From: Nitrospirota bacterium
GTDB lineage: Bacteria; Nitrospirota; Nitrospiria; 2-01-FULL-66-17
DNA length: 64,000 nt
Direction of reading: 5' to 3'
Assembly (NCBI GenBank): GCA_049325295.1
Contig: JBMOMD010000033.1
Span: 11,588 to 75,587 of the forward strand
The translations under genes and the position numbers were made by a program. This document shows positions 1 to 64,000 of this stretch, piece by piece (the stretch's first letter is position 1; each line of letters starts with the position of its first letter). The notes under the pieces were generated by a model. It ran no database searches. It was not told where the DNA came from and worked only from the letters and a program-made list of their open reading frames with translations.

Positions 1-10
1 CATCAAGAAA

Positions 11-496
11 ATGGTATTCCCATCCGAGATCCTGCCGATCGTGAAAGTAGCGGCTGCGGTCGTCACTCATCTGATCGGGTTGGCGCTTCTACTCTGCCTA
101 TTGGGGGTTGTCGGGGATGGGATCTCGTGGCGGGTTGCGCTGATCGTGCCGTATCTGATCACTATCGTGTTCTTCGCATTGGGGATCTCGTGGGCGCTGT
201 CTGCGGTGAATGTCTTCGTGCGTGATATCGGGCAGGTGATTGGTGTCTTCGTCAACATTTGGTTCTTCTTGACGCCGATCGTTTATAGCCAAACGCTTGT
301 TCCGAATCCGCTGCAAGGTTTGTATGCTCTCAATCCGATGATATACGCCGTGGACGGATACCGATCCGCCATCCTGGGGACGGGAGCCGTTGACGTCAAT
401 GGGGTTGCCTATCTGGGGCTGCTGGGGCTGGCTGCATTCGCAATCGGGGGAGTGGTCTTCAAGAGGCTAAAGCCACAGTTTGTGGACGTTCTATAA
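11..496 (+). CDS. ABC-2 type polysaccharide exporter permease (Wzm/TagG-like), 5'-truncated at window edge
   Basis: Hydrophobic multi-TM translation; C-terminal 'LNPMIYAVDGYRSAILG' ABC-2 permease signature; immediately upstream of a Wzt-like ATPase. Confidence 0.75.
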   Translation: MVFPSEILPIVKVAAAVVTHLIGLALLLCLLGVVGDGISWRVALIVPYLITIVFFALGISWALSAVNVFVRDIGQVIGVFVNIWFFLTPIVYSQTLVPNPLQGLYALNPMIYAVDGYRSAILGTGAVDVNGVAYLGLLGLAAFAIGGVVFKRLKPQFVDVL

Positions 497-501
497 CGGG
501 T

Positions 502-1722
502 ATGCCTAAAGCGCTGGACGTTCAAGATCTCAGAAAGGTCTATCGGCTCTATCGTTCGCCGAAAGATCGCCTGCTGGAGCTTATCAGCCTGAAAGGTGGT
601 GGCCATCACAGGGAGTTTCCCGCCCTCGACGGGGCGTCATTCACTCTCGATCGAGGCGAAACCCTCGGAGTCATCGGACGAAATGGAAGCGGGAAGAGCA
701 CGTTGTTGAAGATTTTATGCGGCGTCACCCGCCCGACAAGTGGGACGGTTGAGGTGAGCGGACGGGTGGCTTCGTTGCTTGAATTGGGCGCCGGGTTTCA
801 CCCTGAATTCAGTGGGCGCGACAATGTGTATATGAATGGCTCGCTGATGGGGTTCAATAAGTCCGCGATGGACCGCCGACTCCCTGAAATCGAAGCGTTT
901 GCCGAGATCGGAGAGTTTATCGACCAACCGGTGAAGCGGTACTCCAGTGGCATGTTCGTTCGCCTGGCGTTCTCCGCCGCCATTAGCGTGGAGCCGGACA
1001 TTCTGATCATCGACGAGGCTTTGGGTGTTGGAGACCTCGGATTTCAGTTGAAATGCATTGAGAAACTCAAGGCGTTTCAACGGGAGGGACGCACGATCAT
1101 TTTGGTGACGCACCAGTTCCAAGCGTTGCGGAACTTCTGCACGCGCGTCCTTTGGTTGGATCAAGGAAAGATTCGGGGCGACGGTGATGTGATTACGGTG
1201 ACCGACGCATACCGAGATTTCATGAGTTGGGGCCAAGGTGCGGGGCAAGAAGCCGCGACGGAGGACGAGGACTCCGGAGGCTCCGTCTTGTCGATAAGTA
1301 GCGTGGATATCTTGGATAGGAACGTTCGCAAGGCAGAGGCGATCGAGTTCGGCGCTCCATTCTCGGTTGCGGTTTCCTATCGGCTGCATAAGCCATATGA
1401 GGGCCTCGTTGGGGGTGTGGCTATCGTGGGTAGAGAGGGAGTTACGGTCTGCGGCCTCACAACGAAGCGTGATGGTATTTCGCTCCCATCGGTGGCGGGG
1501 TCTTATACGCTGAACGTTTCCTTTCCTGAGCCCAAATTGCTTCCAGGAGCGTATCGAATCCGAGTCGTATTTCTCGAAAGTTCCGGGGTTGGTCGCATCG
1601 CCGTACAATACGATGCTGCTTCATTCACGGTGCGATCAACGGGGTACAAAGCGGAGGGTTTGTATTTACTTGCGCATCATTGGACCGTGAATGCTCTCTC
1701 CGACGCTGACGTGAAGAGGTGA
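502..1722 (+). CDS. ABC transporter ATP-binding protein, Wzt/TagH-like, with C-terminal ~150-aa extension (putative glycan-cap binding domain)
   Basis: Walker A 'GRNGSGKST', ABC signature 'YSSGMFVRLAFS', Walker B 'ILIIDEAL'; 406 aa versus ~250 for a bare NBD. Confidence 0.85.
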   Translation: MPKALDVQDLRKVYRLYRSPKDRLLELISLKGGGHHREFPALDGASFTLDRGETLGVIGRNGSGKSTLLKILCGVTRPTSGTVEVSGRVASLLELGAGFHPEFSGRDNVYMNGSLMGFNKSAMDRRLPEIEAFAEIGEFIDQPVKRYSSGMFVRLAFSAAISVEPDILIIDEALGVGDLGFQLKCIEKLKAFQREGRTIILVTHQFQALRNFCTRVLWLDQGKIRGDGDVITVTDAYRDFMSWGQGAGQEAATEDEDSGGSVLSISSVDILDRNVRKAEAIEFGAPFSVAVSYRLHKPYEGLVGGVAIVGREGVTVCGLTTKRDGISLPSVAGSYTLNVSFPEPKLLPGAYRIRVVFLESSGVGRIAVQYDAASFTVRSTGYKAEGLYLLAHHWTVNALSDADVKR

Positions 1723-1798
1723 CATGTCTAGCGGCGTTATTCCAGGGCGATCCGAGCGTGCCCCACGGAGAGCGGGATGATCGGGACTGCGTGGGGTC

Positions 1799-4618
1799 AT
1801 GAGGGGTGTGGTGGACGCTGAGAACTCGCCGCGAGCCGTGTGTATTCTCGGCATGCACCGCAGCGGCACGTCGGTGGTGTCGCGGGCCGTGAATCTGCTC
1901 GGTGCCTACATCGGCGAGGAGCGACAGTTGTTGCCTCCGGCGCCCGACAACCAAGAAGGGGTGTTCGAACGGCGCGATGTAGTCGAGTTCCATGACCGGC
2001 TGCTGTCGCGGCTTTTACGGCAGTGGCATTCGGTCGGGCTGCTGCCGGATGAGTGGGAGGGTCGCCCGGAGATTCGACCGTTCCGGGAGGAGCTCAGGAA
2101 GCTGGTCGTGACGCAGTTCGGGAAACACCCGTTGTGGGCGTGGAAGGATCCTCGGACGACCTTGCTGCTCCCGCTCTGGAAGGATGTGTTGGCCGAGTTG
2201 GGCATCTTGTTGTCCTGCGTGTACGTGGTGCGCAATCCGCTCGACGTCGCGCGGTCGCTCAAGAAACGCGACGGCTTTTCGTTCGAAAAATCGTGGGCCA
2301 TGTGGTTGACGGCGAATCTGTCCGCGCTGGATGCGGTTCACGATGTTCCGACCGTGTTCGTGTCGTACGACCGCCTGTTGAGCGATTGGGAGCCGGAGTT
2401 GCGGCGCTGTGCAACGGCGCTCGGGATTTCGTGGCCTGCCGACGACACGAGCATTCGCGAGGGCCTGCAGGGCTTTCTTCGCCCGGAGCTGCGGCACAGT
2501 GCGTCCCAGGCTGTCGAGTTATCGTCCGAACGCGCCCCTGACGGCGTCATTGAACTGTACCGGCTGCTGTGTGATGCCGCCAACGACGCGAAGCCGTTTT
2601 TGGATCCAGGGGTTCGCGCTGAGGTCGCCCGTGTTCGTCGGGGATTCTGCGATGCAGCGGGATTTTTTCGTCATGACATCGAGCGGCTGCTGGGGGCGGT
2701 GCGCGGACTTGAGCGGCAGGTCGAAAAACTTACCGTCGCGGCGAAGGAGCGAGAGGATGAGTTCAACCGCATCCATTATAAGTTCGCACGGCATCTCCTA
2801 ATAAAGTACCAGCGGGTGCGGGACATTCTGTGTCCCCTCCAATCCCGTCGACGCGCGGCTTACAGTTGGCTGGACATGCAGGCCAGGAAGATTATCGAGC
2901 ACGGCCCAGTGAATCTCCTCTACATGAAGTACTGGCCCTACCGGTTTTGGATCGCCAAGAACGAGCCGAAGGCCGCCCGGTTCCCGGCGATGCGGGCGGA
3001 GGCCAATGCCTGGTCATATCGGCCGCTGGTCAGCCTGGTGACGCCGGTGTTCAATCCCACGCGTTATGCCCTGACACGCTGTCTCGAGTCCGTGGCCAAT
3101 CAGCTCTACGACCGCTGGGAGCTGTGTATCGTCGACGGGAGATCAGATCAGCCGTACGTAAGGGAGATCATCGAGGAGTTCGCGCGCAAGGACCCAAGAT
3201 TCAAATTCGCACGGCTGGAATCGAATCGCGGGATCGCCGGCAACGCGAACGAGGCATTGCGGCTGGCGTCAGGAGAGTTTGTAGGGTTTCTGGACCACGA
3301 CGATACGCTCGCGCCCTTTGCGTTGTACGAAGTCGTGAAGGTGCTCAATCAGGGCGCGCGCGCGGACTTCATCTACTCCGATGAAGACAAGGTGCCGGCC
3401 ACCGGCGCAAGGCGATATGCCCCCGAGTTCAAGTCGGGGTGGGCGCCAGACACGTTCCTGTCCTACAACTACCTGTGCCACTTTGCGGTGGTGAGGAAGC
3501 GGATACTGGATGATCTGGGCGGGTTTCGCGAGGGGTACGACGGAGCGCAGGATTACGATCTGCTGTTGCGCGTCGTCGAGAAGACACAGGCGATTCGGCA
3601 CATTCCCAAGGTACTGTATCACTGGCGGGCCGCAGCCGAGTCGACTGCGGCCGGGGTGAAGCTGAAGCCGTATGCCGTCTCAGCCGCAAAGAAGGCCATC
3701 GGGGAATATTTAACTCGCCGCGGCCTGGACGCGGAGGTCATGGACGGCGACGCGCTGGGAAGTTACCGCGTCAAGTATCGCGTGCGGCCGGGTCAGCGCG
3801 TCAGCATCATCGTGCCCACCAGAGACAAGGTGCATCTGCTGGAACGTTGCGTGTCGTCCATCCTCGCCAAGACGAGTCACGAGGCCCTCACGATCCTGAT
3901 CGTCGACAACGGGAGTCGGGAGCCGGAGACGTTGGCGTACTTTGACCGCATTAAGGATCACGCCAAGGTCCGGGTGGAGCGGTACGACGAGCCCTTCAAT
4001 TTTTCCGCCATCAATAACTTTGCGGTTCGCGGCACGGACTCGGACTATCTGGTTTTTCTGAACAATGACACCGAGGTGATCAGCCCCGAGTGGCTCGACG
4101 CCATGTTGGAGTTCGCGCAGCGCGATGACGTGGGCGCGGTCGGCGCCAAGCTGTACTACCCTGATGACACCATCCAGCACGCCGGGACCATCGTAGGCTA
4201 TTGGGGCGTGGCGGACCACGCGCACAAGCATTATCCCCGGTCGGCCCGCGGGTACATGGGACGGATCAATATCATTCAGAATCTGAGCGCCGTCACGGCC
4301 GCGTGTATGATGATGCGCCGAAAGGTGTTCGACGAAGTGGGCGGGTACGACGAGGCGTTCTCGCATTCGTTCAACGACGTGGATCTCTGCCTGAGAATTC
4401 GGGACAAGGGCTATCTTGTCGTCTATACCCCGTACGCCGAGCTCTATCACCATGAATCCGTGAGTCGGGGCCATGACGAAAAACCGGAGGAGCGAGCGCG
4501 GCTGGACCGGGAGATCGCATTGATGAAGACGCGCTGGAAGCGCGTCTTCGATGCCGGCGATCCGTATTACAGTCCAAATCTCACGCTCGAGAAGACGGAT
4601 TTTAGCTTCAGAATTTAA
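1799..4618 (+). CDS. Tri-domain glycan biosynthesis enzyme: N-terminal sulfotransferase + two GT2 glycosyltransferase domains
   Basis: aa 15-155: 'ILGMHRSGTSV' (5'-PSB) and 'VVRNPLDVARS' (3'-PB) sulfotransferase motifs. Two GT2 cores ('VSLVTPVFNP..FLDHDD' and 'VSIIVPTRDK..IVDNGS..FLNNDT'). Confidence 0.8.
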   Translation: MRGVVDAENSPRAVCILGMHRSGTSVVSRAVNLLGAYIGEERQLLPPAPDNQEGVFERRDVVEFHDRLLSRLLRQWHSVGLLPDEWEGRPEIRPFREELRKLVVTQFGKHPLWAWKDPRTTLLLPLWKDVLAELGILLSCVYVVRNPLDVARSLKKRDGFSFEKSWAMWLTANLSALDAVHDVPTVFVSYDRLLSDWEPELRRCATALGISWPADDTSIREGLQGFLRPELRHSASQAVELSSERAPDGVIELYRLLCDAANDAKPFLDPGVRAEVARVRRGFCDAAGFFRHDIERLLGAVRGLERQVEKLTVAAKEREDEFNRIHYKFARHLLIKYQRVRDILCPLQSRRRAAYSWLDMQARKIIEHGPVNLLYMKYWPYRFWIAKNEPKAARFPAMRAEANAWSYRPLVSLVTPVFNPTRYALTRCLESVANQLYDRWELCIVDGRSDQPYVREIIEEFARKDPRFKFARLESNRGIAGNANEALRLASGEFVGFLDHDDTLAPFALYEVVKVLNQGARADFIYSDEDKVPATGARRYAPEFKSGWAPDTFLSYNYLCHFAVVRKRILDDLGGFREGYDGAQDYDLLLRVVEKTQAIRHIPKVLYHWRAAAESTAAGVKLKPYAVSAAKKAIGEYLTRRGLDAEVMDGDALGSYRVKYRVRPGQRVSIIVPTRDKVHLLERCVSSILAKTSHEALTILIVDNGSREPETLAYFDRIKDHAKVRVERYDEPFNFSAINNFAVRGTDSDYLVFLNNDTEVISPEWLDAMLEFAQRDDVGAVGAKLYYPDDTIQHAGTIVGYWGVADHAHKHYPRSARGYMGRINIIQNLSAVTAACMMMRRKVFDEVGGYDEAFSHSFNDVDLCLRIRDKGYLVVYTPYAELYHHESVSRGHDEKPEERARLDREIALMKTRWKRVFDAGDPYYSPNLTLEKTDFSFRI

Positions 4619-4658
4619 GAGGGTGGCCGTAGCCGAGCAGGCTATTCAGGGCGGGCGC

Positions 4659-5711
4659 GTGTCCGTCGCTCTGGCCACGTACAACGGCGGCTGGTACCTC
4701 GGGAAGCAACTTGAGAGCCTGGCGTCGCAAACGCTCAAGCCTCGCGAGCTGGTGGTCTGCGACGACGGTTCAACCGACGACACGGTCGCGATTCTTAAGG
4801 CATTTGCGTCCCGCGCCGCGTTCCCGGTACGGGTTCACGTCAATGACGTGAATCTCGGTTCCACCAAAAATTTCGAGCAGGCGATCCAGCGTTGCCAAGG
4901 CGATTTCATCGCGTTGTGCGATCAGGACGACGTGTGGCGTCCCCACAAGCTGGAGCGGGTGGTCGCGGCGTTCGGGGCTTCCCCGGATCTTGACGCCGTA
5001 TTCAGCGACGGCGAGGTCGTGGATGAGGACCTGCGGCCGTTGGGCTACGGACTATGGGATGCGGCGGGGTTTGGTGCGGTGCGTCGCCAGCGTATGGCGC
5101 AGGGGCGCGCGCTCGAGGTCTTGCTGAAAAACGACGTGGTCACCGGCGCCACCCTGGTGTTTCGCCGAGCGTTTCGCGACACGATCGTCCCGATTCCAGA
5201 GGTTTGGGTGCACGACGCGTGGATCGCGCTGGTGATCGTGGCGCTCGGAGGAAAACTGGGGGCCATCGACGACCCGCTGATTCTGTATCGCAAGCATCGC
5301 CGGCAACAAGTCGGTGTGGTCTCGCGTTCGGATGACGGCGCGCTGGCGTGGGTCTGGTCGTCGTTGGGAGACGTGCGGCGTGACGTGGACGGCTACGTGG
5401 CGACCGGCGACGAGCTATACGCCTTGTTCGCGGAGCGGTACCAGGCCGCGGGCGAGCGGCTGGCGGCTCTCGGCGACCGCGTGGATCCGCGCGCGGTCGC
5501 GGGATGCCGGGCCAAGGTCGCGCACTTTCGCGCCCGGATCGCGATGACGGCCCATCCCTGGTTGAGGTTTCCATTGGTTCTCGGCGAGTTGGCGCGCCTT
5601 CGCTATTTCCGGTATTCGAGCGGGGCCAAGAGTCTGGCCAGAGATCTGGTCCGCGCGGCCATGTTTTGGACTCCGCCGGGTCATCGGAGTCCTCGGGTGT
5701 CGGTGTGGTGA
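4659..5711 (+). CDS. Family 2 glycosyltransferase (track ORF starts 4551; GTG 4659 likely true start)
   Basis: 'VSVALATYNGGWYL..LVVCDDGSTDDT..ALCDQDDVW' GT2 fold; ORF 4551 overlaps upstream gene so an internal GTG start is favoured. Confidence 0.7.
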   Translation: MSVALATYNGGWYLGKQLESLASQTLKPRELVVCDDGSTDDTVAILKAFASRAAFPVRVHVNDVNLGSTKNFEQAIQRCQGDFIALCDQDDVWRPHKLERVVAAFGASPDLDAVFSDGEVVDEDLRPLGYGLWDAAGFGAVRRQRMAQGRALEVLLKNDVVTGATLVFRRAFRDTIVPIPEVWVHDAWIALVIVALGGKLGAIDDPLILYRKHRRQQVGVVSRSDDGALAWVWSSLGDVRRDVDGYVATGDELYALFAERYQAAGERLAALGDRVDPRAVAGCRAKVAHFRARIAMTAHPWLRFPLVLGELARLRYFRYSSGAKSLARDLVRAAMFWTPPGHRSPRVSVW

Positions 5712-6676
5712 CCCCTCACACGAACATCCCCTTGGTGGTGATCATCGTGCTGAACTGGAACGGGCGCGACGACACCGTGGCGTGCGTCGAGTCGGTCCGC
5801 GGGTTGCGGTATCGCAAGGCCAATGTGTTGATCGTGGACAACGGGTCAACGGATGATTCGGTCGCGACGTTCTCTCGGCGATTTCCGGATATCCGCTGCA
5901 TTCAGACCGGTGAGAATCTTGGGTTCGCCGAGGGCAACAACGTGGGCATGCGCGCGGCATTGGCGGAGGGCGCGGACTACGTGTTCCTGCTGAACAATGA
6001 TGCGACGATCGAACCGGATGCGCTCGATCGGTTGGTCGATGCGGCGGAATCACACCCCGATGTCGGCATCGTCGGGCCCAAAATCTATTACGCGGCTGAG
6101 CCCAAGCGAATCTGGTACGCGGGCGGCACGATTAGTCCGCTGGGACGGCTTGGCCACGAGGGGTGGAACCGGATCGACGACGGGCAATGGGACACGCCGC
6201 GCGAGACCGGGTACGTGACGGGCTGCGCCTTCCTGGTCAAGCGTGCGGTGTTGGAGAAGGCCGGCTTGTTCGCGCCGGAGTACTTTCTGCTGTTTGAAGA
6301 AGCCGACCTCTGCGTGCGCGGGCGGCGCGAGGGTTTTCGGTCTTGGGTGGAGCCTCGGGCAACCGTGTATCACAAGGTCTCGGCGTCATTCGGCGGTTTT
6401 TCGCCGCGGTATTACTACTACTTTCTGCGAAACTACCTGCTCTTTCAGCGCCGTCACGTGATTCCGGTGAAGGGATGGGCGGCGCGGCTCGCCATCGCGT
6501 TCTATGTGGTTCGCGTGTTCGCATATTTGACCCTGACGCCGCATCGCGGCGGCTGGCGGAACCTGGCCGCGGCGTGGGAGGGAGTCGGGGATTACCTGCG
6601 CGGGCGATGGTTCGAGCGCGGCGTACACCGTCGCCTGGGCGAGGACGCAGCATGGCGGGTATCAGCTCGAATATGA
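5705..6676 (+). CDS. Family 2 glycosyltransferase (rhamnosyltransferase-like); start GTG 5705/5708 overlapping upstream stop
   Basis: '[53 protein letters not shown]' GT2 motifs; GTGA overlap with preceding gene. Confidence 0.75.
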
Positions 6677-7236
6677 GAGAAAGGGGAGCCTCAGTGGGAA
6701 AGACAGCGAGTGGTTTTACGATCTGGTTCACCGGCCTGTCCGGCGCGGGCAAGACCACGGTCGCTCATCGATTGGCGGAGATGTTGCAGCAGCGCATGGG
6801 CCGCGAGGTCGAGATCCTGGACGGGGACGTGGTGCGCACGCACCTGAGCAAGGGGCTTGGGTTCAGCCGCGAGGATCGCGACACCAATATCCGGCGCATC
6901 GGCTGGGTCTGCCACGTGTTGACCAAACACGGGGTGCCAAACATCGCGGCCGCGATTTCCCCGTACCGCGGGGTGCGCGATGAGGTGCGCAAGATGGTGG
7001 GGCGGTTCGTGGAGGTCTACGCCGACTGTCCGCTCGATGTGTGCGAGCAGCGCGACGTGAAGGGGCTGTATCGCAAGGCGCGGGCCGGCGAGCTCAAGCA
7101 ATTCACGGGGATCGACGATCCGTACGAAGCGCCGCTTAATCCCGAGGTCACGCTGCACACGGACCGGGAGAGCGTGGAGCAGAGCGCGATGAAGGTCGTT
7201 CGGAAGCTGGAGGAGATGGGCTGGTTGGGGCGGTAG
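6673..7236 (+). CDS. cysC: Adenylyl-sulfate (APS) kinase, stand-alone
   Basis: '[15 protein letters not shown]' P-loop, '[10 protein letters not shown]', 'SPYRGVRDE' typical of CysC; ATG 6673 overlaps upstream TGA (ATGA). Alternative starts 6652 / 6694. Confidence 0.85.
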
Positions 7237-7383
7237 GGGTCAGGGCGCGTCGTGGGTCGCCGGCTCGGTGAGAAATGGGGCAATTCGCTGGGTGCGCAAT
7301 GGGTTGTTGGTCGTACGGGCCATCCAAACTGCTGGGTTCGCGAAAGGCACCTTTGGTGCGAGCCGTGCGGCAGATGTGGTGTG

Positions 7384-7680
7384 TTACGCGGCGCTGCGGG
7401 ACCAGGTCTGAGCCCTGGTGATGAGTTCCTCCCGGAAACGCGGCCAGTCGTGTAGAGTGGCAGGGTCGAAATCAGCGCCGTTCGGCCACGCTATTGTCCG
7501 GACTTCGTGATCAATGCGGACCTGCTGAAACAGGGACGAATCTCGTAACGGCCCGTAGAGTTCTCCCGCCAGCACCGGTTCAAAGTCGATTACCTGGACA
7601 CTGCGGTCGTCGAACGTGAGTCGCAGGGTATATGCGCCCACGATCTCAACGTGTGTCACACTGTGAATTGGGTGTTCCAT
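7384..7680 (-). CDS. DUF2442-family small protein (putative antitoxin partner of DUF4160)
   Basis: ~98-aa translation from 'MEHPIHSVTHVEIVG..' matches DUF2442 pattern; directly downstream of a DUF4160 gene on the same strand. Confidence 0.65.
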   Translation of the reverse strand: MEHPIHSVTHVEIVGAYTLRLTFDDRSVQVIDFEPVLAGELYGPLRDSSLFQQVRIDHEVRTIAWPNGADFDPATLHDWPRFREELITRAQTWSRSAA

Positions 7681-7691
7681 GTCTCGTCTCC

Positions 7692-7961
7692 TCACGAGAG
7701 CGGTCTGATCGGCACCGCTTTCCGACCATCTTGCAAGAGGCGCCAATCGTTGAGCAACTCGGCCTGGTGAAGTTCTGCCCAGGCTTCGACCAGGCGCTGC
7801 TGGCGTGTCGGGAGCGCCCCCGCAATCTGTGCAACCGGCTCGATACTGTAGATGCCGACCTTGTCCTGATAGTACGCGTGGAAATGGGGAAGGTGATGCG
7901 GTCCACCGATTTCCACGTACATACGAATGATGATCCCAAAAAATCGGCTGATCTCGGGCAT
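7692..7961 (-). CDS. DUF4160-family small protein (putative toxin-like partner)
   Basis: '[31 protein letters not shown]' is the characteristic DUF4160 N-terminus; start trimmed from track ORF 8036 to the conserved Met. Confidence 0.65.
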
Positions 7962-8046
7962 GAGACCGTACCAGTGGTGGCAGCCTACCAGGAGGAATAG
8001 GACGGTGTCAAACGACGGGCGATCTGGTACGCCCACGCCACTCCGT

Positions 8047-8223
8047 GATTTCCAAGGCCTCTACCGCAAGGCGCGGGCCGGCGAGCTCAAGCAATTCACG
8101 GGGATCGACGATCCCTACGAAGCCCCGCTTGACCCTGAAGTTACACTGCACACGGACCGGGAGAGCGTGGAGCAGAGCGCGTTGAAGGTCGTGCGGAAGC
8201 TGGAAGAGCTGGGGTGGTGCTGA
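8047..8223 (+). pseudogene. Diverged duplicate of the 3' end of cysC (APS kinase C-terminal 57 codons), not a complete gene
   Basis: Encodes '[53 protein letters not shown]', near-identical to cysC residues at 7063-7236 with many synonymous differences. Confidence 0.7.
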
Positions 8224-8355
8224 CGCGTCGCGCATCTGGTTGTGTTCATCGACTCACGGTATGCGATACGAGTAAGAAGAAAATGAACATGGTCATAGTC
8301 GGCGCCTGAATCCGTCGCGTTGACATGGTGTAGCCAATAGGATACACTTCCCTCC

Positions 8356-8646
8356 GTGATGGAAATTCGCAAGACCGACGTGTTCGCCAAATGGCTCGAC
8401 CGGCTGCGCGACATTCGGGCCAGGGCGCGCGTTCAGGCCAGGATCGAGCGGCTGGCGTTTGGAAACGCGGGGGACGTCAAGCCGGTTGGCGAAGGCGTCT
8501 CGGAGCTGCGGATCAACTACGGGCCGGGATACCGGGTGTACTTTACCAAGCGTGGGCGCGACGTGGTAATTCTCCTGGCGGGAGGGGACAAGAGCACTCA
8601 AGCCGGCGATGTCGAACTCGCCTTGCGCCTGGCACGCAACCTATAG
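8356..8646 (+). CDS. Type II toxin, RelE/ParE superfamily (HigB-like addiction-module killer protein)
   Basis: 96 aa; 'FAKWLDRLRD..RARVQARIERL..GDVKPVGEGVSELRINYGPGYRVYF' typical of HigB-like toxins; antitoxin immediately downstream. Confidence 0.8.
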   Translation: MMEIRKTDVFAKWLDRLRDIRARARVQARIERLAFGNAGDVKPVGEGVSELRINYGPGYRVYFTKRGRDVVILLAGGDKSTQAGDVELALRLARNL

Positions 8647-8655
8647 GAGTGTACA

Positions 8656-8955
8656 ATGCGAAAAACTACAACCAGTCGCTACGATGTCGCCGAGCACCTC
8701 CGAACTCCCAAGGAGATGGCCGCCTACTTTGAAGCGTGCCTCGAAGAGGCCAACGGCGACGCGGCGTTTATTGCCAAGGCTCTGGGGGACATTGCCCGTG
8801 CGAGGGGCATGGCACAGGTCGCTCGCGATGCGGGCCTTTCCCGAGAAAGCCTTTACAAGGCGCTCTCCGGTCGACGCAGCCCGGGCTTCGACACGATCCT
8901 CAAGGTCATCGCAGCGCTGGGATTGAAGTTGCACGCGGAAGCGATTCGGAACTAA
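8656..8955 (+). CDS. HigA-family antitoxin (XRE-type HTH addiction-module antidote protein)
   Basis: 99 aa; 'YDVAEHLRTPKEMAAYFEACLEE..AFIAKALGDIARARGMAQVARDAGLSRESLYKALS' matches HigA-type antidote proteins. Confidence 0.8.
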   Translation: MRKTTTSRYDVAEHLRTPKEMAAYFEACLEEANGDAAFIAKALGDIARARGMAQVARDAGLSRESLYKALSGRRSPGFDTILKVIAALGLKLHAEAIRN

Positions 8956-9365
8956 CGACGTTCGCCCACCTCGTGATGACGATCAGGGGCGGCACGAGCC
9001 GGCGCCGGATTGTAGAGGCGTGCGTTCCAACGGAACAATGGACAGCCCGCCCCGTTCGCCTTCCTGCTGACGGAGGACAAGCTCCGCGAGTGCCGTGCGA
9101 TGACGGCCGAAGAAACGCTGCGCTGGCTTGAAGAGGTCAAGGCCTTCGTGAGGAATCGTGCTCCCGGAGCGGTTGGCGCGATGGACGCGACTTCTTCAAG
9201 AACGTGACGGGCCGGCCCGCGCCGGCGACGATCGTCCGTAGTCATTGATCAGGTTGTCGCGGCCGACGCCCCACGCCTCGCCACGAACCAACACCGAACA
9301 CCGAACAACGCCTCTACCGGCTAACCGGCCCACCGGCTAACCGGCGAACCGCACTGTCATCAAAA

Positions 9366-9977
9366 TCAGTTCAACCCCGGGTCCCGCGGCATATTCGCGT
9401 ATTTGGCGTGGCGCGGGCCCAGCGAACGCATCAACTCCGGCCACACCACTTTGGGGTCCGCGTCGAAAATCCATTTGGAGTCGGCGGGCACCACGATCCA
9501 GGAGTCCGTTTCCATTTCCGTGTCGAGTTGGCCCTGCGACCAGCCGGCGTATCCGGCGTAGCCGCGAAACGCGGCTTCCTGCGGCATGGGCGGGATCTCG
9601 GCGGCGCCCGGCGCGGCTTCGCGCTCCGCGGTCGGGTCGAGCAGGGATTTGAGGGTCGGGAGGTCCGTGCCGAGGTACACGTCGCCGAACACGTGGTGGG
9701 ACGAGGGCGGCGTCAACTCGGAGCGGATCAGAATCAACAGGTGATCGGGCTGCACTGGGCCGCCGGAATAGATGACGTCGTCGCGCTCGGTGCCGGCGAG
9801 CTGGTGCACGGCTTCGGTGAGCACGAGTTCGGTCGGTCGGTTGATCACCAACCCCATGCTGCCGCGATCGTTGTGCTCGCAGAGCAGGATCACCGCCTGC
9901 CGAAAATTCGGGTCGTACATGCCGGGACCCGCGATGAGAAAGGTCCCTTTGTCGAGCGTGGGGGTCACGAAATCCAT
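9366..9977 (-). CDS. YqgE/AlgH family protein (UPF0301)
   Basis: 'LIAGPGMYDPNFRQAVILLCEHNDRGSMGLVINRP' signature; start trimmed to the conserved Met. Confidence 0.8.
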   Translation of the reverse strand: MDFVTPTLDKGTFLIAGPGMYDPNFRQAVILLCEHNDRGSMGLVINRPTELVLTEAVHQLAGTERDDVIYSGGPVQPDHLLILIRSELTPPSSHHVFGDVYLGTDLPTLKSLLDPTAEREAAPGAAEIPPMPQEAAFRGYAGYAGWSQGQLDTEMETDSWIVVPADSKWIFDADPKVVWPELMRSLGPRHAKYANMPRDPGLN

Positions 9978-10255
9978 CGTATAACCGGCTCGATGGAAAG
10001 TCCAGCGCGGCCGTAACGGCGCGCGCGTGGTCGGGGCGCGATTTCTTGACAAGGGGTACCCCCTGGGCTAGAGTCAGCTCCGCACGGCGAGTATAGTAAC
10101 TATAGTCGGCGGATCGCCGCGCCGTGCGCCGCACCATCAGTCCCGGGTCGGGGAAGACCAACAAGGATGACTGGGAACCATAGGGACGTGATGCGCAGCC
10201 TCCGTATGGCCCGACTGGGCGTCCAAGCCGTCGGTTCACAACGCGGGATGGTCGC

Positions 10256-11938
10256 GTGACCCCGCGCTGGGTCAACTCGTACGAGCCCGGGATCTCCCCC
10301 GCGCTCCGGTATCCCGCCGTTCCCCTGCATCAACTGCTCGCCGCCACGGCCGCGAAGTATCCGGAGAATCCCGCGTTGGATTTCTACGGGCGTCGCGTGA
10401 CCTACCGGGAGTTGGACCGCGCCGCGAACCGGTTCGCCAACGCCCTCGCCGGCTTGGGCGTTCGCAAGGGGGATCGGGTGGCGGTGATGTTGCCCAACGC
10501 GCCGCAGGCCGTGATCGCGTATTACGGCGCGCTCAAGCTCGGGGCGGTGGTGGTCGAGGTCAATCCGCTGTACGTTGAACGGGAAATCGAACAGCAGGTG
10601 CGCGACGCCGAGGCGCGCGTGCTGGTGGCGCTCGATCTGTTCTATCCGCGGATCGAGCCCATCCGGGCGCGCGCGGGGCTGGAGGCCGTGATCATCACCT
10701 CGGTGCGGGACGCGTTGCCGTGGCATCTGGCCTTGTTGTACCCGATCAAGGCGTGGCGCGAAGGCACGCGCGTGTCCGTGCCCAACACTCCGCCCGTGTA
10801 CGAGTACCGATCGCTCGTGGCCGCGGCGTCGGAGACGGCCCCGGCCGTCGAGGTGGCGCCGGACGATCTGGCGCTCCTGCAATACACCGGCGGCACCACC
10901 GGGATTCCCAAGGGCGTGATGCTCACCCACCGGAACCTGGTCGCCAATACCCTGCAATGCCGCGCGTGGATGCCGTCCTTGCGCGACGGCGCGGAGGTCT
11001 TTCTGGGCGTGGTCCCGTTTTTCCACGTGTACGGGATGACCGCCTGCATGAATCTGGCGATTTACACCGGCGGGTTGATCGTGTTGCTCCCGCGCTTCGG
11101 GACCAAGGACGTGTTGCGCGCCATCGTGAAGTCGCGCGCCACGATCTTCATGGGCGTGCAGGCGATGTACGTGGCGATCAATAATTTCCCGGACGTGCGC
11201 CGATACGATCTCTCGACCATTCGCATCTGCATCAGCGGCGCGGGTCCGTTGCACGTGGAGGTCCAGGAGCGGTTCGAGGCGTTGACCGGCGGCAAGGTGG
11301 TGGAAGGGTTCGGGTTGAGCGAGGCCTCGCCGGTCACGCACGTCAATCCGATCTTCGGGCGACGGATCAAGGGCACCATCGGGTTGCCGTTGCCGGACAC
11401 CGAGGCTAAAGTAATGGACGTGGAGTCGGGAACGCGCGAGATGCCCCTGGGCGAGGCCGGTGAATTGGTGATCCGCGGGCCTCAAGTCATGAAGGGGTAT
11501 TGGCGGCGTGCCGATGAAACCGCCGGGGTCTTGCGCAACGGCTGGCTGCACACCGGGGACATCGCGACCGTTGACGCCGACGGGTATTTCACGATCGTGG
11601 ACCGCAAGAAGGACATGATCAAGACCAAGGGCGAAAACGTCTATCCGCGCGACATCGAGGAAGTCCTGTTCCGGCATCCCAAGATCAAGGACGCGGTCGT
11701 GGTCGGGGTGCCGGAAGAGTTCATGGGCGAGATGATCAAGGCGTACGTGGTGCTCCGGGACGGCGAAACCGCGACCGAAAACGAGATCGTCGAATATTGC
11801 GGACGGGAATTGGCCAAATTCAAGGTGCCCAAAGCCGTGGAATTCCGTCAGGAACTGCCGCGGACCATCGTGGGGAAAGTGCTGCGCCGCGTCCTGTTGG
11901 ACGAGGAGCTGAAGAAACGTCATGCCATGGCAGGATGA
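10256..11938 (+). CDS. fadD: Long-chain fatty acid-CoA ligase
   Basis: AMP-binding motif 'LQYTGGTTGIPKGVMLTHRNL', 'GYGMTA', C-terminal 'GKVLRR'. Confidence 0.85.
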   Translation: MTPRWVNSYEPGISPALRYPAVPLHQLLAATAAKYPENPALDFYGRRVTYRELDRAANRFANALAGLGVRKGDRVAVMLPNAPQAVIAYYGALKLGAVVVEVNPLYVEREIEQQVRDAEARVLVALDLFYPRIEPIRARAGLEAVIITSVRDALPWHLALLYPIKAWREGTRVSVPNTPPVYEYRSLVAAASETAPAVEVAPDDLALLQYTGGTTGIPKGVMLTHRNLVANTLQCRAWMPSLRDGAEVFLGVVPFFHVYGMTACMNLAIYTGGLIVLLPRFGTKDVLRAIVKSRATIFMGVQAMYVAINNFPDVRRYDLSTIRICISGAGPLHVEVQERFEALTGGKVVEGFGLSEASPVTHVNPIFGRRIKGTIGLPLPDTEAKVMDVESGTREMPLGEAGELVIRGPQVMKGYWRRADETAGVLRNGWLHTGDIATVDADGYFTIVDRKKDMIKTKGENVYPRDIEEVLFRHPKIKDAVVVGVPEEFMGEMIKAYVVLRDGETATENEIVEYCGRELAKFKVPKAVEFRQELPRTIVGKVLRRVLLDEELKKRHAMAG

Positions 11939-11977
11939 AGTGGATACGAGAAACCACAGGTGGAGTCGGGAGCGCGT

Positions 11978-13168
11978 ATGAAAGACGTGGTGATCGTTGA
12001 CGGAGTTCGCACCCCGATCGGGAACTTCGGCGGGGCCTTGAAGGACGTGACCGCCCATGCCATGGGCGCGGCCGTGGTCAAGGCGGTGGTGGAGCGCACC
12101 AAAATCGCGCCCGACGCGGTGGACGAGGTGATTTTCGGCTGCGTGGGCCAACACTCCGACGCGACCAACATGGCCCGCAACATCGCGCTCTACGCGGGCC
12201 TGCCGATCACGGTGCCGGCGTACACGGTCCAGCGCAATTGCTCCTCCGGGTTGCAGTCGCTGGTCAACGCGTACCAGAACATCCAGGCCGGCGACGCGGA
12301 CGTGCAGATCGTGGGCGGCACCGAGAGCATGAGCCAGGCCCCGTTCGTGTCGCGCGACATGCGGTGGGGCAAACGCCTCAAACACGGCTCGTTCATCGAC
12401 AGCATCTGGGAAGGGTTGACCGACGGGTTCTGCGGCCAGATCATGGGGTACACCGCGGAGACGTTGGCCGAGGAGTTCAAGATCGGCCGCGAAGAGCAGG
12501 ACAAGTTCGCCCTGCTCTCGCACAAGCGGGCGTTTCGCGCGGTGCGGGAGGGTAAGTTCAAGGACGAACTCATGACGGTGATGGTGCCCAAGAAGATGGC
12601 CGGCAAGGAGGTCACGCCCGAGCCGTTCGCGCAGGACGAAGGGCCGAACGCCGCGCTCACCGAACAGCAGCTCGCGCTCTATCCCACCGTGTTCAAGGAG
12701 GGCGGAACCGTCACCCCCGGCAACTCCTGTTCGCTCAACGACGGCGCCGCGGCCGCGCTCGTGATGTCGGCGGAGCGGGCCCGCGCGCTCGGGTACGAGC
12801 CGCTGGGATACATTCGGTCGTACGCGTTCGTCGGGGTCGAGCCGCAGCGCATGGGGATCGGGCCGGCCGAGGCGATTCCGATCGCGCTCAAGAAGGGCAA
12901 GCTGTCGCTGGCCGACATCCAACTGTTCGAGATCAACGAGGCGTTCGCGGCCCAATATCTGGCCGTGGAGCGCAAGTTGGGCCTGAATCGCGACATCGTG
13001 AACGTGAACGGCGGCGCGATCGCGTTGGGCCACCCGGTGGGCATGACCGGCACCCGGCTCGCGATCACGGTGCTCCGCGAGATGAAACGCCGGAACCTGA
13101 ATCTCGGGATCGCGAGCATGTGCGTGGGCGGGGGCATCGGCGCCGCCATGGTGCTGGAGAGAAAATAA
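11978..13168 (+). CDS. Acetyl-CoA acetyltransferase (thiolase)
   Basis: 'VVIVDGVRTPIG', active-site 'NRNCSSGLQ', C-terminal 'NVNGGAIALGHPVGMTG'. Confidence 0.9.
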   Translation: MKDVVIVDGVRTPIGNFGGALKDVTAHAMGAAVVKAVVERTKIAPDAVDEVIFGCVGQHSDATNMARNIALYAGLPITVPAYTVQRNCSSGLQSLVNAYQNIQAGDADVQIVGGTESMSQAPFVSRDMRWGKRLKHGSFIDSIWEGLTDGFCGQIMGYTAETLAEEFKIGREEQDKFALLSHKRAFRAVREGKFKDELMTVMVPKKMAGKEVTPEPFAQDEGPNAALTEQQLALYPTVFKEGGTVTPGNSCSLNDGAAAALVMSAERARALGYEPLGYIRSYAFVGVEPQRMGIGPAEAIPIALKKGKLSLADIQLFEINEAFAAQYLAVERKLGLNRDIVNVNGGAIALGHPVGMTGTRLAITVLREMKRRNLNLGIASMCVGGGIGAAMVLERK

Positions 13169-13242
13169 GATCGAAACGGCGTGGGCCGGTTTGCCGGTTT
13201 GCCGGTGCGCCGGTTTGCGTGCAACTCAGATGAGGAGGCGAT

Positions 13243-14475
13243 ATGTACATTTATAAGGCGGCGGTGATCGGCGCGGGGACCATGGGGGCGCAAATTGCGC
13301 AGACGATCTCGTATTCGGGGTTGCCCGTGATCCTGAAGGACATCAAACCCGATTCGGTCGAGCGCGGGTTGTCGATGGTCCGCAAGATCTATCAGGGCCG
13401 CGTGGACAAGGGGAAAATGACCGCGCACGAGATGGAGCAGAAAATGGCGCTCGTCTCGGGGGCCGTGGACTATTCCGGGTTCAGCGACGTGGACCTGGTC
13501 ATCGAAGCGGTGTTCGAGGACATGGCCATCAAGCGGCGCGTGTTCGCGGAGGCCGAAGCCGCCTGTCCGGAGAACACGATCCTCGCCACCAACACGTCGT
13601 CGTTGCCCATTTCCGCGCTCGCGGCGGGCCGCAAACACCCGGAAAAGGTGGTGGGCATCCATTTCTTCAACCCGGCGCACGTGATGAAGCTGGTCGAAGT
13701 CATCCCCGGGATGGCCACGTCGTCGGAAACCGTGGACGACGCGGTCGCGTTCGCGGAGAGTCTGCGCAAGATTCCGGTGCGCGTGCAGGAGTGCGCGGGG
13801 TTTCTGGTGAACCGCCTGTTGATGCCGTATCTGAACGAAGCGGCCATGGCGCTGCAGGAGATCGAGAAGCCCGAGGCCGCGCTCGACGAAGCCAAACGCC
13901 TGGACGCGGCCTTGGTCGCGTTGGGCATGCCCATGGGGCCGTTCGCGCTGACCGACATGATCGGCCTCGACGTGGCGGCCAAGGTCGCGGACGTGTTATA
14001 CGATTCGTTCGGGCCCCGGATGACGCCCGCCGCGATGCTGGCGGCGATGGTGAAGGCCGGGCGAATGGGCGCCAAGTCCGGCGCGGGCATCTTCGCGTAC
14101 GATGAGCGACACGACGCCGGCGCGTTGGCGCGGCTCCTCGCGGACGTGCAAAAGCAGACCGGGATTCGCGGCACCGAGTGCACGCCCAACCGCGTGTTGT
14201 TGCCGCTGATCAACGAAGCCGTGATCTGCCTCCAGGAGGGCGTGGCCACGGCCGCGGACATCGACGTGGCCATGATGGCGGGGACCGGGTTCCCGCAGGA
14301 CAAGGGCGGACCGCTGCACTACGCCGACCAACTGGGCCTGGACGTGGTGCTCAACGAAATGGAGCGATTGACCCGCGCCGTCGGCCCGCGGTTCTGGCCG
14401 GCCCCGATGCTCAAGCGCATGGTGGCCGCCGGATTCTTGGGCGTCAAAGCCAAGCGCGGATTCTTTAGTTACTGA
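13243..14475 (+). CDS. 3-hydroxyacyl-CoA dehydrogenase
   Basis: NAD-binding 'AAVIGAGTMGAQIAQ'; HADH C-terminal domains. Confidence 0.85.
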   Translation: MYIYKAAVIGAGTMGAQIAQTISYSGLPVILKDIKPDSVERGLSMVRKIYQGRVDKGKMTAHEMEQKMALVSGAVDYSGFSDVDLVIEAVFEDMAIKRRVFAEAEAACPENTILATNTSSLPISALAAGRKHPEKVVGIHFFNPAHVMKLVEVIPGMATSSETVDDAVAFAESLRKIPVRVQECAGFLVNRLLMPYLNEAAMALQEIEKPEAALDEAKRLDAALVALGMPMGPFALTDMIGLDVAAKVADVLYDSFGPRMTPAAMLAAMVKAGRMGAKSGAGIFAYDERHDAGALARLLADVQKQTGIRGTECTPNRVLLPLINEAVICLQEGVATAADIDVAMMAGTGFPQDKGGPLHYADQLGLDVVLNEMERLTRAVGPRFWPAPMLKRMVAAGFLGVKAKRGFFSY

Positions 14476-14495
14476 GGGACTCAAGGAGGAGTCGC

Positions 14496-15278
14496 ATGCC
14501 ACGGCAGTATCTGACGGTGACCACCGAGGATCGCGTCGCGACGGTGACGTTCAGCAACCCGCCGGCCAACGCGCTGAGCAGTCCGGTGATGACGGAAATC
14601 GAAGAGGTGTTCCGCGAACTGGCCGCCGATCAGGCGGTGAAGGCCGTGGTGTTCACGGGGGCGGGGCAACTCTTCATTTCCGGCGCGGACATCCAGGAAG
14701 TGGCGGGGATCGCGGACGCGGCGAAAGGCCGCGAACTCACGGCGCGCGGCCAGCGGATCTTCGATCAGATCGAACGGATGGACAAGCCGGTCATCGCCGC
14801 GATCAACGGCCTCTTTTGCCTGGGCGGGGGGATGGAGTTGGCCATGGCGTGCCACCTGCGCGTGGCGGGCGAGCGCGTGCGCATGGGACAGCCTGAAATC
14901 GACCTCGGCATCATTCCCGGGTTCGGCGGGACCCAGCGACTGGTGCGTCTGGTGGGACAGGCCAAGGCGATCGAGCTGATCCTCACCGGGGACAAAATCC
15001 CCGGGACCGAGGCCAAGGCGATCGGCTTGGTGAACAAGGTGGTGCCGGACGGCGAGGTGGTCAAGCAGGCGCAGGGGCTCGCCAAAAAAATCGCGGGCAA
15101 GAGCGCGGTGGCGGTCCGCGCCGCGATGCGCGCGATCCGCGAGGGCATCGGGCGACCCCTGGCCGACGGCCAGGCGCTCGAGTCCGAGTTGTTCGGCCAG
15201 GTGTGCGAGAGCGCGGACAAACGCGAGGGCGTGACCGCGTTCCTCGAAAAACGGCAGCCCAAGTTTCAAGACCGGTGA
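14496..15278 (+). CDS. Enoyl-CoA hydratase (crotonase family)
   Basis: 'AINGLFCLGGGMELAMACHLRVA' crotonase signature. Confidence 0.85.
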   Translation: MPRQYLTVTTEDRVATVTFSNPPANALSSPVMTEIEEVFRELAADQAVKAVVFTGAGQLFISGADIQEVAGIADAAKGRELTARGQRIFDQIERMDKPVIAAINGLFCLGGGMELAMACHLRVAGERVRMGQPEIDLGIIPGFGGTQRLVRLVGQAKAIELILTGDKIPGTEAKAIGLVNKVVPDGEVVKQAQGLAKKIAGKSAVAVRAAMRAIREGIGRPLADGQALESELFGQVCESADKREGVTAFLEKRQPKFQDR

Positions 15279-16678
15279 CCCAGCCGAAACGACCGCGCGC
15301 CGCGTCCCGCGGCCGATCATCGACGTCCGACCGCACGCGAACGATTGCGGCGCCGACCGCGAAGACCGGCCGCGTCGCTCGGGTCAAACCGCCGAATCTC
15401 TCCGCCGCGCTCGCGATCGTCCAGCGGTTGGCGCGAACGCTCTCCGGAGTCTTTGATGTAACCTCGATCGGGAAGGGAGTGGTCACGGTGCTGACCGAGG
15501 AGCTCGGTCTGCACTCGTGCTCCGTGATGCTGCTGGACGCCGACGGGCGGCGACTGGTCAACGTGTCCGGCGCAGGCGCGGCCGCGGGCGCGCCGGGGGA
15601 ACCGCGGCGGTCGTTCGCGCTCGGCGAAGGGATCGCGGGCACGGTGGCGCGCGACGCCCGCGCGGTGAGGGTCAACGACGCCGGCCGCGACGCGCGGTTT
15701 CTGGATCAATCCTCCGCGATCCGCTCGTTGTTGTGTTTCCCGCTGTTTTCCGGCGATCAGGTGATCGGGGTGCTGAATTTGAGCCATCCGGACAAGGGAT
15801 TTTTCACCGAGGACCACGAGGCGGTCTTCGCCGTGCTCGCGACCGCGGTGGGGCACCTGCTGGCGTTCGCGCGCGTGCGGGCCGAACTGGCGGATCTGAA
15901 TCAATCGCTCGAGTCCAAGGTGGAGGCCAAAACCCGTGAAATCGAGGCCGCGCAACGGCGAGCGTTCCAACAGGAAAAGTTGGCCGCGCTCGGAACCCTG
16001 GTGGCGGGAGTCGCGCACGAGCTCAACAACAAGTTGGTCCCCTTGGTCGCCTACTCGCACCTCATGAAAGACGCGTTGCGCGATGAGGAGGAGCGACGCC
16101 TGATGACCGCGATGGCCGAGGGCGCCGACGCGGCCAAGACGATCGTCGAGAGCCTGTTGCGATTCGCCAGGCCGCAGCCGTTGAATCTGTCCGTGGTGGA
16201 CTGCAACCGAATCGTCTCCGACGTGACCGCGGTGCTGCCCCAACGCGTGACGCGCCCCGACATCGAGGTCCGGACCGAGGTCGCCCCCGCCCCCCAGTTG
16301 GTGTTCGGAGACGCCGGGCAACTCGGACAAGTGCTCGTGAATCTGATCAACAACGGGTATGACGCGATGAGCGAGCACGGGACGCTGGAAGTGCGAACCC
16401 GGACCAGCGGGCGAAGCGTCGAGGTGGAGGTGGCGGACTCGGGGCACGGGATTCCGAACGAACATCTCTCGAAGATTTTCGATCCGTTTTTTACGACCAA
16501 GAACGTGGGCCGCGGCACGGGGTTGGGCCTGTCGCTCTGTTACGGCATGATCCGCGCGCATCGGGGCGAGATCGACGTGCAGACGCGTCCGGGACGGACC
16601 GTGTTCACCGTGCGTCTGCCGGCCGTCGACGCGGCCGGCGGGTTCGAGGGTTCGCAAGCGAGGGAACATGGCGCCTGA
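15275..16678 (+). CDS. GAF-domain sensor histidine kinase (track ORF 15203; GTG 15275 overlaps upstream stop)
   Basis: GAF region '[17 protein letters not shown]..', H-box '[16 protein letters not shown]', '[10 protein letters not shown]', 'GTGLGLSL'. Confidence 0.7.
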
Positions 16679-17153
16679 AGAAGACAAGCGGCTCTATCGC
16701 CGCATCGACGTCCTCATTCCATTCGGATTCCGGCCGGTGGGACGGGGCGGCGTCCAGTCGATCATGCAGACCGAACGCGAGGCGTTTCAACTCTCGGATG
16801 ACCCGGTTCGCGCGGCGTTGGATCGGATCGAGCGCAAGGTGGATCGGCTGCTGGCGCGTCTGGAATCGGGCGAACAGGCGCCCGTCCTCACGCCGCAACG
16901 GATCAACCTGAGCGGGTCGGGCGTGCGGTTCGCGAGCGACGATCCCATGGAAGAAGGCCAATACCTGGACCTCGCCATGGTGTTACCGGGGGAATCCCCG
17001 GTCTCCATCCACGCGGTCGGCGAAGTGGTGCGCCAGCGCCTGTTGGCGCGCCCGTCCGGCGCGGTGTACGAGATCGCGGTGGCGTTCGCCGATATCGCTC
17101 CCGCGGATCGGGAGGCGATCATCCGTTATACGTTCCAGGCCAACGGCCGATAG
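16668..17153 (+). CDS. PilZ-domain c-di-GMP-binding protein
   Basis: 'RRIDV' (RxxxR) and 'NLSGSGVRF' (D/NxSxGG) PilZ motifs; overlaps the kinase stop by 11 nt. Confidence 0.65.
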   Translation: MAPEEDKRLYRRIDVLIPFGFRPVGRGGVQSIMQTEREAFQLSDDPVRAALDRIERKVDRLLARLESGEQAPVLTPQRINLSGSGVRFASDDPMEEGQYLDLAMVLPGESPVSIHAVGEVVRQRLLARPSGAVYEIAVAFADIAPADREAIIRYTFQANGR

Positions 17154-17554
17154 GAGCCTGTCCATGCAAGGCCATCTGCGGCGTTGTCACTAAGGAGCCT
17201 CGGCCGCCTCACCGTCTCGGCGGCGCTCGTGACTCGGCGCCACTTCATCGTGGCGCCACTCGCCTCACGTACGACCCAGTACGCTCCACCTCAAAGCGAA
17301 GTCGTCTTGCGACCCACCTTCAAGAAATCAAATGCGGGAGTCCCCGAAGGGGGCATCTGACCACTCCTGAACAGGCTCCCAACTCGGATCACTCAGACAG
17401 ACATCTGGCACGATGCTGAAAAAATCTTGAGCGTGGTTCGACAAGCTCACCACGAACGGATATTTTCTTGCAGTATCAATTGCTCTTCCGTTCGTCCTGA
17501 GCCCGTCGAAGGACCTCCACGGGGTTTTTCAGCAGCCTGCTAAGTCAGTGGCGA

Positions 17555-18337
17555 TCAAGTTCGTCGTGACCTAGGACGTTTGTGGCGGGGGCGGGGGTAG
17601 TAGACTTCCACCAGCGTTAATCCGTGCGCCGGGGCGGTGATGCCCGCCAGGCGCCGGTCTCCCGAGGCCAATACCTCAGCCATCCCGCCGGCCGGTCGCC
17701 GGCCGAGCCCGATCTCCACGAGCGTGCCCACGATGTTGCGCACCATGTACTTGAGGAATCGATCGCCCTCGAACTCGAGGGCCACGATCTGGTCCTGGCG
17801 GCGAATCGCGCACCGCGCGAGGGTGCAGACCGTGTCGCGCGCGTCGCCGTGGGTCGGGTCGGCGCCTTCGAACGCGCGGAAGTCATGGCGGCCGAGCAGC
17901 GCCGCGGCGGCGCGCCGCATCGCGGCGAGGTTCAGCGGCCGCGGCACGTGCCACGACGTGCGCCGTTCCAGCGGGGAGGGCGTCGGGCGGTTCAGCAGGC
18001 GATAGCGGTACCGTTTGCCGACCGCGGAAAACCGGGCGTGAAATCCGGCCGGCGCGTGCTCGACCGCGAGGATTTTCACGTCCTCGGGCAGCACCGCGTT
18101 GAGCGCGCGGTGCCAGGTGTGGGGATCGAGCGCGGATCGGATTTCTACGTGCGCCACCTGGGCTTCGGCGTGCACGCCGGCGTCGGTCCGACCCGCGCCC
18201 GAGACCGCGGCGCGTTCCCCGCTGATGCGGGTGATCGCCGCCTCGAGGACGCCTTGGATCGTCGCGGCGGAGGCCTGGCGCTGCCACCCGTGGTAGTCGG
18301 TCCCGTCGTATTCGAGCGTCAAACGGAGGCGCGGCAT
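17555..18337 (-). CDS. truA: tRNA pseudouridine(38-40) synthase
   Basis: 260-aa C-terminal part of track ORF 17555..19408: 'RLRLTLEYDGTDYHGWQRQ..GAGRTDAGVHA..' TruA signature. Split from the fused ORF. Confidence 0.85.
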   Translation of the reverse strand: MPRLRLTLEYDGTDYHGWQRQASAATIQGVLEAAITRISGERAAVSGAGRTDAGVHAEAQVAHVEIRSALDPHTWHRALNAVLPEDVKILAVEHAPAGFHARFSAVGKRYRYRLLNRPTPSPLERRTSWHVPRPLNLAAMRRAAAALLGRHDFRAFEGADPTHGDARDTVCTLARCAIRRQDQIVALEFEGDRFLKYMVRNIVGTLVEIGLGRRPAGGMAEVLASGDRRLAGITAPAHGLTLVEVYYPRPRHKRPRSRRT

Positions 18338-18354
18338 GCGGGACGGCGAATCGG

Positions 18355-19434
18355 TCAGTTCGACTGGGCGAGCAACGGGGACGAGGTGAACTGGAGAATG
18401 CCGGCCGCGAGGGCTTCGGCGAGCCGTTGGCGGAACGTCGGCTGCCCGAGCCGCGTCGCGTCGCCCGGGTTGCTCAGGAACGCCAACTCGGACAGGATAC
18501 TCGGCATGCCGGAGTTGAGGAGCACGTAAAACGGGGCCCGCTTGATCCCGAGATCCACGATCTCGTATTGGCTGCCCACCCCGCGCATCACGGCCTGTTG
18601 CAGCGTGTGCGCCAGTTCGAGCGAGCGTTCGTCGCGTTTGCTGTTCGACAAATCTCCCAGCATGTCTTGAACCAGGGCCCCGACGTCCACGGCGTCTTGT
18701 CCGGGCACGTCGTTTTCCCTCGCCGCGGTGGCGCCGGCGTCGGCGTCGCTCGCTTCGCCCACCACGTACACCTCGACGCCCCGGGCGTCGCGCCGCGGAC
18801 TGGAGTTCGCGTGGATCGACACGAAGAGATCGGCCGCCTGCGTCCGCGCGTACGTGGTGCGGGCCTCCAGCGACACGAATTCGTCGTTCCGTCGGGTCAA
18901 GAACGGCGTGATCCGGTCCTGCCGATTGAGGAGCTTTTCGAGGCGAACCGCGACGTCGAGGACGACGTCCTTTTCTTGAATCCCGCTCGCGCTGACCGTG
19001 CCGGGGTCTTTGCCGCCGTGGCCGGGATCGATCACCACGCGAATCGGCTGCGAATCGTCCGCGGGCGCACGCGTGGCCGGTTTTTCGGTCCGAGCCAGAA
19101 GTTCGCGAAGTCGTTCCGCGTCCCGGGCGTCGTCGCGTCGTCCGGAGCGGCGCGCGAGTTGCTCCGCCAGTTCCGCTTGCCGTTTGAGCGCGGTGAGTCC
19201 CATCGTGCTCTGAGGGGCGGAGGCCACGACGTCGGCGTACCGCGTGATGCAGCGTTGCCAGCTTGAGCGAAGACGCTTGAGTTTGTCGGAGGCGTGGAGA
19301 CGCTGGTCGCAGGCCGCGGCTTCCTGCATCAACGCCGCGGTGGTGGGGGCGGACGAGGCGTGCGAAACCAGGGTCAACACGCCGAGCCACACCAGCGATG
19401 CCAGGCATCGTCGCACAAGAATTCGGCGCGACAT
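18355..19434 (-). CDS. N-acetylmuramoyl-L-alanine amidase (AmiC-like), secreted
   Basis: Signal peptide; Amidase_3 core 'VVIDPGHGGKDPGTVSASGIQEKDVVLDVAVRL'. Confidence 0.8.
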   Translation of the reverse strand: MSRRILVRRCLASLVWLGVLTLVSHASSAPTTAALMQEAAACDQRLHASDKLKRLRSSWQRCITRYADVVASAPQSTMGLTALKRQAELAEQLARRSGRRDDARDAERLRELLARTEKPATRAPADDSQPIRVVIDPGHGGKDPGTVSASGIQEKDVVLDVAVRLEKLLNRQDRITPFLTRRNDEFVSLEARTTYARTQAADLFVSIHANSSPRRDARGVEVYVVGEASDADAGATAARENDVPGQDAVDVGALVQDMLGDLSNSKRDERSLELAHTLQQAVMRGVGSQYEIVDLGIKRAPFYVLLNSGMPSILSELAFLSNPGDATRLGQPTFRQRLAEALAAGILQFTSSPLLAQSN

Positions 19435-19571
19435 TTGGCCCGAACAGTAACGTAGGGCATGGCCGATGTCAATCGTCGCCGGACCGTTTCGTCTTGATTT
19501 TGCGCCGGGGTTCTCGTATAAACGTCAGCACACTCCGGCGCCGTATCCTCGCGCGCCGCGATGGGAGAGGA

Positions 19572-21521
19572 TTGAAGACCCCTGTCGTGACGGTTTTGTA
19601 CCGTCGGGCTGCGGCTGGCCTGGGCTTTTTCGGCCTGCTGGCGGCCCTCCATCTCATCACCAGTCTTTCGATCTCGGCGCAAGGCGTCGAGCCCGCCGCG
19701 ACCCCTCAAGAGCGCGCCGCGTTCGCGCGCGCCAAGACGGCCGTGGTCGCGGGAGATCTGACCGAGGCCGCCGATCTGCTGGATCACTTCGTCCAGACCT
19801 ATCCGGTCAGCGGGTATCGGGCGGAAGCCTTGACGTTGTTGGGCCACATTCGCCTCGAAAACAACGCGTACCAACAGGCGATTACGCTGCTGACCGAGGT
19901 CGTGGACAAGTCGCCGGACAGCGAATTCGCGGATCGCGCGCAGTTGGATCTCGGGTTGGCGTACCTGGGCGCGGAGAATCGGGCGAAGGCCGAGAACGTG
20001 CTCAGCGCGGTCGCGACCGCGGACGCGTCCCCCGCCATTCGGAGCGTGGCCTACGATGCGTTGAGTCGCCTGGCGGCCGAGGCCAAGGACCTGGTCCGCG
20101 CGGTGACGTGGCTGATGGAGGCGCGCGCGCTCGTCGGTGACGACGAAGAGCGGGTCGCGCTCAACGAGCGCATCCGAGACCTGTTGGCGAAGGCCGAGGA
20201 TCCGCGCGACGCGGAGGCGGTGGCCGCGGCGTTCGCGGGACGGTTTCCGGCCGATCTGTCGCTCGCGCGGGCGGGGCAACTGTACGGCGCGTCCGGCGAT
20301 CTGTTCGATCAGGATCGGGTGCTGCAGGCGTTTTTGGCCGCGTTCGGCACCCACGGATTGGCGGCGGACGCGCGTAAAACCGTCGAGGCGAACCGCGCCC
20401 GCGTTCGTGCCGCCAAATACGTGATCGTGGCGCCGCTTCCGTATCAGGGGGACCTCCAGCCGTACGCGAAAAGCATTCTTCGCGGCGCGCAATTGGCGGT
20501 TGACGTGGAACGCGCCGGATCGGATCTCCCGGTGGTCTTGGCCGCTCGGGACTACGGCGGCGACATCGCGCGGTTGGGGGCGGTGTTGGACGAGACCTGT
20601 CGCGAGGCCCGGTGCGTGGGCATCCTCGGCCCGGTGCTCAGCCGGGAAGGCGCGGTCGTGGCGCCGCGCGCCGCGTCGTGGAAAATTCCGGCGATCAGTC
20701 CCACCGCGACCGGCGTGATGCCTCCGAATCGATACGTGTTCCGAACCGCGCTGACCGCGAAGACCGAAGGCGCGGCCGCGGCCCAATACGCGGTCGAACA
20801 TCTGGGGCTGAAGCGGTTCGTGGTGTTGGCGCCCCACGATCGCTATTCGCAGGACGTCGCGGCGGTGTTCGCCGACGAGGTCGCGCGGCTGGGCGGGCGC
20901 GTGGTCTTTTCCTCCACGTACGAGCCCGGGGCCGTGGATTTCGGCCGCGAGATCAAGGCGCTCAAGGAAGCCGATCTCAAGCAAGAGGGCGTGATGGAGA
21001 CCTTGCCGGCGGAAACCGGCGCGCCCGACGCGCCGCCCCAGGAGCCCCTGTACGTGCCGGGATTCGACGCCGCGTTTCTCCCCGGAGACGCCGAGTCCGT
21101 GGGGTTGATCGCCGCGCAACTGCGGTTTCACGACGTCGTGGTCCCGCTCTTGGGCGCCAGCGGATGGAACGATCGTTCGGTGATCAAAATCGGCGGGAAG
21201 TACGTCGAGGACGCGATCTTCGCGGACGCGTTTTTCCTCGACTCGCAAGACGCGGCGGCGCAGCAGTTCGTGAAACAGTATCGCGCGCGGTATCGGGTCG
21301 CGCCCGACGTGTTCGCGGCGCTCGCGTACGACGCCACGGCGACCTTGGTGCGGGGGCTCAAGAACGGAGCCACGAGCGGCGATCGCCTGCGCGAGGAATT
21401 GGCCCGCATGGTCGGGTACGCCGGCGTCAGCGGGTTGATCGGATTCGGCGCGGACGGCGACGCGCAACGGCGATTCTCGTGGATCCAGATCCGCAACGGC
21501 CGGTTCGTCCCCGCGTTGTGA
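19572..21521 (+). CDS. TPR-repeat + periplasmic-binding-protein (type I) domain protein, LpoA-like architecture
   Basis: Signal peptide 'VLYRRAAAGLGFFGLLAAL'; N-terminal TPR-like helices; C-terminal LivK/LppC-like fold. Start TTG/GTG ~19572-19587 (track ORF 19398 overlaps amidase). Confidence 0.6.
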   Translation: MKTPVVTVLYRRAAAGLGFFGLLAALHLITSLSISAQGVEPAATPQERAAFARAKTAVVAGDLTEAADLLDHFVQTYPVSGYRAEALTLLGHIRLENNAYQQAITLLTEVVDKSPDSEFADRAQLDLGLAYLGAENRAKAENVLSAVATADASPAIRSVAYDALSRLAAEAKDLVRAVTWLMEARALVGDDEERVALNERIRDLLAKAEDPRDAEAVAAAFAGRFPADLSLARAGQLYGASGDLFDQDRVLQAFLAAFGTHGLAADARKTVEANRARVRAAKYVIVAPLPYQGDLQPYAKSILRGAQLAVDVERAGSDLPVVLAARDYGGDIARLGAVLDETCREARCVGILGPVLSREGAVVAPRAASWKIPAISPTATGVMPPNRYVFRTALTAKTEGAAAAQYAVEHLGLKRFVVLAPHDRYSQDVAAVFADEVARLGGRVVFSSTYEPGAVDFGREIKALKEADLKQEGVMETLPAETGAPDAPPQEPLYVPGFDAAFLPGDAESVGLIAAQLRFHDVVVPLLGASGWNDRSVIKIGGKYVEDAIFADAFFLDSQDAAAQQFVKQYRARYRVAPDVFAALAYDATATLVRGLKNGATSGDRLREELARMVGYAGVSGLIGFGADGDAQRRFSWIQIRNGRFVPAL

Positions 21522-21525
21522 CGCC

Positions 21526-22203
21526 GTGCCGTTGACCGAGTTCCTCCATACGCTGTCGATCGCGGCGCTTCCGATCCTGCTGGCCATTACGTTGCACGAA
21601 GCGGCCCACGGCTTCGTGGCGGACCGCAAAGGCGATCCGACCGCCCGCTACCTCGGGCGGTTGACCCTCAATCCCCTGGCTCACATCGACTGGTTCGGCA
21701 CGGTGCTCTTGCCGCTGGTGCTTTTGTACGCCGGCGGGATCATGTTCGGGTACGCGAAACCCGTTCCGGTGAATTTCATGAACCTCCGGCGTCCCAAGGC
21801 GGACATGGTGTGGGTGGCGGCCGCGGGGCCGCTTGCGAACCTTGGTCTCGCGGTGATGTTCGGCCTCGTGCTTCGGGCGCTGGGCGCGTTCTCCGGCGCC
21901 TCGAACACCGTGTCGGCGGGAGGCGAACCGGGGTTCCAAATCCTGGAGCCGGTCGTCCAAATGTTGATCTTCGGGGTGGTGGTCAATGTGTTCCTCATGC
22001 TGTTTAATCTCCTCCCGATCCCGCCGCTCGACGGCGGTCGCGTGCTCGTTGGGCTGCTGCCGGAGGCGGCGTCGCGGCGGGTCGCGGGTCTTGAACCGTA
22101 TGGAATGTTGATCGTAATATTGCTCGTTTTTTTGGATCCGTTACATCTGATTTTTCGCGTCTTGAACCCGCTACGCGCGGCGTTGGTGAATCTGATTCTG
22201 TAG
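21526..22203 (+). CDS. Site-2 protease family zinc metalloprotease (peptidase M50)
   Basis: 'ITLHEAAHGFVA' HExxH and 'NLLPIPPLDGGRV' LDG motif in a multi-TM protein. Confidence 0.8.
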   Translation: MPLTEFLHTLSIAALPILLAITLHEAAHGFVADRKGDPTARYLGRLTLNPLAHIDWFGTVLLPLVLLYAGGIMFGYAKPVPVNFMNLRRPKADMVWVAAAGPLANLGLAVMFGLVLRALGAFSGASNTVSAGGEPGFQILEPVVQMLIFGVVVNVFLMLFNLLPIPPLDGGRVLVGLLPEAASRRVAGLEPYGMLIVILLVFLDPLHLIFRVLNPLRAALVNLIL

Positions 22204-22303
22204 GCAACCTTGACCACGCGGCGACGGACGAGTGGCCGGCCGGTTCCGGTCCACGCGACGATCGGCAACCGTCGGGCGGAGACTTGGCGGAAAAGGAGTG
22301 AAC

Positions 22304-23317
22304 ATGGCTGGTAAGCCTCGAATCCTGAGCGGGATGCAGCCCAGCGGTCGGTTGCACCTCGGCAACTATATGGGGGCGCTCGCGAACTGGGTCTCGCTCC
22401 AGGACACCCACGACTGTTTCTTCATGGTCGCGGATTGGCACGCGGTGTCCACCAACTACGCCGAGACCAAGCGCATTCGATCATTCACCCGAGAGATGCT
22501 CATTGACTGGCTCGCGTCGGGCCTGGATCCGAGCCGGTCCGCGATTTTCGTGCAGTCGTCCGTGCCGGAGCACGCGGTCCTCCATCTCTTGTTGTCCATG
22601 ATCGTGCCGGTCCCGTGGCTCGAACGCAATCCGACGTACAAGGAACAACAGGAGCAGTTGGCCGACCGCGACATGACGAGTTACGGATTCATGGGCTATC
22701 CGGTTCTCCAATCCGCGGATATCCTGCTGTATCGGGCCGACGCGGTGCCGGTGGGGCAAGACCAACTGCCGCACCTGGAGATTACCCGCGAGATCGCGCG
22801 CCGATTCAATCACATCTACGGGGAGGTCTTTCCCGAGCCCAAGGCGTTGCTGACCCCGGCGGCCAAACTGCCGGGAACCGACGGTCGCAAAATGAGCAAG
22901 AGCTACAACAACGCGATCTACCTGTCGGACCCGGAGCCGACCGTTCGGGAGAAGCTCAAGACCATGGTGACCGATCCCGCGCGCAAGCGGCGGAGCGATC
23001 CCGGGAACCCGGACGTGTGTCCGGTCTTCGACCTGCACAAGATCTTTTCGCCGGCTCCCGCGATCGAACGCGTCAACGCCGAGTGTCGAACCGCCGCGAT
23101 CGGGTGCATCGACTGCAAGGCCGTGCTGGCCGACGGGGTGGTGGCGCGCATGCGGCCGATTTGGGAGCGGCGCGCGGCGCTGGAGCAGGACACGTCTCAG
23201 CTCGATCGCGCGATCAAATCAGGCGCGGAAAAGGCGCGCGCGGTGGCGGCCGAGACGTTGACCGCGGTGAACGCCGCGATGCACCTGGGCGGGGAACCCC
23301 CGTCGGCCTCCCCGTAG
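22304..23317 (+). CDS. trpS: Tryptophan--tRNA ligase
   Basis: 'GMQPSGRLHLGNYMGAL' HIGH region and 'KMSKS'; RBS AAGGAG upstream of ATG 22304. Confidence 0.9.
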   Translation: MAGKPRILSGMQPSGRLHLGNYMGALANWVSLQDTHDCFFMVADWHAVSTNYAETKRIRSFTREMLIDWLASGLDPSRSAIFVQSSVPEHAVLHLLLSMIVPVPWLERNPTYKEQQEQLADRDMTSYGFMGYPVLQSADILLYRADAVPVGQDQLPHLEITREIARRFNHIYGEVFPEPKALLTPAAKLPGTDGRKMSKSYNNAIYLSDPEPTVREKLKTMVTDPARKRRSDPGNPDVCPVFDLHKIFSPAPAIERVNAECRTAAIGCIDCKAVLADGVVARMRPIWERRAALEQDTSQLDRAIKSGAEKARAVAAETLTAVNAAMHLGGEPPSASP

Positions 23318-23321
23318 GCCG

Positions 23322-24331
23322 TTAGTTGTCCGCGTCAGCCAGAATACACGCCACCACGTGGCCGTCGGCGATCTGCGTCAACGGGGGATCGACCTTCAGG
23401 CATTCAGGGACCCGTTTCGGACAGCGGGAATAGAATCGACACCCGGTCGGCAGGTTGATGGGGCTCGGCGGGTCGCCGTCGAGGAGCGTGGCGCGGGGCG
23501 CGACGCCGGGGTCCGTGGTCGGGATCGCCGCGATGAGCGCCTGGGTGTAGGGATGGCGCGGGCGCGCGAACAACGCGTCGGAGGACGCGAGTTCCACGAT
23601 GCGGCCGAGATACATCACGGCCACGCGGTCGCTGATGTGGCGGACCATCACCAGGTCGTGCGCGATGAACAGCAGCGACAATCGGTATTCGCGCTGAAGG
23701 TCTTGGAGCAGGTTGATGATCTGGGCTTGAATCGACACGTCCAGCGAGGAGACGGGTTCGTCCGCGACCACCAGTTGCGGATTGAGGATCAGGGCGCGGG
23801 CGATGCCGACGCGTTGGCGTTGGCCGCCGCTGAATTCGTGGGGATATCGAGTCAGCGCGTCGGCGGACAGTCCGACCTTTTCGAGGATGACGCGAACCGT
23901 GTCGGCGCGTTCGGTTCGCGAGCCCAAACCGTGCACCACGAGCGGCTCTTCCAGGATCGTTCCGATCCGCATCCGCGGATTCAGCGATGAAAACGGATCC
24001 TGAAACACGATTTGCAGGTGCCGGCGCAGCGCCTTCATCCGCGCCGCGGACGCGGTCAACAGGTCTTCGCCGAGAAATGTGATCGACCCGGCCGACGGGT
24101 CGATCAATCGCAGGATGAGGCGGCCGGTGGTGGATTTCCCGCAGCCGGATTCGCCGACCAAACCCAACACCTCGCCCCGGTTGATGTGAAACGACACGCC
24201 GTCCACCGCGTGCACGCGCTGCGCCCGGCTCAGGCCGAGCGCTCCGGATCGCACCGGGAAATATTTGGCGAGTCCGTGGACGTCCAACAACGCGTCGCCG
24301 TCGGGTGTCGGCGACCGATCCGGCGCGGGCG

Positions 24332-24335
<4 letters not shown>
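23322..24335 (-). CDS. Oligopeptide/dipeptide-type ABC transporter ATP-binding protein (OppF/DppF-like)
   Basis: 'GESGCGKSTTGR', 'LSGGQRQRV', C-terminal oligopeptide-ABC domain; GTG 24335 overlaps upstream stop (GTGA). Confidence 0.8.
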
Positions 24336-25333
<998 letters not shown>

Positions 25334-25359
25334 GGAGGCGGGTTGTCCGCGCACGTGGC

Positions 25360-26172
25360 CTACGGGGCGACCCCGGGATCCAAGCAGTCTTTTTGCGCCA
25401 GCGCCAGATACAGCGCGGTGTGATCGCCGTCGATCGCGTCGGCGGGAATCGACTCCCACTCTTCGCGCGCGAGGTCGGGGAACCCGCTCATGTAATAGGT
25501 GATGCCGAGATGGATCGTCGCGGGCACGTATTCCGGAGAAATTTCCTTGGCGCGGAGAAACACGCGGATGGCTTCGTCGTACGCGCCTTGTTCCCGGAGG
25601 ACCATCCCGACCTTGGTGATGACGTCGGGAAAGGTGGGACACAGGCCGAGCGCCTTGCGGTACTCGTCCAGCGCTTCGTCGAGCAACCCGAGGTTGACGT
25701 ATCGATCGCCGAGCGCGACGTGTTCGTTCGCCAGCCGTCCCCGCACGTAGAAGTCGGTGGCACGCGGGGCGTCCTTGACCAGCTTGGCGGCGTCGGAATA
25801 GGCCTGCTGCGCGTCCTCGTACCGGCTGAGGTCGGCGTAAGTGACCGCGAGGTTCAAGCAGGCTTCGGTGTACCGCGGGTTGGCTTGCACCGCCTTGAGG
25901 AACCACTCGGCCGCGGTTTCGATCTGGCCCTGAAACGCGGTGATGAGACCGAGACGGTTGTAGATATCCGCGTAGCCGCTTCCGCCGGCCTCGATTAATT
26001 TGAGGTATAAATCTTCGGCTTCGGGGTAGCGACCCGCCTCGAACAGTCGTGAGGCTTTCTCGTACTTGGCGTCAAATTCGATCGACACGGCGGGCTCCCT
26101 CGCGCGGAAAAACTCTACACCAAACGAAAAAATGAAGTCAATCACGGACCGCGTCGCGGCGTTGTTTGACAC
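25360..26172 (-). CDS. Tetratricopeptide-repeat protein
   Basis: Repeated 34-aa TPR units ('AEDLYLKLIEAGG..YNRLGLITAFQGQIETAAEWFLKAVQANP..'). Confidence 0.7.
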   Translation of the reverse strand: MSNNAATRSVIDFIFSFGVEFFRAREPAVSIEFDAKYEKASRLFEAGRYPEAEDLYLKLIEAGGSGYADIYNRLGLITAFQGQIETAAEWFLKAVQANPRYTEACLNLAVTYADLSRYEDAQQAYSDAAKLVKDAPRATDFYVRGRLANEHVALGDRYVNLGLLDEALDEYRKALGLCPTFPDVITKVGMVLREQGAYDEAIRVFLRAKEISPEYVPATIHLGITYYMSGFPDLAREEWESIPADAIDGDHTALYLALAQKDCLDPGVAP

Positions 26173-26239
26173 GCCGCGGGACGCTCCGCTAGAGTGCGCT
26201 GCTCATTTCATCCGGTCGAAGTCGGAGTAGAGGCCCTAC

Positions 26240-26839
26240 GTGTTGGTTCGTGACGCGGAGTTCATCCGAGCGTGCGTGCATCCCAAGGATTTTCCCAGGA
26301 CGGGATGGCCCGAGATCGCGTTCGTCGGCCGGTCGAACGTGGGCAAGTCGTCGCTGCTCAACGCGCTGTTGGGGCGCAAACGATTGGCCAAGATCAGCGC
26401 GACGCCCGGGAAAACGCAAACCGTCAACTTTTTCGCCGTCAACAAGTCCGTCTTCTTCGTCGATCTTCCGGGATACGGGTACGCCAAGGTTCCCCAGGCG
26501 GTCCAACGCGCGTGGCGGTCATTCATCGAGGCGTATTTGTCCGAACGGGACACGCTGCGCGCGGTGGTGTTGCTCGTGGACGCCCGGCATCCGCCGACCG
26601 AATTGGACGCCGCGATGCATCACTGGCTCGCGTCGTACCGGGTGCCGGAGATCGTGGTCGCGACCAAGGCCGACCAGGTCCCGCGCGGCCGTCGCCGCGA
26701 CGCGCAGGAACGGATCGCTGCGACGCTCGGCCTCGCCGAACGCGAATCCGTGGTCTTCGTGTCGTCGCAGACCGGTGAAGGCCGCCCGTCATTGTGGGCC
26801 CGGATCGACGAGGCCGTCGCCGACCGCCGTCGCGGCTGA
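26240..26839 (+). CDS. engB: Ribosome biogenesis GTP-binding protein YihA/EngB
   Basis: 'IAFVGRSNVGKSSLLNAL' G1, 'DLPGYGYAKV' G3, 'TKADQV' G4. Confidence 0.85.
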   Translation: MLVRDAEFIRACVHPKDFPRTGWPEIAFVGRSNVGKSSLLNALLGRKRLAKISATPGKTQTVNFFAVNKSVFFVDLPGYGYAKVPQAVQRAWRSFIEAYLSERDTLRAVVLLVDARHPPTELDAAMHHWLASYRVPEIVVATKADQVPRGRRRDAQERIAATLGLAERESVVFVSSQTGEGRPSLWARIDEAVADRRRG

Positions 26840-26968
26840 CGAGTTTCCGTCCGTCCCCCCCGTTGGTCCCCCGATCCGTCCGTTGATTCCTTGACAGCGA
26901 TCCGACGGCTGTTATCTTTAGCGCCCGTTGGGTCGGCGACTGGTCCGTCATCCATGGAGGAGGGAGTT

Positions 26969-28075
26969 ATGAAGGCACGAACGGTGGGGAAGTGGCTCGT
27001 CGGAGTCGCGGCGCTGATTGCGTCCGTTGGGGCGATGTCCTCGGTGCTTCAGGCGGAATCGGTGGGGGACGCCAAGGTTCAGAAGGCGCGTCGCACGCTG
27101 ATTTCGCTGTCGACCCTGGATAAGATGACCGTGCTTCCAGGGGACTTGGGACCGTTGCCGGCCGTTCCGATTCCGGCGAACAATCCGCAAACGCCCGAGA
27201 AAATCGAGTTGGGGAAGATGCTGTTCTTCGATCCGCGCCTGTCGGCGAACGACCATTGGGCGTGTTCGACTTGCCACAGCCCGAGCTTCGGATACGGCGA
27301 CGGGTTGCCGCGGTCGCTCGGATTCGGGGACGAGAAGGAACTCAATCGCCATTCGCCGACCGTGATCAACATCGCGTACAACTCGGCGCAGTTCTGGGAC
27401 GGCCGGGCGGCCACCATGGAGGACCAAGCCACCGGACCGATCGTGGCGGCACGGGAGATGAACTCGAATCCCCAGCAAATGATCGAAGAGATCTCGGACA
27501 TCCCGTATTACAATGAAAAGTTCAAGGAAGTCTTCGGCGGACCTCCGTCGATGAAGAACGTGGGCATGGCGATCGCGTCGTTTGAGCGGACGCTGGTCAC
27601 GGGTGAGACCCGATTCGACAAATACGAAAAAGGGGACAAGAAGGCGCTCACCGAGCAGGAAAAACGCGGATTGGTCATGTTCGTCAGCAAGGCCGCGTGC
27701 ACGCAGTGCCACAATGGCCCGAACTTCACCGACAGCAGCTTCCACAATATCGGCGTGCCGCAGGAAGGCCCCGCCAAGGAAGACGTCGGACGGTTCGCGG
27801 TGACCAAGGATGAGAAAGACATGGGCGCGTTTAAGGTGCCGTCCTTGCGCAATATCGCGATGACCGCCCCGTACATGCACACCGGCGTGTTCGATACGCT
27901 GGACGAGGTCGTGGATTTCTACAATAAGGGCGGCGGCTCACATCCGAACAAGAGCCCCAAGATGCTTCCGCTGAACTTGACCGACGTGGAGAAGAAGGAC
28001 CTGGTGGCGTTCCTCAAGACACTCACGGGCGATCTGCCGCAGATCGTTCCTCCGCAACTTCCGCCACGGTCGTAA
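26969..28075 (+). CDS. Di-haem cytochrome c peroxidase (CCP/MauG family), secreted
   Basis: Signal peptide; two haem motifs 'CSTCHSP' and 'CTQCHNGPNFTD'; start trimmed to ATG 26969 with GGAGG RBS. Confidence 0.85.
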   Translation: MKARTVGKWLVGVAALIASVGAMSSVLQAESVGDAKVQKARRTLISLSTLDKMTVLPGDLGPLPAVPIPANNPQTPEKIELGKMLFFDPRLSANDHWACSTCHSPSFGYGDGLPRSLGFGDEKELNRHSPTVINIAYNSAQFWDGRAATMEDQATGPIVAAREMNSNPQQMIEEISDIPYYNEKFKEVFGGPPSMKNVGMAIASFERTLVTGETRFDKYEKGDKKALTEQEKRGLVMFVSKAACTQCHNGPNFTDSSFHNIGVPQEGPAKEDVGRFAVTKDEKDMGAFKVPSLRNIAMTAPYMHTGVFDTLDEVVDFYNKGGGSHPNKSPKMLPLNLTDVEKKDLVAFLKTLTGDLPQIVPPQLPPRS

Positions 28076-28108
28076 CGGGACACCATAGACAAGACAAGGA
28101 GGCCATGT

Positions 28109-28738
28109 ATGGTACGCGGGTATCGAATCGTAGGAGTGTTGGCGGCGGGCGTGTTGGCGTTGGCGCAGGTGGCTGAAGCCGGCACGGTGAGCGGGAAGGC
28201 CCGCGTGGCCGGCAAGGAGAACGCGGCGAACATCGTGGTCTATCTGGAAGGCGTGAACGGGGCGTTCACGGCGCCGCAGAAACGGCCCGAAATGAACCAC
28301 ATCAACCTTCAATTTCAGCCGTCCGTGATGGCCGTGTTGAAGGGCACCACGGTGGATTTCCCCAACAGCGACTCCGTGTTCCACAGCGCGTTCTCGATTT
28401 CTCCGTCCAACCCCTTTGATCTCGGGCTGTATCAGAAGGGCCGTGAGAAATTCGTGGTGTTCAAGAACCCCGGCGTGGTGGAGCTGTTCTGTCACATTCA
28501 CAGCCACATGCACGGATTCATCCTGGTCTTGGAGAATCCGTATTTCGCGACGACCGGTCCGGACGGCGGGTTCTCCATCCCGAACGTTCCGGATGGGAAC
28601 TACACGGTCAAGGCGTGGGCCAGCCCCACGGCGACCATGACGAAGACCGTGAGCCTGAGCGGCGATAAGAACGTGAACATGGACTTTACCTTGACGGCCG
28701 ACACGGATGCCGGCCTCACGGTGACGGCGGCTCGCTAA
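28109..28738 (+). CDS. Secreted cupredoxin-like protein (type-1 Cu motif) with carboxypeptidase-regulatory-like beta-sandwich
   Basis: Signal peptide; 'FQPSVMAVLKGTTVDFPNSDSVFHSAF' (cupredoxin His region) and 'FCHIHSHMHGFILV' (C-x2-H-x2-M); 'GGFSIPNVPDGNYTVKAW' CarboxypepD_reg-like. Confidence 0.6.
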   Translation: MVRGYRIVGVLAAGVLALAQVAEAGTVSGKARVAGKENAANIVVYLEGVNGAFTAPQKRPEMNHINLQFQPSVMAVLKGTTVDFPNSDSVFHSAFSISPSNPFDLGLYQKGREKFVVFKNPGVVELFCHIHSHMHGFILVLENPYFATTGPDGGFSIPNVPDGNYTVKAWASPTATMTKTVSLSGDKNVNMDFTLTADTDAGLTVTAAR

Positions 28739-28762
28739 CGCACCGCCTGTTTGACGACGGAT

Positions 28763-28802
28763 CGGCGTAGATCGGGGACCCGATCTACGCCGATCGTTTT
28801 TT
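28763..28802 (+). terminator. Rho-independent terminator after the CCP-cupredoxin pair
   Basis: 13-bp perfect stem 'cggcgtagatcgg/ccgatctacgccg' with 3-nt loop, followed by TTTTTT. Confidence 0.7.
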
Positions 28803-28962
28803 CGGCGAACGCCTCCTCATTCGGCCGTTCCCGCGGCGCGGCTGCCTTGACTTTGGGAGGCGGCGCAAGGCAACATACCGTCGCTAACTGCCGACCACGC
28901 AGCCCTGAGCCCGGCATTCAGGGCTCGTTTTGTTTTCGCCGCGAGTGAGACGTGAGGATGGT

Positions 28963-30258
28963 ATGCCCGCTGTCGTCGTGATTGGAACCCAATGGGGAGA
29001 CGAGGGGAAGGGGAAGATCGTGGACCTGCTCTCTCCGGAGGCGGACGTGATCGTGAGGTTTCAGGGCGGACACAACGCGGGGCACACCGTGGTCGTGGAC
29101 AATGAGCAGTTCGTGCTCCATTTGGTGCCCTCGGGAATCCTCCACGCCGGCCGGACGTGCGTCATCGGCAACGGCGTGGTCATCGATCCCGCGGCGCTGT
29201 TGGAAGAAGTCGACGGTCTGGTCGGGCGAGGCGTGGATCTGACCGGGCGGTTGTTCGTCAGCGACCGGGCGCACTTGATCATGCCGTACCACAAAGCCAT
29301 CGACAAAGAGAGCGAGAAACATAAAGGCGCCAGGAAGATCGGCACGACCGGTCGGGGCATCGGTCCCGCCTACGCCGACAAGATGGCGCGCGTCGGGCTG
29401 CGCATCGCGGATCTCTCCGACGCGGACGTTTTTCGCCAGAAATTGACGCGCAGCTTGACCGATATGAACTATCTGTTGGGTCGCTTGTACGGGGTGAAGG
29501 GGTTTGAACTCGACGCGGTGTGCGAGGCCTATCTCGGCTACGCGGAGCGCTTGCGACCGTATATCGTCGATACGTCGGAGTTGATTCACGACGCGATCGC
29601 GTCGGGGCAACGGGTGTTATTCGAAGGCGCGCAGGGCACATTGCTCGACGTCGACCACGGCACGTACCCCTTTGTCACGTCATCAAGCGCCACGGTGGGC
29701 GGAGCGGTCATCGGAAGCGGGGTGGGACCCGCCGGGATCACTCGGGTGCTCGGCGTGGCCAAAGCGTATTCGACCCGCGTGGGCGAAGGACCGTTTCCCA
29801 CCGAACTCCATGATGACCGCGGGGGCGCGGAGCTGCGGGCGCGCGGCCAGGAATTCGGCGCGACCACCGGGCGGCCGCGCCGATGCGGCTGGTTCGACGC
29901 CGTGGTGGTGCGGTACGCCGTCCGGTTGAACGGGCTCTCGGGGTTGGCGATCACCAAGTTGGACGTGTTGGACGACTGCGGCGACCTCAAGGTGTGCACC
30001 GGGTACCGTCTGAACGGCCGAACGGTGACCAATGTGCCCGCGGTGCCGGAACATTACGAACAGTGCGAGCCGATCTACGAAACCCTTTCCGGGTGGAAAG
30101 AACCGACCGTCGGGGTCACGCGGTACGACGACTTGCCCGTGAACGCGAAGCGGTACCTGGAGCGATTGTCCGATCTGGTGAAGTGTCCGGTCGACATCGT
30201 CTCCACGGGGTCGAAACGGGATCAGACGATCATCCGTCGGCGCGCGTTCACGGCTTGA
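28963..30258 (+). CDS. purA: Adenylosuccinate synthetase
   Basis: 'VVIGTQWGDEGKGKIVD', 'GGHNAGHTV', 'TTGRGIGP'. Confidence 0.9.
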   Translation: MPAVVVIGTQWGDEGKGKIVDLLSPEADVIVRFQGGHNAGHTVVVDNEQFVLHLVPSGILHAGRTCVIGNGVVIDPAALLEEVDGLVGRGVDLTGRLFVSDRAHLIMPYHKAIDKESEKHKGARKIGTTGRGIGPAYADKMARVGLRIADLSDADVFRQKLTRSLTDMNYLLGRLYGVKGFELDAVCEAYLGYAERLRPYIVDTSELIHDAIASGQRVLFEGAQGTLLDVDHGTYPFVTSSSATVGGAVIGSGVGPAGITRVLGVAKAYSTRVGEGPFPTELHDDRGGAELRARGQEFGATTGRPRRCGWFDAVVVRYAVRLNGLSGLAITKLDVLDDCGDLKVCTGYRLNGRTVTNVPAVPEHYEQCEPIYETLSGWKEPTVGVTRYDDLPVNAKRYLERLSDLVKCPVDIVSTGSKRDQTIIRRRAFTA

Positions 30259-30304
30259 CAGCGCGAACGCGCCTCTGATACGATCCGCCGCCTTTACGGA
30301 GTGT

Positions 30305-30380
30305 GAGCCGCTAGCTCAGTTGGTAGAGCACCGCCCTTTTAAGGCGGGTGTCCTGGGTTCGAGGCCCAGGCGGCTCACCA
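30305..30380 (+). tRNA. tRNA-Lys (anticodon TTT)
   Basis: Acceptor stem GAGCCGC/GCGGCTC, D-arm GCTCAGTTGGTAGAGC, anticodon loop CTTTTAA, T-arm GGTTCGAGG, 3' CCA. Confidence 0.85.
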
Positions 30381-30470
30381 AATTTACAGCAGGACAAGAT
30401 CCTCTCCGAGCCTCGCGCCGGGAAATCGGGCGCTACGTTTGGCTCCGCAAGCGAGGTTGCGTCCCCATCG

Positions 30471-30548
30471 TCTAGCCCGGCCTAGGACACCGCCCTTTCA
30501 CGGCGATAACACGGGTTCAAATCCCGTTGGGGACACCACGTCTCTCCG
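30471..30548 (+). tRNA. tRNA-Glu (anticodon TTC)
   Basis: Acceptor GTCCCCA/TGGGGAC, anticodon loop CTTTCAC, T-arm ACGGGTTCAAATCCCGT, 3' CCA; resembles bacterial tRNA-Glu. Confidence 0.8.
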
Positions 30549-30647
30549 AGACCCCGCCAGCGTTCCTCCACGCCACGCGCCTCCCCCATACGAGGGATAG
30601 CCTTTCCCCCGTCGATGTGGTCAAAGTAAGATCAATGGAAAGTGAAG

Positions 30648-31325
30648 TTATTCGCCCGGCGTTGACGCGTTGGCCAACACCGCGGACACCACGGCGGAGC
30701 GGGTGTGGACGCCCATTTTTTGGTAGATCTGTTTGAGATATCCTTTCACCGTGAGGTCGCTGATCAACAAACGCGCGGCGATTTCCTTGTTGGTGTCGCC
30801 GCGGCACAGGCATTTGATCACGTCCATCTCCCGGTCGGACAGGTTGAGGTGTTCCTTGATGAGGTGTATGTCCACGACGCGCTCATGCCCGCCGGTGGAC
30901 GGGACGGTCAATCGGGTTTGCGCGCGGAGGGCGCGTTTCTTCAGCGCCAGATGAACGGCTTCCACCAGGTTGGGAAGATCGTCTTTGGATTTTTCGACGT
31001 AGTCGAACGCCCCCGCGTGACGAAGGGATTGCACCGCGGTGTCAAACGAGGCTTTGCCGGTGAGCATGATCACGACCAGTTCGGGGTCAAGGCGTTTGGC
31101 TTCTTTCAGGACGTCGAGTCCGCCGACTTTGGGGAGGTGGATGTCGAGGATCGCGACTCCGAATCGGGCGGCCGGTTCGCGCAAATGATCCAAGGCCGCT
31201 TGGCCGTCCCGTGCGACCACGAGCGGGTTAGGCACCGCGCCGTGCGCAAGCGACCGGCGAATAATTTCAACGTCCGCCGGGTTGTCTTCAGCGAGCAGGA
31301 TACCGATTGTGGCGTCGTCCATCAA
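30648..31325 (-). CDS. Response regulator, NarL/FixJ (LuxR) family
   Basis: REC domain ('IGILLAEDN..VAILDIHLPKVGG') plus LuxR HTH ('DREMDVIKCLCRGDTNKEIAARLLISDLTVKGYLKQIYQKMGV'). Confidence 0.85.
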   Translation of the reverse strand: MMDDATIGILLAEDNPADVEIIRRSLAHGAVPNPLVVARDGQAALDHLREPAARFGVAILDIHLPKVGGLDVLKEAKRLDPELVVIMLTGKASFDTAVQSLRHAGAFDYVEKSKDDLPNLVEAVHLALKKRALRAQTRLTVPSTGGHERVVDIHLIKEHLNLSDREMDVIKCLCRGDTNKEIAARLLISDLTVKGYLKQIYQKMGVHTRSAVVSAVLANASTPGE

Positions 31326-31388
31326 TGGATGTCGAGGGGAGGATGTGATCCCACAATGGTGAGGCCATTATAACGAGGAGATTTTGGG

Positions 31389-32546
31389 TTGGTCAATGAA
31401 CCATCGAAAACGGGGGCGTCCGACGCGGCCGGGGCGATGCAGGCGGCGCACGCCGACGCCTTGTTCCGCGGGTTGCTCGAAGCCGCGCCGGACGCGATTG
31501 TGTTGGTGGACGGAACGGGACGGATCACGTTGGTCAACGCCCAAACCGAAGCATTGTTCGGGTATCGGCGGGACGAACTGGTGGGACAACCGGTTGAACG
31601 GTTGGTCCCGGACCGCGCGCGTGAACGGCACATCACGCAGCGCGGCCGATACCAGTCGAAACCCGCGACCCGCCCGATGGGCGCGGGCCTCGAACTCGCG
31701 GGTCGCCGCAAGGACGGCAGCGAGTTTCCGGTGGAGATCAGCTTGAGTCCGATGCCGACGCCCGAGGGCACGCTGGTCATCAGCATCATCAGGGACGTGA
31801 CGGAGCAGCGGCGGGTGGCGGAAGCGCTCCGCTTGCAGAGCCGGCGTCTCGAAGAGAAGGTCCGGGAAATGGACGACTTCACCCACGTGGTGTCGCACGA
31901 TCTGAAGGAGCCGCTGCGGGGCATCGAGGCCTTTGCCGGATTTCTGTTGGAAGACTACAGCGATCGATTGGATGAGCAGGGCAAGCGGTATCTGGGATTT
32001 CTCAAACAGTCCGCGGTTCGGATGAAGGATCTCATCCACGACCTCCTGACGTTGGCGTCGCTGTCGCGCAAAGCGCCGGCGCTGCAGCCGGTCGATTTGA
32101 ATCAGGTCGTCAGCCGGGTGGTGCGTGACCTGGAGTACTCGATCAGGAGTAAACATGCCGAGGTCAGGACCGTCGGGACGCTGCCGACCGTGACCGGCGA
32201 TCCCACGCAGCTCGGCGAACTGTTCAAGAACCTGGTGTCGAACGGGGTGAAATTCAACGTCAGCGAGCGGCCCGCCGTGACGATTTCCGCGTCGGAGGAC
32301 GGCGGGTTCGCGCGCATCAAAGTGGCGGACAACGGCATCGGCATCGACCCGCGGTACCACGACCGCATCTTCGACCTGTTCGAGCGGTTGCACCCGCAGG
32401 AGGAGTTCGAGGGGACCGGAGCGGGGCTGGCGATCTGCAAGAAGATCGTCGAGGGATACGGCGGGAAGATGTGGGTGGAGTCCGAACGCGGCAAAGGCAG
32501 CACGTTCGTCTTGACGCTTCCCACGGCGGAGAAAGGTCGTTCATGA
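31389..32546 (+). CDS. PAS-domain sensor histidine kinase
   Basis: PAS ('ALFRGLLEAAPDAIVLVDGTGRI'), HisKA 'VVSHDLKEPLRGI', HATPase 'GTGAGLAICKKIVEGYGG'. Confidence 0.8.
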   Translation: MVNEPSKTGASDAAGAMQAAHADALFRGLLEAAPDAIVLVDGTGRITLVNAQTEALFGYRRDELVGQPVERLVPDRARERHITQRGRYQSKPATRPMGAGLELAGRRKDGSEFPVEISLSPMPTPEGTLVISIIRDVTEQRRVAEALRLQSRRLEEKVREMDDFTHVVSHDLKEPLRGIEAFAGFLLEDYSDRLDEQGKRYLGFLKQSAVRMKDLIHDLLTLASLSRKAPALQPVDLNQVVSRVVRDLEYSIRSKHAEVRTVGTLPTVTGDPTQLGELFKNLVSNGVKFNVSERPAVTISASEDGGFARIKVADNGIGIDPRYHDRIFDLFERLHPQEEFEGTGAGLAICKKIVEGYGGKMWVESERGKGSTFVLTLPTAEKGRS

Positions 32547-32998
32547 CCACGGATGTTCGTCCGGTCACGATCCTCCTGGTGGAGGACAATCTTCAGGACA
32601 TCGAGATCACCAAACGCGCGTTTGCCAAGGGACGGGTTCGCAACGACTTGCTCGTGGTGCGCGACGGCGAAGAGGCGCTCGATTACCTCTACCGTCGCGG
32701 AAAGTTTCAGGACCCGGCGTCGTCCCCGCGTCCGGGCATGATCCTACTGGACCTCAATCTGCCCAAGGTGGGCGGGTTGGAGGTGCTGCAGCGGATCAAG
32801 CAGGACGACTCGCTCAAGAGCATTCCGGTCATCGTGCTCACGGTGTCCCAGCGGGAGCAGGATGTCGTCCGGAGCTATGATCTGGGCGTGAACACCTACA
32901 TCCAGAAGCCCGTGGAGTTCGAAAACTTCATGCGCGTCGTCAACACTGTGCACGAGTACTGGGTGCTCATCGCCACGCTTCCGCCTCCCGTGAACTGA
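32543..32998 (+). CDS. Single-domain response regulator (CheY-like)
   Basis: 'VTILLVEDNLQDIEI..PGMILLDLNLPKVGGLEVL'; ATG overlaps kinase stop (ATGA). Confidence 0.8.
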   Translation: MTTDVRPVTILLVEDNLQDIEITKRAFAKGRVRNDLLVVRDGEEALDYLYRRGKFQDPASSPRPGMILLDLNLPKVGGLEVLQRIKQDDSLKSIPVIVLTVSQREQDVVRSYDLGVNTYIQKPVEFENFMRVVNTVHEYWVLIATLPPPVN

Positions 32999-33124
32999 CC
33001 GCGCCGTCGCCGCTCCCGCTCAAGGGTCGCTCGTTGCGATCAGTCCATCTCATCCGTCCGGCTGGGCTCCGATGACCCGCGCGGGTCATGGCTGTTTGAC
33101 CGCCAGGTGTGATACATAACTCGG

Positions 33125-34501
33125 GTGATGCCGTCAGATGCCATACGGGTCACGTTCCTGGGAGCCACGGGAACCGTCACGGGCTCCAAGTTCCTGGTCC
33201 AGGCGGCTCGCCGCCGGATCCTGGTGGACTGCGGACTCTTCCAAGGGTTCAAACAACTCAGACTGCGCAACTGGACGCCGCTGCCGGTCAATCCCGCGTC
33301 GATTCACGCGGTGGTCTTGACGCACGCGCACCTGGACCACAGCGGCTATTTGCCGGTGTTGATCAAACAGGGCTTCGCGGGCCCGGTGTTCTGCACCGAG
33401 GGCACGCGGGATCTGTGCCGGATTCTGCTCCCGGACAGCGGTTTTCTTCAGGAGGAAGAGGCCGAGTACGCGGCCCGACACGGGTATTCCAAGCACGAGA
33501 AGCCGCTCCCGCTCTACACGCGCCTGGAAGCGGAGCGCGCGTTGACCCGTTTGGTGCCGATCGAGTCCGGCAAGGCGCACGACGCGGGGAGCGGCCTGAC
33601 CGTGCGGCTCGACCCTTCCGGGCATTTGTTGGGGGCCTCCTTCGTATCCATGCACGTCGGCGAAACCTCGCTCACCTTCACCGGAGACTTGGGTCGGCCT
33701 CACGACCCGATCATGCGGCCGCCGGTCGCGATCGAGACCGCGGACTACCTGGTATTGGAGTCGACGTACGGCGACCGGCGCCACGATCCCGCCGATCCCG
33801 AGGACGTGTTGGCCGAGGTCATCACGCGGACCGCGGCGCGCGGCGGGGTGCTCATCATTCCCGCGTTCGCGGTGGGGCGCGCCCAGACGGTCCTCTATTA
33901 CATCGAGCGGCTGAAAACCGCCAAGCGAATTCCCGACATCCCGGTGTTTTTGAACAGCCCGATGGCCGTGGACGCCACGACCATTTACCTGGCCGCGCAT
34001 CGTGAACACCGTCTGACCGAGGAGCAGTGCCGGGCCGTCGGTCGGGCCGCGCGGTTCGTGACCGACGTGGACGCGTCCAAACGCCTCAATACCATGGACG
34101 GCCCCATGATCATCGTGTCGGCCAGCGGCATGGCCACCGGCGGGCGCGTGATCCACCACCTCAAGGCGTTCGCGCCCGATCCCAAGAACACCATCCTGTT
34201 CGTCGGCTACCAGGTTCCGGGGACGCGCGGCGCGACCCTGGTCGCGGGCGCGCGATCGGTCAAGATCCACGGGGAGTACGTGTCGGTCAACGCGGAGGTG
34301 GTGGCGATGAACAACGTCTCGGCGCACGCCGACGCGGACGAGATCATGGCCTGGCTCACGCAGTTTCGTCGTCCGCCGCGCCGCACGTTCCTGACGCACG
34401 GGGAACCCGGGGCCGCCGACGCGTTGCGCCATCGCATCGAAGAGACCCTCGGCTGGGACGTGCGGGTGCCCGAGTACCGCGAGGTGGCGCGCCTGACATG
34501 A
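33125..34501 (+). CDS. MBL-fold metallo-hydrolase, beta-CASP ribonuclease family (RNase J / CPSF-like)
   Basis: 'VVLTHAHLDHSGYLP', 'ESTYGDRRH', beta-CASP motifs 'IIPAFAVGRAQ' and 'AHAD'. Confidence 0.8.
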   Translation: MMPSDAIRVTFLGATGTVTGSKFLVQAARRRILVDCGLFQGFKQLRLRNWTPLPVNPASIHAVVLTHAHLDHSGYLPVLIKQGFAGPVFCTEGTRDLCRILLPDSGFLQEEEAEYAARHGYSKHEKPLPLYTRLEAERALTRLVPIESGKAHDAGSGLTVRLDPSGHLLGASFVSMHVGETSLTFTGDLGRPHDPIMRPPVAIETADYLVLESTYGDRRHDPADPEDVLAEVITRTAARGGVLIIPAFAVGRAQTVLYYIERLKTAKRIPDIPVFLNSPMAVDATTIYLAAHREHRLTEEQCRAVGRAARFVTDVDASKRLNTMDGPMIIVSASGMATGGRVIHHLKAFAPDPKNTILFVGYQVPGTRGATLVAGARSVKIHGEYVSVNAEVVAMNNVSAHADADEIMAWLTQFRRPPRRTFLTHGEPGAADALRHRIEETLGWDVRVPEYREVARLT

Positions 34502-36027
34502 TCCACATCGATCGGCCGCCGACGCCGGAACGCCGGTTGCGGATCAAGCGCATGGGCATCGACACGTACCAGGAGCCGGTGATCTACATGCGCCAGGACT
34601 GCGAGGTGTGCCGATCCGAGGGGTTCGAAGCGCAGTCGCGCGTGGAGATTCGTCGCGACGGCCGTCCCATCGTGGCGACGTTGAACGTGGTGACGTCGGA
34701 TCTCTTGGCGCCGGACGAGGCCGGCTTGTCCGAATCCGCCTGGCGTCTGCTGGGCGCGGTGCCCGGGGATTCGATCTCCGTGCGGCACCCGCCGCCGCTC
34801 GAATCGCTCGGCTACGTGCGCGCCAAGGTGCACGGGAAACGGTTGGACGCGGCCGCCATCACCGCCATCGTGCGCGATATCGCGGCGGGCCGTTACGCGG
34901 ACGTGGAGCTGGCCGCGTTCCTGACCGCGGGCGCGGGGGCCGGGCTCGATCTCGATGAAAGCGTCGCGCTGACGCGGGCCATGATCGACGTGGGACGCCG
35001 GATCGACTGGGGTCAACGGCCGATCGCGGACAAACACAGCGTGGGGGGGATCCCCGGCAACCGCACCTCCCTGATCATCGTTCCGATCGTGGCGGCGTGC
35101 GGATTGATCATGCCCAAGACCTCGTCGCGCGCGATCACGTCGCCGGCCGGCACCGCGGACACGATGGAGACGCTGGCGCCGGTGACCCTGGATATCGCGA
35201 CCATGCGCAAGGTGGTGGCCAAGGAGGGCGGGTGCCTGGTGTGGGGCGGGTCGGTGCTGTTGAGCCCGGCCGACGACGTCCTCATCCGCGTGTCGCGGCC
35301 GCTCGACGTGGACGGCGAGGGCCAATTGGTGGCGTCGATCTTGTCGAAAAAAGCGGCCGCCGGGTCCACGCACGTGGTGGTGGATCTGCCGGTGGGGCCC
35401 ACCGCCAAGGTGCGGACCGCGGAGGGGGCGTACGCGCTCAGCGAACGCCTGACCCAGGTGGGCCGGGCGGTGGGGTTGGAGGTGCGGGTGGTCATCACCG
35501 ACGGCTCGCAGCCCGTGGGGCGCGGCCTCGGCCCCGCGCTCGAGGCGCGCGACGCGGTGGCGGTCCTGCGCGGCGAACTCGGCGCGCCGTCCTTCTTGCG
35601 TGATCGCGCGCTGGCGTTGTCCGGGTACGTGCTGGAATTGGCGGGCAAGGCCGAAGGGGGATCCGGGTACGCGATGGCCCGTGCCGCGCTGGACGACGGC
35701 CGCGCGTGGCGCAAGTTCGCCGCCATCTGCGAGGCCCAGGGCGGCATGCGCGAACCGCCCCGCGCGGGCCACACCTCGGTGGTGGCGGCGCGCCGGGCCG
35801 GGCGCGTGGCGGAAATCGACAACCGGCGCCTCGCGCGCATCGCCAAACTGTCGGGCGCGCCGCAAGCGCCGGCCGCGGGCATCGAACTGCACGTCTCGCT
35901 CGGCGCGCCGGTTGAGGTCGGTCAGCCGCTGCTGACGATCCACGCCGAAACCCCGGGTGAACTGGTGTATGCCTTGTCCTACGTGGCTGTACAAGCCGAC
36001 GTGATTCGCATCGAGGAGCCGGCGTGA
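34498..36027 (+). CDS. Thymidine phosphorylase family protein (AMP-phosphorylase-like 'putative thymidine phosphorylase')
   Basis: 'DKHSVGGIPGNRTSLIIVPIVAACG', 'SRAITSPAGTADTME'; ATG overlaps upstream stop (ATGA); remainder of track ORF 34027 is read-through. Confidence 0.8.
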   Translation: MIHIDRPPTPERRLRIKRMGIDTYQEPVIYMRQDCEVCRSEGFEAQSRVEIRRDGRPIVATLNVVTSDLLAPDEAGLSESAWRLLGAVPGDSISVRHPPPLESLGYVRAKVHGKRLDAAAITAIVRDIAAGRYADVELAAFLTAGAGAGLDLDESVALTRAMIDVGRRIDWGQRPIADKHSVGGIPGNRTSLIIVPIVAACGLIMPKTSSRAITSPAGTADTMETLAPVTLDIATMRKVVAKEGGCLVWGGSVLLSPADDVLIRVSRPLDVDGEGQLVASILSKKAAAGSTHVVVDLPVGPTAKVRTAEGAYALSERLTQVGRAVGLEVRVVITDGSQPVGRGLGPALEARDAVAVLRGELGAPSFLRDRALALSGYVLELAGKAEGGSGYAMARAALDDGRAWRKFAAICEAQGGMREPPRAGHTSVVAARRAGRVAEIDNRRLARIAKLSGAPQAPAAGIELHVSLGAPVEVGQPLLTIHAETPGELVYALSYVAVQADVIRIEEPA

Positions 36028-36920
36028 ATCCGGTGGTGGTGTCGCTCGGCCTGCCGGACATGGGGGCGCGCGTGGCGTCGGCGGTCGCCGGCGAAGACGC
36101 CAAGACCGTGGTCCGCCGGTTTCCGGACGGCGAAACGTACGTGCGATTCGAAACCGAGGTGCGGGATCGCGACGTGGTCATCGTGGCGGACCTCGCAGTG
36201 CCGGACGACAAGATCATCCCGTTGCTGTGGGTCGCGGCCACGGCCAAGGACCTGGGCGCGGCGCGCGTCGGATTGACGGCGCCGTATCTGCCGTACATGC
36301 GCCAAGACGCGCGGTTCCAGCCGGGAGAAGGCGTGACCTCGCGGTATTTTGCGCGCGTCATGTCTTCCCACGTGGATTGGCTGGTGACCGTGGATCCTCA
36401 TTTGCACCGGTATCGGTCGCTGGACGAGGTGTACGCGATTCCGAGCCGCGTGGTCAGCGCCGCGCCGGTGCTGGCCCGCTGGATCGAAGGCAACGTCCAG
36501 GAGCCCCTCTTGATCGGGCCGGATGCCGAGAGCGGCCAGTGGGTGCGGGCCGTGGCGGACGCGGTGGGCGCGCCCCACGTGGTGTTGACCAAGACGCGCG
36601 CGGGCGACCACGACGTCCGCGTGGAGGCGCCGAACCTGCGCGAGTACCGAAATCGCTCGCCGGTGATCATCGACGACGTCATTTCCACGGGATCAACCTT
36701 GGCGGAAGCCGCGCGGTTGGTTCGCGGCCAAGGTCTGGCCGCGCCCGTGTGTGTGGCGGTTCACGCGGTGTGTTCGGGAAACGCGTATGATCGGGTGATG
36801 GCGGCGGGGTGCCGGGCCGTGGCCACGTGCAACACCGTGCCCCATGCCAGCAACGCCATCGACGTGTCGGGGCCGCTGAGCGACGGCATCCGGAGTCTGT
36901 TGTCGGCGCCGCCTCGATGA
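36024..36920 (+). CDS. Ribose-phosphate pyrophosphokinase (Prs)-like phosphoribosyltransferase
   Basis: 'VRRFPDGETYVRF' and PRPP-binding 'VIIDDVISTGSTL'; GTG overlaps upstream stop (GTGA). Confidence 0.7.
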   Translation: MNPVVVSLGLPDMGARVASAVAGEDAKTVVRRFPDGETYVRFETEVRDRDVVIVADLAVPDDKIIPLLWVAATAKDLGAARVGLTAPYLPYMRQDARFQPGEGVTSRYFARVMSSHVDWLVTVDPHLHRYRSLDEVYAIPSRVVSAAPVLARWIEGNVQEPLLIGPDAESGQWVRAVADAVGAPHVVLTKTRAGDHDVRVEAPNLREYRNRSPVIIDDVISTGSTLAEAARLVRGQGLAAPVCVAVHAVCSGNAYDRVMAAGCRAVATCNTVPHASNAIDVSGPLSDGIRSLLSAPPR

Positions 36921-36953
36921 CTCGGTGACGCGGACGCGACGATCGACGTCAAC

Positions 36954-37412
36954 ATGGGAGGATCAACGGTGACCAAAGCGGTGTACGTCGTCGTGGCCGC
37001 GGCGATCATGCTCCTCGGGGCCTGTGATGCCAGAAAAGCGATTCGAAGCGTGACGTATCCACCGGACTTCCGTTACCTGGAAGAGGGGGACGTGACGTCC
37101 GCGATGTGGAGGCTGGCGCGTGACGTCCGGGCTCTCAAGGGGCTGCTGGGCGGGGCGAACGGATTGACACCGGACGCCCACCAGGAAGTGGTGCGCCTCC
37201 TTCGGGATATGGAATCAACCGCGGCGCGGCTCGACCCCGCGGGCCGCCGCAGCAACCACCCCCGCATCGACCGCAACATCGAAGCGTTCCGGCGCGATCT
37301 GTCCATGGCGCGCCAGGCCGCGGAGCGCGACCCGCCGAACTATTTTCTGGCCGGCAACGTGGCCGGCTCGTGCAGCTACTGCCACGAGGGACAGCGCGAG
37401 GACGCGCCGTAA
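36954..37412 (+). CDS. Lipoprotein cytochrome c (cytochrome c'-like, C-terminal CxxCH)
   Basis: Lipobox 'LLGAC'; helical body; single haem motif 'CSYCHEG' near the C-terminus as in class II cytochromes c. Confidence 0.5.
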   Translation: MGGSTVTKAVYVVVAAAIMLLGACDARKAIRSVTYPPDFRYLEEGDVTSAMWRLARDVRALKGLLGGANGLTPDAHQEVVRLLRDMESTAARLDPAGRRSNHPRIDRNIEAFRRDLSMARQAAERDPPNYFLAGNVAGSCSYCHEGQREDAP

Positions 37413-37432
37413 TAGCCGGTCAGGGCGGGGAG

Positions 37433-37765
37433 CTATGTCGCCATGCTGAACCGAGCCGACGAGAGGCGCTCGCCGCGGCACACCGGGCAGCGGCTGGGCC
37501 GGCTTAGGCGCTCGCGCTTGCGAAACACGAACCCGCAGCCCAGGCAGGCCGGCGGATCGACAACCAGTTTTGCGCCGGACTCCTTGAGCGTTCGCTCCAG
37601 ATGTTCGAGGTGCTGGAGCACCTCGCGCTCGGACACGCCAATCTCCCGCGACAAGTCCCTTGCGCTGTGAGGTCCTCGGGCCAACGCCTCGCGGATCAAC
37701 GACGGGATCGTCGCGGTCCGCTCGGGCGGGATGGGTTCGTGTTTGTCACGCGTCTGGTCGCGCAA
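37433..37765 (-). CDS. HTH transcriptional regulator with C-terminal zinc ribbon
   Basis: 'ARDLSREIGVSEREVLQHLEHL' HTH; 'CLGCG..CPVC' C-x2-C..C-x2-C ribbon. Confidence 0.5.
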   Translation of the reverse strand: MRDQTRDKHEPIPPERTATIPSLIREALARGPHSARDLSREIGVSEREVLQHLEHLERTLKESGAKLVVDPPACLGCGFVFRKRERLSRPSRCPVCRGERLSSARFSMAT

Positions 37766-38650
37766 TCAGACCCCGAGTCGAGACAAGTCGAGCCGACCTC
37801 CGGCGACGGGCGGGCACCAATAGTAGCCGCCGCTCACCGGCCGGGAGAACGAAAAGAGCGCGTCAACGATTCCGTCATCGAGGCCGACCATCCGGCGCAG
37901 CACGCGTTCATACCGGTCGAGGGACTCCACGTAGGCGATGAACTCCAGCCCCTGCTCGCGCGCCGTGGCCCACGGCATGGAGCGCCGCACCATGAACGCC
38001 GGCGGATCGTAGCTTTCCTGCGCGCTGCGCTTCACGTGCGCCGAGGGCGGTGCGTCGGCGATTTCGGCGTTCGTGTCGGCTCGCCGCCCCATCACTGCGT
38101 CGCGCGTGTCCGATGGAAACGAGCGAAACCGCCGTAAGTCGTGGGCCCACCGCTGAACCGCAACAAAACTCGAACCCTCCAGACCCTTTCCGGCCGGGAC
38201 GAGCGCCGCGCCAATGGCCGCCTCATCACGAGGATTCTCGGTGCCGTCCTCGTAGCCGGTAAGATCCTTCCCGCCCGCATAGGTAAAGGTGTCCAGTGCG
38301 TCATCGAGGATGAACGCCTCGTGGAGGAAGGACTGGATCCGTTCGGTCATATCGAATATCACGCCGCGATCGTGTCCCCGAAGCAAGACCCAGAGTCCCT
38401 GCTGCGTCGAGGGTACGCTGCAGCCGGATCCGGCGAGCCCGGGAAACACGCGGAGCCCCGGCACGTCCCGACCGAGCGCGCGCGCAACCGGCTCGCCCAC
38501 GCCGACAACGCCCCATTCAACGTCGAAGCCGTCGCGCAAGCGCTTCAACGCGGAACGCAGGTCACCGCCGGATGTCATTCGAAACGTCAGCGACCGCCCC
38601 AGGATCGGCGGGGCTGCAAGAATGCCGGGTTGCGCGAGGTCGATCTTCAT
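37766..38650 (-). CDS. Dyp-type peroxidase
   Basis: GxxDG motif 'TGYEDGTENP', 'FVAVQRWAHDL', DyP-like C-terminal half. Confidence 0.75.
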   Translation of the reverse strand: MKIDLAQPGILAAPPILGRSLTFRMTSGGDLRSALKRLRDGFDVEWGVVGVGEPVARALGRDVPGLRVFPGLAGSGCSVPSTQQGLWVLLRGHDRGVIFDMTERIQSFLHEAFILDDALDTFTYAGGKDLTGYEDGTENPRDEAAIGAALVPAGKGLEGSSFVAVQRWAHDLRRFRSFPSDTRDAVMGRRADTNAEIADAPPSAHVKRSAQESYDPPAFMVRRSMPWATAREQGLEFIAYVESLDRYERVLRRMVGLDDGIVDALFSFSRPVSGGYYWCPPVAGGRLDLSRLGV

Positions 38651-38773
38651 GGCGGTCTGTTCCTCGTCGTGTCCGAGTGATGACCCAGAGTACGGGTGCT
38701 CTCGTCAGGAATTCAAGCATCCAGAGACGTCGCTGCGCCTCGAATGTCCGCAGTCGACCGCGAGAGGATGACG

Positions 38774-39169
38774 TTATCTTCGCGCCACCAGTAGCGGCAT
38801 GACGGCGTATACCACGAGCATCAGAATATAGACCGTTCCCGCAACCGGGTCCCGGTTGGAGACGTATTGACTCAGCGTCAAACCCTGGAACCAAAGTACG
38901 ACGGTGAACTCCGGCACAAGGAGGAACATGAGCGCGACAACCCCCATCATGAGCCGGCGAGTCGGTACGGGTGGCACGCTGAGCCGCCGGCATGTCCATT
39001 GCGCCGCGAGCACGATCACCACGAACATGATGGGCATCTCCATCAGCTCGGCCGTTCGCTCGCCGAACCGCGGGACGACCCACAGGACGCGAATGGGCCC
39101 GAGCACGAATCCGGCGCCGAAGACAAGAACGAAGTAGAGGGCGGCGGCTTTTAGTCTAAGCAGAGGCAA
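38774..39169 (-). CDS. Hypothetical membrane protein (4 predicted TM helices)
   Basis: Hydrophobic 131-aa translation; no recognisable motif. Confidence 0.4.
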   Translation of the reverse strand: MPLLRLKAAALYFVLVFGAGFVLGPIRVLWVVPRFGERTAELMEMPIMFVVIVLAAQWTCRRLSVPPVPTRRLMMGVVALMFLLVPEFTVVLWFQGLTLSQYVSNRDPVAGTVYILMLVVYAVMPLLVARR

Positions 39170-39550
39170 ATCCCCCCTCGCCCCCCTTTTTCAAAGGGGG
39201 GGAATAACGATGCCTGAATGGATCTGAAGAGTGAATATCAACGTGCCTGCTTTGTTCCAAATCCCCCCCCTTTTTCAAAGGGGGGGATAACGATGCCTGA
39301 ATGGATCCGAAGAGTGAACATCAACGTGCCTGCTTTGTTCCAAATCCCCCCCTTTTTCAAAGGGGGGGGATAACGATGCCTGAATGGATCCGAAGAGTGA
39401 ACATCAACGTGCCTGCTTTGTTCCAAATCCCCCCCCCTTTTTCAAAGGGGGGGGATAACGATGCCTGAATGGATCTGAAGAGTGAATATCAACGTGCCTG
39501 CTTTGTTCCAAATCCCCCCTTTGGAAAAGGGGGGCTGGGGGGGATTTCGC
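39168..39550. repeat. Tandem array, ~4.4 copies of an 85-89-bp unit, each with a C7-TTTTTCAAA-G7 hairpin
   Basis: Unit 'aaatcccccccctttttcaaagggggggataacgatgcctgaatggatcYgaagagtgaaYatcaacgtgcctgctttgttcc' repeated head-to-tail; last copy degenerate. Confidence 0.85.
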
Positions 39551-39900
39551 TCCACTATGGTCCTATAAATCATCTCGACGACTACGGTCGTTTCCCGCAG
39601 CACCTGCGCATTATCGAATCGAAGCACACACAACCCCTGCCCCAAGCAATACTGATCGCGTTCGACATCGCGCGCTGCGTGACCAGCATCCATGTGTTGC
39701 GATCCGTCAACCTCTACAACGATGTGCGCCTCAGGCGCATAGAAGTCCACAATAATGGGTCCGAGTGGTTTCTGTCGATAGAACTGCACGCCCAGGATCT
39801 GTTTCCGGCGTAGGCGTGACCAGAGGAGGTGTTCGGCGTCGGTCAGAACTCGCCGAAGACGTCGGGCGGGCTGTTTGAGGTTGCGATTATAGGGGAGCAT
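39442..39900 (-). CDS. DUF559 endonuclease-domain protein (Vsr-like fold); C-terminus runs into the repeat array
   Basis: 'MLPYNRNLKQPARRLRRVLTDAEHLLWSRLRRKQILGVQFYRQKPLGPIIVDFYAPEAHIVVEVDGSQH' typical DUF559; the last ~25 codons are encoded by repeat units. Confidence 0.6.
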   Translation of the reverse strand: MLPYNRNLKQPARRLRRVLTDAEHLLWSRLRRKQILGVQFYRQKPLGPIIVDFYAPEAHIVVEVDGSQHMDAGHAARDVERDQYCLGQGLCVLRFDNAQVLRETTVVVEMIYRTIVERNPPQPPFSKGGIWNKAGTLIFTLQIHSGIVIPPL

Positions 39901-40004
39901 ATGGAAACCCTGTAGGGCGGAATCCCCGCTCACTCCTTTTTCAAGGGGGTATTGATTGGGAGTGTCGGCATTATGACGAATCGCGACAGAGAACACCAAT
40001 GCCG

Positions 40005-41045
40005 TCACTTTACGGTGATGCGTCCTTTCTCACCCAAGACTCCATCCACCGTAAGATCTCGGTCGATGAAGTGTCGAATGACCCAGCGGTTGGTCAGCAA
40101 GTGGGTGGTGACGGCTTCGGTGGTGATGGTCGATGGTCCGTGGGCCAGGGCCAGGTAGGGGAGGAGTTGGTCGGCGAGGTGGCGGTCCACGTTGGCGCCG
40201 CTCGTGACGAAGGTCAGGCAGGCGTCGGCGGTTTCGCGGCCCACGGCTTCGGCGCGTTTGCCGACGGCGCCGAGCGCGCCGAACCCTCCGGCGACATGGT
40301 GTGACTGAGCGTTGAGGAAGCAGAACGTGCCGCGGCCAACCGCCGGGGCGTCGATCAGTCGGACGTCGGTCCGGATGCCGGCGGCCGCGAGCGTTTGTGC
40401 GGCGGCCTCGCGCTGCCGCTCCGCGATGTGCAGCGGGAGGTTGGCGACCGCTGAGATCCCCGACGTGCGCGCGATGCGTCCGGCGTGGTCCCAGTCGAGT
40501 CCTCGGAGGTCGGGGCTGGGCTCGATCCGAGCAATGACTTCGCCCTTGCCGATGGGATAGAAGCCCCAGCGGATCAATTCGATGACGGCGTTGACTCCGA
40601 TCAGTCGCAGCGCGGGCAAAAAGACGTCGGAAAGGTACTGAATGGACGGCGAAAGCGGGACATGGGTGCCTCCGTGTAACACGATCCGACTTGGCGCGTC
40701 CGCGCGCGAGAGGGGGAGGAGGATCGCCTGCAGGATGAGCGAGACCGAGCCGGCCGAGCCCTTGCCCGCGGTCTGCTCCACGTCGAACGTGTAGTCGCCT
40801 CCGGTGATGCGGCCCGGGGTGAACACGAGGCGGTTCGATCCCAGCGCGGCGCCCTCGACCTTGGCGCGGCTGATCAGCGCACAGGCAAGGACTCCGGTCA
40901 GGTGCTGGGGTTGGAGGCCGGGCTTACTCCGGTTCTTGCGGACGTTGGTGATCCGGACGGCCTTACCTGTCACGCAGGAGAGCGCGAGCGCGGTTCGGAC
41001 GATTTGTCCGCCGCCTTCGCCGTATGAACCGTCGATGGTGATCAT
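40005..41045 (-). CDS. rtcA: RNA 3'-terminal phosphate cyclase
   Basis: 'IDGSYGEGGGQIVRTALALS', 'LHGGTHVPLSPS'; trimmed to the conserved Met (track ORF 41195 reads through upstream hairpin motif). Confidence 0.85.
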   Translation of the reverse strand: MITIDGSYGEGGGQIVRTALALSCVTGKAVRITNVRKNRSKPGLQPQHLTGVLACALISRAKVEGAALGSNRLVFTPGRITGGDYTFDVEQTAGKGSAGSVSLILQAILLPLSRADAPSRIVLHGGTHVPLSPSIQYLSDVFLPALRLIGVNAVIELIRWGFYPIGKGEVIARIEPSPDLRGLDWDHAGRIARTSGISAVANLPLHIAERQREAAAQTLAAAGIRTDVRLIDAPAVGRGTFCFLNAQSHHVAGGFGALGAVGKRAEAVGRETADACLTFVTSGANVDRHLADQLLPYLALAHGPSTITTEAVTTHLLTNRWVIRHFIDRDLTVDGVLGEKGRITVK

Positions 41046-41178
41046 GCCGTCGAGGCAAATCCCCCCACCCCCCCCTTTTTCAAAGGGGGGATAAAGATGC
41101 GGTTCCAGGTGTCCAGCGGGGCTCATTGTAACCCAGCGGCTGATTGGATATGCTGCGGCTGTTGTCGCGAGCCATGAC

Positions 41179-42744
41179 ATGACCGACGCGCTCATCCGAT
41201 CTCTTCAAGACCCCGCGTTGTACGACCATCCGGTGGACCGGTTCGAGGTGATCGAGACGCACATTTCCTGGGTGTTGCTGACCGGGGTCTACGCGTACAA
41301 GCTCAAGAAGCCGGTGGACTTCGGGTTCGTGAATTTCACGACCTTGGCGCGGCGCAAGTTCTTCTGCGAGGAGGAACTGCGGTTGAATCGACGCTTGGCG
41401 CCGGCCTGGTATCTCGGCGTGGTGGCCGTCACCGGGACGGTCGATCGTCCTCGGTTGGGCGGGCCGGGACCGGCCATCGAGTACGCGGTGAAGATGAAAC
41501 AATTTCCGCACGACGCGCGTCTTGATTTGGTGCTGGCGCGCGGAGAACTCACGCCCGAGCGGTTGGATGCCGAGGTGACGGCCATCGCGGAGTTTCATCG
41601 CCGCGCCGCGGTCGCGACCGCGGACTCACCCTTCGGGACCCCGGAGCGCGTGGCCAACCGGGTCCAGGAGAATCTCACCACCATTCGCGAGCATTCGGCT
41701 GACGCCGGTGATCTGCCGGTGCTCGAACGCCTGGATCGCCGGAGTCGCGCCGAGCACGCGGCGTTGGCCGAGACGTTCGGGGCGCGCAAACGCGACGGCT
41801 TCATTCGCGAATGCCACGGCGATCTGCACCTGGGCAATATGGCCTGGGTCGGCGTCGAGCCGGTGATTTTCGATTGCATCGAGTTCAACGACGATCTGCG
41901 GTGGATCGACGTGATGAGCGAAATCGCGTTCCTGGTGATGGATCTGAACCACCGCGGCGCCCCGGCCTTGGCCCGTCGAGCCCTCAATGCGTATCTGGAG
42001 GCGACCGGGGATTACGCGGGCCTGCGCGTGTTGCCGTACTACTTCGCGTATCGCTCCTTGGTTCGAGCCAAGGTGGCGTGCCTCCGGTTGTCACAGGGCA
42101 ATCTCGGCGCGTCGGAGCGAGCCGCGACCGCTCGGGAGGTTCGCCAGTATCTGGACCTGGCGGCCAGGCCTCCGAGGTCGGAGCGTCCGGTGCTCGTCAT
42201 CACCCATGGAGCCTCGGGTTCGGGCAAGTCCCACCTGGCGCAGGGCGTGGTCGAAACGATCGGGGCGATTCGGGTGCGAAGCGACGTGGAGCGTAAGCGT
42301 TTGGTCGGCCTGTCCTCGCACAGCCGGGCCGCGGCCGAGCCCGGCGCCGGGATCTATACGACCGATCTCACGGCGCGGACGTACGCGCGACTCGGTGAAT
42401 TGGCGGCCCTGTCCTTGGACGCGGGGTTTTCGGTGGTGGCGGACGCCACGTTTCTTAAACGCGCCCAACGCGACCAACTCCGCGCGGTGGCGCGGTCACG
42501 GTCCTCGCCGTGCGTCATCCTGGCGTCGCAGGCGCCGGAATCCGTTTTGCGGGAACGGATCGTGTCGCGCGCGCGCGCCGGGCGAGACGCGTCGGACGCG
42601 GACTTGGCGGTGCTGGCCGAGCAACTGCGCGGGATCGAACCCTTAACCGACGACGAACGTCGCGCGAGCGTGACCGTGGATACCGCGCGCCCGTTGGATC
42701 CGGCCGCGCTGGCCGACGCGATTCGCTCGGTCTTGGGGGGCTGA
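41179..42744 (+). CDS. Two-domain kinase: N-terminal phosphotransferase (APH-like) + C-terminal P-loop kinase ('bifunctional aminoglycoside phosphotransferase/ATP-binding protein' family)
   Basis: N-terminal 'CHGDLHLGNM' Brenner-like motif; C-terminal Walker A 'ITHGASGSGKSHLAQ'. Confidence 0.7.
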   Translation: MTDALIRSLQDPALYDHPVDRFEVIETHISWVLLTGVYAYKLKKPVDFGFVNFTTLARRKFFCEEELRLNRRLAPAWYLGVVAVTGTVDRPRLGGPGPAIEYAVKMKQFPHDARLDLVLARGELTPERLDAEVTAIAEFHRRAAVATADSPFGTPERVANRVQENLTTIREHSADAGDLPVLERLDRRSRAEHAALAETFGARKRDGFIRECHGDLHLGNMAWVGVEPVIFDCIEFNDDLRWIDVMSEIAFLVMDLNHRGAPALARRALNAYLEATGDYAGLRVLPYYFAYRSLVRAKVACLRLSQGNLGASERAATAREVRQYLDLAARPPRSERPVLVITHGASGSGKSHLAQGVVETIGAIRVRSDVERKRLVGLSSHSRAAAEPGAGIYTTDLTARTYARLGELAALSLDAGFSVVADATFLKRAQRDQLRAVARSRSSPCVILASQAPESVLRERIVSRARAGRDASDADLAVLAEQLRGIEPLTDDERRASVTVDTARPLDPAALADAIRSVLGG

Positions 42745-42759
42745 ATCAACCTTCGGGCA

Positions 42760-45700
42760 TCAGCCGACGCCGCCCTGAGACATCAGGGACTCGACGGCGT
42801 CCGCCGGGAGCGGCCGGCTGTAGAAGTAGCCTTGAGCGAAGTCGCAGCCCAACGAACGCAAAAATTCGGCTTGGGTCGCCGTCTCCACGCCTTCCGCGAT
42901 CACCTGAAGCCGAAGGCTGTGGGCCAATGAGACGATCGCCGAGGCGATCGCCGAATGATCGGGGTCGGCCGGCAGGTTGGCGACAAAGGATCGATCAATC
43001 TTGAGCGTGTCGATCGGGAACCGCTTGAGATAACTCAGCGAGGAGTAGCCGGTTCCGAAATCATCGATTGAAAACCTGATGCCGAGTTCACGCAACTCGG
43101 TGAACCGGGCGAGCACGGTCGGCTCGTGCTCGAGTAACAGGCTCTCCGTGACCTCGATTTCCAGCCAGTGGGCCGGGATGTTGGCGTCGAGGAGCATCCT
43201 CGCGACGCTGGCGGGGAAATCCGGCTGTCGAAACTGCCGCGGCGACACGTTGACCGAGACGCGTGCAAGCGACAAACCGGCGTCCCGCCAGGTCTTGGTT
43301 TGCGTGAGCGCGGCGCGGAGGACCCACTGACCGATCGACGTGATCAACCCGGTTTCCTCAGCCACGGGGATGAACTCCACCGGTGGGACCATCCCCCGGT
43401 CCGGGCGCGACCAGCGAATGAGCGCCTCGACGCCGACGATTCGGCCCGTGGATAGATCGATCTGCGGCTGGTAGTGGAGGCGGAACTCGTCGCGCTCCTG
43501 CGCCCGGCGAAGGTTGGTCTCCAGGTCGAGGCGTTCGATGGCCTTGGCGTTCATGTCGGCCGTGTAGAACTGGTAGGTGTTTCGTCCGGTCTCCTTGGCG
43601 CGATACATCGCGGTGTCGGCGTTCTTCAGCAAATGTTCCACTCGGTCGTCGTCCGTCGGATACAGGGTGATGCCGATGCTCGCCGTCGCGTACAACTCAT
43701 GTCGTCCGAATCGGACGGGCTGCGAGAACTCGTCGAGGATTCGGCGCGCGACGTTGGCGGCGTCCTCGGCGTGAGCCATGTCGGCCAACACGATCGCGTA
43801 TTCATCGCCGCCCAACCTGGCCACCGAGTCTCCCTCCCTGACGCAGCGGTTCAGGCGCTCCGCCACGGTTTTGAGGACGTCGTCGCCCACTTCGTGGCCC
43901 AAGGTGTCGTTGATGGTCTTGAAGCGGTCGAGATCGAGGAACATCACGCCCACGACCCGCTGGTGGCGCGTCGCGTTGATCACGGCGTGGGTCAATCGGT
44001 CTTGGAGCAGCAGCCGATTCGGCAGGCCGGTGAGCGCGTCGTAATGCGCGAGATGATCGAGCCGCTCTTGAGCCCGTTTTCGTTCCGTGATATCGCGGAC
44101 GATGCCCACGAACCGCGGTCCGTCGTCGAGGCGCATCTCGCTGATCGCCAGGTCCATGGGAAACGTCGAGCCGTCTTTCCGCAGGCCGATGACCTCACGG
44201 GGGCCGACGCCGATAATTCGGCCTTGGCCCGTGGCGGCGTAACGCCGGATGTATTCGTCATGCGCGCTGCGGTCGGGCTCAATCATCAACATGGAGACGT
44301 TGCGGCCCACGACCTCCGACGCGGGGTACCCGAAGAGGCGCTCGGCGGCGGGGTTGAACGAATCGACGATTCCGCGTTCGTCGATCGTCACGATCCCGTC
44401 GGCGCTGCTGGTCACGATTGAGCGCAATCGGTATTCGCTCGTCCGCAGGCTCTCCTCGGCGCGCGTCCGCTCGATGGCGATGCCGGCCATTTGAGCCGCC
44501 GTGGCGAGCAATTTCAAGTCCGCTTCGGTGGGGGTGTAACGGGAGCCCGCGTACATGGCGAACGTGCCCAGTACGCGGCGGTCCGACGACAGGATCGGGT
44601 GCGACCAACACGCGCGCAACCCGTGAGAGAGCGCCAGATGGCGGAAATCTTCCCACAGCGGGTCGGTTTCGATATCGTCGACCGCCACGAGTTCTTTTCG
44701 ATACGCGGCGGTCCCGCACGAACCGACGCCGGGGCCGATCGCGATGCCGTCGATGGCCCGGTTGTAGGCGGCGGGGAGGCTCGGCCCCGCCCCCAAGCGC
44801 AACCGAGTACCGGTCGGGTCCACGACAAGCGCCGAGCAGGGGCCCGCGGTGTATTGGTGTTCAATCGCCTGCACCAGGGCCAGGAGGACGTTCGGGAGCG
44901 CGGCCCCGGTCGCCAGCAGCTCAAGCGTGCGGTTGTAGCCCGCCATGGTCCGCTCGTGTTGCTTGCGCTCGGCTTGCGCGCGCGCGTTAGCCATCACGAG
45001 GGCCAGCGATTCCGCAAAACTCGTGGCCAACAGTTCATCGTGGTCGCTGAATGGTTGGTCGGTCGTTTTGTCGCACAAGTACACTCGACCGAACACTTGT
45101 CCGCGATAGGAAATCGGCACCGCGAGCAGCGACCGCATCACCGGGTGGTTCGGAGGAAAGCCCGCCGCGCGGGGATCACGCGTGAGGTCATCGATCCGGA
45201 GAGGACGGTTCTCGCGGAGCACGGCGCCCAAGAGCCCGCGGCCCTGGGGGAGTTGGCCGATGCGGTCCGCGTCCTCGGGGCTGAGTCCCGTGTAAAAGAA
45301 GCGGGCGAGGCCGCTCGTGTCATCAAAAATGCCCACCGCGCCGTACCGTGCTTGGACGAGCGCGGTCAGGGCGTCGATGCCGCGTTGCAAAAGGTCGCCT
45401 TCCAACGACTGCATCGCGAGGAGCCCCAACAAGTTGGTCGATGCCGCGTGCAGTTCTTCCAGTCGCGCCGACCAGGCGAGCAACCGTTTTCGGTCGTCTT
45501 CGGCCTGGTGGCGCAGGCGCTGCGACTCATCCCGCAGGATCCGCTCGTGGTTGAGGAGCGAAGCGAACAGACTGGTTCGGGTGACCGCGCCCGCAAACCG
45601 TCCGTCCGTACCGAGCACCGCCACGGCTTCCCCGCCGTCCATTTTGGCGAGCACGTCTTCCAGCGAGGTGTCGAGAGCGATGGGCTGCGGCGAGTGCGGA

Positions 45701-45915
45701 GGAATCAGGTCGGCGAAGATGCGGTGTGGAAAGCGGGCAACGTCGTCGGACGCGACCAGGCCCAGAAACGACCCGTCATCACCGCGCGCGTCGGTCTCCG
45801 CGAACACGGCGTACAGGAGGGAGACCCCTTGCTCCCGGCAGTCCGCCGGGCGCATTTCGCCGCTCACGCGCAGCACCGGCTGATGGAGCGCGTCGGCGGC
45901 GATCAACACCTTCAC
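42760..45915 (-). CDS. Multidomain c-di-GMP turnover protein: CBS pair - GAF - GAF - PAS - GGDEF - EAL
   Basis: 'RLGGDEYAIVL' (GGDEF), 'EALIRW' and 'DDFGTGYSSLSYL' (EAL), PAS 'LRSIVTSSADGIVTID', N-terminal CBS pair. Confidence 0.85.
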   Translation of the reverse strand: MKVLIAADALHQPVLRVSGEMRPADCREQGVSLLYAVFAETDARGDDGSFLGLVASDDVARFPHRIFADLIPPHSPQPIALDTSLEDVLAKMDGGEAVAVLGTDGRFAGAVTRTSLFASLLNHERILRDESQRLRHQAEDDRKRLLAWSARLEELHAASTNLLGLLAMQSLEGDLLQRGIDALTALVQARYGAVGIFDDTSGLARFFYTGLSPEDADRIGQLPQGRGLLGAVLRENRPLRIDDLTRDPRAAGFPPNHPVMRSLLAVPISYRGQVFGRVYLCDKTTDQPFSDHDELLATSFAESLALVMANARAQAERKQHERTMAGYNRTLELLATGAALPNVLLALVQAIEHQYTAGPCSALVVDPTGTRLRLGAGPSLPAAYNRAIDGIAIGPGVGSCGTAAYRKELVAVDDIETDPLWEDFRHLALSHGLRACWSHPILSSDRRVLGTFAMYAGSRYTPTEADLKLLATAAQMAGIAIERTRAEESLRTSEYRLRSIVTSSADGIVTIDERGIVDSFNPAAERLFGYPASEVVGRNVSMLMIEPDRSAHDEYIRRYAATGQGRIIGVGPREVIGLRKDGSTFPMDLAISEMRLDDGPRFVGIVRDITERKRAQERLDHLAHYDALTGLPNRLLLQDRLTHAVINATRHQRVVGVMFLDLDRFKTINDTLGHEVGDDVLKTVAERLNRCVREGDSVARLGGDEYAIVLADMAHAEDAANVARRILDEFSQPVRFGRHELYATASIGITLYPTDDDRVEHLLKNADTAMYRAKETGRNTYQFYTADMNAKAIERLDLETNLRRAQERDEFRLHYQPQIDLSTGRIVGVEALIRWSRPDRGMVPPVEFIPVAEETGLITSIGQWVLRAALTQTKTWRDAGLSLARVSVNVSPRQFRQPDFPASVARMLLDANIPAHWLEIEVTESLLLEHEPTVLARFTELRELGIRFSIDDFGTGYSSLSYLKRFPIDTLKIDRSFVANLPADPDHSAIASAIVSLAHSLRLQVIAEGVETATQAEFLRSLGCDFAQGYFYSRPLPADAVESLMSQGGVG

Positions 45916-46256
45916 AGGTTTTGCGGCTCCATGGACACCTCGATGTCGACATCCATATGCAGCACCTCGTCAGGCTCCATCATCGGTTTGACCTGTTGGA
46001 TCACGAATGCGACCAACTTCTCCTTCGGGAGGCGTCGCAACAGGTTTGCACGCACGAGGATATCGGAGACCACGGGATCGTCAACCTCAATGTGTTCGAA
46101 CGGCGAGGAAACCAGGAGGCTGATCGCCTTGCGGATCGCCGCGCAACCGATTGGCGACTGCCTGCCGAGGACGAGGCCGTCATGGATGGGGGGAATGCTG
46201 AATTCCTTGATCCGAGCTCTGAGGGTGTGTTGCCGCTGATGCGCTGATTTGGTCAC
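45912..46256 (-). CDS. Hypothetical small protein (GTG start with AAGGAGGG RBS); stop codon overlaps the start of the 1051-aa GGDEF-EAL gene
   Basis: RBS 'aaggaggg' 6 nt upstream of GTG 46256; no family recognised. Confidence 0.4.
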   Translation of the reverse strand: MTKSAHQRQHTLRARIKEFSIPPIHDGLVLGRQSPIGCAAIRKAISLLVSSPFEHIEVDDPVVSDILVRANLLRRLPKEKLVAFVIQQVKPMMEPDEVLHMDVDIEVSMEPQNL

Positions 46257-46593
46257 GTCGAACCCTCCTTGTTCGAGGTGAACTGCGTCGCGTAAGGGCC
46301 GTTGAGCGAGTTGAGCGGCTCTGGGACGCGCCGCCAGCGGTTTATACCGGAATGCACTGTCCATAGCAAGCGGTCGGTTCAAGAGGTCCCGGAAGAACTG
46401 TTTTGATCGCATGAACTATAGAAAAAGTGGGCAAGCATCGGCTATGACGAGTGTCAGGGTGCGAACTGCGGGCCATCACGACGGACAGGCTGGAGTATGG
46501 ATGGTTCGTTGCCGTGTCGTGGTCGAGCATTCACCCCTGGCGGACGCGATTCGGTCTGGCGGGATTGCGTGGTGGTGAGGCGGCAACGAGAGG

Positions 46594-47301
46594 TTACGCC
46601 TCCGTGAGACCGCGGAGCTGGTCGGGACGGAGGAGCACGATCTGTTTGGCGTGATCTTTGAGCACGCCGAGTTTGCGAAACGCGCTCAATGCCCGGATCA
46701 CGCTTTCCGGCGTGGCCCCGATCATCTCCGCGAGGTTCTCGCGGGTCAACGGCACGTCGATCACGCGGCCGTCGGGCACCGTGGCGCCGTGGCGGTCGGC
46801 CAGTTCCAACAACAGGGCGGCGAGACGGCGTTTGACGTCGAGCGAGGTCAGCGCGAACGATCGATCTTCCGACCTGGCGAGTTCCTGCGAGAGGTGTTGG
46901 ATGATCCGCAACGCCACCGACGGGTTGGCGCTCAAGAACGCGAGGAACTGCTCTTTTTTCACGAAACACACGGTCGAGTCTTCGAGCGCTTCCGCGCTGA
47001 CCGTGTGGCGATCCGACAGGAACAGGTCCTTTTCTTCCAGGAGACCGCAGGGGCCGACGAGGTTCAGGATCTGGGTCTTGCCGGTTGACGAGGAGCGACT
47101 CAGCTTGACCTTGCCCGAACAGACGATCGAGATCCCCAGGTTCGGTTCGCCTTGGTAAAAAATTCGCTGGTGTTTCCGGTAGCGGCTGGTGAGTTTGAGA
47201 TTGCAGAACTCGTTGAGCCGGGGCTCGGGAAGCTCGCCGAACACGCTCTGTTCGCGGTACGGACAGAGTCGGCACACGCTGTCTGTGACGGACGTCATCA
47301 A
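46594..47301 (-). CDS. Crp/Fnr family transcriptional regulator with N-terminal Cys cluster
   Basis: cNMP-binding fold ('IFYQGEPNLGISIVCSGKVKL') and C-terminal HTH ('RENLAEMIGATPESVIRALSAF'); N-terminal 'CRLCPYRE..C'. Confidence 0.8.
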   Translation of the reverse strand: MMTSVTDSVCRLCPYREQSVFGELPEPRLNEFCNLKLTSRYRKHQRIFYQGEPNLGISIVCSGKVKLSRSSSTGKTQILNLVGPCGLLEEKDLFLSDRHTVSAEALEDSTVCFVKKEQFLAFLSANPSVALRIIQHLSQELARSEDRSFALTSLDVKRRLAALLLELADRHGATVPDGRVIDVPLTRENLAEMIGATPESVIRALSAFRKLGVLKDHAKQIVLLRPDQLRGLTEA

Positions 47302-47536
47302 GTGGGATCGCGTGACACAGTCGAACTCATGATCCCCGGGTGGCGATCAAAAGTCAATGGTTCCCGCGCCCGGAGCACGTGGCATTCGGACGCTCTCCGC
47401 CTTCGGCGGACCGGCATGGCCCTGTTCGGGGAAGGCAAAACACTCCCTTCGAGGGATAGGGTTTTCGGTAGCCGCGGGACACAATACCAGCTGCGTCATC
47501 GCGCCGTTGATCAACCCAAGCCGGAGAGGAGGAGAC

Positions 47537-47800
47537 ATGCCGATACCGGGACATCTCGAAGAGGCGGCCGCGCGGCTCAGCGAGGCGTCGTGGCGGATCG
47601 ACCAGGCCAAGGCCAAGCCGTTCAACGCCGAGACGGAGCGGGAGTGGCTGTCCGCGCTCACGGATTATTCCTTGGCGCTGTCGGACATCCAGCGGTTCAA
47701 CAACGAGTCCATCCATGAGAAGCTTCATGCGCTGACCGGGCGGGTGGAACGGTTGAGCCGGGCAGGATCGTCCGCGGAGTTGTCCGTGGAGCCTGATTAG
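47537..47800 (+). CDS. Hypothetical small helical protein
   Basis: Strong RBS 'ggagaggaggagac' before ATG 47537; 87 aa, no motif. Confidence 0.4.
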   Translation: MPIPGHLEEAAARLSEASWRIDQAKAKPFNAETEREWLSALTDYSLALSDIQRFNNESIHEKLHALTGRVERLSRAGSSAELSVEPD

Positions 47801-48312
47801 CGGCTCCAGGCAACGCGGACGAGATACGCCTGTTTTTCGTGTTCGATCGTCAACTCGCCGTCGTGCGCGCGCCGAAGCGCTTCGCCGATGCGGCGGGGCA
47901 GGTGGAGGTCCGTGGTCGTGATCGTCACGCGATCGGGCTTGTCCTCGATGGCCATGACGCGGGAGAGCGGGTGGTCCGCGCGTTGGGCGGATTCTTCATT
48001 GCGCGCCAGGCCGAGCAGCTCGTCCCGATGGGCGGCCAGATACGGGCCGCTGAGGGTGATCCAGCCCGCGGGAAACTTGTCGCGGACGCGGCTGCACGCC
48101 GGGCAGGGGTGCTCGTGCGCGTCCGCCGGACGGTTCCCCCAGGTCCATCGGCCCTTGTGGAAGACCGCGGTACACTCGGGGCAGACCGTCGGCTCCTGAA
48201 GTTTCCCGCGAAGGCGGTAGGTGTCCTGACGGGAGTCCTGGGAGAGAACCACGTGAAGGCCCTTCCGAGGGGTCCTGGGTTTTGCCGCCTGCGTCCGTCC
48301 TTTGCTGGTCAT
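47797..48312 (-). CDS. Hypothetical protein with N-terminal double CxxC zinc ribbon
   Basis: 'CPECTAVFHKGRWTWGNRPADAHEHPCPAC'; start trimmed to Met27 so it does not overlap the downstream PRTase. Confidence 0.4.
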   Translation of the reverse strand: MTSKGRTQAAKPRTPRKGLHVVLSQDSRQDTYRLRGKLQEPTVCPECTAVFHKGRWTWGNRPADAHEHPCPACSRVRDKFPAGWITLSGPYLAAHRDELLGLARNEESAQRADHPLSRVMAIEDKPDRVTITTTDLHLPRRIGEALRRAHDGELTIEHEKQAYLVRVAWSR

Positions 48313-48322
48313 GGTTCCATCC

Positions 48323-48994
48323 TCACGGGTGAATATCCGCGCCACGGGTGCCGGTTTTGACCGGGGCCCGGCGCTGTTTGAGAATCTCAACCACTTCGTC
48401 GTCCGCGACCGAGGAAAACTCCCGGTAAAATTCGCCGACCGCGAACATGACCTCCGGCGTTTCCAGGCATACCACCCGATCCGCGAGGTCCTGGATGCGT
48501 TGGATCACGTCGGCCGGAGCCACGCCCATGGCCGCCACCAGCGTGGCGGGGCGGCGCGCGCGAACCTCGGCCAGCGCGGCCAGCATGGTGGCGCCGGTGG
48601 CGATCCCGTCGTCCACCACGATCACGATCCTGCCCGCCGGCTCGATCGGCGGATGCACCGGGGTATACAGCGCCCGGCGCGCGCGGATCGTCTTGGTCTG
48701 GGCCTCGACCTCGCGCGCGACATATTCCCCGCTCACGCCGAGTTCCTTGGCCGTGTGCACCAGCGAGACGTGCCCGGTTTCATCCACCGCGCCGATGGCC
48801 AGCTCGGGTTGTCCCGGAGCGCCGAGCTTGCGGACCAAGACCACGTCCACCTCGCCGCCCAGGGCGTCGGCGATGATCGCGGCCATGGGCGCCGCTCCGC
48901 GCGGGATCGCCAACACCAACGGGTTGCGGCCTCGGTACTCGCCCAATCGGTCGGCCAGCAATCGAGCCGCGTGTTCGCGATTTCGAAACGGCAT
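48323..48994 (-). CDS. Phosphoribosyltransferase (type I PRTase fold)
   Basis: PRPP-binding 'VIVVDDGIATGATMLAAL'; N-terminal 'RNREHAARLLADRL'. Confidence 0.75.
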   Translation of the reverse strand: MPFRNREHAARLLADRLGEYRGRNPLVLAIPRGAAPMAAIIADALGGEVDVVLVRKLGAPGQPELAIGAVDETGHVSLVHTAKELGVSGEYVAREVEAQTKTIRARRALYTPVHPPIEPAGRIVIVVDDGIATGATMLAALAEVRARRPATLVAAMGVAPADVIQRIQDLADRVVCLETPEVMFAVGEFYREFSSVADDEVVEILKQRRAPVKTGTRGADIHP

Positions 48995-49216
48995 ACCTCA
49001 CCTCGTGTCGCGGCATTGTAGCGTGACGCCCCGCCAATCCGCTACCCCTCGATGGGAGTAGCTTGCTAGCGCAACCGACTGAGGCGCATCATGACGCTGG
49101 AGGGATGGGCGTCGCCCATTTTCTCCGCTGCGCGTACCCGTTCGATGGATGGGATTATTACGGGCGGCTTGACACAATACCGCCCGCCGAGTGAGGAGAC
49201 CGAGGAGCATGGTGCC

Positions 49217-49675
49217 ATGACCGCGCCGTCGTTCAGCCTACTGGTGGTACCGACCGACTTTTCCGCGGGTTCGTCCGCGGCCGCGGAGTACGCGTTGTGG
49301 TTGGCGGGCAAAACCGGCGCACGGATCCTGTACCTTCACGTGATGGAGCCGACCGCGTATTCAGTGGATTTTGCGTTAACCCGGCCGGACCTGTCCGCCG
49401 AAGTCCGGGAGCGCGCGGGTGAAGCGTTGCGTCAGCTGGTGGAGGAGGCGCGCTCGCGCGGGGTGTCCGCGGAACAGGCATTGGCGGTCGGCTCGCCGTT
49501 CGCCGAGATTCAACAGACCGCGGTGGACCGCAAGGCCGACTTGATCGTGATGGGCACGCACGGACGCACCGGGTTGGCGCATGTGATGTTGGGCAGCACC
49601 GCGGAGCGCGTGGTGCGCCTCGCGACCTGTCCGGTGCTGACGGTGAAGGCGTCGCCCCCGGTCGACGGGACGTAG
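49217..49675 (+). CDS. Universal stress protein (UspA family)
   Basis: 'LLVVPTDFSAGSSAAAEYA', 'ADLIVMGTHGRTGLAHVMLGSTAERVVRLATCPVLTV'. Confidence 0.8.
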   Translation: MTAPSFSLLVVPTDFSAGSSAAAEYALWLAGKTGARILYLHVMEPTAYSVDFALTRPDLSAEVRERAGEALRQLVEEARSRGVSAEQALAVGSPFAEIQQTAVDRKADLIVMGTHGRTGLAHVMLGSTAERVVRLATCPVLTVKASPPVDGT

Positions 49676-49813
49676 TATGGCGGCGCGCCGGTGCGTAGGT
49701 TGGCCGATGCGCCCGTTAAGGGCGGTCGAACCACGCTGCCGGCCGTCATCACCGGTGAACCGGCGTACCGGAGAACCGGCCAACGCGTTGTTCTTGTGAG
49801 GAGGACATTCGTC

Positions 49814-50782
49814 ATGGCGGACGAGAGTCGGTCTCACCCGGTTCGTTGTGGGATCGTGCTGGCGGGCGGCGCGGGCCGGCGGTTGCGGTCGTTCGTGTAT
49901 CGGCTCAGGGGCGACACCCTGCCCAAACAATACGTGCGGTTCGCGGGATCGCGGTCGCTCTTGGACCAGACGCTGGATCGCGTCGAACGGATCATTCCGG
50001 CCGAGCGCGTGTGGACCGTGGCCACGGAGTCGCATCTGCAGTTTCCGGAGGCCAAGGACCAACTCGGCAACCGTCCGCCCGGCACCGTGATTCTGCAGCC
50101 CGAGAATCGCGAGACCGCTCCCGGCGTGTTGCTCCCGCTCGTCCACCTGGAGGCGCGATATCCGAACGCGGTGGTCGGCTTGTTCCCGTCGGACCATTTC
50201 ATCGATCCCGAGGGCCTGTTCATGGGATACGTGGATCTGGCGTTTCGCGCGGTCGAATCCGACCCCCACGTCGCGGTGCTCCTGGGGGCGGAGCCGGACC
50301 GGGTGGAGTCCGAGTACGGCTATATCGTCCCGTCGGCGTACGACTCGGTCCGCGCGGTGCCCGGCATTCGCCGCGTGGCGTCGTTCGTCGAGAAGCCGAC
50401 GCCCGCGCACGCCGCGGACTTGGCCGCGCGCGGCGCGGTGTGGAACACGATGGTCATGGTGTGCCGGCCGCGAACGTTGATGAAGGCGGTGGCGCGCGTG
50501 GCGCCCGCGTTGCGCCGCGCGTTCGAGCGCGTGCGCGCCGCGCTCGGAACCCGGGACGAGGCGCGCGTGGTGGAAGACGTCTATCGCGATCTGGCGCCGA
50601 TGAACTTCTCGCGGGGGGTGTTGGAGGCGATGCCGTCGCGGCGATCGCCGACATTGCTCGTGTTGCCGGTTCGCGGCGTGGACTGGAGCGATTGGGGGTC
50701 GGAACAACGCATCACCGGTTCGCTGGAACGACGGCGCGACCGGAATCCGTCGGCCCCCGACCTCCGGGTGGACGCGGTCTGA
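49814..50782 (+). CDS. Sugar-phosphate nucleotidyltransferase (mannose-1-phosphate guanylyltransferase-like)
   Basis: 'GIVLAGGAGRRLRSF' nucleotidyltransferase G-rich loop; RBS GAGGAGG before ATG 49814. Confidence 0.7.
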   Translation: MADESRSHPVRCGIVLAGGAGRRLRSFVYRLRGDTLPKQYVRFAGSRSLLDQTLDRVERIIPAERVWTVATESHLQFPEAKDQLGNRPPGTVILQPENRETAPGVLLPLVHLEARYPNAVVGLFPSDHFIDPEGLFMGYVDLAFRAVESDPHVAVLLGAEPDRVESEYGYIVPSAYDSVRAVPGIRRVASFVEKPTPAHAADLAARGAVWNTMVMVCRPRTLMKAVARVAPALRRAFERVRAALGTRDEARVVEDVYRDLAPMNFSRGVLEAMPSRRSPTLLVLPVRGVDWSDWGSEQRITGSLERRRDRNPSAPDLRVDAV

Positions 50783-50787
50783 CCCGC

Positions 50788-51804
50788 GTGACCGGGGGTG
50801 ACGCCGCGGACGCGCCGCTTCGCCTGGTGTTGGGCGGGGACGTGATGCTGGGGCGTCTGGTCAAGGAAGAAATCCTGACCCAAGGTTCCACCTATCCGCT
50901 CGGTCCGGTGGCGCGGTTCATGCGGGCCGCGGATCTTACGATCGTCAATTTAGAATGCGCGATCACGGATCGCGAGACGGCGTGGGAGGGCGCGCCCAAA
51001 ACGTTCTATTTCGGCGCGCCGTCGGCCGCGGTCGAATCGCTCGCGGACGCCGGCGTGGACCTGGTGAGCCTGGCCAACAACCACAGCCTCGACTTCGGCC
51101 GCCAAGGGTTGCTCGACACGCTGGAGGCGCTGAACGCGCGCGGCATCGCCGCGGCGGGCGCCGGACGCACGTTGGACGAGGCCTTGGAGCCGGCGGTGGT
51201 CGAGCGCGGCGGGGTGCGATTCGGGATGGCCGCGTTCTGCGATCACCAAGAAGATTTCGCCGCTCGATCCGACGCGCCGGGCATCGCGTTTCTCGATCTG
51301 GACGACGAGGGGGCGGCGCGCGCGGGGTTCCAAGCGAGCTTCGATCGCATGCGCGCTCTCGGGGTGGACTGGCCGATCCTGTCGCTGCACTGGGGGCCCA
51401 ACATGGTGTGGCGGCCGTCCCGGCGCTTTGTCCGGCTGGCGCACGCCGCGATCGACATGGGGTACGCAACGCTGTTCGGGCACAGCGCGCACGTGTTCCA
51501 CGGGGTCGAACTGTACAAGGGGCGTCCGATCTTCTACTCGGCGGGCGACCTGGTCGACGACTATGCGGTGGATCCGGAATTCGAGAACGATCACCAACTC
51601 CTGTTCGAAGTCTCGCTCAGACGACTCGCGGTGGACGAAATCGCGGCGTACCCGGTGTTCATCGAGGCGTGCCGCGTTGAGTTCGCGACCGGACCGCGGT
51701 TCGACCGGATCGCCGAACGCGCGGCGCGTCTGTCCGACGAGATGGGCACGTCATTCGCGCGGGACGGCGATCGTCGCCTGATCGCGACCGTCACGGGAGG
51801 CTGA
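50788..51804 (+). CDS. CapA family protein (PGA_cap metallophosphatase-like)
   Basis: 'LVLGGDVMLGR', 'DLTIVNLECAIT', 'DLVSLANNHSLDFG', 'GHSAHVFHGVELYKGRPIFYSAGDLV'; GTG start 6 nt after upstream stop. Confidence 0.7.
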   Translation: MTGGDAADAPLRLVLGGDVMLGRLVKEEILTQGSTYPLGPVARFMRAADLTIVNLECAITDRETAWEGAPKTFYFGAPSAAVESLADAGVDLVSLANNHSLDFGRQGLLDTLEALNARGIAAAGAGRTLDEALEPAVVERGGVRFGMAAFCDHQEDFAARSDAPGIAFLDLDDEGAARAGFQASFDRMRALGVDWPILSLHWGPNMVWRPSRRFVRLAHAAIDMGYATLFGHSAHVFHGVELYKGRPIFYSAGDLVDDYAVDPEFENDHQLLFEVSLRRLAVDEIAAYPVFIEACRVEFATGPRFDRIAERAARLSDEMGTSFARDGDRRLIATVTGG

Positions 51805-51805
51805 T

Positions 51806-52468
51806 ATGGGACGCGCGGGGACGGATAAGGGGATCACGACGGTTCTCGTCGACGGCGGGCCGGGCATTGCGCTCGAAGGGGACCTCGCCGTGCCGGAGCG
51901 CGCGCGGGGGATCGTGCTGTTCGCCCACGGAAGCGGCAGCAGCCGGCGCAGTCCGCGCAATCAGTTCGTGGCGCGCGTGCTGCGAGAGGCCGGGCTCGGC
52001 ACGCTCCTGTTCGATCTGTTGACCCCGCGCGAAGACGCGGTGTATGAGACGCGGTTCAACATCGATCTGTTGGCGCAACGCCTCGCGGCGGCGACGGAGT
52101 GGATGACGCGACAACCAATCGCCGCGTCGTTGGGCGTGGGCTACTTCGGCGCCAGCACCGGCGCGGCCGCGGCCTTGATCGCGGCGGCGGACCTCGGCCC
52201 GGCGATCGGCGCGGTGGTCTCGCGCGGCGGACGGCCCGACCTGGCTGAGGCCGCCTTGGACCGGGTCACCGCGCCCACGTTGTTGATCGTGGGCGGCTTG
52301 GACGACGTGGTAATCGACCTCAATCGCCAAGCCTACGCGGGGCTGCGGTACGAGAAACGACTCGTGATCGTGCCCGGCGCGACCCATTTATTTGAGGAGC
52401 CCGGCACGCTCGAAGAGGTGGCGCGGCTGGCGGCGGACTGGTTTCTTCAGCGGTTGAAGAACCGGTAG
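51806..52468 (+). CDS. Alpha/beta hydrolase (dienelactone-hydrolase-like)
   Basis: 'GIVLFAHGSGSSRRSPRN', nucleophile-elbow-like 'GYFGASTGAAAAL'. Confidence 0.65.
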   Translation: MGRAGTDKGITTVLVDGGPGIALEGDLAVPERARGIVLFAHGSGSSRRSPRNQFVARVLREAGLGTLLFDLLTPREDAVYETRFNIDLLAQRLAAATEWMTRQPIAASLGVGYFGASTGAAAALIAAADLGPAIGAVVSRGGRPDLAEAALDRVTAPTLLIVGGLDDVVIDLNRQAYAGLRYEKRLVIVPGATHLFEEPGTLEEVARLAADWFLQRLKNR

Positions 52469-52669
52469 GGGCACGGCATGCCGTGCCCCTACAAACGGGC
52501 GGTTCAAAAATGAACATGAGGCATCGCGTGTCGTTCGTGAGAGTACCGGACGGGAATATTGTCTCCGGGGCGCGGGTCGTGCGACTAGGGCTTGCGGCCC
52601 CTCGTGAACGAGTGTCCGCGGCCGATCGCGCGGCGCGAAATCGCCGCCAGTCGAACCGGAGGACCCGTT

Positions 52670-53038
52670 ATGAAAACACGCTACATGGTGTTGGTGGGGG
52701 TGCTGGTCGCGTCGGGCTTCTTACAATTGTCGGCTGTTCAGCCCGCATCCGCGGCCGACCGCGAGATCATCATGGAGTCCCAGGCGTTTTCCCCTCAGTT
52801 GATGACGATCAGAGTCGGCGACCGTGTGCGGTGGATGAACGTCGACAAACAGGATCATTACCTGACGTCGTCGGGTCCCGAAACGAGAACCGTGGCGACG
52901 CAGGTCGCGGATTTGGAGTTCCACCAACTGATGGCTCCGGGGAGCAATTTCTACCACTCGTTCAAGGAGCCGGGCGTGTACGCCTATTTCTGCGCGATTC
53001 ACATGGGGATGGGGGGCACGGTGGTGGTCGAACCGTAA
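52670..53038 (+). CDS. Small secreted cupredoxin (plastocyanin/amicyanin-like blue copper protein)
   Basis: Signal peptide; 'VRWMNVDKQDHYL' (N-x-D-x3-H) and 'YFCAIHMGMGGTVVV' (C-x2-H-x2-M); RBS GGAGGA before ATG 52670. Confidence 0.75.
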   Translation: MKTRYMVLVGVLVASGFLQLSAVQPASAADREIIMESQAFSPQLMTIRVGDRVRWMNVDKQDHYLTSSGPETRTVATQVADLEFHQLMAPGSNFYHSFKEPGVYAYFCAIHMGMGGTVVVEP

Positions 53039-53058
53039 CCCTGTCCTGATCGAATTTA

Positions 53059-53093
53059 AAGCCGCGGCGTCCGATGACGCCGCGGCTTTTTTT
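53059..53093. terminator. Bidirectional rho-independent terminator between convergent cupredoxin genes
   Basis: 13-bp stem 'aagccgcggcgtc/gacgccgcggctt', 4-nt loop, flanked by AAA on one side and TTTTTTT on the other. Confidence 0.7.
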
Positions 53094-53106
53094 GCGTTCG
53101 CCGTTC

Positions 53107-54111
53107 TCAATGCGACCGCGACAAGCGGTCGGCGTCCAGCCGTAATTCGTTCGCGATCTCGTCCGCCGCGCGCGTCAACGTCGACTCCGTGTCGGTCGCG
53201 TCGGTCAGGCCTTGAATGCGCTTTCGGAATTGGTCCAGGCGTCGCTCGTGGTCGGCCGCCCGCTCCGGACTGATACGCTTCGCGACGGCGTCGCGGAGCC
53301 CGGACTCTCCGTAGAGGCGCGACTGCGCGGCGGTCGCTCGGATGGTCGCGGCCGTGATCGCGCCGTTTTTCCACAGCGCCACGGCTTTGAGTAATTGCTC
53401 GCGGATTTGGTCGACAACGGCCCCCCAGTCCTGATCGATCGTGTCGGTCAGATCAACGCCGGGGGCGGCCGACGCGCGCAATTGCAGCGCGACCGTCACC
53501 GGAGCCGCGGCCACCGTCACCGTCGCGCGGGCCTGCGCCTGCTCATCGGGCGAGACCCGCGAATGCCAAGCTTCCACGTGGTACGCGCCCTCGGGAACGC
53601 CGGTGATCCGAAACGCGCCCCGCTCGTCAGTGACGGCAAAATACGGGGAGGGTGCCACGTACACGAGCCCGCGCATGGTTTCGTGGGTGCGGCAGCGCAG
53701 GGGCACCGCGCCCGGGTTCTTCACGGTGACACGGGTGATCGTATCCGGCATGTGGGCGCCGGTGTCGAAGCGGTTGGTCTTGGATCGGGAGTGGATGTTG
53801 TGAATCTCCTGGTCCAGATTTTCGAAGGCGATCGTCGTCCCCACCGGGACCACGACAAAGTCCGGGTCAAATCGCAGGTCCTTCTGGCGGATGCGTTGCT
53901 CCACGGGTGCCGCTGCGAGCGGCTGTCCGTCGGCGCGCTGGAGGTAGACCACGGCTCGCGACGCGGTATCCCCATTGATCGTGACGCGGCCGGTGACCAC
54001 GCCCTCTCCGGCGGCGAGCGCGCTGCCGGAGAGGCCCATGAGCGCGAGGCCCAACAACGCAAGGATGCGGGTGGCGAGAGGAAAGCGGGGAAGGCTCCGC
54101 GTCGTGTTCAT
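53107..54111 (-). CDS. Secreted cupredoxin-like protein (same subfamily as 28109..28738) with C-terminal helical extension
   Basis: 334-aa C-terminal part of track ORF 53107..55218; signal peptide; 'FDPDFVVVPVGTTIAFENLDQEIHNIHS', 'LRCRTHETMRGLVYV' (C-x2-H-x2-M), 'GAFRITGVPEGAYHVEAWH'. Confidence 0.6.
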   Translation of the reverse strand: MNTTRSLPRFPLATRILALLGLALMGLSGSALAAGEGVVTGRVTINGDTASRAVVYLQRADGQPLAAAPVEQRIRQKDLRFDPDFVVVPVGTTIAFENLDQEIHNIHSRSKTNRFDTGAHMPDTITRVTVKNPGAVPLRCRTHETMRGLVYVAPSPYFAVTDERGAFRITGVPEGAYHVEAWHSRVSPDEQAQARATVTVAAAPVTVALQLRASAAPGVDLTDTIDQDWGAVVDQIREQLLKAVALWKNGAITAATIRATAAQSRLYGESGLRDAVAKRISPERAADHERRLDQFRKRIQGLTDATDTESTLTRAADEIANELRLDADRLSRSH

Positions 54112-54192
54112 AAACACGGATCTTACCACGGGCCGATCGCGCTGCGATCGATAACGGCTCGGTTGAAATTTCACCGCGACCGGGGTAGTTTT

Positions 54193-55161
54193 ATGGAAGA
54201 GGTTAAACCCGGGAGCTGGCCGATGACGCGTCTCGTGCATTCCTCGCTGGTTCTCGTGGTCCTGTTCTGGACCACGTCCGTTGCCTGGTCGTATCAGATT
54301 TCGGAACCGACGAACGGCGGCAGAATCACCGGAATCGTGACGCTGCGAGGCCAAATTCCGCAGCCGCGCGCGTTTCCCATGGTGCTGTATCCGCACGGGG
54401 AGTTCTGCAAAAAGCTCTCCGATGGGAACGGCCACGTCCTGCTCAAGGAGTTCAACGTCGACTCGTCCGGGGCGCTCCAAGACGTGGTGGTGGCGGTGCA
54501 GAACGTGTCTCACGGCAAGGCGTTTCGTTCCCGGGATACGGATCTCGAAACCGTGAACTGCATGTTCCACCCCGCGGACGTGCCGGAGAGCGAACAGTTC
54601 GCCCATCGCGAGGGACACCTGGTCCACATCCATCCGCTCGTGACCGTGATGCGCGACCCGAGCCTGCTGACCGTGGCCAACCGCGACCCGATCGTGCACG
54701 CGGCGCAGGTGTATCAGGCGGAGAAGGGCAATCGGGTCCTGAGTTTTCCGATTCCGGTGTCCTACAGACCGAACAGCGGGTACGTGGACCTGGAAAAAGG
54801 TAAACGGATCGTGCAGATCATTTGCGGCATGCACGAGTACATGCAGACGTGGGCGTGGGTGGTGGACAACCCGTACTTTGCCAAGACCCACGCGGGCGGC
54901 GGGTTCGCGATCGACAAGCTGCCGCCGGGAACCTACCGCGTGCTGGCGTGGCATCCGCACATGAAGCCGATCGTCAAAGAGGTCGTGGTTCCGGCCGACG
55001 GTGCGGTGACGCTGGACTTTGAGTTCGACGCGAGCCAGGTGGTCCGGCCGATCTATGAGACGCAGGAACAGTTCCGCATCCCGCCGACCCGCGATCCCGC
55101 GGTCGACCTGAGCGGGTGCGAAGGGCCGTATTGCGTGAAACGGGAACACGACCACCACTGA
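54193..55161 (+). CDS. Secreted CarboxypepD_reg-like + cupredoxin-like protein (paralog of 62500..63465)
   Basis: Signal peptide; 'NRDPIVHAAQVY' and 'ICGMHEYMQTWAWVV' (C-x2-H-x2-M); C-terminal 'CEGPYC'. Confidence 0.6.
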   Translation: MEEVKPGSWPMTRLVHSSLVLVVLFWTTSVAWSYQISEPTNGGRITGIVTLRGQIPQPRAFPMVLYPHGEFCKKLSDGNGHVLLKEFNVDSSGALQDVVVAVQNVSHGKAFRSRDTDLETVNCMFHPADVPESEQFAHREGHLVHIHPLVTVMRDPSLLTVANRDPIVHAAQVYQAEKGNRVLSFPIPVSYRPNSGYVDLEKGKRIVQIICGMHEYMQTWAWVVDNPYFAKTHAGGGFAIDKLPPGTYRVLAWHPHMKPIVKEVVVPADGAVTLDFEFDASQVVRPIYETQEQFRIPPTRDPAVDLSGCEGPYCVKREHDHH

Positions 55162-55327
55162 TCCCCGGTTCCCGGCACGGCCGCGCGCAGCGCGGTCGTG
55201 CCGTTTCTTCCAGCGCACGCCTCATCCGAACGGGGGATGAACTTCCCCCGACAAATCCGTCTCCGTACTTACCTCGAAGCATGGATCACCCATGACTCGC
55301 GCAGTAATCTCGTTCACAGGAGGAAAC

Positions 55328-56299
55328 ATGCGACGTATCGGTGTGTTGACCAGCGGGGGCGACGCCCCCGGCATGAACGCGGCGATCCGGGCGGTGACCC
55401 GGACCGGGATCGCGGCCGGGCTTGAAGTCGTGGGCATCCGTCGCGGGTTCGCGGGACTGATCGCGGGCGATCAGATCGTGCTGACCTCGCGATCGGTGAG
55501 CGGGATCATCGACCGGGGCGGCACGATGCTGGGCAGCGCGCGCTGTCCGGAATTCACGACCGAGGACGGCCAGCGTCGGGCGTTGGACGCGATCCGGGCC
55601 GCGGCCCTGGACGCGCTGATCGTGATCGGCGGGAACGGATCCCAGGCCGGCGCGTTCACCCTCGACAAACTGGGGGTGCCGGTGGTGGGCGTGGCCTCCA
55701 CCATCGACAACGACCTCGAGGGCAGCGACATCACCATCGGCGTGGACACCGCGCTCAACGTCGCGTTGGGAGCGATCGATCGGATCAAAACCACCGCGGC
55801 ATCGCACCGGCGGGCGTTCCTGGTGGAAGTGATGGGACGCGACTGCGGGTATCTGGCGCTGATGACCGGGATCGCGGGCGGGGCCGAGGTGGTGGCGATT
55901 CCCGAGCAGGCGTGCGACCCCGAAGCCATGGCCGCGCAATTCCGCGCGGCGTACGACGGGGGCAAGGCGCACGCGATCGGGGTGATCGCCGAAGGCGCCA
56001 AGTTTCGCGCCGCGGACATCGTGGAGTATTTTCGCGCACACCATGAACGCATCGGTTTTGACCTGCGCGTGACGTGTTTGGGCCACATCCAGCGCGGGGG
56101 CGCGCCCGGGGCGTTCGATCGGTTGCTCGCCACCCGTCTCGGAGCCGGCGCGGTCGACGCGCTGTCGCGGGGAGCGCATGGGGTGTTGGTGGGACTGGTC
56201 CGCGGCGACGTGGCCGCCACGCCGCTATCGGAGGTGGTCGCGTCCTGTAAGCCGCTCGACATGCGGCTGTGGGAGCTGGCCAAGGTCCTGGCGAGGTGA
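55328..56299 (+). CDS. pfkA: ATP-dependent 6-phosphofructokinase
   Basis: 'RIGVLTSGGDAPGMNAAIRAV', 'GGNGS', 'STIDNDL', 'MGRDCG'. Confidence 0.85.
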   Translation: MRRIGVLTSGGDAPGMNAAIRAVTRTGIAAGLEVVGIRRGFAGLIAGDQIVLTSRSVSGIIDRGGTMLGSARCPEFTTEDGQRRALDAIRAAALDALIVIGGNGSQAGAFTLDKLGVPVVGVASTIDNDLEGSDITIGVDTALNVALGAIDRIKTTAASHRRAFLVEVMGRDCGYLALMTGIAGGAEVVAIPEQACDPEAMAAQFRAAYDGGKAHAIGVIAEGAKFRAADIVEYFRAHHERIGFDLRVTCLGHIQRGGAPGAFDRLLATRLGAGAVDALSRGAHGVLVGLVRGDVAATPLSEVVASCKPLDMRLWELAKVLAR

Positions 56300-56330
56300 C
56301 GAGTCGAACCGGTGAAAGGAGGACGCGGCG

Positions 56331-56537
56331 ATGAATCATAACGTCGGCAACATCGATCGGGTGGTGCGCGGGGCGGTGGGGATCGTATTGGCGGTGGGCG
56401 CGCTCAGCGCCGGGGCGCCGGTTGTCCGCGGGGTCCTGGGCGTGGCCGCGCTGATCATGGTGGGCACCGCCCTCCTGGGATTCTGCCCCCTGTACCGCGT
56501 GTTCGGATTAAACACCTGTCGGCGGGGAACCCGATAG
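56331..56537 (+). CDS. DUF2892 (YgaP-like) small membrane protein
   Basis: 'DRVVRGAVGIVLAVGAL..GFCPLYRVFGLNTC' typical DUF2892. Confidence 0.7.
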   Translation: MNHNVGNIDRVVRGAVGIVLAVGALSAGAPVVRGVLGVAALIMVGTALLGFCPLYRVFGLNTCRRGTR

Positions 56538-56947
56538 TGGAACCTTCCGCGGTGGTGACGTGGCAAGGCGGTGTTCGGTTCGCCGCGGACGTCCGCGGCC
56601 ACCGGATGGTCATTGATCAGCCCAAGGACGAGGGCGGGAGCGACGAAGGCATGACCCCATTGGAGTGTCTGGCCGTGTCATTGGGGAGTTGCGTGGCGTA
56701 CTTTGCGGCCCGGTTCGCGCAGCGGCACGGGGCGGCGCTCGAGGCGCTGCGCGTGGACGTGGCGTGGGACTACGCGGAGCGGCCGCATCGGGTCGGGCGC
56801 TTTGACGTGCGATTGACCTATCGCGGCGCGATCGACCGCACCATGTGCGAGCGCCTGCTGGCCGTGGCGCGGGGATGCACCGTGCACCATACCCTGACGC
56901 ACCCGCCGGAGATCAGCGTGACACTCCATGAAGATTCAAACGCGTAA
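56537..56947 (+). CDS. OsmC/Ohr family peroxiredoxin-like protein
   Basis: 'PLECLAVSLGSCVAYFAA' and C-terminal 'GCTVHHTL' OsmC-type Cys pair. Confidence 0.7.
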   Translation: MEPSAVVTWQGGVRFAADVRGHRMVIDQPKDEGGSDEGMTPLECLAVSLGSCVAYFAARFAQRHGAALEALRVDVAWDYAERPHRVGRFDVRLTYRGAIDRTMCERLLAVARGCTVHHTLTHPPEISVTLHEDSNA

Positions 56948-57130
56948 CCCCACAACGCGGCGCACGGCCCCGTGCGCCGGGGACGATGGATCACCCTTTC
57001 GAGGCATCATCGGCTACACGGCCCTGCGGTACGCGGAATTCATCTACCCCCATCCACCCAAAAGGCCCAGGAAAATACCTATTCTGACCAATCGACGCCA
57101 TAGGGTGCAACAGGATAGAACGGAACCAAC

Positions 57131-57538
57131 ATGGTCGGGAAAACTTTCGTGACGGCGAAACGGAGGGTTTTGGTGGTGGGCAGCGCATCGCTGTTCGGGT
57201 CGGCGATGGAGGGGCTGTTGGGCGCGGAGTGCGGCGATCGCGTGGACGTGGAGTCGGTCGCGACAGTGGACGCGGCGATCGAAGCCGCACCGAAGTTCCG
57301 ACCGGACGTGATCGTGTTCTGTTTGGAGCGCGACGATGCCCGCGATCAGAGTGCACTCCATCGACTGAGCCTGCTGGACGCGTATCCGGCCCGGATCGTT
57401 CGCTGCACCCTGGAGCACAACCACCTGACCGTGTATGACACGAGACGGATCACCGATGCCACGCCGGAGGACCTCATCGAGGCGGTGTGTCAGGTCGGTG
57501 AGAATCCGCTCGACTACGAGAAAGGGGGAGGCGAATGA
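57131..57538 (+). CDS. Hypothetical pseudo-receiver-like protein; stop codon overlaps start of the giant oxidase (ATGA)
   Basis: Flavodoxin/REC-like alternation ('RVLVVGSASLFGSAMEGLL', 'PDVIVFCLERDD') without an obvious phospho-Asp; stop overlaps downstream ATG. Confidence 0.4.
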   Translation: MVGKTFVTAKRRVLVVGSASLFGSAMEGLLGAECGDRVDVESVATVDAAIEAAPKFRPDVIVFCLERDDARDQSALHRLSLLDAYPARIVRCTLEHNHLTVYDTRRITDATPEDLIEAVCQVGENPLDYEKGGGE

Positions 57539-60500
57539 CGAGGACGAAGTGGATGCGGGTGGCAGTGGGGGGGCTGGCACTGGGTGCGTGGCTATCCGGC
57601 GGCCCACCTGCGGTGCGCGCCGCGGATGAACACGGCGCGCACGAGGCGGGATCTGGAACGACCGTGGTCGCGGCCGCTCAGGAACCGGCGTCGTGGGAAC
57701 AGAAATTCAAGGAGCAGTTGGAACGGGAGGATGTGGCGGAAGGCCGCATGGGTCACCGGGAACAGGTGCAGGCCGCAATGAACAAGCTGATGGAGGAAAT
57801 CGCGCGTGGCACCAACGCGCACGGCGCCCATACCGCGGCGCAAGGTCCGTACAGCGACGCGGCCATGGCTCAGCAGATGGACGGCAGCTATTTTCTGGGC
57901 GTGGCCTCCACGGCCGAGAGCGTGACCCAGGGCGGCCGCTGTCCCGCGAACGTGCCGACCAAAACCTACGACGTATCGGCCATCAACGTGGAGATCACGC
58001 TGAACCAATGGTTGGACTATCACCCCGGCTACATGTACGCGCTCACCGAGGATCTCCCCAGGGTCCGGGAGGAAGAGAAGGTTAACCGGGAAGCGCGCAA
58101 ATCAACGGGATACAACCCCGGTGCCGTGACCCTCGGCATGCAGACCGACGCGATTCAGCCGATCGTGCTCCGAGGGAATCAGGGCGATTGCGTGGTCATT
58201 ACCCTGCGGAATCAGCTCGACGGCGAGGACGTGGGGATTCACGTCCACGGCTCCAGTATGATCATCAAGTCTACCGGAGCCGCGGCCACCGCGGCGAACG
58301 CCGACTCCACGGTCAAACCGGGCAAGAGCCAGACGTTCGAATGGTATATCCTGCCGTCAGAGCAGGAAGGCTCGCACATGCTCCACAGCCACGTGGGTCG
58401 CGAGCAGGCGAGCTTGGGCATGATCGGCGCGTTCATCGTCGAGCCGATGGGGTCCCGGTACCTGGATCCGATCTCCGGGAAAGAGGTCAAGAACGGGTGG
58501 CAAATGATGATCGACGACCCGAAGGGGCCGGACTTCCGGGAGTATGCGATCTTCTACCACGAGATCGGCGACGAGTCGTTCCGGCCGTTGAACAAACAGG
58601 GCGATACGGTTCCGCAACGCGACCCGAACACGGACGCGTACCGACCGTCGGCGCGGGCGCTGAACTATCGCAGCGAGCCGTTCGGCATCAACAATCTGGC
58701 GCTCCAAGAGAAGTATTTCCACTTTGAAGATGAGTCCATGTCCTACAGTTCGTACACCTTCGGCGACGTGCCGACGCCGATTCCGAGGGGCTATATGGGC
58801 GATCCGAACAAGTGGCGCTTGATTCACGGCGGAGGCGAGGTGTTTCACTCGCACCACCCCCACGGGGGATCGATCCGCTGGCTGCGTCAGCCCAAGGCCG
58901 ACGGCAAGGGGCAGTTCCTGTTGACCGCGGCCGGCAACGGACCGGTGAAGTATCCTGAAGTCAGGACCACGTCGGATCGGGTGGACGTAGAAGTGATCGG
59001 ACCATCCGAAGTGCTCGATCTTCAGACCGAATGCGGTTGGGGATTGTGTCAGCAGGTGGCGTCCGAGTATCTGTTCCACTGCCACGTCGCGCACCACTAC
59101 GTCGCGGGCATGTGGTCCTACGGCCGAGGGTACAACACGCTGCAGACCGGCAACTACCCGTTAGGCAGCACCGACCCGATGCCGCCGTTACAGGAACTTC
59201 CGGACCGCAAGGGGCGGATGAAGGCCGCGGTGACGTCGGATCAGTTGGTGGGCAAGACCATGGACTGGTACGACAAGAAGTGGAACATCACCGCGAACAA
59301 GACGGACTTCTCCAAGCCCATTCCGGACGTGTCGATCAAGGATTGGGTCAAGATGATGCTCCCGCCGGCCGGACAGCCGGGCCATACCGCGGATGAGAAA
59401 GGCCAGATCATGGCCTACGACGCGACCGTGTTCGACTGGATCTGGGACGGGAACAAGGCCATGGGCGAGGCCGAGGCGACTCAGAAGTTCGACAACCCGA
59501 AGTACAAGTCGCCGATACCCGGGAAACGGCCGCCGATCCTGTTTGACGCCAAGACCGGCAAGCTGGCCCATCCGTTTATGAAGCCGCATTTCGGCAAACG
59601 GAATCCCTTCGGCAGGCATCATGGACCGGCGCCGTGGTTGGAACCGATCCATATGGACAAGAGCACCGGGTCGTTGGCCACCGAGCCCGGCGGTCTGGGC
59701 GTTGCCGGAGGCGAGACGAATCAGCCAGCGCGTCCGGGCGAGCAGGGCAAGTGGAGTCTTTGCCCTGAAAAAGCCGGTCGCAAGCAATACACGATCCACT
59801 TTATCGAAACCCCGATTACCATGAATCAGGCCATCGGGAAACAGAAGCCGGTGGTGGATCAGCACGGGACCATCTATGTGCTGCATGAGGAGGAGGCCGC
59901 GGTCCGTGCCAACTCCGACTTGGCCCGTCCGCTGGTCTATCGATCCAACGTGTACGACTGCGTGGACGTCATCTTGAAGAGCGAGTGGGAGGACAACGAC
60001 ACCACGAACTTCCAGATGTCCAAGATCAACATCCATCCGCACTTCATGCAGTTCGACAACAACGCGAGCGACGGCGTGATCACCGGATTTGCCTATGAGA
60101 TGTCGGTCCGGCCGTTCACGCAGTTCAAGAAGGACAAGCACAAGGGGTTGCCGGTGCCGATGAACGCCCGCCTGACGGAGGACGTCAAGGCTGGCGCCAC
60201 GTCGATCAAGATCCAGATGCCGGAAGGCGCGACGAAATACCACGTCGGCACCGACATCATGATCGGGATGGACGAGGTCAACACCTCGGAGGTTCGCTGG
60301 ATCACGGACATCAAGGGCGACACGCTGGTGTTCGGCGAGCCGCTCAAACACGCCCACAAGAAGGGCGAGATCGCGTCGGTGGAATTCATCCGGTATCGCT
60401 ACTGGGTGGACGTGGATCTCGGCACCGTGTTCTGGCACGACCACGCGCTCGGCGGCACCACGTGGCCGCACGGCGCGGTGGGCGGCAACATCGTCGAGCC

Positions 60501-62439
60501 ATACGGTTCGACGTATCATGACCCTGTGACCGGAAAAGAGATCCGGAGCGGGCCGATCGCGGATATTCATACGACGGAGCCGGTGGGCTATGGCGTGAAC
60601 GGCAGTTTCCGTGAAATGGTGCAATACCTGCACGATACCGTGCCGTACACCGCGCAGGTCGTCACCGCGGGCAATCCGCCGGGACAGACGGTGCAGGCGG
60701 CGATCGACGCGGGGCAGGCGTTGTTCTTCCAGATGCCGTACGACCTGGATCTGGTGTCGGTGCCCATGATCAACGGCGGGACCCACACCACCGGAGGCGG
60801 GTTTTTCTTCAAGGCGGAATCCATCGCCAAACGCCTCAAGAACAATCCGGACCCGTCGCAGGTTTTCTCCACCAAAGTCCACGGGATCGATCCGGGAACG
60901 CCGATGTTGCGCGCCTACGTGGGCGACCCGGTGGTGTTTCGCGTGCTGCACGTGATGATGAACGAATCGCACACGTGGCATATGGCCGGGCACGCGTTCC
61001 GCACCGAACGGTACGCGGAGCATTCGGATTTCCGAAACGCGTACCACGTGGGCATCGCGGAACGGTACGACCTGGTGACCAAGGCCGGCGGACCGCAGCG
61101 GATGGCCGGGGACTACCTGCACTACGACGGGCGTCCCTCCCATTTGTCGGAAGGAAGCTGGGGGATCTTCCGGGTCTTGGATAAAGAAGTGCCTGATCTC
61201 AAGAAGCTGCCGGGTTACGAGGAGATTCCGGCGTCCGCGAAGGCGGTGTGTCCGTCGGATGCGCCGGTCAAGACCTTCAACGTGATCGCGGCGGATCGGG
61301 CGTTGAAGTACAACGTCAACGCGCCGGACGCGATCGAGGTGGATTTCGACCGCACGATCCAAGTGGCGAACCCGCAGGGCAAGATCTACATACTCGAAGG
61401 GGAAAAGTCGAAAGTGGCGGAAGGCGGAGCGCAGCCCATGCCGCTGACCCTGCACGTGAACGTGGGGGACTGCATCAAGGTCAACTTGAAGAATGAAATG
61501 AAGGCGAGCCGCGCGTCGTTCAGCGCGGACATGCTGGCGTTCGATCCCAAGGATTCGCAAGGGGTCAACGTGGGCAACAACCCCGGCGACCAGACGGTGG
61601 GGCCGGGCCAGAGCCGGACCTACACCTACTACGCGCCTCCGCAGTACGGGGAGACCGCGGCGCTGGTGTGGGACTGGGGGAACTTCGTCAACAACGTCCG
61701 GGACGGGTTGTTCGGGGCGATCATCGTCGGGCCGAAGGGATCGAAGTACCGGGATCCCAAGACCGGCGAGGACGTCGGCCTGAAGAACGCGTGGCAGGTG
61801 GACGTGGTCGTGGACCGGACGATTCCGGAGAATGCGACCAAGTCCGATTACCGCGATGCCTCGTTGTTCTTCCAGGACGAGGACAATATCATCGGGACCG
61901 CGTTCATGCCCTATATCCAACAGATCGGCGGATTGACGGGCGTGAATTACCGGACCGAGCCGTGGTTGTATCGTGAGGAGAAGGGCTGCGACATGGGCAG
62001 TATGTTCACGCCCTGCGTGGCCGGGGAATCCGATCCGGTCACCCCGACCATCATGTCCCATGCGGGCGATCCGGTGAAGATCCACGTGTTCGGCGCGTTC
62101 AACGAGCAGAACCAGGTCTTCAGCTTGGAGGGTCATGAATGGCCGCTCAAAGTCAACATGGAAGGCGCTGATATGCTCAGTTCGGAAGAGTTCGGCTCCT
62201 CCGAGAACTTGAATGTCTTCTTGAGAACAGCGGGTGGGCCGTTCAATCTTCCGGGGGACTACCTCTGGCAGAACCATCGGATGCCGTATGCCCAAGCTGG
62301 GCAGTGGGGGTATCTGCGGGTGCTGCCGGCCGGGGATCGACGGATCCTTCCGCTGAACAGCGGAGGGCCTGGCGGTCGGACCGCGGAGTTGCCGCGGGAA
62401 GACGGGCTGGCTGTCTCGATGTTGCAGCCGGAGAAGTAA
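57535..62439 (+). CDS. Giant secreted multicopper oxidase (1634 aa, MofA/MnxG-like, >=6 cupredoxin domains in three tandem pseudo-repeats)
   Basis: Signal peptide; MCO copper motifs 'IHVHG', 'MLHSH', 'HSHHPHG', perfect type-1/trinuclear signature 'HCHVAHHYVAGM' (H515-C516-H517..H521..M526); second unit 'IHPHF', 'WHDHALGGTTWPHG', 'HTWHMAGHAF'; third unit degenerate. Confidence 0.8.
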   Translation: MTRTKWMRVAVGGLALGAWLSGGPPAVRAADEHGAHEAGSGTTVVAAAQEPASWEQKFKEQLEREDVAEGRMGHREQVQAAMNKLMEEIARGTNAHGAHTAAQGPYSDAAMAQQMDGSYFLGVASTAESVTQGGRCPANVPTKTYDVSAINVEITLNQWLDYHPGYMYALTEDLPRVREEEKVNREARKSTGYNPGAVTLGMQTDAIQPIVLRGNQGDCVVITLRNQLDGEDVGIHVHGSSMIIKSTGAAATAANADSTVKPGKSQTFEWYILPSEQEGSHMLHSHVGREQASLGMIGAFIVEPMGSRYLDPISGKEVKNGWQMMIDDPKGPDFREYAIFYHEIGDESFRPLNKQGDTVPQRDPNTDAYRPSARALNYRSEPFGINNLALQEKYFHFEDESMSYSSYTFGDVPTPIPRGYMGDPNKWRLIHGGGEVFHSHHPHGGSIRWLRQPKADGKGQFLLTAAGNGPVKYPEVRTTSDRVDVEVIGPSEVLDLQTECGWGLCQQVASEYLFHCHVAHHYVAGMWSYGRGYNTLQTGNYPLGSTDPMPPLQELPDRKGRMKAAVTSDQLVGKTMDWYDKKWNITANKTDFSKPIPDVSIKDWVKMMLPPAGQPGHTADEKGQIMAYDATVFDWIWDGNKAMGEAEATQKFDNPKYKSPIPGKRPPILFDAKTGKLAHPFMKPHFGKRNPFGRHHGPAPWLEPIHMDKSTGSLATEPGGLGVAGGETNQPARPGEQGKWSLCPEKAGRKQYTIHFIETPITMNQAIGKQKPVVDQHGTIYVLHEEEAAVRANSDLARPLVYRSNVYDCVDVILKSEWEDNDTTNFQMSKINIHPHFMQFDNNASDGVITGFAYEMSVRPFTQFKKDKHKGLPVPMNARLTEDVKAGATSIKIQMPEGATKYHVGTDIMIGMDEVNTSEVRWITDIKGDTLVFGEPLKHAHKKGEIASVEFIRYRYWVDVDLGTVFWHDHALGGTTWPHGAVGGNIVEPYGSTYHDPVTGKEIRSGPIADIHTTEPVGYGVNGSFREMVQYLHDTVPYTAQVVTAGNPPGQTVQAAIDAGQALFFQMPYDLDLVSVPMINGGTHTTGGGFFFKAESIAKRLKNNPDPSQVFSTKVHGIDPGTPMLRAYVGDPVVFRVLHVMMNESHTWHMAGHAFRTERYAEHSDFRNAYHVGIAERYDLVTKAGGPQRMAGDYLHYDGRPSHLSEGSWGIFRVLDKEVPDLKKLPGYEEIPASAKAVCPSDAPVKTFNVIAADRALKYNVNAPDAIEVDFDRTIQVANPQGKIYILEGEKSKVAEGGAQPMPLTLHVNVGDCIKVNLKNEMKASRASFSADMLAFDPKDSQGVNVGNNPGDQTVGPGQSRTYTYYAPPQYGETAALVWDWGNFVNNVRDGLFGAIIVGPKGSKYRDPKTGEDVGLKNAWQVDVVVDRTIPENATKSDYRDASLFFQDEDNIIGTAFMPYIQQIGGLTGVNYRTEPWLYREEKGCDMGSMFTPCVAGESDPVTPTIMSHAGDPVKIHVFGAFNEQNQVFSLEGHEWPLKVNMEGADMLSSEEFGSSENLNVFLRTAGGPFNLPGDYLWQNHRMPYAQAGQWGYLRVLPAGDRRILPLNSGGPGGRTAELPREDGLAVSMLQPEK

Positions 62440-62499
62440 TGGCATTCGGACAACGGTAGTCGGGAGGGGCAGGGAACCGCGGATGTTCCCTGCCCCTTC

Positions 62500-63465
62500 A
62501 TGTCGAGCAAGGGGAACGCAATGCGGCGTGTCACTGGTGTACGAGGTGTCTTAACAGGATTGGTCGTGGCGGCAGTGGCCGGGGGCTCGCTGGCCTGGGC
62601 CGTTCCTGATTATGAGGAGACGACGGTGAGCAACGCCGGCAGCATTACCGGCACCGTGAGCTTAACCGGGCCGATTCCCGAACCCAGGGTGTTCCCCTTG
62701 GTCCTGTATCCATTCGGTCCATTCTGCAAAAAGATTTCGGACGGCCGCGGCCATATTCAGGTGGACGAGTTCCTCGTGTCATCGGACCGTGGACTGCAAG
62801 ATACGATCGTCGCGGTCCAGCAGGTCAGGAAGGGCAAGCCGTTTCCGCCCCTCAAACAGGAGCTGGTGGCGGTAGACTGCATGTTCCATCCCGCGGAGAC
62901 CGCGGAGGACGAACTGTTTGCGATCGACGCCAAGGGCAAGTTGCACCACGAGCACCCCTTGGTCATGGTGCTGAGAAATCACCAGCCGATCTGGGTGGTC
63001 AACCGCGACCCGATCATCCACAACGGGCAGGTCTTTCAGAACGAAAAGGGCAATATCATTCTCAACTTCCCATTGCCGGTGGCCGAGGAACCGCGCGGCG
63101 GCATGCTGGATTTCGATCCGGGAAAACGCGTCTCCCAGATGATTTGCGGCATGCACGAATTTATGCAGGCGTGGGGATTCGTCGTGGACAATCCGTACTA
63201 CGCGCGAACCAAGAAAGACGGGAAATTCACGATCGACGGACTGCCGCCCGGCACCTATCGCGTGGCCGCGTGGCATCCGCACTTGCCGATCATCGAGCGG
63301 GAAGTAACGGTGCCGGCCGACGGCACGGCGTCATTCGATGTGGTATTCGACGGGTCGCGGGTCGTGCGTCCTGCGTACGAAAGCCAGGAGAAGTTTCGGA
63401 TCGGGCCGGAGGCGCGTCCCCATGAACACCTGGAAGAATGCGTGCCTCCCTATTGCGAGGAGTAG
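62500..63465 (+). CDS. Secreted CarboxypepD_reg-like + cupredoxin-like protein
   Basis: Signal peptide; 'NRDPIIHNGQVF', 'ICGMHEFMQAWGFVV' (C-x2-H-x2-M), 'GTYRVAAWHPH', C-terminal 'CVPPYCEE'; ~55% identical to 54193..55161. Confidence 0.6.
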   Translation: MSSKGNAMRRVTGVRGVLTGLVVAAVAGGSLAWAVPDYEETTVSNAGSITGTVSLTGPIPEPRVFPLVLYPFGPFCKKISDGRGHIQVDEFLVSSDRGLQDTIVAVQQVRKGKPFPPLKQELVAVDCMFHPAETAEDELFAIDAKGKLHHEHPLVMVLRNHQPIWVVNRDPIIHNGQVFQNEKGNIILNFPLPVAEEPRGGMLDFDPGKRVSQMICGMHEFMQAWGFVVDNPYYARTKKDGKFTIDGLPPGTYRVAAWHPHLPIIEREVTVPADGTASFDVVFDGSRVVRPAYESQEKFRIGPEARPHEHLEECVPPYCEE

Positions 63466-63467
63466 CG

Positions 63468-64000
63468 TATGAACACGCGAGCGGTGATCGGGCGACTGGT
63501 CGCGGCCGGATGGGCGGGTCTGGTGATCCTGACCGGGGCATCGGTGAGCTGGGGGTACGAAGAGGTCTCGGTGCGTGACGGCGGCACCATCACCGGCCGG
63601 GTGGTGCTCAATGGGCCGCCGCCGCCGGCCAGGATCTACCACATGGTGTTCTCGCCGAACATCGACTTCTGTACTCGGATCTCCGACGGCAACGGGAACC
63701 GGCTGCTTCCGGAGTTTCGGGTCTCGGACGCCGGGGACTTTCAAGACGTGGTGGTGGCCGTGGTCGGCGTGGAGCGGGGCAAGCCGTTCGACTACACGCC
63801 GTCGTTGACGTTGGAAAACTGCCGCATGGGGCCGTTCGTCACCGCGGTCAGGAACGGCCACCCCTTGGCGATCGTCAACAAGGATCCCGTGGTTCACGAC
63901 GTGCAAGGCTACACCAGCGGTGATCCGTATACGTTCATGATGTTCAACAAGCCGATGCTGCCGGAAAGCAGCGTGTCGAAGGACATTCGTCTCAGAAACG
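63468..64000 (+). CDS. Secreted CarboxypepD_reg-like + cupredoxin-like protein, 3'-truncated at window edge
   Basis: Signal peptide; 'ITGRVVLNGPPPPARIYHMVFSPNIDFCTRISDGNGN' aligns with N-termini of the two paralogs above; 'NKDPVVHDVQGY' His-region. Confidence 0.55.

Follow-up and report, generated by a model that had tools for sequence, protein, structure and literature searches.

BoxC/PIT repeats have been known since the 1990s, and to our knowledge neither their function nor the mechanism of their spreading was ever established; motifs of the BoxC/PIT/TMECO class are reportedly also treated in work by Bachellier in the 1990s and by Hoyne and Maher in 2000. BoxC/TMECO oligonucleotides form a triplex as judged by CD and NMR, the elements are intergenic and occur in inverted pairs, and their loci are more rearranged than controls (Holder et al. 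2015, PMC4666352). PIT elements stall DNA polymerase in vitro and show neither promoter nor terminator activity (PMC4666352). According to the same study, the most thorough one, mobility genes had never been found near BoxC/PIT repeats, and the paper itself describes no link to any gene (PMC4666352).

The locus described here lies in a 64-kb stretch of a Nitrospirota MAG contig (the window, 64,000 nucleotides in all). It resembles the BoxC/PIT/TMECO class in having three consecutive homopyrimidine/homopurine (Y/R) arms (C-G-G, or C-C-G on the complement) with loops that can be read as 3 nt, in being always intergenic, highly conserved, multi-copy and often arranged in inverted pairs, and in local rearrangement; moreover, E. 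coli BoxC #9 adjoins the DUF559 gene ycjD. However, the window arms are C6(T)/(A)G6 with a TTT-n3-AAA stem extension instead of CCCTCNCCC/GGGNGAGGG, the family to which they belong is spread across phyla and not confined to Proteobacteria, and the window element contains an internal four-fold tandem amplification. The window modules (C6TTT/AAAG6/G6ATTT) do not match the TMECO/BoxC consensus CCCTCNCCC-N3-6-GGGNGAGGG-N3-GGGNGAGGG.

The REP/BIME-RAYT systems are also similar: short GC-rich extragenic palindromes stand singly or form mosaic clusters prone to tandem amplification (BIME-2), inverted repeat copies enclose a nuclease/transposase gene, and the repeat type tracks the gene clade. Unlike REPs, the window module begins with (GAGGC)AAAT and carries no GTAG or CGTC tag, its extra mirror arm has no REP counterpart, and the adjacent gene (PF04480) makes the partner a PD-(D/E)XK Vsr-like DUF559 protein and not an HUH Y1 transposase, with mobilisation by DUF559 being hypothetical.

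Structure of the array

A tandem array had been predicted at this site from the sequence, and both tandem repeat finder (TRF) and a repeat search of the window recovered it as four head-to-tail copies. TRF reported a single array at 39181-39519 (period 83, 4.0 copies, 95% matches, score 620), which is the sole repeat with a period above 21 in the 64-kb window, and the repeat search gave spacings of 83, 83 and 85. With this period and copy number, the array falls within the minisatellites or tandem repeats (at least two head-to-tail copies, period 10-100 bp). The original prediction of an ~87-bp unit in 4.4 copies has to be revised to a period of 83-85 bp and four full in-register units (91, 83, 83 and 85 bp) that span 39168-39509 and are followed by an inverted terminal module, M' (39 bp in this register, 39510-39548). 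The features of the locus are as follows:

39163-39203, + strand: left terminal module M, GAGGC-AAAT-C6-TCG-C6TTT-TTC-AAAG7 (repeat search and three-arm finder, match 39171-39201)
39168-39258, + strand: unit 1, 91 bp, module M and spacer X variant A (T39225, T39236)
39259-39341, + strand: unit 2, 83 bp, junction hairpin AAAT-C8-TTTTTCAAA-G7 and X variant B (C/C)
39342-39424, + strand: unit 3, 83 bp, junction hairpin C7/G8 and X variant B
39425-39509, + strand: unit 4, 85 bp, junction hairpin C9/G8 and X variant A
39510-39552, - strand: right terminal module M' (M copied in inverted orientation), AAAT-C6TTT-GGA-AAAG6-CTG-G7ATTT-CGCTC
39442-39900, - strand: DUF559 (YcjD/Vsr-like PD-(D/E)XK) endonuclease gene, 152 aa (PF04480, E 2e-30)
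39913-39951, + strand: degenerate copy of the module (62% to M), immediately 5' of where DUF559 starts and in the M' orientation on the gene strand
41052-41092, + strand: solo copy of the module, 95% to left M, with GAGGC flank and ATAAMGATGC extension both present
39100-40100, no strand: low-GC island holding the array and DUF559 (GC 0.50-0.58 against about 0.65-0.72 in the flanks and 0.64 in the window)

The consensus of module M (~40 bp) is GAGGC-AAAT-C6-n3-C6TTT-n3-AAAG6; as an oligonucleotide sequence, the three-arm module reads AAATCCCCCCTCGCCCCCCTTTTTCAAAGGGGGG. In left M, the outer pyrimidine arm, the 3-nt linker and the hairpin together make a complete Y-Y-R motif, while M' appears on the + strand as a Y-R-R (purine-type) motif. 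What had been taken for an 8-bp insertion in copy 1 is in fact the outer arm and linker of the left terminal module, CCCCCCTCG. The C7/G7 hairpin of the earlier description does exist, although it is better represented by a 9-bp stem, CCCCCCTTT/AAAGGGGGG, with a 3-nt loop, C runs ranging from 6 to 9 and G runs from 6 to 8. Its core, CCCCCTTTTTCAAAGGGGG, has six matches across the window, five of them in the array region and the sixth at 41071, where chance would give 0.01. The terminal inverted repeats, 39163-39201 and 39514-39552, are 87% complementary over 39 nt, and the M' region is also 84% complementary over 44 nt to 41049-41092.

Spacer X (60-61 nt) has four occurrences in the window against none expected. 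The four segments differ only at the two C/T sites already pointed out in the original prediction (39225, 39236 and their equivalents): units 1 and 4 carry T/T and units 2 and 3 carry C/C, giving the order A-B-B-A. CRISPR arrays likewise consist of regularly spaced, partly palindromic direct repeats, but here the intervening segments are identical except for these two sites, the array is closed by an inverted repeat copy and no leader-like asymmetry is seen; since there are no unique spacers, CRISPR was rejected, as it had been at first reading. A protein-coding repeat was rejected as well. Neither 83 nor 85 is a multiple of 3, the period breaks the frame, and the ORFs present there, including those with PPFSKGG, are translated palindrome, which bears out their earlier description as spurious.

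The three internal junctions read AAATC7-9 followed by TTTTTCAAAG7-8 ATAACG. Each combines the 5' context of M' with the loop of M and the sequence 3' of it, and is therefore an M'/M chimera; the three junction hairpins lack the third arm.

Is this array, or its copy number, a repeat that was mis-traversed or expanded during MAG assembly? The window is a MAG contig, the count of four copies comes from one short-read assembly, the array (340 bp) exceeds a typical short read, and the A-B-B-A order could represent a chimeric path through strain variants. In addition, the contig of a syntenic relative, L202, ends at the hairpin after X, and an independent Logan contig breaks off within unit 1, at just the point where a repeat would interrupt assembly; this break therefore supports the repetition, but not the copy number. 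On the other hand, the junctions all differ in C/G run lengths and the left terminal linker is also distinct, which lets long k-mers place the units in order. The end of the Logan contig lies 30 nt past the last unit-1-specific base (39204), which fits the Logan graph, for which we assume k = 31, if X recurs with a different left junction, and this implies at least two copies in an independent read set. Furthermore, comparable arrays are present in other assemblies, long contigs included. An assembly artifact is unlikely in our estimation.

A cross-phylum family of three-arm modules

The genome stretches that carry module M number at least 120 and represent many phyla; another 68 stretches or contigs with the module are viral. 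The genomes bearing it range from 42 to 72% GC, and the taxa include Nitrospirota, Desulfobacterota, Methylomirabilota, Deinococcota, phages and others. The inner stems are CCCCC/GGGGG (45 cases) or CTCCC/GGGAG (18 cases), with none in shuffled sequence.

Both M and M' possess three consecutive Y/R arms on one strand, as expected of the intrastrand triplex class. The key question is whether the third arm is compatible with Hoogsteen pairing, which requires a mirror-type outer arm because T.A-T and C+.G-C triples can be formed only in that arrangement. Among the informative variants across the family, the outer arm mirrors the inner arm in 20 and is a direct repeat of it in none (for example, CTCCCC|CCCCTC, CCCTCTC|CTCTCCC and CCCTCC|CCTCCC). 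Covariation thus links all three arms, the inner pyrimidine arm being mirrored by the outer arm and paired with the purine arm. Judged from these sequences, the third arm appears Hoogsteen-compatible throughout the family, and the three-arm covariation would be the signature of an intrastrand triplex of the BoxC/PIT/TMECO class. In the window modules the mirror rule holds but is uninformative, because the arms are homopolymers (T-C6 | C6-T).

The first loop of the module is 3 nt long, and the second is either 3 nt, if the 9-bp Watson-Crick stem is counted, or 9 nt, if 6-7-nt arms lie under the third strand. A 9-nt second loop with 6-nt arms is outside the ITxF loop limits of 1-6 nt, and the family has therefore probably not been catalogued. 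M represents a second, cross-phylum family with the BoxC-type three-arm design, whose natural variants offer covariation evidence for a putative Hoogsteen strand.

The regular spacing of the palindromes in the array, about 83 bp or 8 helical turns, might instead recall iterated protein-binding sites, such as iterons, an array of operators or a centromere-like site to which a partition protein or a regulator binds. However, no replication, partition or regulator gene is adjacent, the same palindrome stands singly in hundreds of unrelated contexts and phyla, and mirror-symmetric arms are not what dyad-symmetric DNA-binding proteins select. We consider a binding-site array extremely improbable.

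Association with DUF559 genes

The element M-X-M' forms the 3' flank of the DUF559 gene. The encoded protein scores 105.2 bits against a Pfam cutoff of 20.6, covers profile positions 2-108 of 109, matches PDB 3HRL with E 3e-15 and is 100% identical to an NCBI protein of a Nitrospirota MAG; exact-protein look-ups with the window DUF559 and RtcA returned no further contigs. As had been anticipated, the array supplies the C-terminus of this protein: the domain comprises residues 7-115 of 152, and M', X and a portion of the next hairpin code for the last 37 residues (116-152, positions 39445-39555). In the 64-kb window, the three-arm finder returned 39171-39201 and 41060-41090 (Y-Y-R), 39514-39544 (Y-R-R) and one weak match, with complete modules only within 1.2 kb of DUF559. 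The solo copy sits in the gap between rtcA and a divergently oriented kinase-like gene, 6 nt away from the start codon of rtcA, and is missing at the corresponding position in L202.

The same neighborhood is found in other genomes. Three-arm motifs lie within 150 nt of the gene in 50 of 80 DUF559 loci retrieved by protein alone, a 50-fold enrichment (10.4 matches/kb near the gene by a general triplex-motif finder versus 0.21/kb elsewhere in those loci). The protein tail is translated module M in 75 of the 120 closest homologues. Among the first-listed metagenome loci (50-62% identity), 24 of 28 have the hairpin at most 60 nt 3' of the gene, whereas almost none of the metagenome loci below 50% identity have one; finished plasmid or chromid records were positive for motifs in five of six cases. 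BoxC-like sequences flank other DUF559 subclades, and in E. coli, TMECO #9 is situated 168 nt 3' of ycjD together with a partial tandem duplication of ycjD's own 3' end. Viewed from the DNA side, DUF559 is absent from the surrounding 4 kb for about 97% of the modules that a DNA search recovered, and co-travel is therefore shown from the gene's side only. Of the gene families next to modules only DUF559 stood out. Genes lying between modules were of common phage or housekeeping types, and in GC-rich DNA the ORFs that follow M' gave too noisy a signal for scoring.

On this comparative evidence, the module family appears to be linked specifically to DUF559 genes, and the pairing of three-arm motifs with DUF559 seems systematic and includes ycjD-BoxC in E. 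coli K-12. We found no published link of such motifs to DUF559, no connection to palindromes or BoxC in the DUF559 and ycjD literature, and nothing relevant in literature searches by exact sequence (the hairpin, PPFEKGG/PPFSKGG and the motif AAATCCCCC). The free-standing Vsr-like PD-(D/E)XK homing endonucleases (I-Bth0305I, PDB 3R3P), which have been grouped with DUF559 (PMC3424549), likewise have small genes that stand alone; the two share their fold family, a patchy distribution and intergenic or operon insertion (e.g., paaD-DUF559-paaZ in Deinococcus). Unlike them, DUF559 has no intron or intein context, and flanking three-arm palindromes are not a known feature of homing endonuclease genes.

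A position directly 3' of DUF559 on the sense strand raises the possibility of a function at the RNA level, as a multi-hairpin 3' UTR, terminator or stabilizer of the DUF559 transcript, or as a series of small structured RNAs. The first module there is pyrimidine-type, and no other type can give a triplex in RNA (PMC4666352). The predicted fold, in which the outer arms close the whole array, is strong (z = -6.8 as RNA and -4.7 as DNA), and several loci have the outer G arm of M' placed like a Shine-Dalgarno sequence, 0-6 nt ahead of the start codon of DUF559. Nevertheless, there is no U tract, and no intrinsic (rho-independent) terminator was called on either strand at the module hairpins, whose tails are ATAACG and ATTTGG. 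No promoter was called at the modules either, and PIT/BoxC elements lack both activities (PMC4666352). Known RNA families, tRNA and tmRNA included, gave no Rfam match at the gathering threshold, and only chance matches appeared at E up to 10 (StyR-143, 18 bits vs a cutoff of 176). Since, in addition, modules stand in both orientations relative to adjacent genes and the X units are not conserved between genomes, we find an RNA-level role quite unlikely.

Origin of spacer X and of the tandem amplification

These observations lead to the question of whether X is a mobile unit or local sequence. No copy of X was found in the viral contigs or outside the array within the window. In L202 (DUF559 86% identical), a homologous X, with roughly 60% identity by eye, occupies the same position after M. 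The layout M-(tandem array)-M' recurs in other phyla with unrelated unit sequences:

L127: 84 bp, two copies
L198: 33 bp, four copies
L142: 31 bp, four or more copies
L167: 38 bp, three copies
L139
L228: 134 bp, two copies
L187: 228 bp, five copies

The unit sequences are unrelated among genomes, and therefore each array amplified local DNA. Composite elements of this kind are prone to internal tandem amplification. The repeated 60-bp spacer itself appears, from these comparisons, to be local ancestral sequence and not a dispersed unit.

An opposing scenario is active build-up, in which a MITE-like unit of 83 bp that carries a hairpin used this same hairpin as its target in repeated insertions, perhaps catalyzed by DUF559. 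MITEs (Correia, Chunjie, Nezha) are similarly short, non-coding and intergenic, with terminal inverted repeats (39 nt, 87%, in our element) and long hairpins; M-to-M' arrays recur in many genomes, a nuclease gene adjoins the array, and the solo copy 1.9 kb away shares the flanks of M (GAGGC..., ...ATAAMGATGC), which suggests recent copying of the module. However, the element with X is not dispersed in the window or in viral contigs, X is orthologous in L202, no target-site duplication is visible at the array ends, the ends are a cross-phylum module and not known IS ends, and the arrays of other genomes have mutually unrelated units. A dispersed 83-bp MITE was accordingly rejected, and active build-up as a whole seems very unlikely.

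In our judgment, the array is likely a composite palindromic DNA element that was amplified locally and makes up the 3' flank in a cassette with the DUF559 endonuclease gene. It derives from the arrangement DUF559 - M - X - M', in which a single X of 60 bp separated two ~40-bp modules in inverted orientation. Each module consists of a 9-bp hairpin and an extra arm that mirrors the inner pyrimidine arm, in a BoxC/PIT/TMECO-like layout. The earlier label 'satellite-like' misses the inverted bounding modules, the cross-phylum module family, the DUF559 link and the local origin of X.

As to the mechanism, the cores of M and M' (C6TTT...AAAG6) are near-identical in either orientation, and slippage or template switching at stable polymerase-stalling structures may have duplicated [hairpin + X]; alternatively, unequal crossover within the C runs could have done so. 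Either step might yield four units with C runs of 7-9 and chimeric internal junctions (left context of M', loop and right context of M), and it is from the structure of these junctions that we infer slippage or recombination. The A-B-B-A order is not expected from a single unequal crossover, and therefore several events or gene conversion are needed. The array would require no cellular function of its own; its consequences may be a read-through tail on DUF559, spurious ORFs and a locus prone to structure formation and rearrangement. The module family as such probably persists and spreads within DUF559 cassettes, with modules acting as terminal inverted repeats, and in many loci modules would provide the ribosome-binding site.

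More tentatively, the DUF559 (YcjD-family, Vsr-like) protein could be the missing trans-acting partner of BoxC/PIT-type repeats, each subclade recognizing and nicking its own module, folded as hairpin or triplex, and thereby driving both the spread of cassettes and solo modules across phyla and phages, by homing or transposition, and local tandem amplification; we regard this as possible but doubtful. The DUF559 link may explain the spread of such repeats. If true, the pairing of this nuclease with its repeat would parallel that of RAYT with REP, though with another protein fold and with recognition of a triple-helical element. Taken together, the second three-arm family, the pairing with DUF559 and the tandem amplification of composite elements make the old descriptive BoxC/PIT puzzle experimentally tractable in E. 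coli.

The modules also leave traces in public data. In protein databases they repeatedly give rise to false ORFs and to C-terminal tails of the NPPxPPFxKGG kind, and they break short-read assemblies.

Structure of the array

Tandem Repeats Finder, applied to the window, returned a single array at 39181-39519 (period 83, 4.0 copies, 95% matches, score 620) and no other repeat of period >21, and a gap-free repeat finder located four copies spaced by 83, 83 and 85 bp. Together with direct reading of 38700-40000, these results bear out the tandem array of the original prediction, although its ~87-bp unit and ~4.4 copies give way to a period of 83-85 bp and, as assembled, four units followed by a 39-bp terminal piece. 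The array is bounded by a ~40-bp module (M) and its inverted copy (M') and adjoins a gene of the DUF559 family.

Features of the array region (units and terminal piece from an in-register alignment)
39163-39203, module M, GAGGC AAAT C6 TCG C6TTT TTC AAAG7, bounds the array
39168-39258, unit 1, 91 bp
39259-39341, unit 2, 83 bp
39342-39424, unit 3, 83 bp
39425-39509, unit 4, 85 bp
39510-39548, terminal piece after unit 4, 39 bp
39510-39552, M', inverted copy of M, bounds the array
39442-39900, minus strand, DUF559 gene, Pfam domain at residues 7-115 of 152
39913-39951, degenerate module copy (62%), just 5' of the DUF559 start
41052-41092, third module copy, 95% identical to M, flanks included, 6 nt from the RtcA gene start codon

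The core CCCCCTTTTTCAAAGGGGG occurs at six window sites versus a chance expectation of 0.01, and the 61-nt spacer (X) has four window copies versus 0 expected. Every unit carries a hairpin, as predicted, but a 9-bp stem CCCCCCTTT/AAAGGGGGG with a 3-nt loop describes it better than C7/G7. Two C/T sites were likewise located, at 39225 and 39236 and equivalents (T/T, variant A, in units 1 and 4; C/C, variant B, in units 2 and 3). What was taken for an 8-bp insertion in the first copy belongs to a terminal module, of which it forms the outer arm and linker. The unit variants run A-B-B-A across 39168-39509, a symmetry not predicted by a single unequal crossover. Each unit (39196-39227 and equivalents) also contains the G run of the hairpin, ATAACG and an ATG (39210), resembling an SD-plus-start arrangement; the C/T site 39225 switches TGA/CGA, with A-type units encoding MPEWI* and B-type units reading through into the next hairpin.

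Another question is whether the repetition might have been created during assembly. For this organism there is also an independent Logan assembly, which spans 35535-39233 and ends 30 nt past the last unit-1-specific base. The Logan graph uses k=31, and a contig is expected to stop at such a point if the sequence that comes next is repeated behind a different left flank; the contig end therefore backs the repetition itself and supports at least two unit copies, not four.

CRISPR was ruled out, as predicted, by the identity of the intervening "spacers". A protein-coding repeat was also rejected because the 83/85 period cannot encode one; the array ORFs, already suspected to be spurious, are translations of the palindrome. 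No Rfam match and no tRNA or tmRNA genes were found in the array region, and a terminator and promoter scan called none of the modules. Overall, the original observation is confirmed and its interpretation is partly right.

The array as an amplified composite

The arms of M and M' (39 nt) are 87% complementary, and in the predicted fold the outer arms close the whole array (z = -4.7 for DNA, -6.8 for RNA). At each of the three internal junctions the sequence is AAAT-C7-9-TTTTTCAAA-G7-8-ATAACG, which begins with the 5' context of M' and changes over, part-way along the C run, to the loop and 3' context of M. What has been amplified is the interior of an M-X-M' composite located at the DUF559 cassette's 3' end, and all complete modules of the 64-kb window lie within 1.2 kb of the DUF559 gene. 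The array and the gene occupy a 1-kb island of 50-58% GC in a window of 64% GC.

The sole full-length start codon of a 131-aa membrane-protein ORF (38774-39169) is a TTG in the module flank GGGGGGATTTGCCTC, and the rtcA ATG lies 6 nt beyond the same flank; modules may supply or disturb the translation starts of neighbouring genes.

A widespread module family with three covarying arms

The exact 21-nt hairpin was found in 31 viral-contig stretches (42-68% GC), nearly all with AAATCCCCCC plus 3 nt ahead of it. In generalised form (AAATC6-n3-C6TTT-n3-AAAG6), the module matches 68 viral stretches and at least 120 genome stretches, whose hosts, among the matches listed, include Desulfobacterota, Nitrospirota, Beta- and Gammaproteobacteria, Methylomirabilota, Binatia, Acidobacteriota, Deinococcota, Bacillota, Omnitrophota and others. 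The arms are constant, while the loop and linker triplets vary freely; in near-identical phage contigs (loci L058/L073/L080), the triloop differs at all three bases (GAC vs CGT) between identical arms. Three forms exist: a full palindrome with both outer arms, the half forms M and M', and composites (M-spacer-M', M'-linker-M). Tandem arrays of unrelated units between M and M' recur at other loci, namely, L127 (84 bp x2), L198 (33 x4), L142 (31 x4+), L167 (38 x3), L139, L228 (134 x2) and L187 (228 x5); thus, interior amplification is a general tendency of these composites, and the window array is one case of it. L187 (858-1998) has the largest module array observed, each of its five tandem 228-bp units holding an M'...M pair. 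Phage contig L009/L028 (IMGVR_UViG_3300035670_001258) carries modules and short module arrays between most genes and a DUF559 gene as well.

In DUF559-linked loci, perfect N5-TTT-loop-AAA-N5' hairpins have only two stems, CCCCC/GGGGG (45) and CTCCC/GGGAG (18), which amounts to a compensated change; shuffled sequence yielded no such hairpins. Where the arms contain T, the outer arm mirrors the inner pyrimidine arm in 20 informative unique instances (e.g., CTCCCC|CCCCTC, CCCTCTC|CTCTCCC, CCCTCC|CCTCCC and CTCCCCC|CCCCCTC), with 0 direct repeats. Read in parallel, a mirror arm "complements" the purine arm, so that T falls on A-T and C on G-C, the arrangement needed for pyrimidine-motif triples; on the opposite strand, G and A lie over G-C and A-T in purine-motif fashion. 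We know of no copying mechanism that produces mirror repeats, and the mirror arm is therefore best read as selection on the third strand, the modules being, judging from their sequences, members of a three-arm triplex-motif class.

Comparison with BoxC/PIT/TMECO and a probable mechanism

The E. coli BoxC repeats, later termed PIT elements and then TMECO, have the consensus CCCTCNCCC-N3-6-GGGNGAGGG-N3-GGGNGAGGG and form an intrastrand triplex by CD and NMR; they are always intergenic, often in inverted pairs, and their loci are more rearranged among strains (PMC4666352). PIT elements stalled DNA polymerase in vitro and had no promoter or terminator activity, and the authors never found mobility functions nearby; ycjD and DUF559 are not mentioned (PMC4666352). 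The three-arm architecture is common to both families, but the sequences differ; counted with 6-nt arms, the window family has a 9-nt second loop, which lies beyond the search range of that study (PMC4666352), so it is probably uncatalogued there. We read the window feature as a BoxC/PIT-like triplex-motif element, amplified and tied to DUF559.

Exactly the observed junction, together with a duplicated [hairpin + X], would result if the nearly identical M and M' cores underwent slippage or unequal crossover. Replication slippage, template switching or unequal crossover at the hairpin or triplex cores probably drove the amplification; chimeric junctions and homopolymers of variable length fit this, as do the polymerase stalling and unstable loci described in the literature. 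We infer that the array requires no function of its own.

The DUF559 gene and its relative

The window comes from a Nitrospirota MAG, and its DUF559 protein matches an NCBI entry under that organism name at 100% identity; among solved structures the closest is 3HRL, a DUF559 protein of N. gonorrhoeae. The Pfam domain ends at residue 115 of 152; hence, the last 37 residues are read-through of M', X and part of the next hairpin, and the array does supply the C-terminus, as originally proposed.

A syntenic relative (L202), whose DUF559 is 86% identical, has the order kinase, rtcA, M', GIY-YIG gene, DUF559, M, X, contig end. Its X is alignable to that of the window (~60% identity by eye), and X was found neither elsewhere in the window nor in viral contigs. 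Alignment at the same place indicates ancestral flank sequence, and X was rejected as a mobile unit.

Upstream of rtcA (L202 ~805-880; window 41050-41100), another palindromic repeat, TCGACGAGCTCAGGGCGAACGG...CCGTTCGTGGTGAACCCGTCGA, replaces the C6 module, so module presence varies between relatives; the replacing repeat itself seems to be a further palindrome family, widespread in intergenic DNA. The LEM-3-like GIY-YIG nuclease gene (L202:2133-2876), between M' and DUF559, is missing in the window (~39905-40004), and the site just 3' of M' may collect small nuclease genes. Elsewhere in the window, the 8-bp unit ACCGGCNA forms ~4 tandem copies each at 9316-9351, 13185-13218 (inverted) and 49751-49784, which could be a recurring binding-site array.

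Association of modules with DUF559 genes

Among the 120 closest homologues, 75 end in translated M, with one tail type per frame (NPPxPPFxKGG, IPPxPPLxKGG and KSPxxPLLQRGE), and five have M' at the N-terminus. Flanks were tested in 80 metagenome loci picked by protein similarity alone and thus free of bias toward repeats. A C5-6 hairpin lies within 60 nt 3' of the gene in 24 of the 28 first-listed loci (50-62% identity), 15 of which also have a 5' copy; almost none of the loci below 50% identity have it. With a sequence-agnostic finder, 50 of the 80 loci proved to have a three-arm motif no more than 150 nt from the gene, and hits numbered 10.4 per kb near the gene versus 0.21 per kb in the remainder of the same loci. 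The motif sequence shifts with DUF559 subclade (C5-6, BoxC-like CCCTCTCCC, CCTCCCC, others). On the gene strand the order is usually M'-gene-M. At least eight loci have the outer G arm of M' placed as a ribosome-binding site would be, ending 0-6 nt ahead of the initiation codon. When loci are centred on modules instead, DUF559 is present within 4 kb at only 4 of ~200 and is then always directly adjacent. That the DUF559 protein acts on folded modules is a speculative and rather doubtful possibility.

The pattern was seen again in five of six finished plasmid or chromid records, including a composite on each side of DUF559 in Sphingomonas, inverted repeats of ~75 nt in S. meliloti and a cassette between paaD and paaZ in Deinococcus. 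In the D. psychrotolerans plasmid (L288, 298046-299145), DUF559 with ~45-nt perfect inverted three-arm modules sits inside the phenylacetate operon and looks like an inserted cassette bounded by terminal inverted repeats.

In E. coli K-12 (L283, NC_000913.3 1350000-1352600), TMECO #9 lies 168 nt 3' of ycjD, whose last codons (SPSP*) are BoxC-like and whose 3' end is partly duplicated in tandem before TMECO #9; we estimate the chance of such proximity at ~0.003 (18 TMECO loci in 4.6 Mb). In the literature that could be searched, the pairing of DUF559 with these repeats appears not to have been described, and E. coli offers a direct test of it. The ycjD-BoxC region is colinear in 3341 of 5426 E. 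coli genomes; in ~2085, the best match covers at most 33% of the query, among the rows listed usually 164 nt beside fabI with a breakpoint ~40 nt from BoxC. Strain MCJCHV-1 has a TetR/RND operon at this site.

Follow-up and report, generated by a model that had tools for sequence, protein, structure and literature searches.

The closest described counterparts of the large multicopper oxidase (MCO) studied here come from Bacillus and from nitrite- or manganese-oxidising lineages. Mnx of Bacillus sp. PL-12/SG-1 consists of MnxG with MnxE3F3 and is located on the spore exosporium, the small accessory proteins being encoded alongside the oxidase. In Nitrospina gracilis and Nitrospira defluvii, Luecker (2013) reported a putative MCO of the periplasm, whose gene lies in an NXR/bd-like oxidase cluster, and a role in ROS defence via Mn(III) has been proposed (PMC3578206). 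Saunders (2022) quantified the Nitrospinae 'MnxG' in ocean metaproteomes, where the protein was abundant at low O2 and correlated with catalase (PMC9477243), and Yu (2022) found two novel MCOs per Manganitrophaceae genome, as part of the core genome (PMC9040806). The earlier note on the present DNA had considered the system undescribed. This does not hold, the family having been reported in 2013 (Nitrospina, Nitrospira) and in 2022 (ocean metaproteomes; Manganitrophaceae), and the oxidase described below is a further member of this already known family. It is encoded in a stretch of 64,000 nucleotides (the window) from a Nitrospirota bacterium, whose lineage shares class Nitrospiria with the Mn-lithotrophic Manganitrophaceae. 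The genes listed in the earlier note were all recovered, with positions that were identical or differed by 1–30 nt.

The oxidase gene (57535..62439, plus strand) is preceded by a ribosome-binding site (GGGGGAGG) and encodes a 1,634-aa protein with a predicted Sec signal peptide (MTRTKWMRVAVGGLALGAWLSGGPPAVRA/ADE), right behind which a short His-rich stretch is found in all homologues. As had been proposed, the gene is a single giant reading frame: no frameshift or stop was found within 57535–62439, and residues 2–1634 are collinear with homologues sharing 86–92% identity. Pfam detected Cu-oxidase_3 (2.9e-15) and Cu-oxidase_2 domains. The four motifs of the multicopper oxidase superfamily (HxH, HxH, HxxHxH and HCHxxxHxxxxM) were all present, as H834-P-H836, H968-D-H970, H438-xx-H441-x-H443 and H515-C-H517-x3-H521-x4-M526. 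The predicted ligands of the type-1 copper are H438, C516, H521 and M526, and those of the trinuclear cluster are H441, H443, H515 and H517 in domain 2, and H834, H836, H968 and H970 in domain 3. All 12 were invariant in the aligned homologues (58/58). Domain 1 contains an extra HxHG/HxH pair, made up of H236, H238, H286 and H288.

The view that this protein is an MnxG-like giant MCO, put forward in the earlier note, was confirmed, as Bacillus MnxG was its best PDB match in both sequence and fold. With phmmer, MnxG (9bxa_A) was matched at 9.7e-101 (about 1e-100) over 5–6 collinear stretches, and the middle and C-terminal regions gave 1.5e-14 and 3.7e-35, respectively. In a Foldseek search with an AF2 model, which covers residues 396–1595 and predicts domain 2 poorly (pLDDT <50), 9bxa_A was the top match (8.6e-54, 1,050 columns, TM 0.49), followed by ceruloplasmin and factors V and VIII at ~1e-24. 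The six cupredoxin domains follow one another in the order seen in MnxG, and both proteins have their type-1 site (HCH-x3-H-x4-M plus HxxHxH) in domain 2, with the HxH pairs of the trinuclear cluster following in domain 3. In domain 2, HSHHPH of the window's protein aligned with HVFHYH of MnxG, and HCHVAHH..M with HCHLYP(A340)F..M (the entry is an H340A mutant); in domain 3, HPHF and HDH aligned with HIHF and HDH. Ceruloplasmin and coagulation factors V and VIII have the six-domain fold in common with the oxidase, at 10–12% identity; ceruloplasmin, however, has three type-1 sites and a trinuclear cluster between its domains 1 and 6. These data show that the oxidase of this locus is a periplasmic, six-domain protein of the MnxG type, with one type-1 copper and, where domains 2 and 3 meet, a trinuclear cluster that reduces O2.

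The two proteins differ in several respects. Their identity is about 21%, and the window's oxidase is 400 residues longer than MnxG, with an N-terminal extension of ~140 aa, a longer linker between domains 2 and 3, and an insertion of ~90 aa in domain 3. The HxHG/HxH pair of domain 1 is absent from MnxG. Against the NCBIfam equivalog NF041487 (copper_ox_MnxG), a model of 1,894 positions with a curated cut-off of 3,100 bits for a whole-protein score, the oxidase reached 82.7 bits, in three short stretches. The location is the periplasm of a Gram-negative cell instead of an exosporium, and the accessory genes, downstream of the oxidase, encode proteins with type-1 cupredoxin and transthyretin-like domains, not MnxE/MnxF. 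When the PDB was searched with A, B, I (a paralogue of C and J) and the profile of the pseudo-receiver (G) family (see below for these proteins), no chain of 9bxa was matched.

The window's oxidase is 78% identical to that of Manganitrophus SA1 (P0007) and 59% identical to that of N. gracilis 3/211 (P0095), in each case over at least 96% of the query. It has in common with the N. gracilis MCO its family, its length (1,634 aa in both) and a downstream cupredoxin/CarboxypepD_reg partner, but the Nitrospina oxidases have lost the His motifs of domain 1 (QVNG, QSH), and their neighbours are cytochromes c and NXR accessory genes, whereas those in the window are pfk, OsmC and pseudo-receiver genes. 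The Manganitrophaceae MCOs show the same oxidase–partner order as the window, and both the Manganitrophaceae and the window's relatives have two paralogues per genome (L007 and L011 in one MAG, L005 and L022 in another). In Manganitrophus, a CopD-like gene is found upstream of the oxidase and a hemerythrin gene downstream; in the window's own clade (about 11 loci, to which this arrangement is confined), the upstream position is occupied by the pseudo-receiver gene instead.

Partner I (62500..63465, plus strand, 321 aa) starts 60 bp after the oxidase stop and comprises a signal/anchor, a type-1 cupredoxin domain, a CarboxypepD_reg (transthyretin-like) domain and a conserved C-terminal tail. It is followed after 3 bp by its paralogue J (63469..64000, plus strand; a start at 63468 had been given previously), of which the window contains the first 177 aa; in L007/L038, the orthologue is complete and has 290 aa. 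J is about 34–35% identical to I. Pfam models did not detect the cupredoxin domain in C (a further paralogue, see below), I or J. A structure model predicted a cupredoxin plus transthyretin-like fold for the partners, and the type-1 ligands of I (H174, C216, H219 and M222) were invariant in 26 I-family sequences; both findings support the presence of a cupredoxin domain. Besides I, the His...C-x2-H-x2-M columns were conserved in B, C and K, in three relatives from Nitrospina and in the full-length orthologues of J; as the window's J ends before the Cys-His-Met loop, its ligand set was read from the full-length orthologues. The earlier description of the small neighbours as secreted cupredoxin-like proteins agrees with the structure model and with their complete type-1 copper ligand sets.

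Twenty-five loci extended 900 bp or more beyond the 3' end of the oxidase gene. In 24 of them, including those of Manganitrophus and N. gracilis, a partner gene began within the first 600 bp, and a second, J-like gene followed I in 13 loci. At least one or two cupredoxin genes are therefore conserved partners of the oxidase, as the earlier note had surmised. The downstream cupredoxin/CarboxypepD_reg gene as a feature of the family was defined in this analysis and does not come from the literature. These observations show that oxidase and partner form a module that is conserved in Nitrospinota and, among Nitrospirota, in class Nitrospiria with its Manganitrophaceae. The synteny of I in two phyla, the short gaps and the co-variation of transcripts in Manganitrophus strain Mn1 (see below) all argue against a coincidental neighbourhood, in which the small copper proteins would be functionally unrelated to the oxidase. 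Such a coincidence is disfavoured for I and J, and we consider it extremely unlikely as an explanation of the locus. What speaks for it is the size of the cupredoxin family (2,509 clusters at 50% identity with E <1e-10, a figure that includes matches to the transthyretin domain only) and the situation of A, B and C, which form separate transcription units and in most relatives lack synteny with the oxidase.

Protein A (52670..53038, plus strand, 122 aa) is secreted and consists of one blue-copper domain of plastocyanin/amicyanin type (Pfam 3e-11; PDB plastocyanin 5e-10) with the loop CAIHMGM, in agreement with its first annotation. Protein B (53107..54111, minus strand, 334 aa) contains a signal peptide, a type-1 cupredoxin domain (CRTHETM; Pfam Copper-bind 4e-4, 21.1 bits for a cut-off of 21.2), a CarboxypepD_reg domain also found by Pfam, and a helical C-terminal extension of ~120 aa. 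Paralogue C (54193..55161, plus strand, 322 aa, or 312 aa from the likelier start at 54223) forms its own transcription unit and is 54% identical to I. B and C had been described as facing each other across a bidirectional terminator; the intrinsic terminator in question (53058..53089), whose 14-bp stem is flanked by an A-tract and, on the opposite side, a T-tract, separates A from B, which are convergent. B and C diverge, their starts being separated by 81 bp, and C is followed by another terminator (55173–55203). A sixth family member, K, is encoded elsewhere in the window (28109–28738) and is paired with a di-haem peroxidase.

The relatedness of the five proteins called paralogues in the earlier note is uneven: C, I and J are close, B has the same architecture but is distant (1e-10 with C and I, 2e-29 with K), and A, without the CarboxypepD_reg domain present in B, C, I and J, is related to B (4e-7). 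Compared with plastocyanin/amicyanin-type proteins, B, C, I, J and K share the ligand set and the amicyanin-like C-x2-H-x2-M loop but add a transthyretin-like domain; C, I and J also have an insertion of ~100 aa, which contains further invariant Cys and His residues. The idea that all five form a ring around the oxidase in one dedicated chain is not supported: synteny with the oxidase across genomes is limited to I and J, and A, B and C are separate transcription units, which terminators and pfk/OsmC isolate and which are absent from this position in the closest relatives; in locus L001, the B orthologue is downstream of J. A, B, C and K would be further members of one expanded cupredoxin family and probably serve other periplasmic redox enzymes.

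The genes between C and the oxidase, all on the plus strand, were identified as first annotated: pfkA (55292 or 55328 to 56299; PFK 1e-100), a YgaP-like/DUF2892 membrane protein gene (56331–56537; 2e-18) and a gene for an OsmC-family peroxiredoxin-like protein (56537–56947; 6e-14). None encodes a copper protein. The oxidase gene of L001 is likewise preceded by this trio, and that of L005 by pfk alone. The next gene (57131..57538, plus strand) encodes a cytoplasmic, receiver-like protein of 135 aa, and the overlap of its stop with the oxidase start (ATGA) is real. No Pfam or NCBIfam family was found for this protein, nor any Pfam match at E-values up to 10. In a PDB search, its family profile matched receiver domains of CheB, VraR, CheY and FrzS with E-values from 1.1e-4 to 0.1, and hhalign against four receivers gave collinear but weak alignments (probability only 9.6%). 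In this family, beta-1 ends with LVVGSAS or LLITTQS and the beta-3 position reads VIVFCLE or VVVYFKE. Neither the phospho-acceptor Asp, nor the acidic pair after beta-1, nor the conserved Thr/Ser or Lys is among the invariant columns. Because these phosphorylation residues are missing there, the protein is at most a pseudo-receiver, the term used in the earlier note.

Several neighbours of the oxidase relate to stress or homeostasis: OsmC in the window and L001, AhpC in Nitrospina, and hemerythrin plus CopD-like proteins in six loci. Among them, the CopD-like membrane protein, whose gene adjoins that of the oxidase in Manganitrophus and shares its expression pattern, would fit a function in copper homeostasis, in which the oxidase would be a periplasmic cuprous oxidase like CueO or PcoA and the partners would bind or deliver copper. 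In the closest relative, J is followed at a distance of 2 kb by CusCBA-like RND efflux genes, including one for a Met-rich membrane-fusion protein; L001 has a CusB/CzcB-like gene downstream, and the His-rich stretch behind the signal peptide is compatible with the same function. Such Cus-like neighbours are, however, restricted to the two closest relatives, and no copA or cus genes are present in the 64-kb window. The partner sites are of the classical electron-transfer type-1 kind and not the Met/Cys kind of chaperones. We consider a copper homeostasis role unlikely. A CueO/PcoA/CopA-type copper-resistance MCO was itself rejected as an identity for the oxidase, which has a six-domain, MnxG-like architecture instead of three domains, no Met-rich segment (4.7% Met in the N-terminal region versus 3.1% elsewhere) and no cop or cus genes accompanying it in the window.

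The genes around the Nitrospina oxidase bear on another explanation, namely that the partners bring respiratory or NXR electrons to the type-1 site, the oxidase being an auxiliary, O2-scavenging terminal oxidase (a cupredoxin:O2 oxidoreductase). The Nitrospina oxidase and three cupredoxin-family members are beside c-type cytochromes and an EB_dh (NxrC-like) protein, the gene had been placed in the NXR/bd-like oxidase cluster (Luecker 2013), and the ocean protein peaks at the boundary of oxygen-deficient zones and correlates negatively with O2 (PMC9477243). Hemerythrin is a neighbour in six loci, and the pairing of K with a di-haem peroxidase suggests that the cupredoxin family serves periplasmic oxidoreductases generally. 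Against this, no energy is conserved when O2 is reduced in the periplasm, and no NXR, cytochrome c or bd-like genes are found near the module in the window. To our knowledge, no six-domain MCO acts as a cupredoxin:O2 terminal oxidase. This explanation appears quite unlikely.

Expression data were available for strain Mn1 of Manganitrophus. In seven Mn-oxidising cultures, the oxidase RNA amounted to 35.6, 40.0, 35.2, 2200.5, 334.0, 132.5 and 1976.1, i.e. a 62-fold range, for a gene which, with two paralogues per genome, is perhaps not the strict orthologue of the window's copy. Mean expression was at the 95th percentile, and the neighbours co-varied with the oxidase (log-Pearson 0.84 for CarboxypepD_reg and 0.97 for CopD-like). 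The high mean speaks for energy-conserving metal lithotrophy, with Mn(II) or another metal oxidised at the type-1 site of the oxidase and the type-1 cupredoxins passing the electrons to the respiratory chain and not to O2. The lineage also belongs to Nitrospiria together with the Mn-lithotrophic Manganitrophaceae, whose core genome has two such oxidases, and an MCO in that role would require a periplasmic electron carrier (Yu 2022, PMC9040806), for which the conserved partner cupredoxins are candidates. Yet the O2-reducing trinuclear cluster is fully conserved, which provides a direct internal electron sink, the oxidase–partner module is also present in nitrite oxidisers, and the Manganitrophus authors prefer Cyc2 plus porin-cytochrome complexes (PMC9040806). 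The 62-fold spread among cultures all growing on Mn(II) points to a conditional periplasmic metal-oxidase role over core lithotrophy. A lithotrophic function, as advanced in the earlier note, is very unlikely given the transcript variation and the occurrence of the module in nitrite oxidisers.

The reading that we prefer, with a probability of about 0.5, is that of an MnxG-type metal oxidase with docking cupredoxin accessory partners, conditionally expressed and not part of the main energy pathway. A metal ion would be oxidised at the type-1 site of the enzyme, one electron at a time, and the trinuclear cluster would hand these electrons on to O2; the likeliest candidate for the reaction, judged by homology with Bacillus Mnx, is Mn(II) to Mn(III). 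The partners may dock on the oxidase as redox-active accessory subunits, as functional analogues and not homologues of MnxE/MnxF. The module would be switched on under conditions such as oxidative or metal stress or low O2, and would not be the main energy-yielding pathway. Several points count against this reading: the oxidase is only about 21% identical to MnxG, no MnxE/MnxF homologues were found among the neighbours searched, with its complete trinuclear cluster the oxidase needs no external carrier, and we know of no Mn oxide deposition by Nitrospina or Nitrospira. The CopD-like and Cus-like neighbours suit copper handling as well as manganese.

It is most improbable that I and J are the missing periplasmic acceptors that feed Mn(II) electrons from an MnxG-type oxidase to the respiratory chain, which would amount to energy-conserving, copper-based lithotrophy on Mn or another metal in a Nitrospiria lineage related to Manganitrophaceae. 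If this were true, the His quartet of domain 1 would be a clade-specific additional metal site.

The locus comprises an MnxG-type multicopper oxidase with intact copper sites and small type-1 cupredoxin partners, and the linkage of the oxidase with the downstream gene I (and J) is conserved. Re-reading of the region showed the coordinates and gene calls of the earlier note to be essentially correct. The small copper proteins A (52670-53038, forward strand, 122 aa), B (53107-54111, reverse strand, 334 aa) and C (from 54193 or 54223 to 55161, forward strand) lie upstream; G (57131-57538, 135 aa), the oxidase (57535-62439, 1,634 aa), I (62500-63465, 321 aa) and J, which starts at 63469 and runs off the end of the window, are all on the forward strand. 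As described, pfkA, a YgaP-like/DUF2892 gene and an OsmC gene are interleaved among the copper genes (55292-56947, forward strand). The large open reading frame is a single intact gene that can be aligned over its whole length (residues 2-1634) to homologues that are 86-92% identical, and its ATGA overlap with G was confirmed, together with a strong ribosome-binding site. The hairpin terminator proposed to be bidirectional does exist, at 53058-53089, but it lies between the convergent A and B; B and C, between which it had been placed, are divergent. Another terminator (55173-55203) is found 3' of C.

The best matches of the oxidase were from Nitrospirota MAGs (92% identity for Betzabe_MAG040 and 86% for RIFCSPHIGHO2_01_FULL_66_17). 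The window has a high GC content (about 65%), and its lineage belongs to the class Nitrospiria, as do the Manganitrophaceae. Relatives contain two oxidase paralogues per genome.

Pfam detected only one pair of Cu-oxidase domains in the oxidase (residues 201-305). Comparison with the MnxG chain of Bacillus sp. PL-12 (PDB 9bxa_A) gave an E-value of 9.7e-101 over several collinear stretches; the HPHF and WHDH motifs of the middle part paired with HIHF and HDH of MnxG, and the last 235 residues matched at 3.7e-35. Residues 396-1595 were modelled with AlphaFold (mean pLDDT 69, with domain 2 unfolded at a pLDDT below 50); the top structural match of the model was 9bxa_A (Foldseek 8.6e-54; 1,050 aligned columns; 21% identity), followed by ceruloplasmin and factors V and VIII. 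In an alignment of 58 oxidases, H438, H441, H443, H515, C516, H517, H521, M526, H834, H836, H968 and H970 were invariant. As judged from these alignments, the oxidase has, like MnxG, a predicted complete type-1 site and, where domains 2 and 3 meet, a trinuclear cluster of eight histidines, and its putative copper sites correspond one-to-one with those of the solved structure. Entry 9bxa represents the H340A mutant of MnxG, and the mutant alanine pairs with H521 of the oxidase. We found no paper on this structure in a literature search.

The oxidase differs from MnxG in being about 400 residues longer, the surplus being distributed over an N-terminal extension, a longer linker between domains 2 and 3, and an insertion of about 90 residues in domain 3. 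The NCBIfam MnxG equivalog model scored 82.7 bits, far under its cut-off of 3,100. A CueO-like Met-rich N-terminus was considered and rejected on the N-terminal sequence. Domain 1 contains an extra HxHG/HxH pair (residues 236-238 and 286-288), which is kept across the Nitrospiria clade but is lost or replaced in Nitrospina-type homologues and absent from Bacillus MnxG. No matching ligand set that would complete a second trinuclear site was found in domain 6.

The small neighbours were indeed found to be of cupredoxin type with copper ligands. A is an ordinary blue copper protein of the plastocyanin/amicyanin type. Paralogy is clear among C, I and J (54% and about 35% identity). The similarity of B to this group is confined to the last part of the cupredoxin domain and the CarboxypepD_reg (transthyretin-like) domain (1e-10); B also resembles A in its cupredoxin domain (4e-7). 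In C and I, Pfam recognized the CarboxypepD_reg domain alone, and it had no hit in J as cut by the window end. The type-1 pattern His...Cys-x2-His-x2-Met was nevertheless retained in every complete sequence of an alignment that included B, C, I, full-length J orthologues, the Manganitrophus partner and three Nitrospina relatives; in the I family, the ligands H174, C216, H219 and M222 are invariant. C76, C127, H130, H150, H152, H259 and H261 are also invariant in this family. The type-1 cupredoxin domain of the partner escapes the standard Pfam and NCBIfam models. Relatives are named 'hypothetical', 'carboxypeptidase regulatory-like domain-containing protein' or, by JGI, 'plastocyanin'. The wider partner family comprises 2,509 clusters at 50% identity (E below 1e-10), some of which match the beta-sandwich domain alone.

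A sixth member, K (28109-28738, forward strand), is present elsewhere in the window. It is a 209-aa protein with a signal, a cupredoxin domain (CHIHSHM) and a CarboxypepD_reg domain, is 37% identical to B, and is 100% identical to P0241, encoded on an 84-kb Nitrospirota MAG contig. N-terminal hydrophobic signal-like segments were seen in all six small proteins (A, B, C, I, J and K). K directly follows a di-haem cytochrome c peroxidase/MauG-like gene (Pfam CCP_MauG, 4e-55), the two spanning 26891-28738 on the forward strand, and is thus paired with a periplasmic redox enzyme other than the oxidase. K-type proteins might be linked to the 'methylamine utilisation protein MauL', but we do not claim this link; a literature search on MauL, MauG and cupredoxins returned nothing relevant. 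A DyP-type peroxidase (37766-38650, reverse strand) is a third peroxide-related gene in the window, beside the di-haem peroxidase and OsmC. The window also contains a toxin-antitoxin pair (8356-8955, forward strand; Gp49/HigB-like toxin and HI1420-type HTH antidote) and a 98-aa open reading frame (7927-8223, forward strand), which is probably a gene remnant, its match being confined to the last ~35 positions of the APS kinase model.

To find out which genes travel with the oxidase, we compared 33 genome loci as well as Manganitrophus SA1, Nitrospina gracilis and one close relative. An I/J-type partner begins at most 600 bp past the oxidase stop in 24 of the 25 loci with enough downstream sequence. 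The sole exception is a divergent extra oxidase paralogue, which immediately precedes another oxidase-I-J set. In 13 of these loci, a J-like gene comes next. A, B and C showed no comparable synteny: A-C are missing near the oxidase in the closest relative (L007/L038), and a B orthologue is positioned past J in L001. The proposal that five cupredoxins surround the oxidase as one system is accordingly supported for I (and J), but not for A, B and C.

A CopD-like membrane protein and a hemerythrin are recurrent neighbours, flanking the oxidase-partner genes in six loci (a 150-aa CopD-like/DUF4149 protein and hemerythrin at 9248-9700 and 16028-16594 of L002; also L009, L018, L024, L029 and L034, Manganitrophus included). 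A secreted protein of about 184 aa, with no family detected, is encoded no more than a few kb up- or downstream of the oxidase in at least 14 loci (11866-12420 in L038, where it follows J; also L001, L008, L010-L012, L015-L017, L022, L025, L026 and L031) and is a further candidate accessory gene. As judged from L001 and L007/L038 (87-92% relatives), which served to assess the sequence past the window end, its gene probably lies just beyond that end in this genome. L038 also contains an 86-aa open reading frame (12823-13083) with an end, GLLRVLPKGDKRILALD, similar to the oxidase C-terminus, GYLRVLPAGDRRILPLN; it may derive from a decayed oxidase gene.

G has no family in Pfam or NCBIfam, and upstream of the oxidase it is limited to the window's own clade. 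A profile of ten orthologues matched receiver domains in the PDB (CheB, 1.1e-4; VraR, 2.4e-4; then CheY and FrzS), a more informative search than hhalign of the G family against four receivers, which gave a low probability. As G lacks both the phospho-acceptor Asp and the acidic pocket, 'pseudo-receiver' is a fair, if unproven, description. Upstream of the G/oxidase operon (56948-57130), alignment of four upstream regions revealed short elements shared with L001, L005 and L007, CCTTTCGAG and CCCAnCAAAATAC...GAGAATCGAC, which could be a promoter or operator. Scans of this region for sigma-70, FNR/CRP and sigma-54 sites were uninformative and yielded no sigma-70, FNR or sigma-54 consensus.

Copper handling is a live alternative for the function of the locus. 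The check for copper-efflux genes showed no copA or cus genes in the 64-kb window, the remainder being housekeeping and regulatory genes. CusCBA-like genes are found near the oxidase in the closest relative, whose oxidase is 92% identical. There, a heavy-metal RND efflux operon (L038, 14154-17610; OEP gene, Met-rich CusB/CzcB-type fusion protein with a YtkA domain, RND pump) is found some 2 kb past J. L001 likewise has a CusB/CzcB-like gene downstream.

The system had been thought undescribed, yet its family was published in 2013 (PMC3578206) and 2022 (PMC9477243, PMC9040806). [quoted passage not shown] In Pacific metaproteomes, the family was the second most abundant Nitrospinae oxidoreductase, with a maximum at low O2 and a correlation with catalase in oxygenated water; Saunders et al. 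emphasised that its function is unconfirmed (PMC9477243). O2 scavenging fed by the cupredoxins is also a live alternative.

A lithotrophic module, as suggested in the earlier note, has to be weighed against the data on Manganitrophus. In the only known Mn-lithotrophs, the family is part of the core genome, with 'two novel MCOs' in each Manganitrophaceae genome, and a part in lithotrophy would need a periplasmic electron carrier (Yu et al., PMC9040806). Oxidase RNA in seven Mn-oxidising cultures of strain Mn1 was 35.6, 40.0, 35.2, 2200.5, 334.0, 132.5 and 1976.1 (Table S6, PMC9040806), and nearby CarboxypepD_reg and CopD-like transcripts co-varied with it (log-Pearson 0.84 and 0.97). Expression was high in samples Mn09 and Mn12 and low in Mn03, Mn06 and Mn08. 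These published transcriptomes indicate that the Manganitrophus module is strongly inducible rather than constitutive. Three observations argue against a core lithotrophic role, though each is compatible with it: the 62-fold swings among Mn-grown cultures, the intact O2-reducing cluster and the fact that nitrite oxidisers also have the module. We favour a module used conditionally, in which the oxidase and I, or the oxidase, I and J, would act together in the periplasm; the oxidase would most likely use O2 as acceptor to oxidise a metal ion, Mn(II) being the best single guess by homology.

The locus is thus real and correctly read, but the window holds no new kind of system: the oxidase is a further member of a known, environmentally important family. 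What the analysis usefully adds is a definition of the cupredoxin partner(s) conserved with it. Together with the mapping of the MnxG sites and the expression data, this provides a concrete protein pair or triple for joint expression and assay, and narrows the hypotheses to Mn(III)-based stress defence, copper handling, O2 scavenging and lithotrophy, for a family that is among the most abundant Nitrospinae oxidoreductases of the dark ocean (PMC9477243).

Follow-up and report, generated by a model that had tools for sequence, protein, structure and literature searches.

Which domains of a giant, internally repeated multicopper oxidase (MCO) build its catalytic centre? The question is raised by a complete ORF of 1634 aa plus stop in the window, i.e., the whole 64,000-nucleotide stretch of Nitrospirota DNA analysed here, in which copper ligands are spread very unequally over three tandem units. 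In a preliminary description, the first unit was taken as catalytic and the others as scaffold or substrate-binding domains, in a layout different from that of ceruloplasmin and MnxG. The motifs quoted there were all recovered at the same residues and nucleotides (11/11), e.g., IHVHG at nt 58237 (aa 235–239), HCHVAHHYVAGM at nt 59077 (aa 515–526, with C516 at nt 59080), IHPHF (aa 833–837), WHDH (aa 967–970), HTWHMAGH (aa 1146–1153) and GQWGYLRVL (aa 1589–1597). The locus comprises the following features:

57535..62439, + strand: six-domain multicopper oxidase ORF
57535..57621, + strand: predicted Sec-type signal peptide, aa 1–29 (...AVRA/ADEH; translation read by eye)
57622..57939, + strand: N-terminal extension, aa 30–135, poorly conserved (mean identity 0.17–0.35)
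57940..58563, + strand: cupredoxin domain 1 (D1), aa 136–343, placed by alignment to ascorbate oxidase and MnxG
58564..59169, + strand: connector and cupredoxin domain 2 (D2), aa 344–545
59170..59760, + strand: D2–D3 linker, non-repeated, aa 546–742
59761..60654, + strand: cupredoxin domain 3 (D3), aa 743–1040
60115..60384, + strand: beta-rich insertion of ~90 aa in domain 3, aa 861–950
60655..61224, + strand: connector and cupredoxin domain 4 (D4), aa 1041–1230
61249..61884, + strand: cupredoxin domain 5 (D5), aa 1239–1450
61885..62334, + strand: connector and cupredoxin domain 6 (D6), aa 1451–1600
62500..63465, + strand: conserved downstream partner gene, 321 aa, secreted

The signal peptide suggests that the oxidase is secreted, and the N-terminal extension following it contains two HGAH motifs (EHGAHE and NAHGAH). 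Direct alignment to ascorbate oxidase (1aoz) anchors D1 and D4, and the ligand positions of the remaining domains were mapped onto these two via hhalign. The aligned stretch of D4 covers chain residues 439–460 of 1aoz and places H1146, H1149 and A1151 at chain residues 445, 448 and 450, which are known ligand positions of that structure.

Internal repeat and fold

The protein contains an internal repeat far beyond chance. Segment-wise blastp aligned unit A (141–560) to unit C (1244–1624) with E=9e-17, unit B (980–1215) to unit C (1391–1597) with E=4e-16 and unit A (279–531) to unit B (963–1213) with E=5e-10, and hhalign of the family sub-alignments gave E=2e-39 for A–C, 8.5e-31 for B–C and 8e-29 for A–B. 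Comparison of segment versus segment was required here, as BLAST of the whole protein against itself returned the identity match alone and no internal repeat. The start of each unit is marked by an invariant repeated Cys pair (C136/C219, C743/C809 and C1239/C1313). The tandem units proposed before are consequently real, but smaller than the assumed ~450–550 aa: the homologous cores measure ~360–410 aa (A, aa 136–545; B, aa 743–1230 including the ~90-aa insertion; C, aa 1239–1600), and a non-repeated linker of ~200 aa (546–742) separates A from B. The first part of this linker forms a small alpha/beta subdomain in the AlphaFold model, and three of its His residues (H685, H696 and H706) are invariant, as are H903 and H941 of the D3 insertion, which sits between the two HxH motifs of that domain. 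Overall, the data support an ancient triplication, which left three consecutive copies of a unit resembling a two-domain laccase (D1–D2, D3–D4 and D5–D6).

The canonical ligands fall off from unit to unit, as had been described before. Unit A carries 12/12, unit B retains four in D3 plus three relics in D4 (H1146, H1149 and H1203), and unit C is left with one. In D4, the T1 and trinuclear positions are degenerate (H1146, H1149, A1151/Y1197, D1198, G1199, H1203, S1208), D5 has no His at its HxH positions (FSAD and WDW), and D6 keeps H1581 only, the equivalent of H517. The T1 Cys is missing from D4 (D1198) as well as from D6 (N1580), where the sequence reads Q1579-N1580-H1581. A conserved 2-His-1-carboxylate metal site formed by H1146, D1198 and H1203 of D4 was also considered and rejected, since these positions vary among close homologs (D/N, H/K and H/M).

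With respect to the fold, Bacillus MnxG (PDB 9bxa_A) matches the oxidase with E=9.7e-101, and D1–D2, D3, D4–D5 and D6 are collinear between the two. AlphaFold was run on two overlapping pieces, aa 141–1230 (pTM 0.77) and aa 746–1634 (pTM 0.84), whose secondary structure is consistent with beta-rich domains for D1–D4 and D3–D6, respectively. For both models 9bxa_A was the top Foldseek match (E 4e-56 and 5e-62; TMq 0.57 and 0.66), followed by ceruloplasmin together with factors V/VIII, and then by two-domain laccases. The prediction therefore backs the six-domain-type fold but does not locate the copper sites, as pLDDT falls below 50 at most D2/D3 ligand loops, both in the D1–D4 model (aa 444–446, 516–524, 826–854 and 970–977) and in the D3–D6 model (aa 829–833, 838–857 and 971–978). 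The protein is thus a six-cupredoxin-domain oxidase of the bacterial MnxG type, for which the triplicated layout and a cluster at D2/D3 have already been described.

Ligand conservation and the probable position of the trinuclear cluster

D2 provides the residues of a T1 site (H438, C516, H521 and M526) and of a trinuclear half-site (H441, H443, H515 and H517), the half-site being invariant in 115/115 close homologs and the T1 residues in 114–115 of them; in one sequence, H521 is replaced by Asp. This His aligns to the engineered H340A position of 9bxa, which places the T1 site in D2. The two HxH pairs of D3 (H834/H836 and H968/H970) are invariant in 115/115. Divergent relatives were assessed on 45 representatives, clustered at ≤50% identity and aligned through D1–D6; Bacillus-type MnxG and some very long relatives, which the single local path of hmmalign had put on the wrong repeat unit, were excluded. 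T1 H/C/H and all eight trinuclear His are complete in 45/45 of these representatives, and the axial Met is replaced by Phe in two. With 8/8 positions filled in D2 and 4/4 in D3, the oxidase matches the MnxG-type layout of Vasin et al. (2013).

The HxH pairs of D1 (H236/H238 and H284/H286) likewise stand at canonical trinuclear-ligand positions, but they are variable in the family. His occupies these positions in 65–81 of the 115 close homologs; Q/N/Q/Y take its place in ~40% of close orthologs, including many members of the group with 57–60% identity. Among the divergent representatives, the quartet is complete in 14/45 and missing from 31/45. Bacillus MnxG reads MHFQE and FFTDLG at the corresponding positions and consequently has no His pairs in D1.

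In SLAC and ceruloplasmin, the ligands of a trinuclear cluster come from an even domain and the odd domain that follows it, and not from within one unit. All bacterial six-domain MCOs analysed by Vasin et al. (2013; PMC3600357), MnxG among them, have a T1 copper in D2 only and their trinuclear site at the D2/D3 interface; residual ligands at D1/D6 were called an evolutionary residue. By this even/next-odd rule of two-domain and six-domain MCOs, the cluster is placed at D2/D3, across the A/B boundary, where the eight-His set is seen in the sequence as four residues from D2 and four from D3. The oxygen-reducing cluster therefore most likely resides there and not inside unit A, with a copper geometry deduced from the ligand pattern. 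Since the D3 His are invariant while the D1 pairs vary and are absent from Bacillus MnxG, unit B appears to supply half of the active site.

A self-contained unit A with a D1/D2 cluster, in which units B and C are ligand-depleted copies and the layout is new, appears highly improbable to us. It would account for the presence of all 12 canonical ligands in this unit, as well as for the alignment of its D1 motifs with the His pairs that serve the trinuclear site in the first domain of ascorbate oxidase. Yet the D1 His are replaced in many relatives, and Bacillus MnxG, which lacks them, is cited as a manganese oxidase (PMC3578206; PMC9477243). The invariance of the D3 His is left unexplained by a scaffold role, and known two- and six-domain clusters form from an even to the next odd domain (PMC3600357). 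Of the earlier proposal, the triplication with one catalytic centre is supported, whereas neither a self-sufficient unit A nor a pure scaffold role of unit B finds support.

An MnxG-type enzyme with one complete catalytic centre among its three even/odd interfaces, and the cluster at D2/D3, is very probably the correct reading. By homology to MnxG and ceruloplasmin, the three units would close into a pseudo-threefold ring. Electrons from the substrate would enter via the T1 copper of D2 and be passed by the H515-C516-H517 bridge to the trinuclear cluster, held by H441, H443, H515 and H517 of D2 together with H834, H836, H968 and H970 of D3, where O2 would be reduced to water. Unit B would thereby contribute its half of the site through D3, and the degenerate domains D4, D5 and D6 would act as scaffold.

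A five-His relic, the substrate and the downstream partner

Apart from the D2/D3 set, five His residues (H236, H238, H284, H286 and H1581) form a clade-specific, co-varying relic at the D6/D1 interface. In 44 close homologs, the full set of D1 His is accompanied by H1581; the quartet alone occurs in none and H1581 alone in one. Among the divergent representatives, H1581 is present in 13/14 with the quartet and in 3/31 without it (Fisher p=1e-7, not corrected for phylogeny). H1149 of D4 follows the same clade, and in one relative (P0159) a second centre is almost complete, with HFLHCHHM in D6 and HHYH in D1. As the quartet is conserved within the clade of the oxidase itself and co-varies with H1581, D1 has not simply decayed.

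This pattern could reflect a two-site enzyme, in which the five His bind a second functional metal centre beside the D2/D3 cluster, be it one or two Cu or a Mn substrate or product site. In support of this, D6/D1 is the position of the trinuclear cluster of ceruloplasmin, and the co-occurrence, the behaviour of H1149 and the composition of P0159 point in the same direction. Nevertheless, we regard it as rather unlikely: His is found at only 5/8 trinuclear positions and D6 has no T1 Cys, which excludes a canonical oxygen-reducing site, shared ancestry with few loss events may account for the co-variation, and such residues have already been termed an evolutionary residue (Vasin et al., 2013; PMC3600357). 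Slightly less likely still is that, specifically in the Manganitrophus-like clade, they constitute a second functional metal site coexisting with the D2/D3 trinuclear cluster, a site that might cooperate with the invariant His of the linker and the D3 insertion. If so, one six-domain oxidase would possess two metal centres at two ring interfaces, with D6/D1 serving e.g., Mn binding or Mn nucleation, or as electron exit to the cupredoxin-like partner. To our knowledge, such an arrangement is undescribed for any six-domain MCO.

Judged by homology alone, Mn(II) would be the most likely substrate of the oxidase, with a chance that falls a little short of even. The genomic neighbourhood adds a further aspect. 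The gene immediately downstream (62500..63465) encodes a protein that has a CarboxypepD_reg domain at its C-terminus and may carry a cupredoxin-like loop (C-x2-H-x2-M). This gene is likewise found next to the oxidase in Ca. Manganitrophus and Nitrospina gracilis, and in the latter it is followed by c-type cytochromes. A paralog whose sequence aligns with the loop comes close to the Pfam plastocyanin threshold; sequence searches of Pfam, NCBIfam and PDB gave no confirmation of a cupredoxin. Neither the partner nor the upstream ORF of 135 aa (57131–57538) matched the solved MnxE/MnxF chains, the latter hitting CheY only (E 0.84).

The oxidase could also be part of a chain for respiration or ROS defence, as has been suggested for Nitrospina, and exchange electrons with this cupredoxin-like/CarboxypepD_reg protein instead of acting as terminal Mn(II):O2 oxidase. 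The conserved gene order, the cytochromes of N. gracilis and the near-plastocyanin paralog are in line with such a role, as are two published ideas, ROS defence (PMC3578206) and the requirement for an electron carrier in the periplasm (PMC9040806). We consider it unlikely, because the T1 ligands and the eight His are complete and invariant, which favours ordinary O2 reduction, and the cupredoxin nature of the partner found no confirmation in the searches above.

Orthologs and relation to known multicopper oxidases

Full-length homologs of ~1630 aa with 57–88% identity and the partner gene downstream are present in Nitrospina gracilis, Nitrospira and Ca. Manganitrophaceae and most likely represent orthologs; at the family level, these MnxG-like oxidases do not differ from the one described here. 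Likeness to the Bacillus Mn oxidase was noted earlier (PMC3578206). The N. gracilis protein falls in the group with 57–60% identity, where other residues (QNQH/LNA) commonly take the place of the D1 quartet and of H1581. In central Pacific metaproteomes, the Nitrospinae ortholog, abundant in the ocean, was the second most abundant Nitrospinae oxidoreductase, and its function was described as unconfirmed (PMC9477243). The core genome of the Manganitrophaceae contains “two novel MCOs” (PMC9040806), one of which is probably the ortholog of the oxidase studied here; if so, the only known manganese chemolithoautotrophs would share it as part of their core genome. We found no dissection of domain or ligand architecture in the published work on the Nitrospina, Nitrospira and Manganitrophaceae oxidases. 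As a discovery the present map is modest, since the triplicated architecture and the D2/D3 cluster were already known for bacterial six-domain oxidases. Comprising a T1 site in D2, a putative cluster across the A/B boundary, D4–D6 as likely scaffold and, at D6/D1, a His5 relic specific to the clade, it can guide the choice of mutants and the expected copper content.

The best match in both sequence and structure is MnxG of Bacillus sp. PL-12 (9bxa), which likewise consists of six cupredoxin domains in three two-domain units, with T1 ligands in D2 (HxxHxH and HCHxxxH...M), HxH pairs in D3 and degenerate D4–D6. In view of this homology, the top Foldseek match and the same layout in the literature (PMC3600357), the claim of an arrangement distinct from MnxG could not be upheld. 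The oxidase is nonetheless a homolog and not an equivalog, as judged from the NCBIfam MnxG equivalog model NF041487, which scored 82.7 bits in seven stretches and did not reach its curated cut-off of 3100. Sequence identity in the Foldseek alignments is ~20–22%, and the protein is ~400 aa longer than Bacillus MnxG. The ~135-aa N-terminal extension is absent from the latter, whose D1 starts at about residue 9, the D2–D3 linker spans ~200 aa versus ~70 aa, and the D3 insertion ~90 aa versus two residues. Further differences are the four His retained in D1, the five-His relic at D6/D1 and the conserved downstream gene: the Bacillus Mnx complex (MnxE3F3G) has the accessory genes mnxE/mnxF, whereas the conserved neighbour here encodes a CarboxypepD_reg protein of ~320 aa.

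Ceruloplasmin, hephaestin and factors V/VIII belong to the same six-domain fold class, with two domains in each of three units (Foldseek E 1e-25 to 1e-29; TMq ~0.5 for D3–D6). Ceruloplasmin and, as proposed here, the oxidase each have a single trinuclear site where an even domain meets the next odd one. Contrary to the ligands spread over the D1–D2, D3–D4 and D5–D6 interfaces that had been ascribed to it, ceruloplasmin features T1 sites in D2, D4 and D6 and a single cluster at D6/D1, while the oxidase has a T1 site in D2 only and a putative cluster at D2/D3, so that the two resemble one ring rotated by one unit (PMC3600357). Two-domain laccases (SLAC, Ssl1 and the Nitrosomonas blue copper oxidase) superpose on each of the units with TMt 0.6–0.7; they have T1 in the second domain, and D2 of one unit joins D1 of its neighbour to form the trinuclear site. 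These enzymes assemble separate chains into a homotrimer with three clusters, whereas the oxidase combines three fused and diverged units, very probably around one.

A six-domain oxidase built from three repeated units

The giant oxidase is encoded by one reading frame:
57535..62439, + strand: giant oxidase, single long ORF, 1634 aa

All motifs quoted from this protein in the preliminary description were recovered at the residues and nucleotides assigned to them. The protein comprises three tandem two-domain repeats of cupredoxin domains, namely unit A (D1-D2), unit B (D3-D4) and unit C (D5-D6). Self-BLAST of the whole protein returned the identity hit alone, and the internal repeat was tested by BLAST of segment against segment. 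Here, unit A (141-560) matched unit C (1244-1624) with E=9e-17 (23% identity, 441 columns), B (980-1215) matched C (1391-1597) with E=4e-16 and A (279-531) matched B (963-1213) with E=5e-10; the N-terminal halves of the units also match one another (E ~3e-4). Profile-profile comparison (hhalign) of sub-alignments drawn from 114 full-length homologs gave E-values of 2e-39 (A-C), 8.5e-31 (B-C) and 8e-29 (A-B). The triplication proposed earlier is borne out by these values, and the internal repeat is real, far beyond chance. Unit starts are fixed by an invariant Cys pair recurring once per unit (C136/C219, C743/C809, C1239/C1313), each time as '...CP...' followed by 'GDC/YDC'. Segment BLAST detected no internal similarity for the N-terminal 135 residues or for residues 546-742.

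Pfam recognized only Cu-oxidase_3 and Cu-oxidase_2, both in D1. A PDB sequence search returned MnxG of Bacillus sp. PL-12 (9bxa_A, 1227 aa; E=9.7e-101), with collinear alignment of query residues 149-559 to 9-378 (D1-D2), 1089-1338 to 663-914 and 1326-1412 to 926-1009; in the D3 region, 754-860 aligns to 449-555 and 951-1009 to 558-616. AlphaFold models of two overlapping pieces, aa 141-1230 (pLDDT 76, pTM 0.77) and aa 746-1634 (pLDDT 81, pTM 0.84), both have 9bxa_A as best structural match (E 4e-56 and 5e-62; TMq 0.57 and 0.66), followed by ceruloplasmin and coagulation factors V/VIII and then by two-domain laccases, each matching a single unit (TMt 0.6-0.7). Based on the sequence match and these structural rankings, the giant oxidase is therefore a six-cupredoxin-domain multicopper oxidase (MCO) of the MnxG type; it misses the NCBIfam MnxG equivalog threshold (82.7 vs 3100 bits).

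Copper ligands and the probable placement of the trinuclear cluster

Twelve canonical ligand positions were mapped onto every domain, anchored by aligning D1 and D4 directly with ascorbate oxidase (H1146, H1149 and A1151 of D4 correspond to chain residues 445, 448 and 450) and by hhalign unit alignments.

Copper-ligand positions of the giant oxidase. Odd domains: HxH / HxH; even domains: HxxHxH / HCHxxxH...M
D1: H236, H238 / H284, H286
D2: H438, H441, H443 / H515, C516, H517, H521, M526
D3: H834, H836 / H968, H970
D4: H1146, H1149, A1151 / Y1197, D1198, G1199, H1203, S1208
D5: His absent (FSAD / WDW)
D6: N1526, F1529, L1531 / Q1579, N1580, H1581, Y1585, Q1590

In trimers of two-domain laccases and in ceruloplasmin, the trinuclear cluster lies between an even domain, which carries the blue copper site (T1) and the HCH motif, and the following odd domain with its two HxH motifs; to our knowledge, it is never found inside one unit in these proteins. 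Applying this rule, we infer that the sole complete copper interface of the giant oxidase is D2/D3, across the boundary of units A and B. AlphaFold confidence is <50 at most ligand loops (aa 444-446, 516-524, 826-854, 970-977).

Conservation was assessed in a close family (115 sequences, 57-88% identity) and in 45 divergent representatives (clustered at <=50% identity), i.e., long relatives alignable across all six domains; the search had returned 1695 relatives among 1.84 billion cluster representatives. The D2 ligands are invariant in the close family (H521 in 114/115), and the T1 His/Cys/His of D2 together with the eight His of D2 and D3 occur in all 45 divergent representatives, two of which carry Phe for the axial Met. 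Moreover, the 9bxa residue aligned to H521 is Ala, the engineered H340A of this entry, as would be expected with T1 located in D2. Of the 115 close relatives, only 74, 65, 76 and 81 have the respective D1 His, the residues elsewhere being Q, N, Q and Y, and only 14/45 divergent sequences hold the quartet. With D1 this variable and the complete interface at D2/D3, the view of unit A as a self-sufficient catalytic unit is not supported. Nor is that of the His pairs of unit B as decaying relics, all four D3 His being invariant (115/115 and 45/45). Bacillus MnxG likewise has HxH pairs in D3 (FHIHF, FHDHL), whereas its D1 positions read MHFQE and FFTDLG instead of the His pairs of the giant oxidase. 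The supposed difference in layout from MnxG also lacks support: in all bacterial six-domain MCOs analysed by Vasin et al. (2013; PMC3600357), MnxG included, T1 resides in D2 only and the trinuclear site at D2/D3, with residual ligands at D1/D6 and D4/D5.

The D1 quartet co-varies with H1581 of D6. In the close family, 44 sequences hold both, none the quartet only, one H1581 only and 70 neither; the divergent representatives split into 13, 1, 3 and 28 (Fisher p=1e-7, with no correction for phylogeny). This five-His cluster sits at the interface holding the trinuclear site in ceruloplasmin, and may represent either a remnant in slow decay or an additional metal site particular to the lineage.

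In a metagenomic relative (P0159, 1580 aa), the D2/D3 set is complete, D6 shows a T1-like HFLHCHHM pattern and D1 has HHYH. This protein is a candidate for a six-domain oxidase in which two centres are nearly complete, intermediate in layout between the MnxG and ceruloplasmin types.

Neighbouring genes and a conserved partner

Genes around the giant oxidase:
42760-45915, - strand: large GAF-PAS-GGDEF-EAL c-di-GMP signalling protein
49091-49675, + strand: universal stress protein
53107-54150, - strand: third, more distant partner relative, upstream and divergent from 54202-55161
54202-55161, + strand: partner paralog, 54% identical, upstream
55292-56299, + strand: phosphofructokinase
56537-56947, + strand: OsmC-like protein
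57131-57538, + strand: 135-aa ORF, its end overlapping the start codon of the oxidase (ATGA)
62500-63465, + strand: partner gene directly 3' of the oxidase, C-terminal CarboxypepD_reg domain
Partner counterparts in other genomes:
L001 12985-13914: Ca. Manganitrophus SA1
L002 13091-13903: Nitrospina gracilis

The ATGA overlap suggests translational coupling of the 135-aa ORF with the oxidase. This ORF has zero Pfam hits, its sole match, a CheY-like one, being very weak (E 0.84), and it is not conserved, a DUF2214/CopD-like gene being found upstream in Ca. Manganitrophus SA1 instead; it may be no real gene. Neither this ORF nor the partner has an MnxE/F-like match, and the examined part of the window showed neither cytochrome bd-like oxidase nor NXR genes.

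A predicted secreted CarboxypepD_reg protein of ~270-320 aa directly follows the giant oxidase in the window, Ca. Manganitrophus SA1 and N. gracilis, and the two genes form a module conserved across phyla. The N-terminal half of the partner holds a C-x2-H-x2-M loop (ICGMHEFM) that resembles T1 copper sites of the amicyanin type; cupredoxin profile searches of this protein gave zero matches. In the distant relative (53107-54150), aa 84-165, which precede a CarboxypepD_reg domain and a helical tail, score 21.0 bits against the 21.2 cut-off of Pfam Copper-bind (plastocyanin/azurin), and its RCRTHETM loop aligns to ICGMHEFM. A role of the partner as cupredoxin-like electron partner is plausible in light of this near-threshold score and loop alignment.

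Comparison with Bacillus MnxG and described relatives

Unlike Bacillus MnxG, the giant oxidase carries a poorly conserved N-terminal extension (aa 30-135) with two HGAH motifs. Its D2-D3 linker spans ~200 aa (~70 in MnxG), the first part being modelled as a small alpha/beta subdomain (pLDDT 84-93), and contains invariant H685, H696 and H706 (aa 685-706, window 59587-59652). A ~90-aa beta-rich insertion, where MnxG has 2 residues, separates the D3 HxH motifs (spacing 132 residues vs 46 in D1) and holds invariant H903 and H941 (aa 903-941, window 60241-60357). The alignment covers linker and insertion in most representatives at identities down to ~37%, Planctomycetota and Nitriliruptorales proteins among them; the two modules are family-wide rather than confined to the source genome. 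Further invariant His outside canonical copper motifs are H342, H431, H979, H995, H1084, H1153 and H1534; such non-canonical His may be extra metal-binding or structural sites specific to the large-MCO family.

The D1-D2 connector (aa 361-417, window 58615-58785) shows the top conservation of the protein (0.80-0.86 identity), despite which it is modelled at pLDDT 42-66 only. Counterparts occur at aa ~1090-1100 and ~1470-1480, and its motif NYRSEPF is repeated in every unit (FFKAESI, NYRTEPW), the MnxG versions being NLRYEPM and NFKCEPL.

The giant oxidase is most similar to proteins of Nitrospirota MAGs (up to 88% identity), followed by those of Ca. Manganitrophus sp. SA1 (78%) and N. gracilis (59%). 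We take the giant oxidase to be, probably, one of two novel Manganitrophaceae MCOs. Both belong to the core genome of that family (Yu et al., 2022; PMC9040806). The periplasmic MCO of this family in Nitrospina and Nitrospira, similar to the Bacillus Mn oxidase, was described with a possible role in ROS defence (Lücker et al., 2013; PMC3578206), and the Nitrospinae 'MnxG', of unconfirmed function, ranks second in abundance among Nitrospinae oxidoreductases in Pacific metaproteomes (Saunders et al., 2022; PMC9477243). The ligand layout is the published bacterial one and the clade is already noted in the literature; of remaining interest are the linker and D3-insertion modules with their invariant His, the five co-varying His at D6/D1 and the partner gene conserved next to the oxidase.
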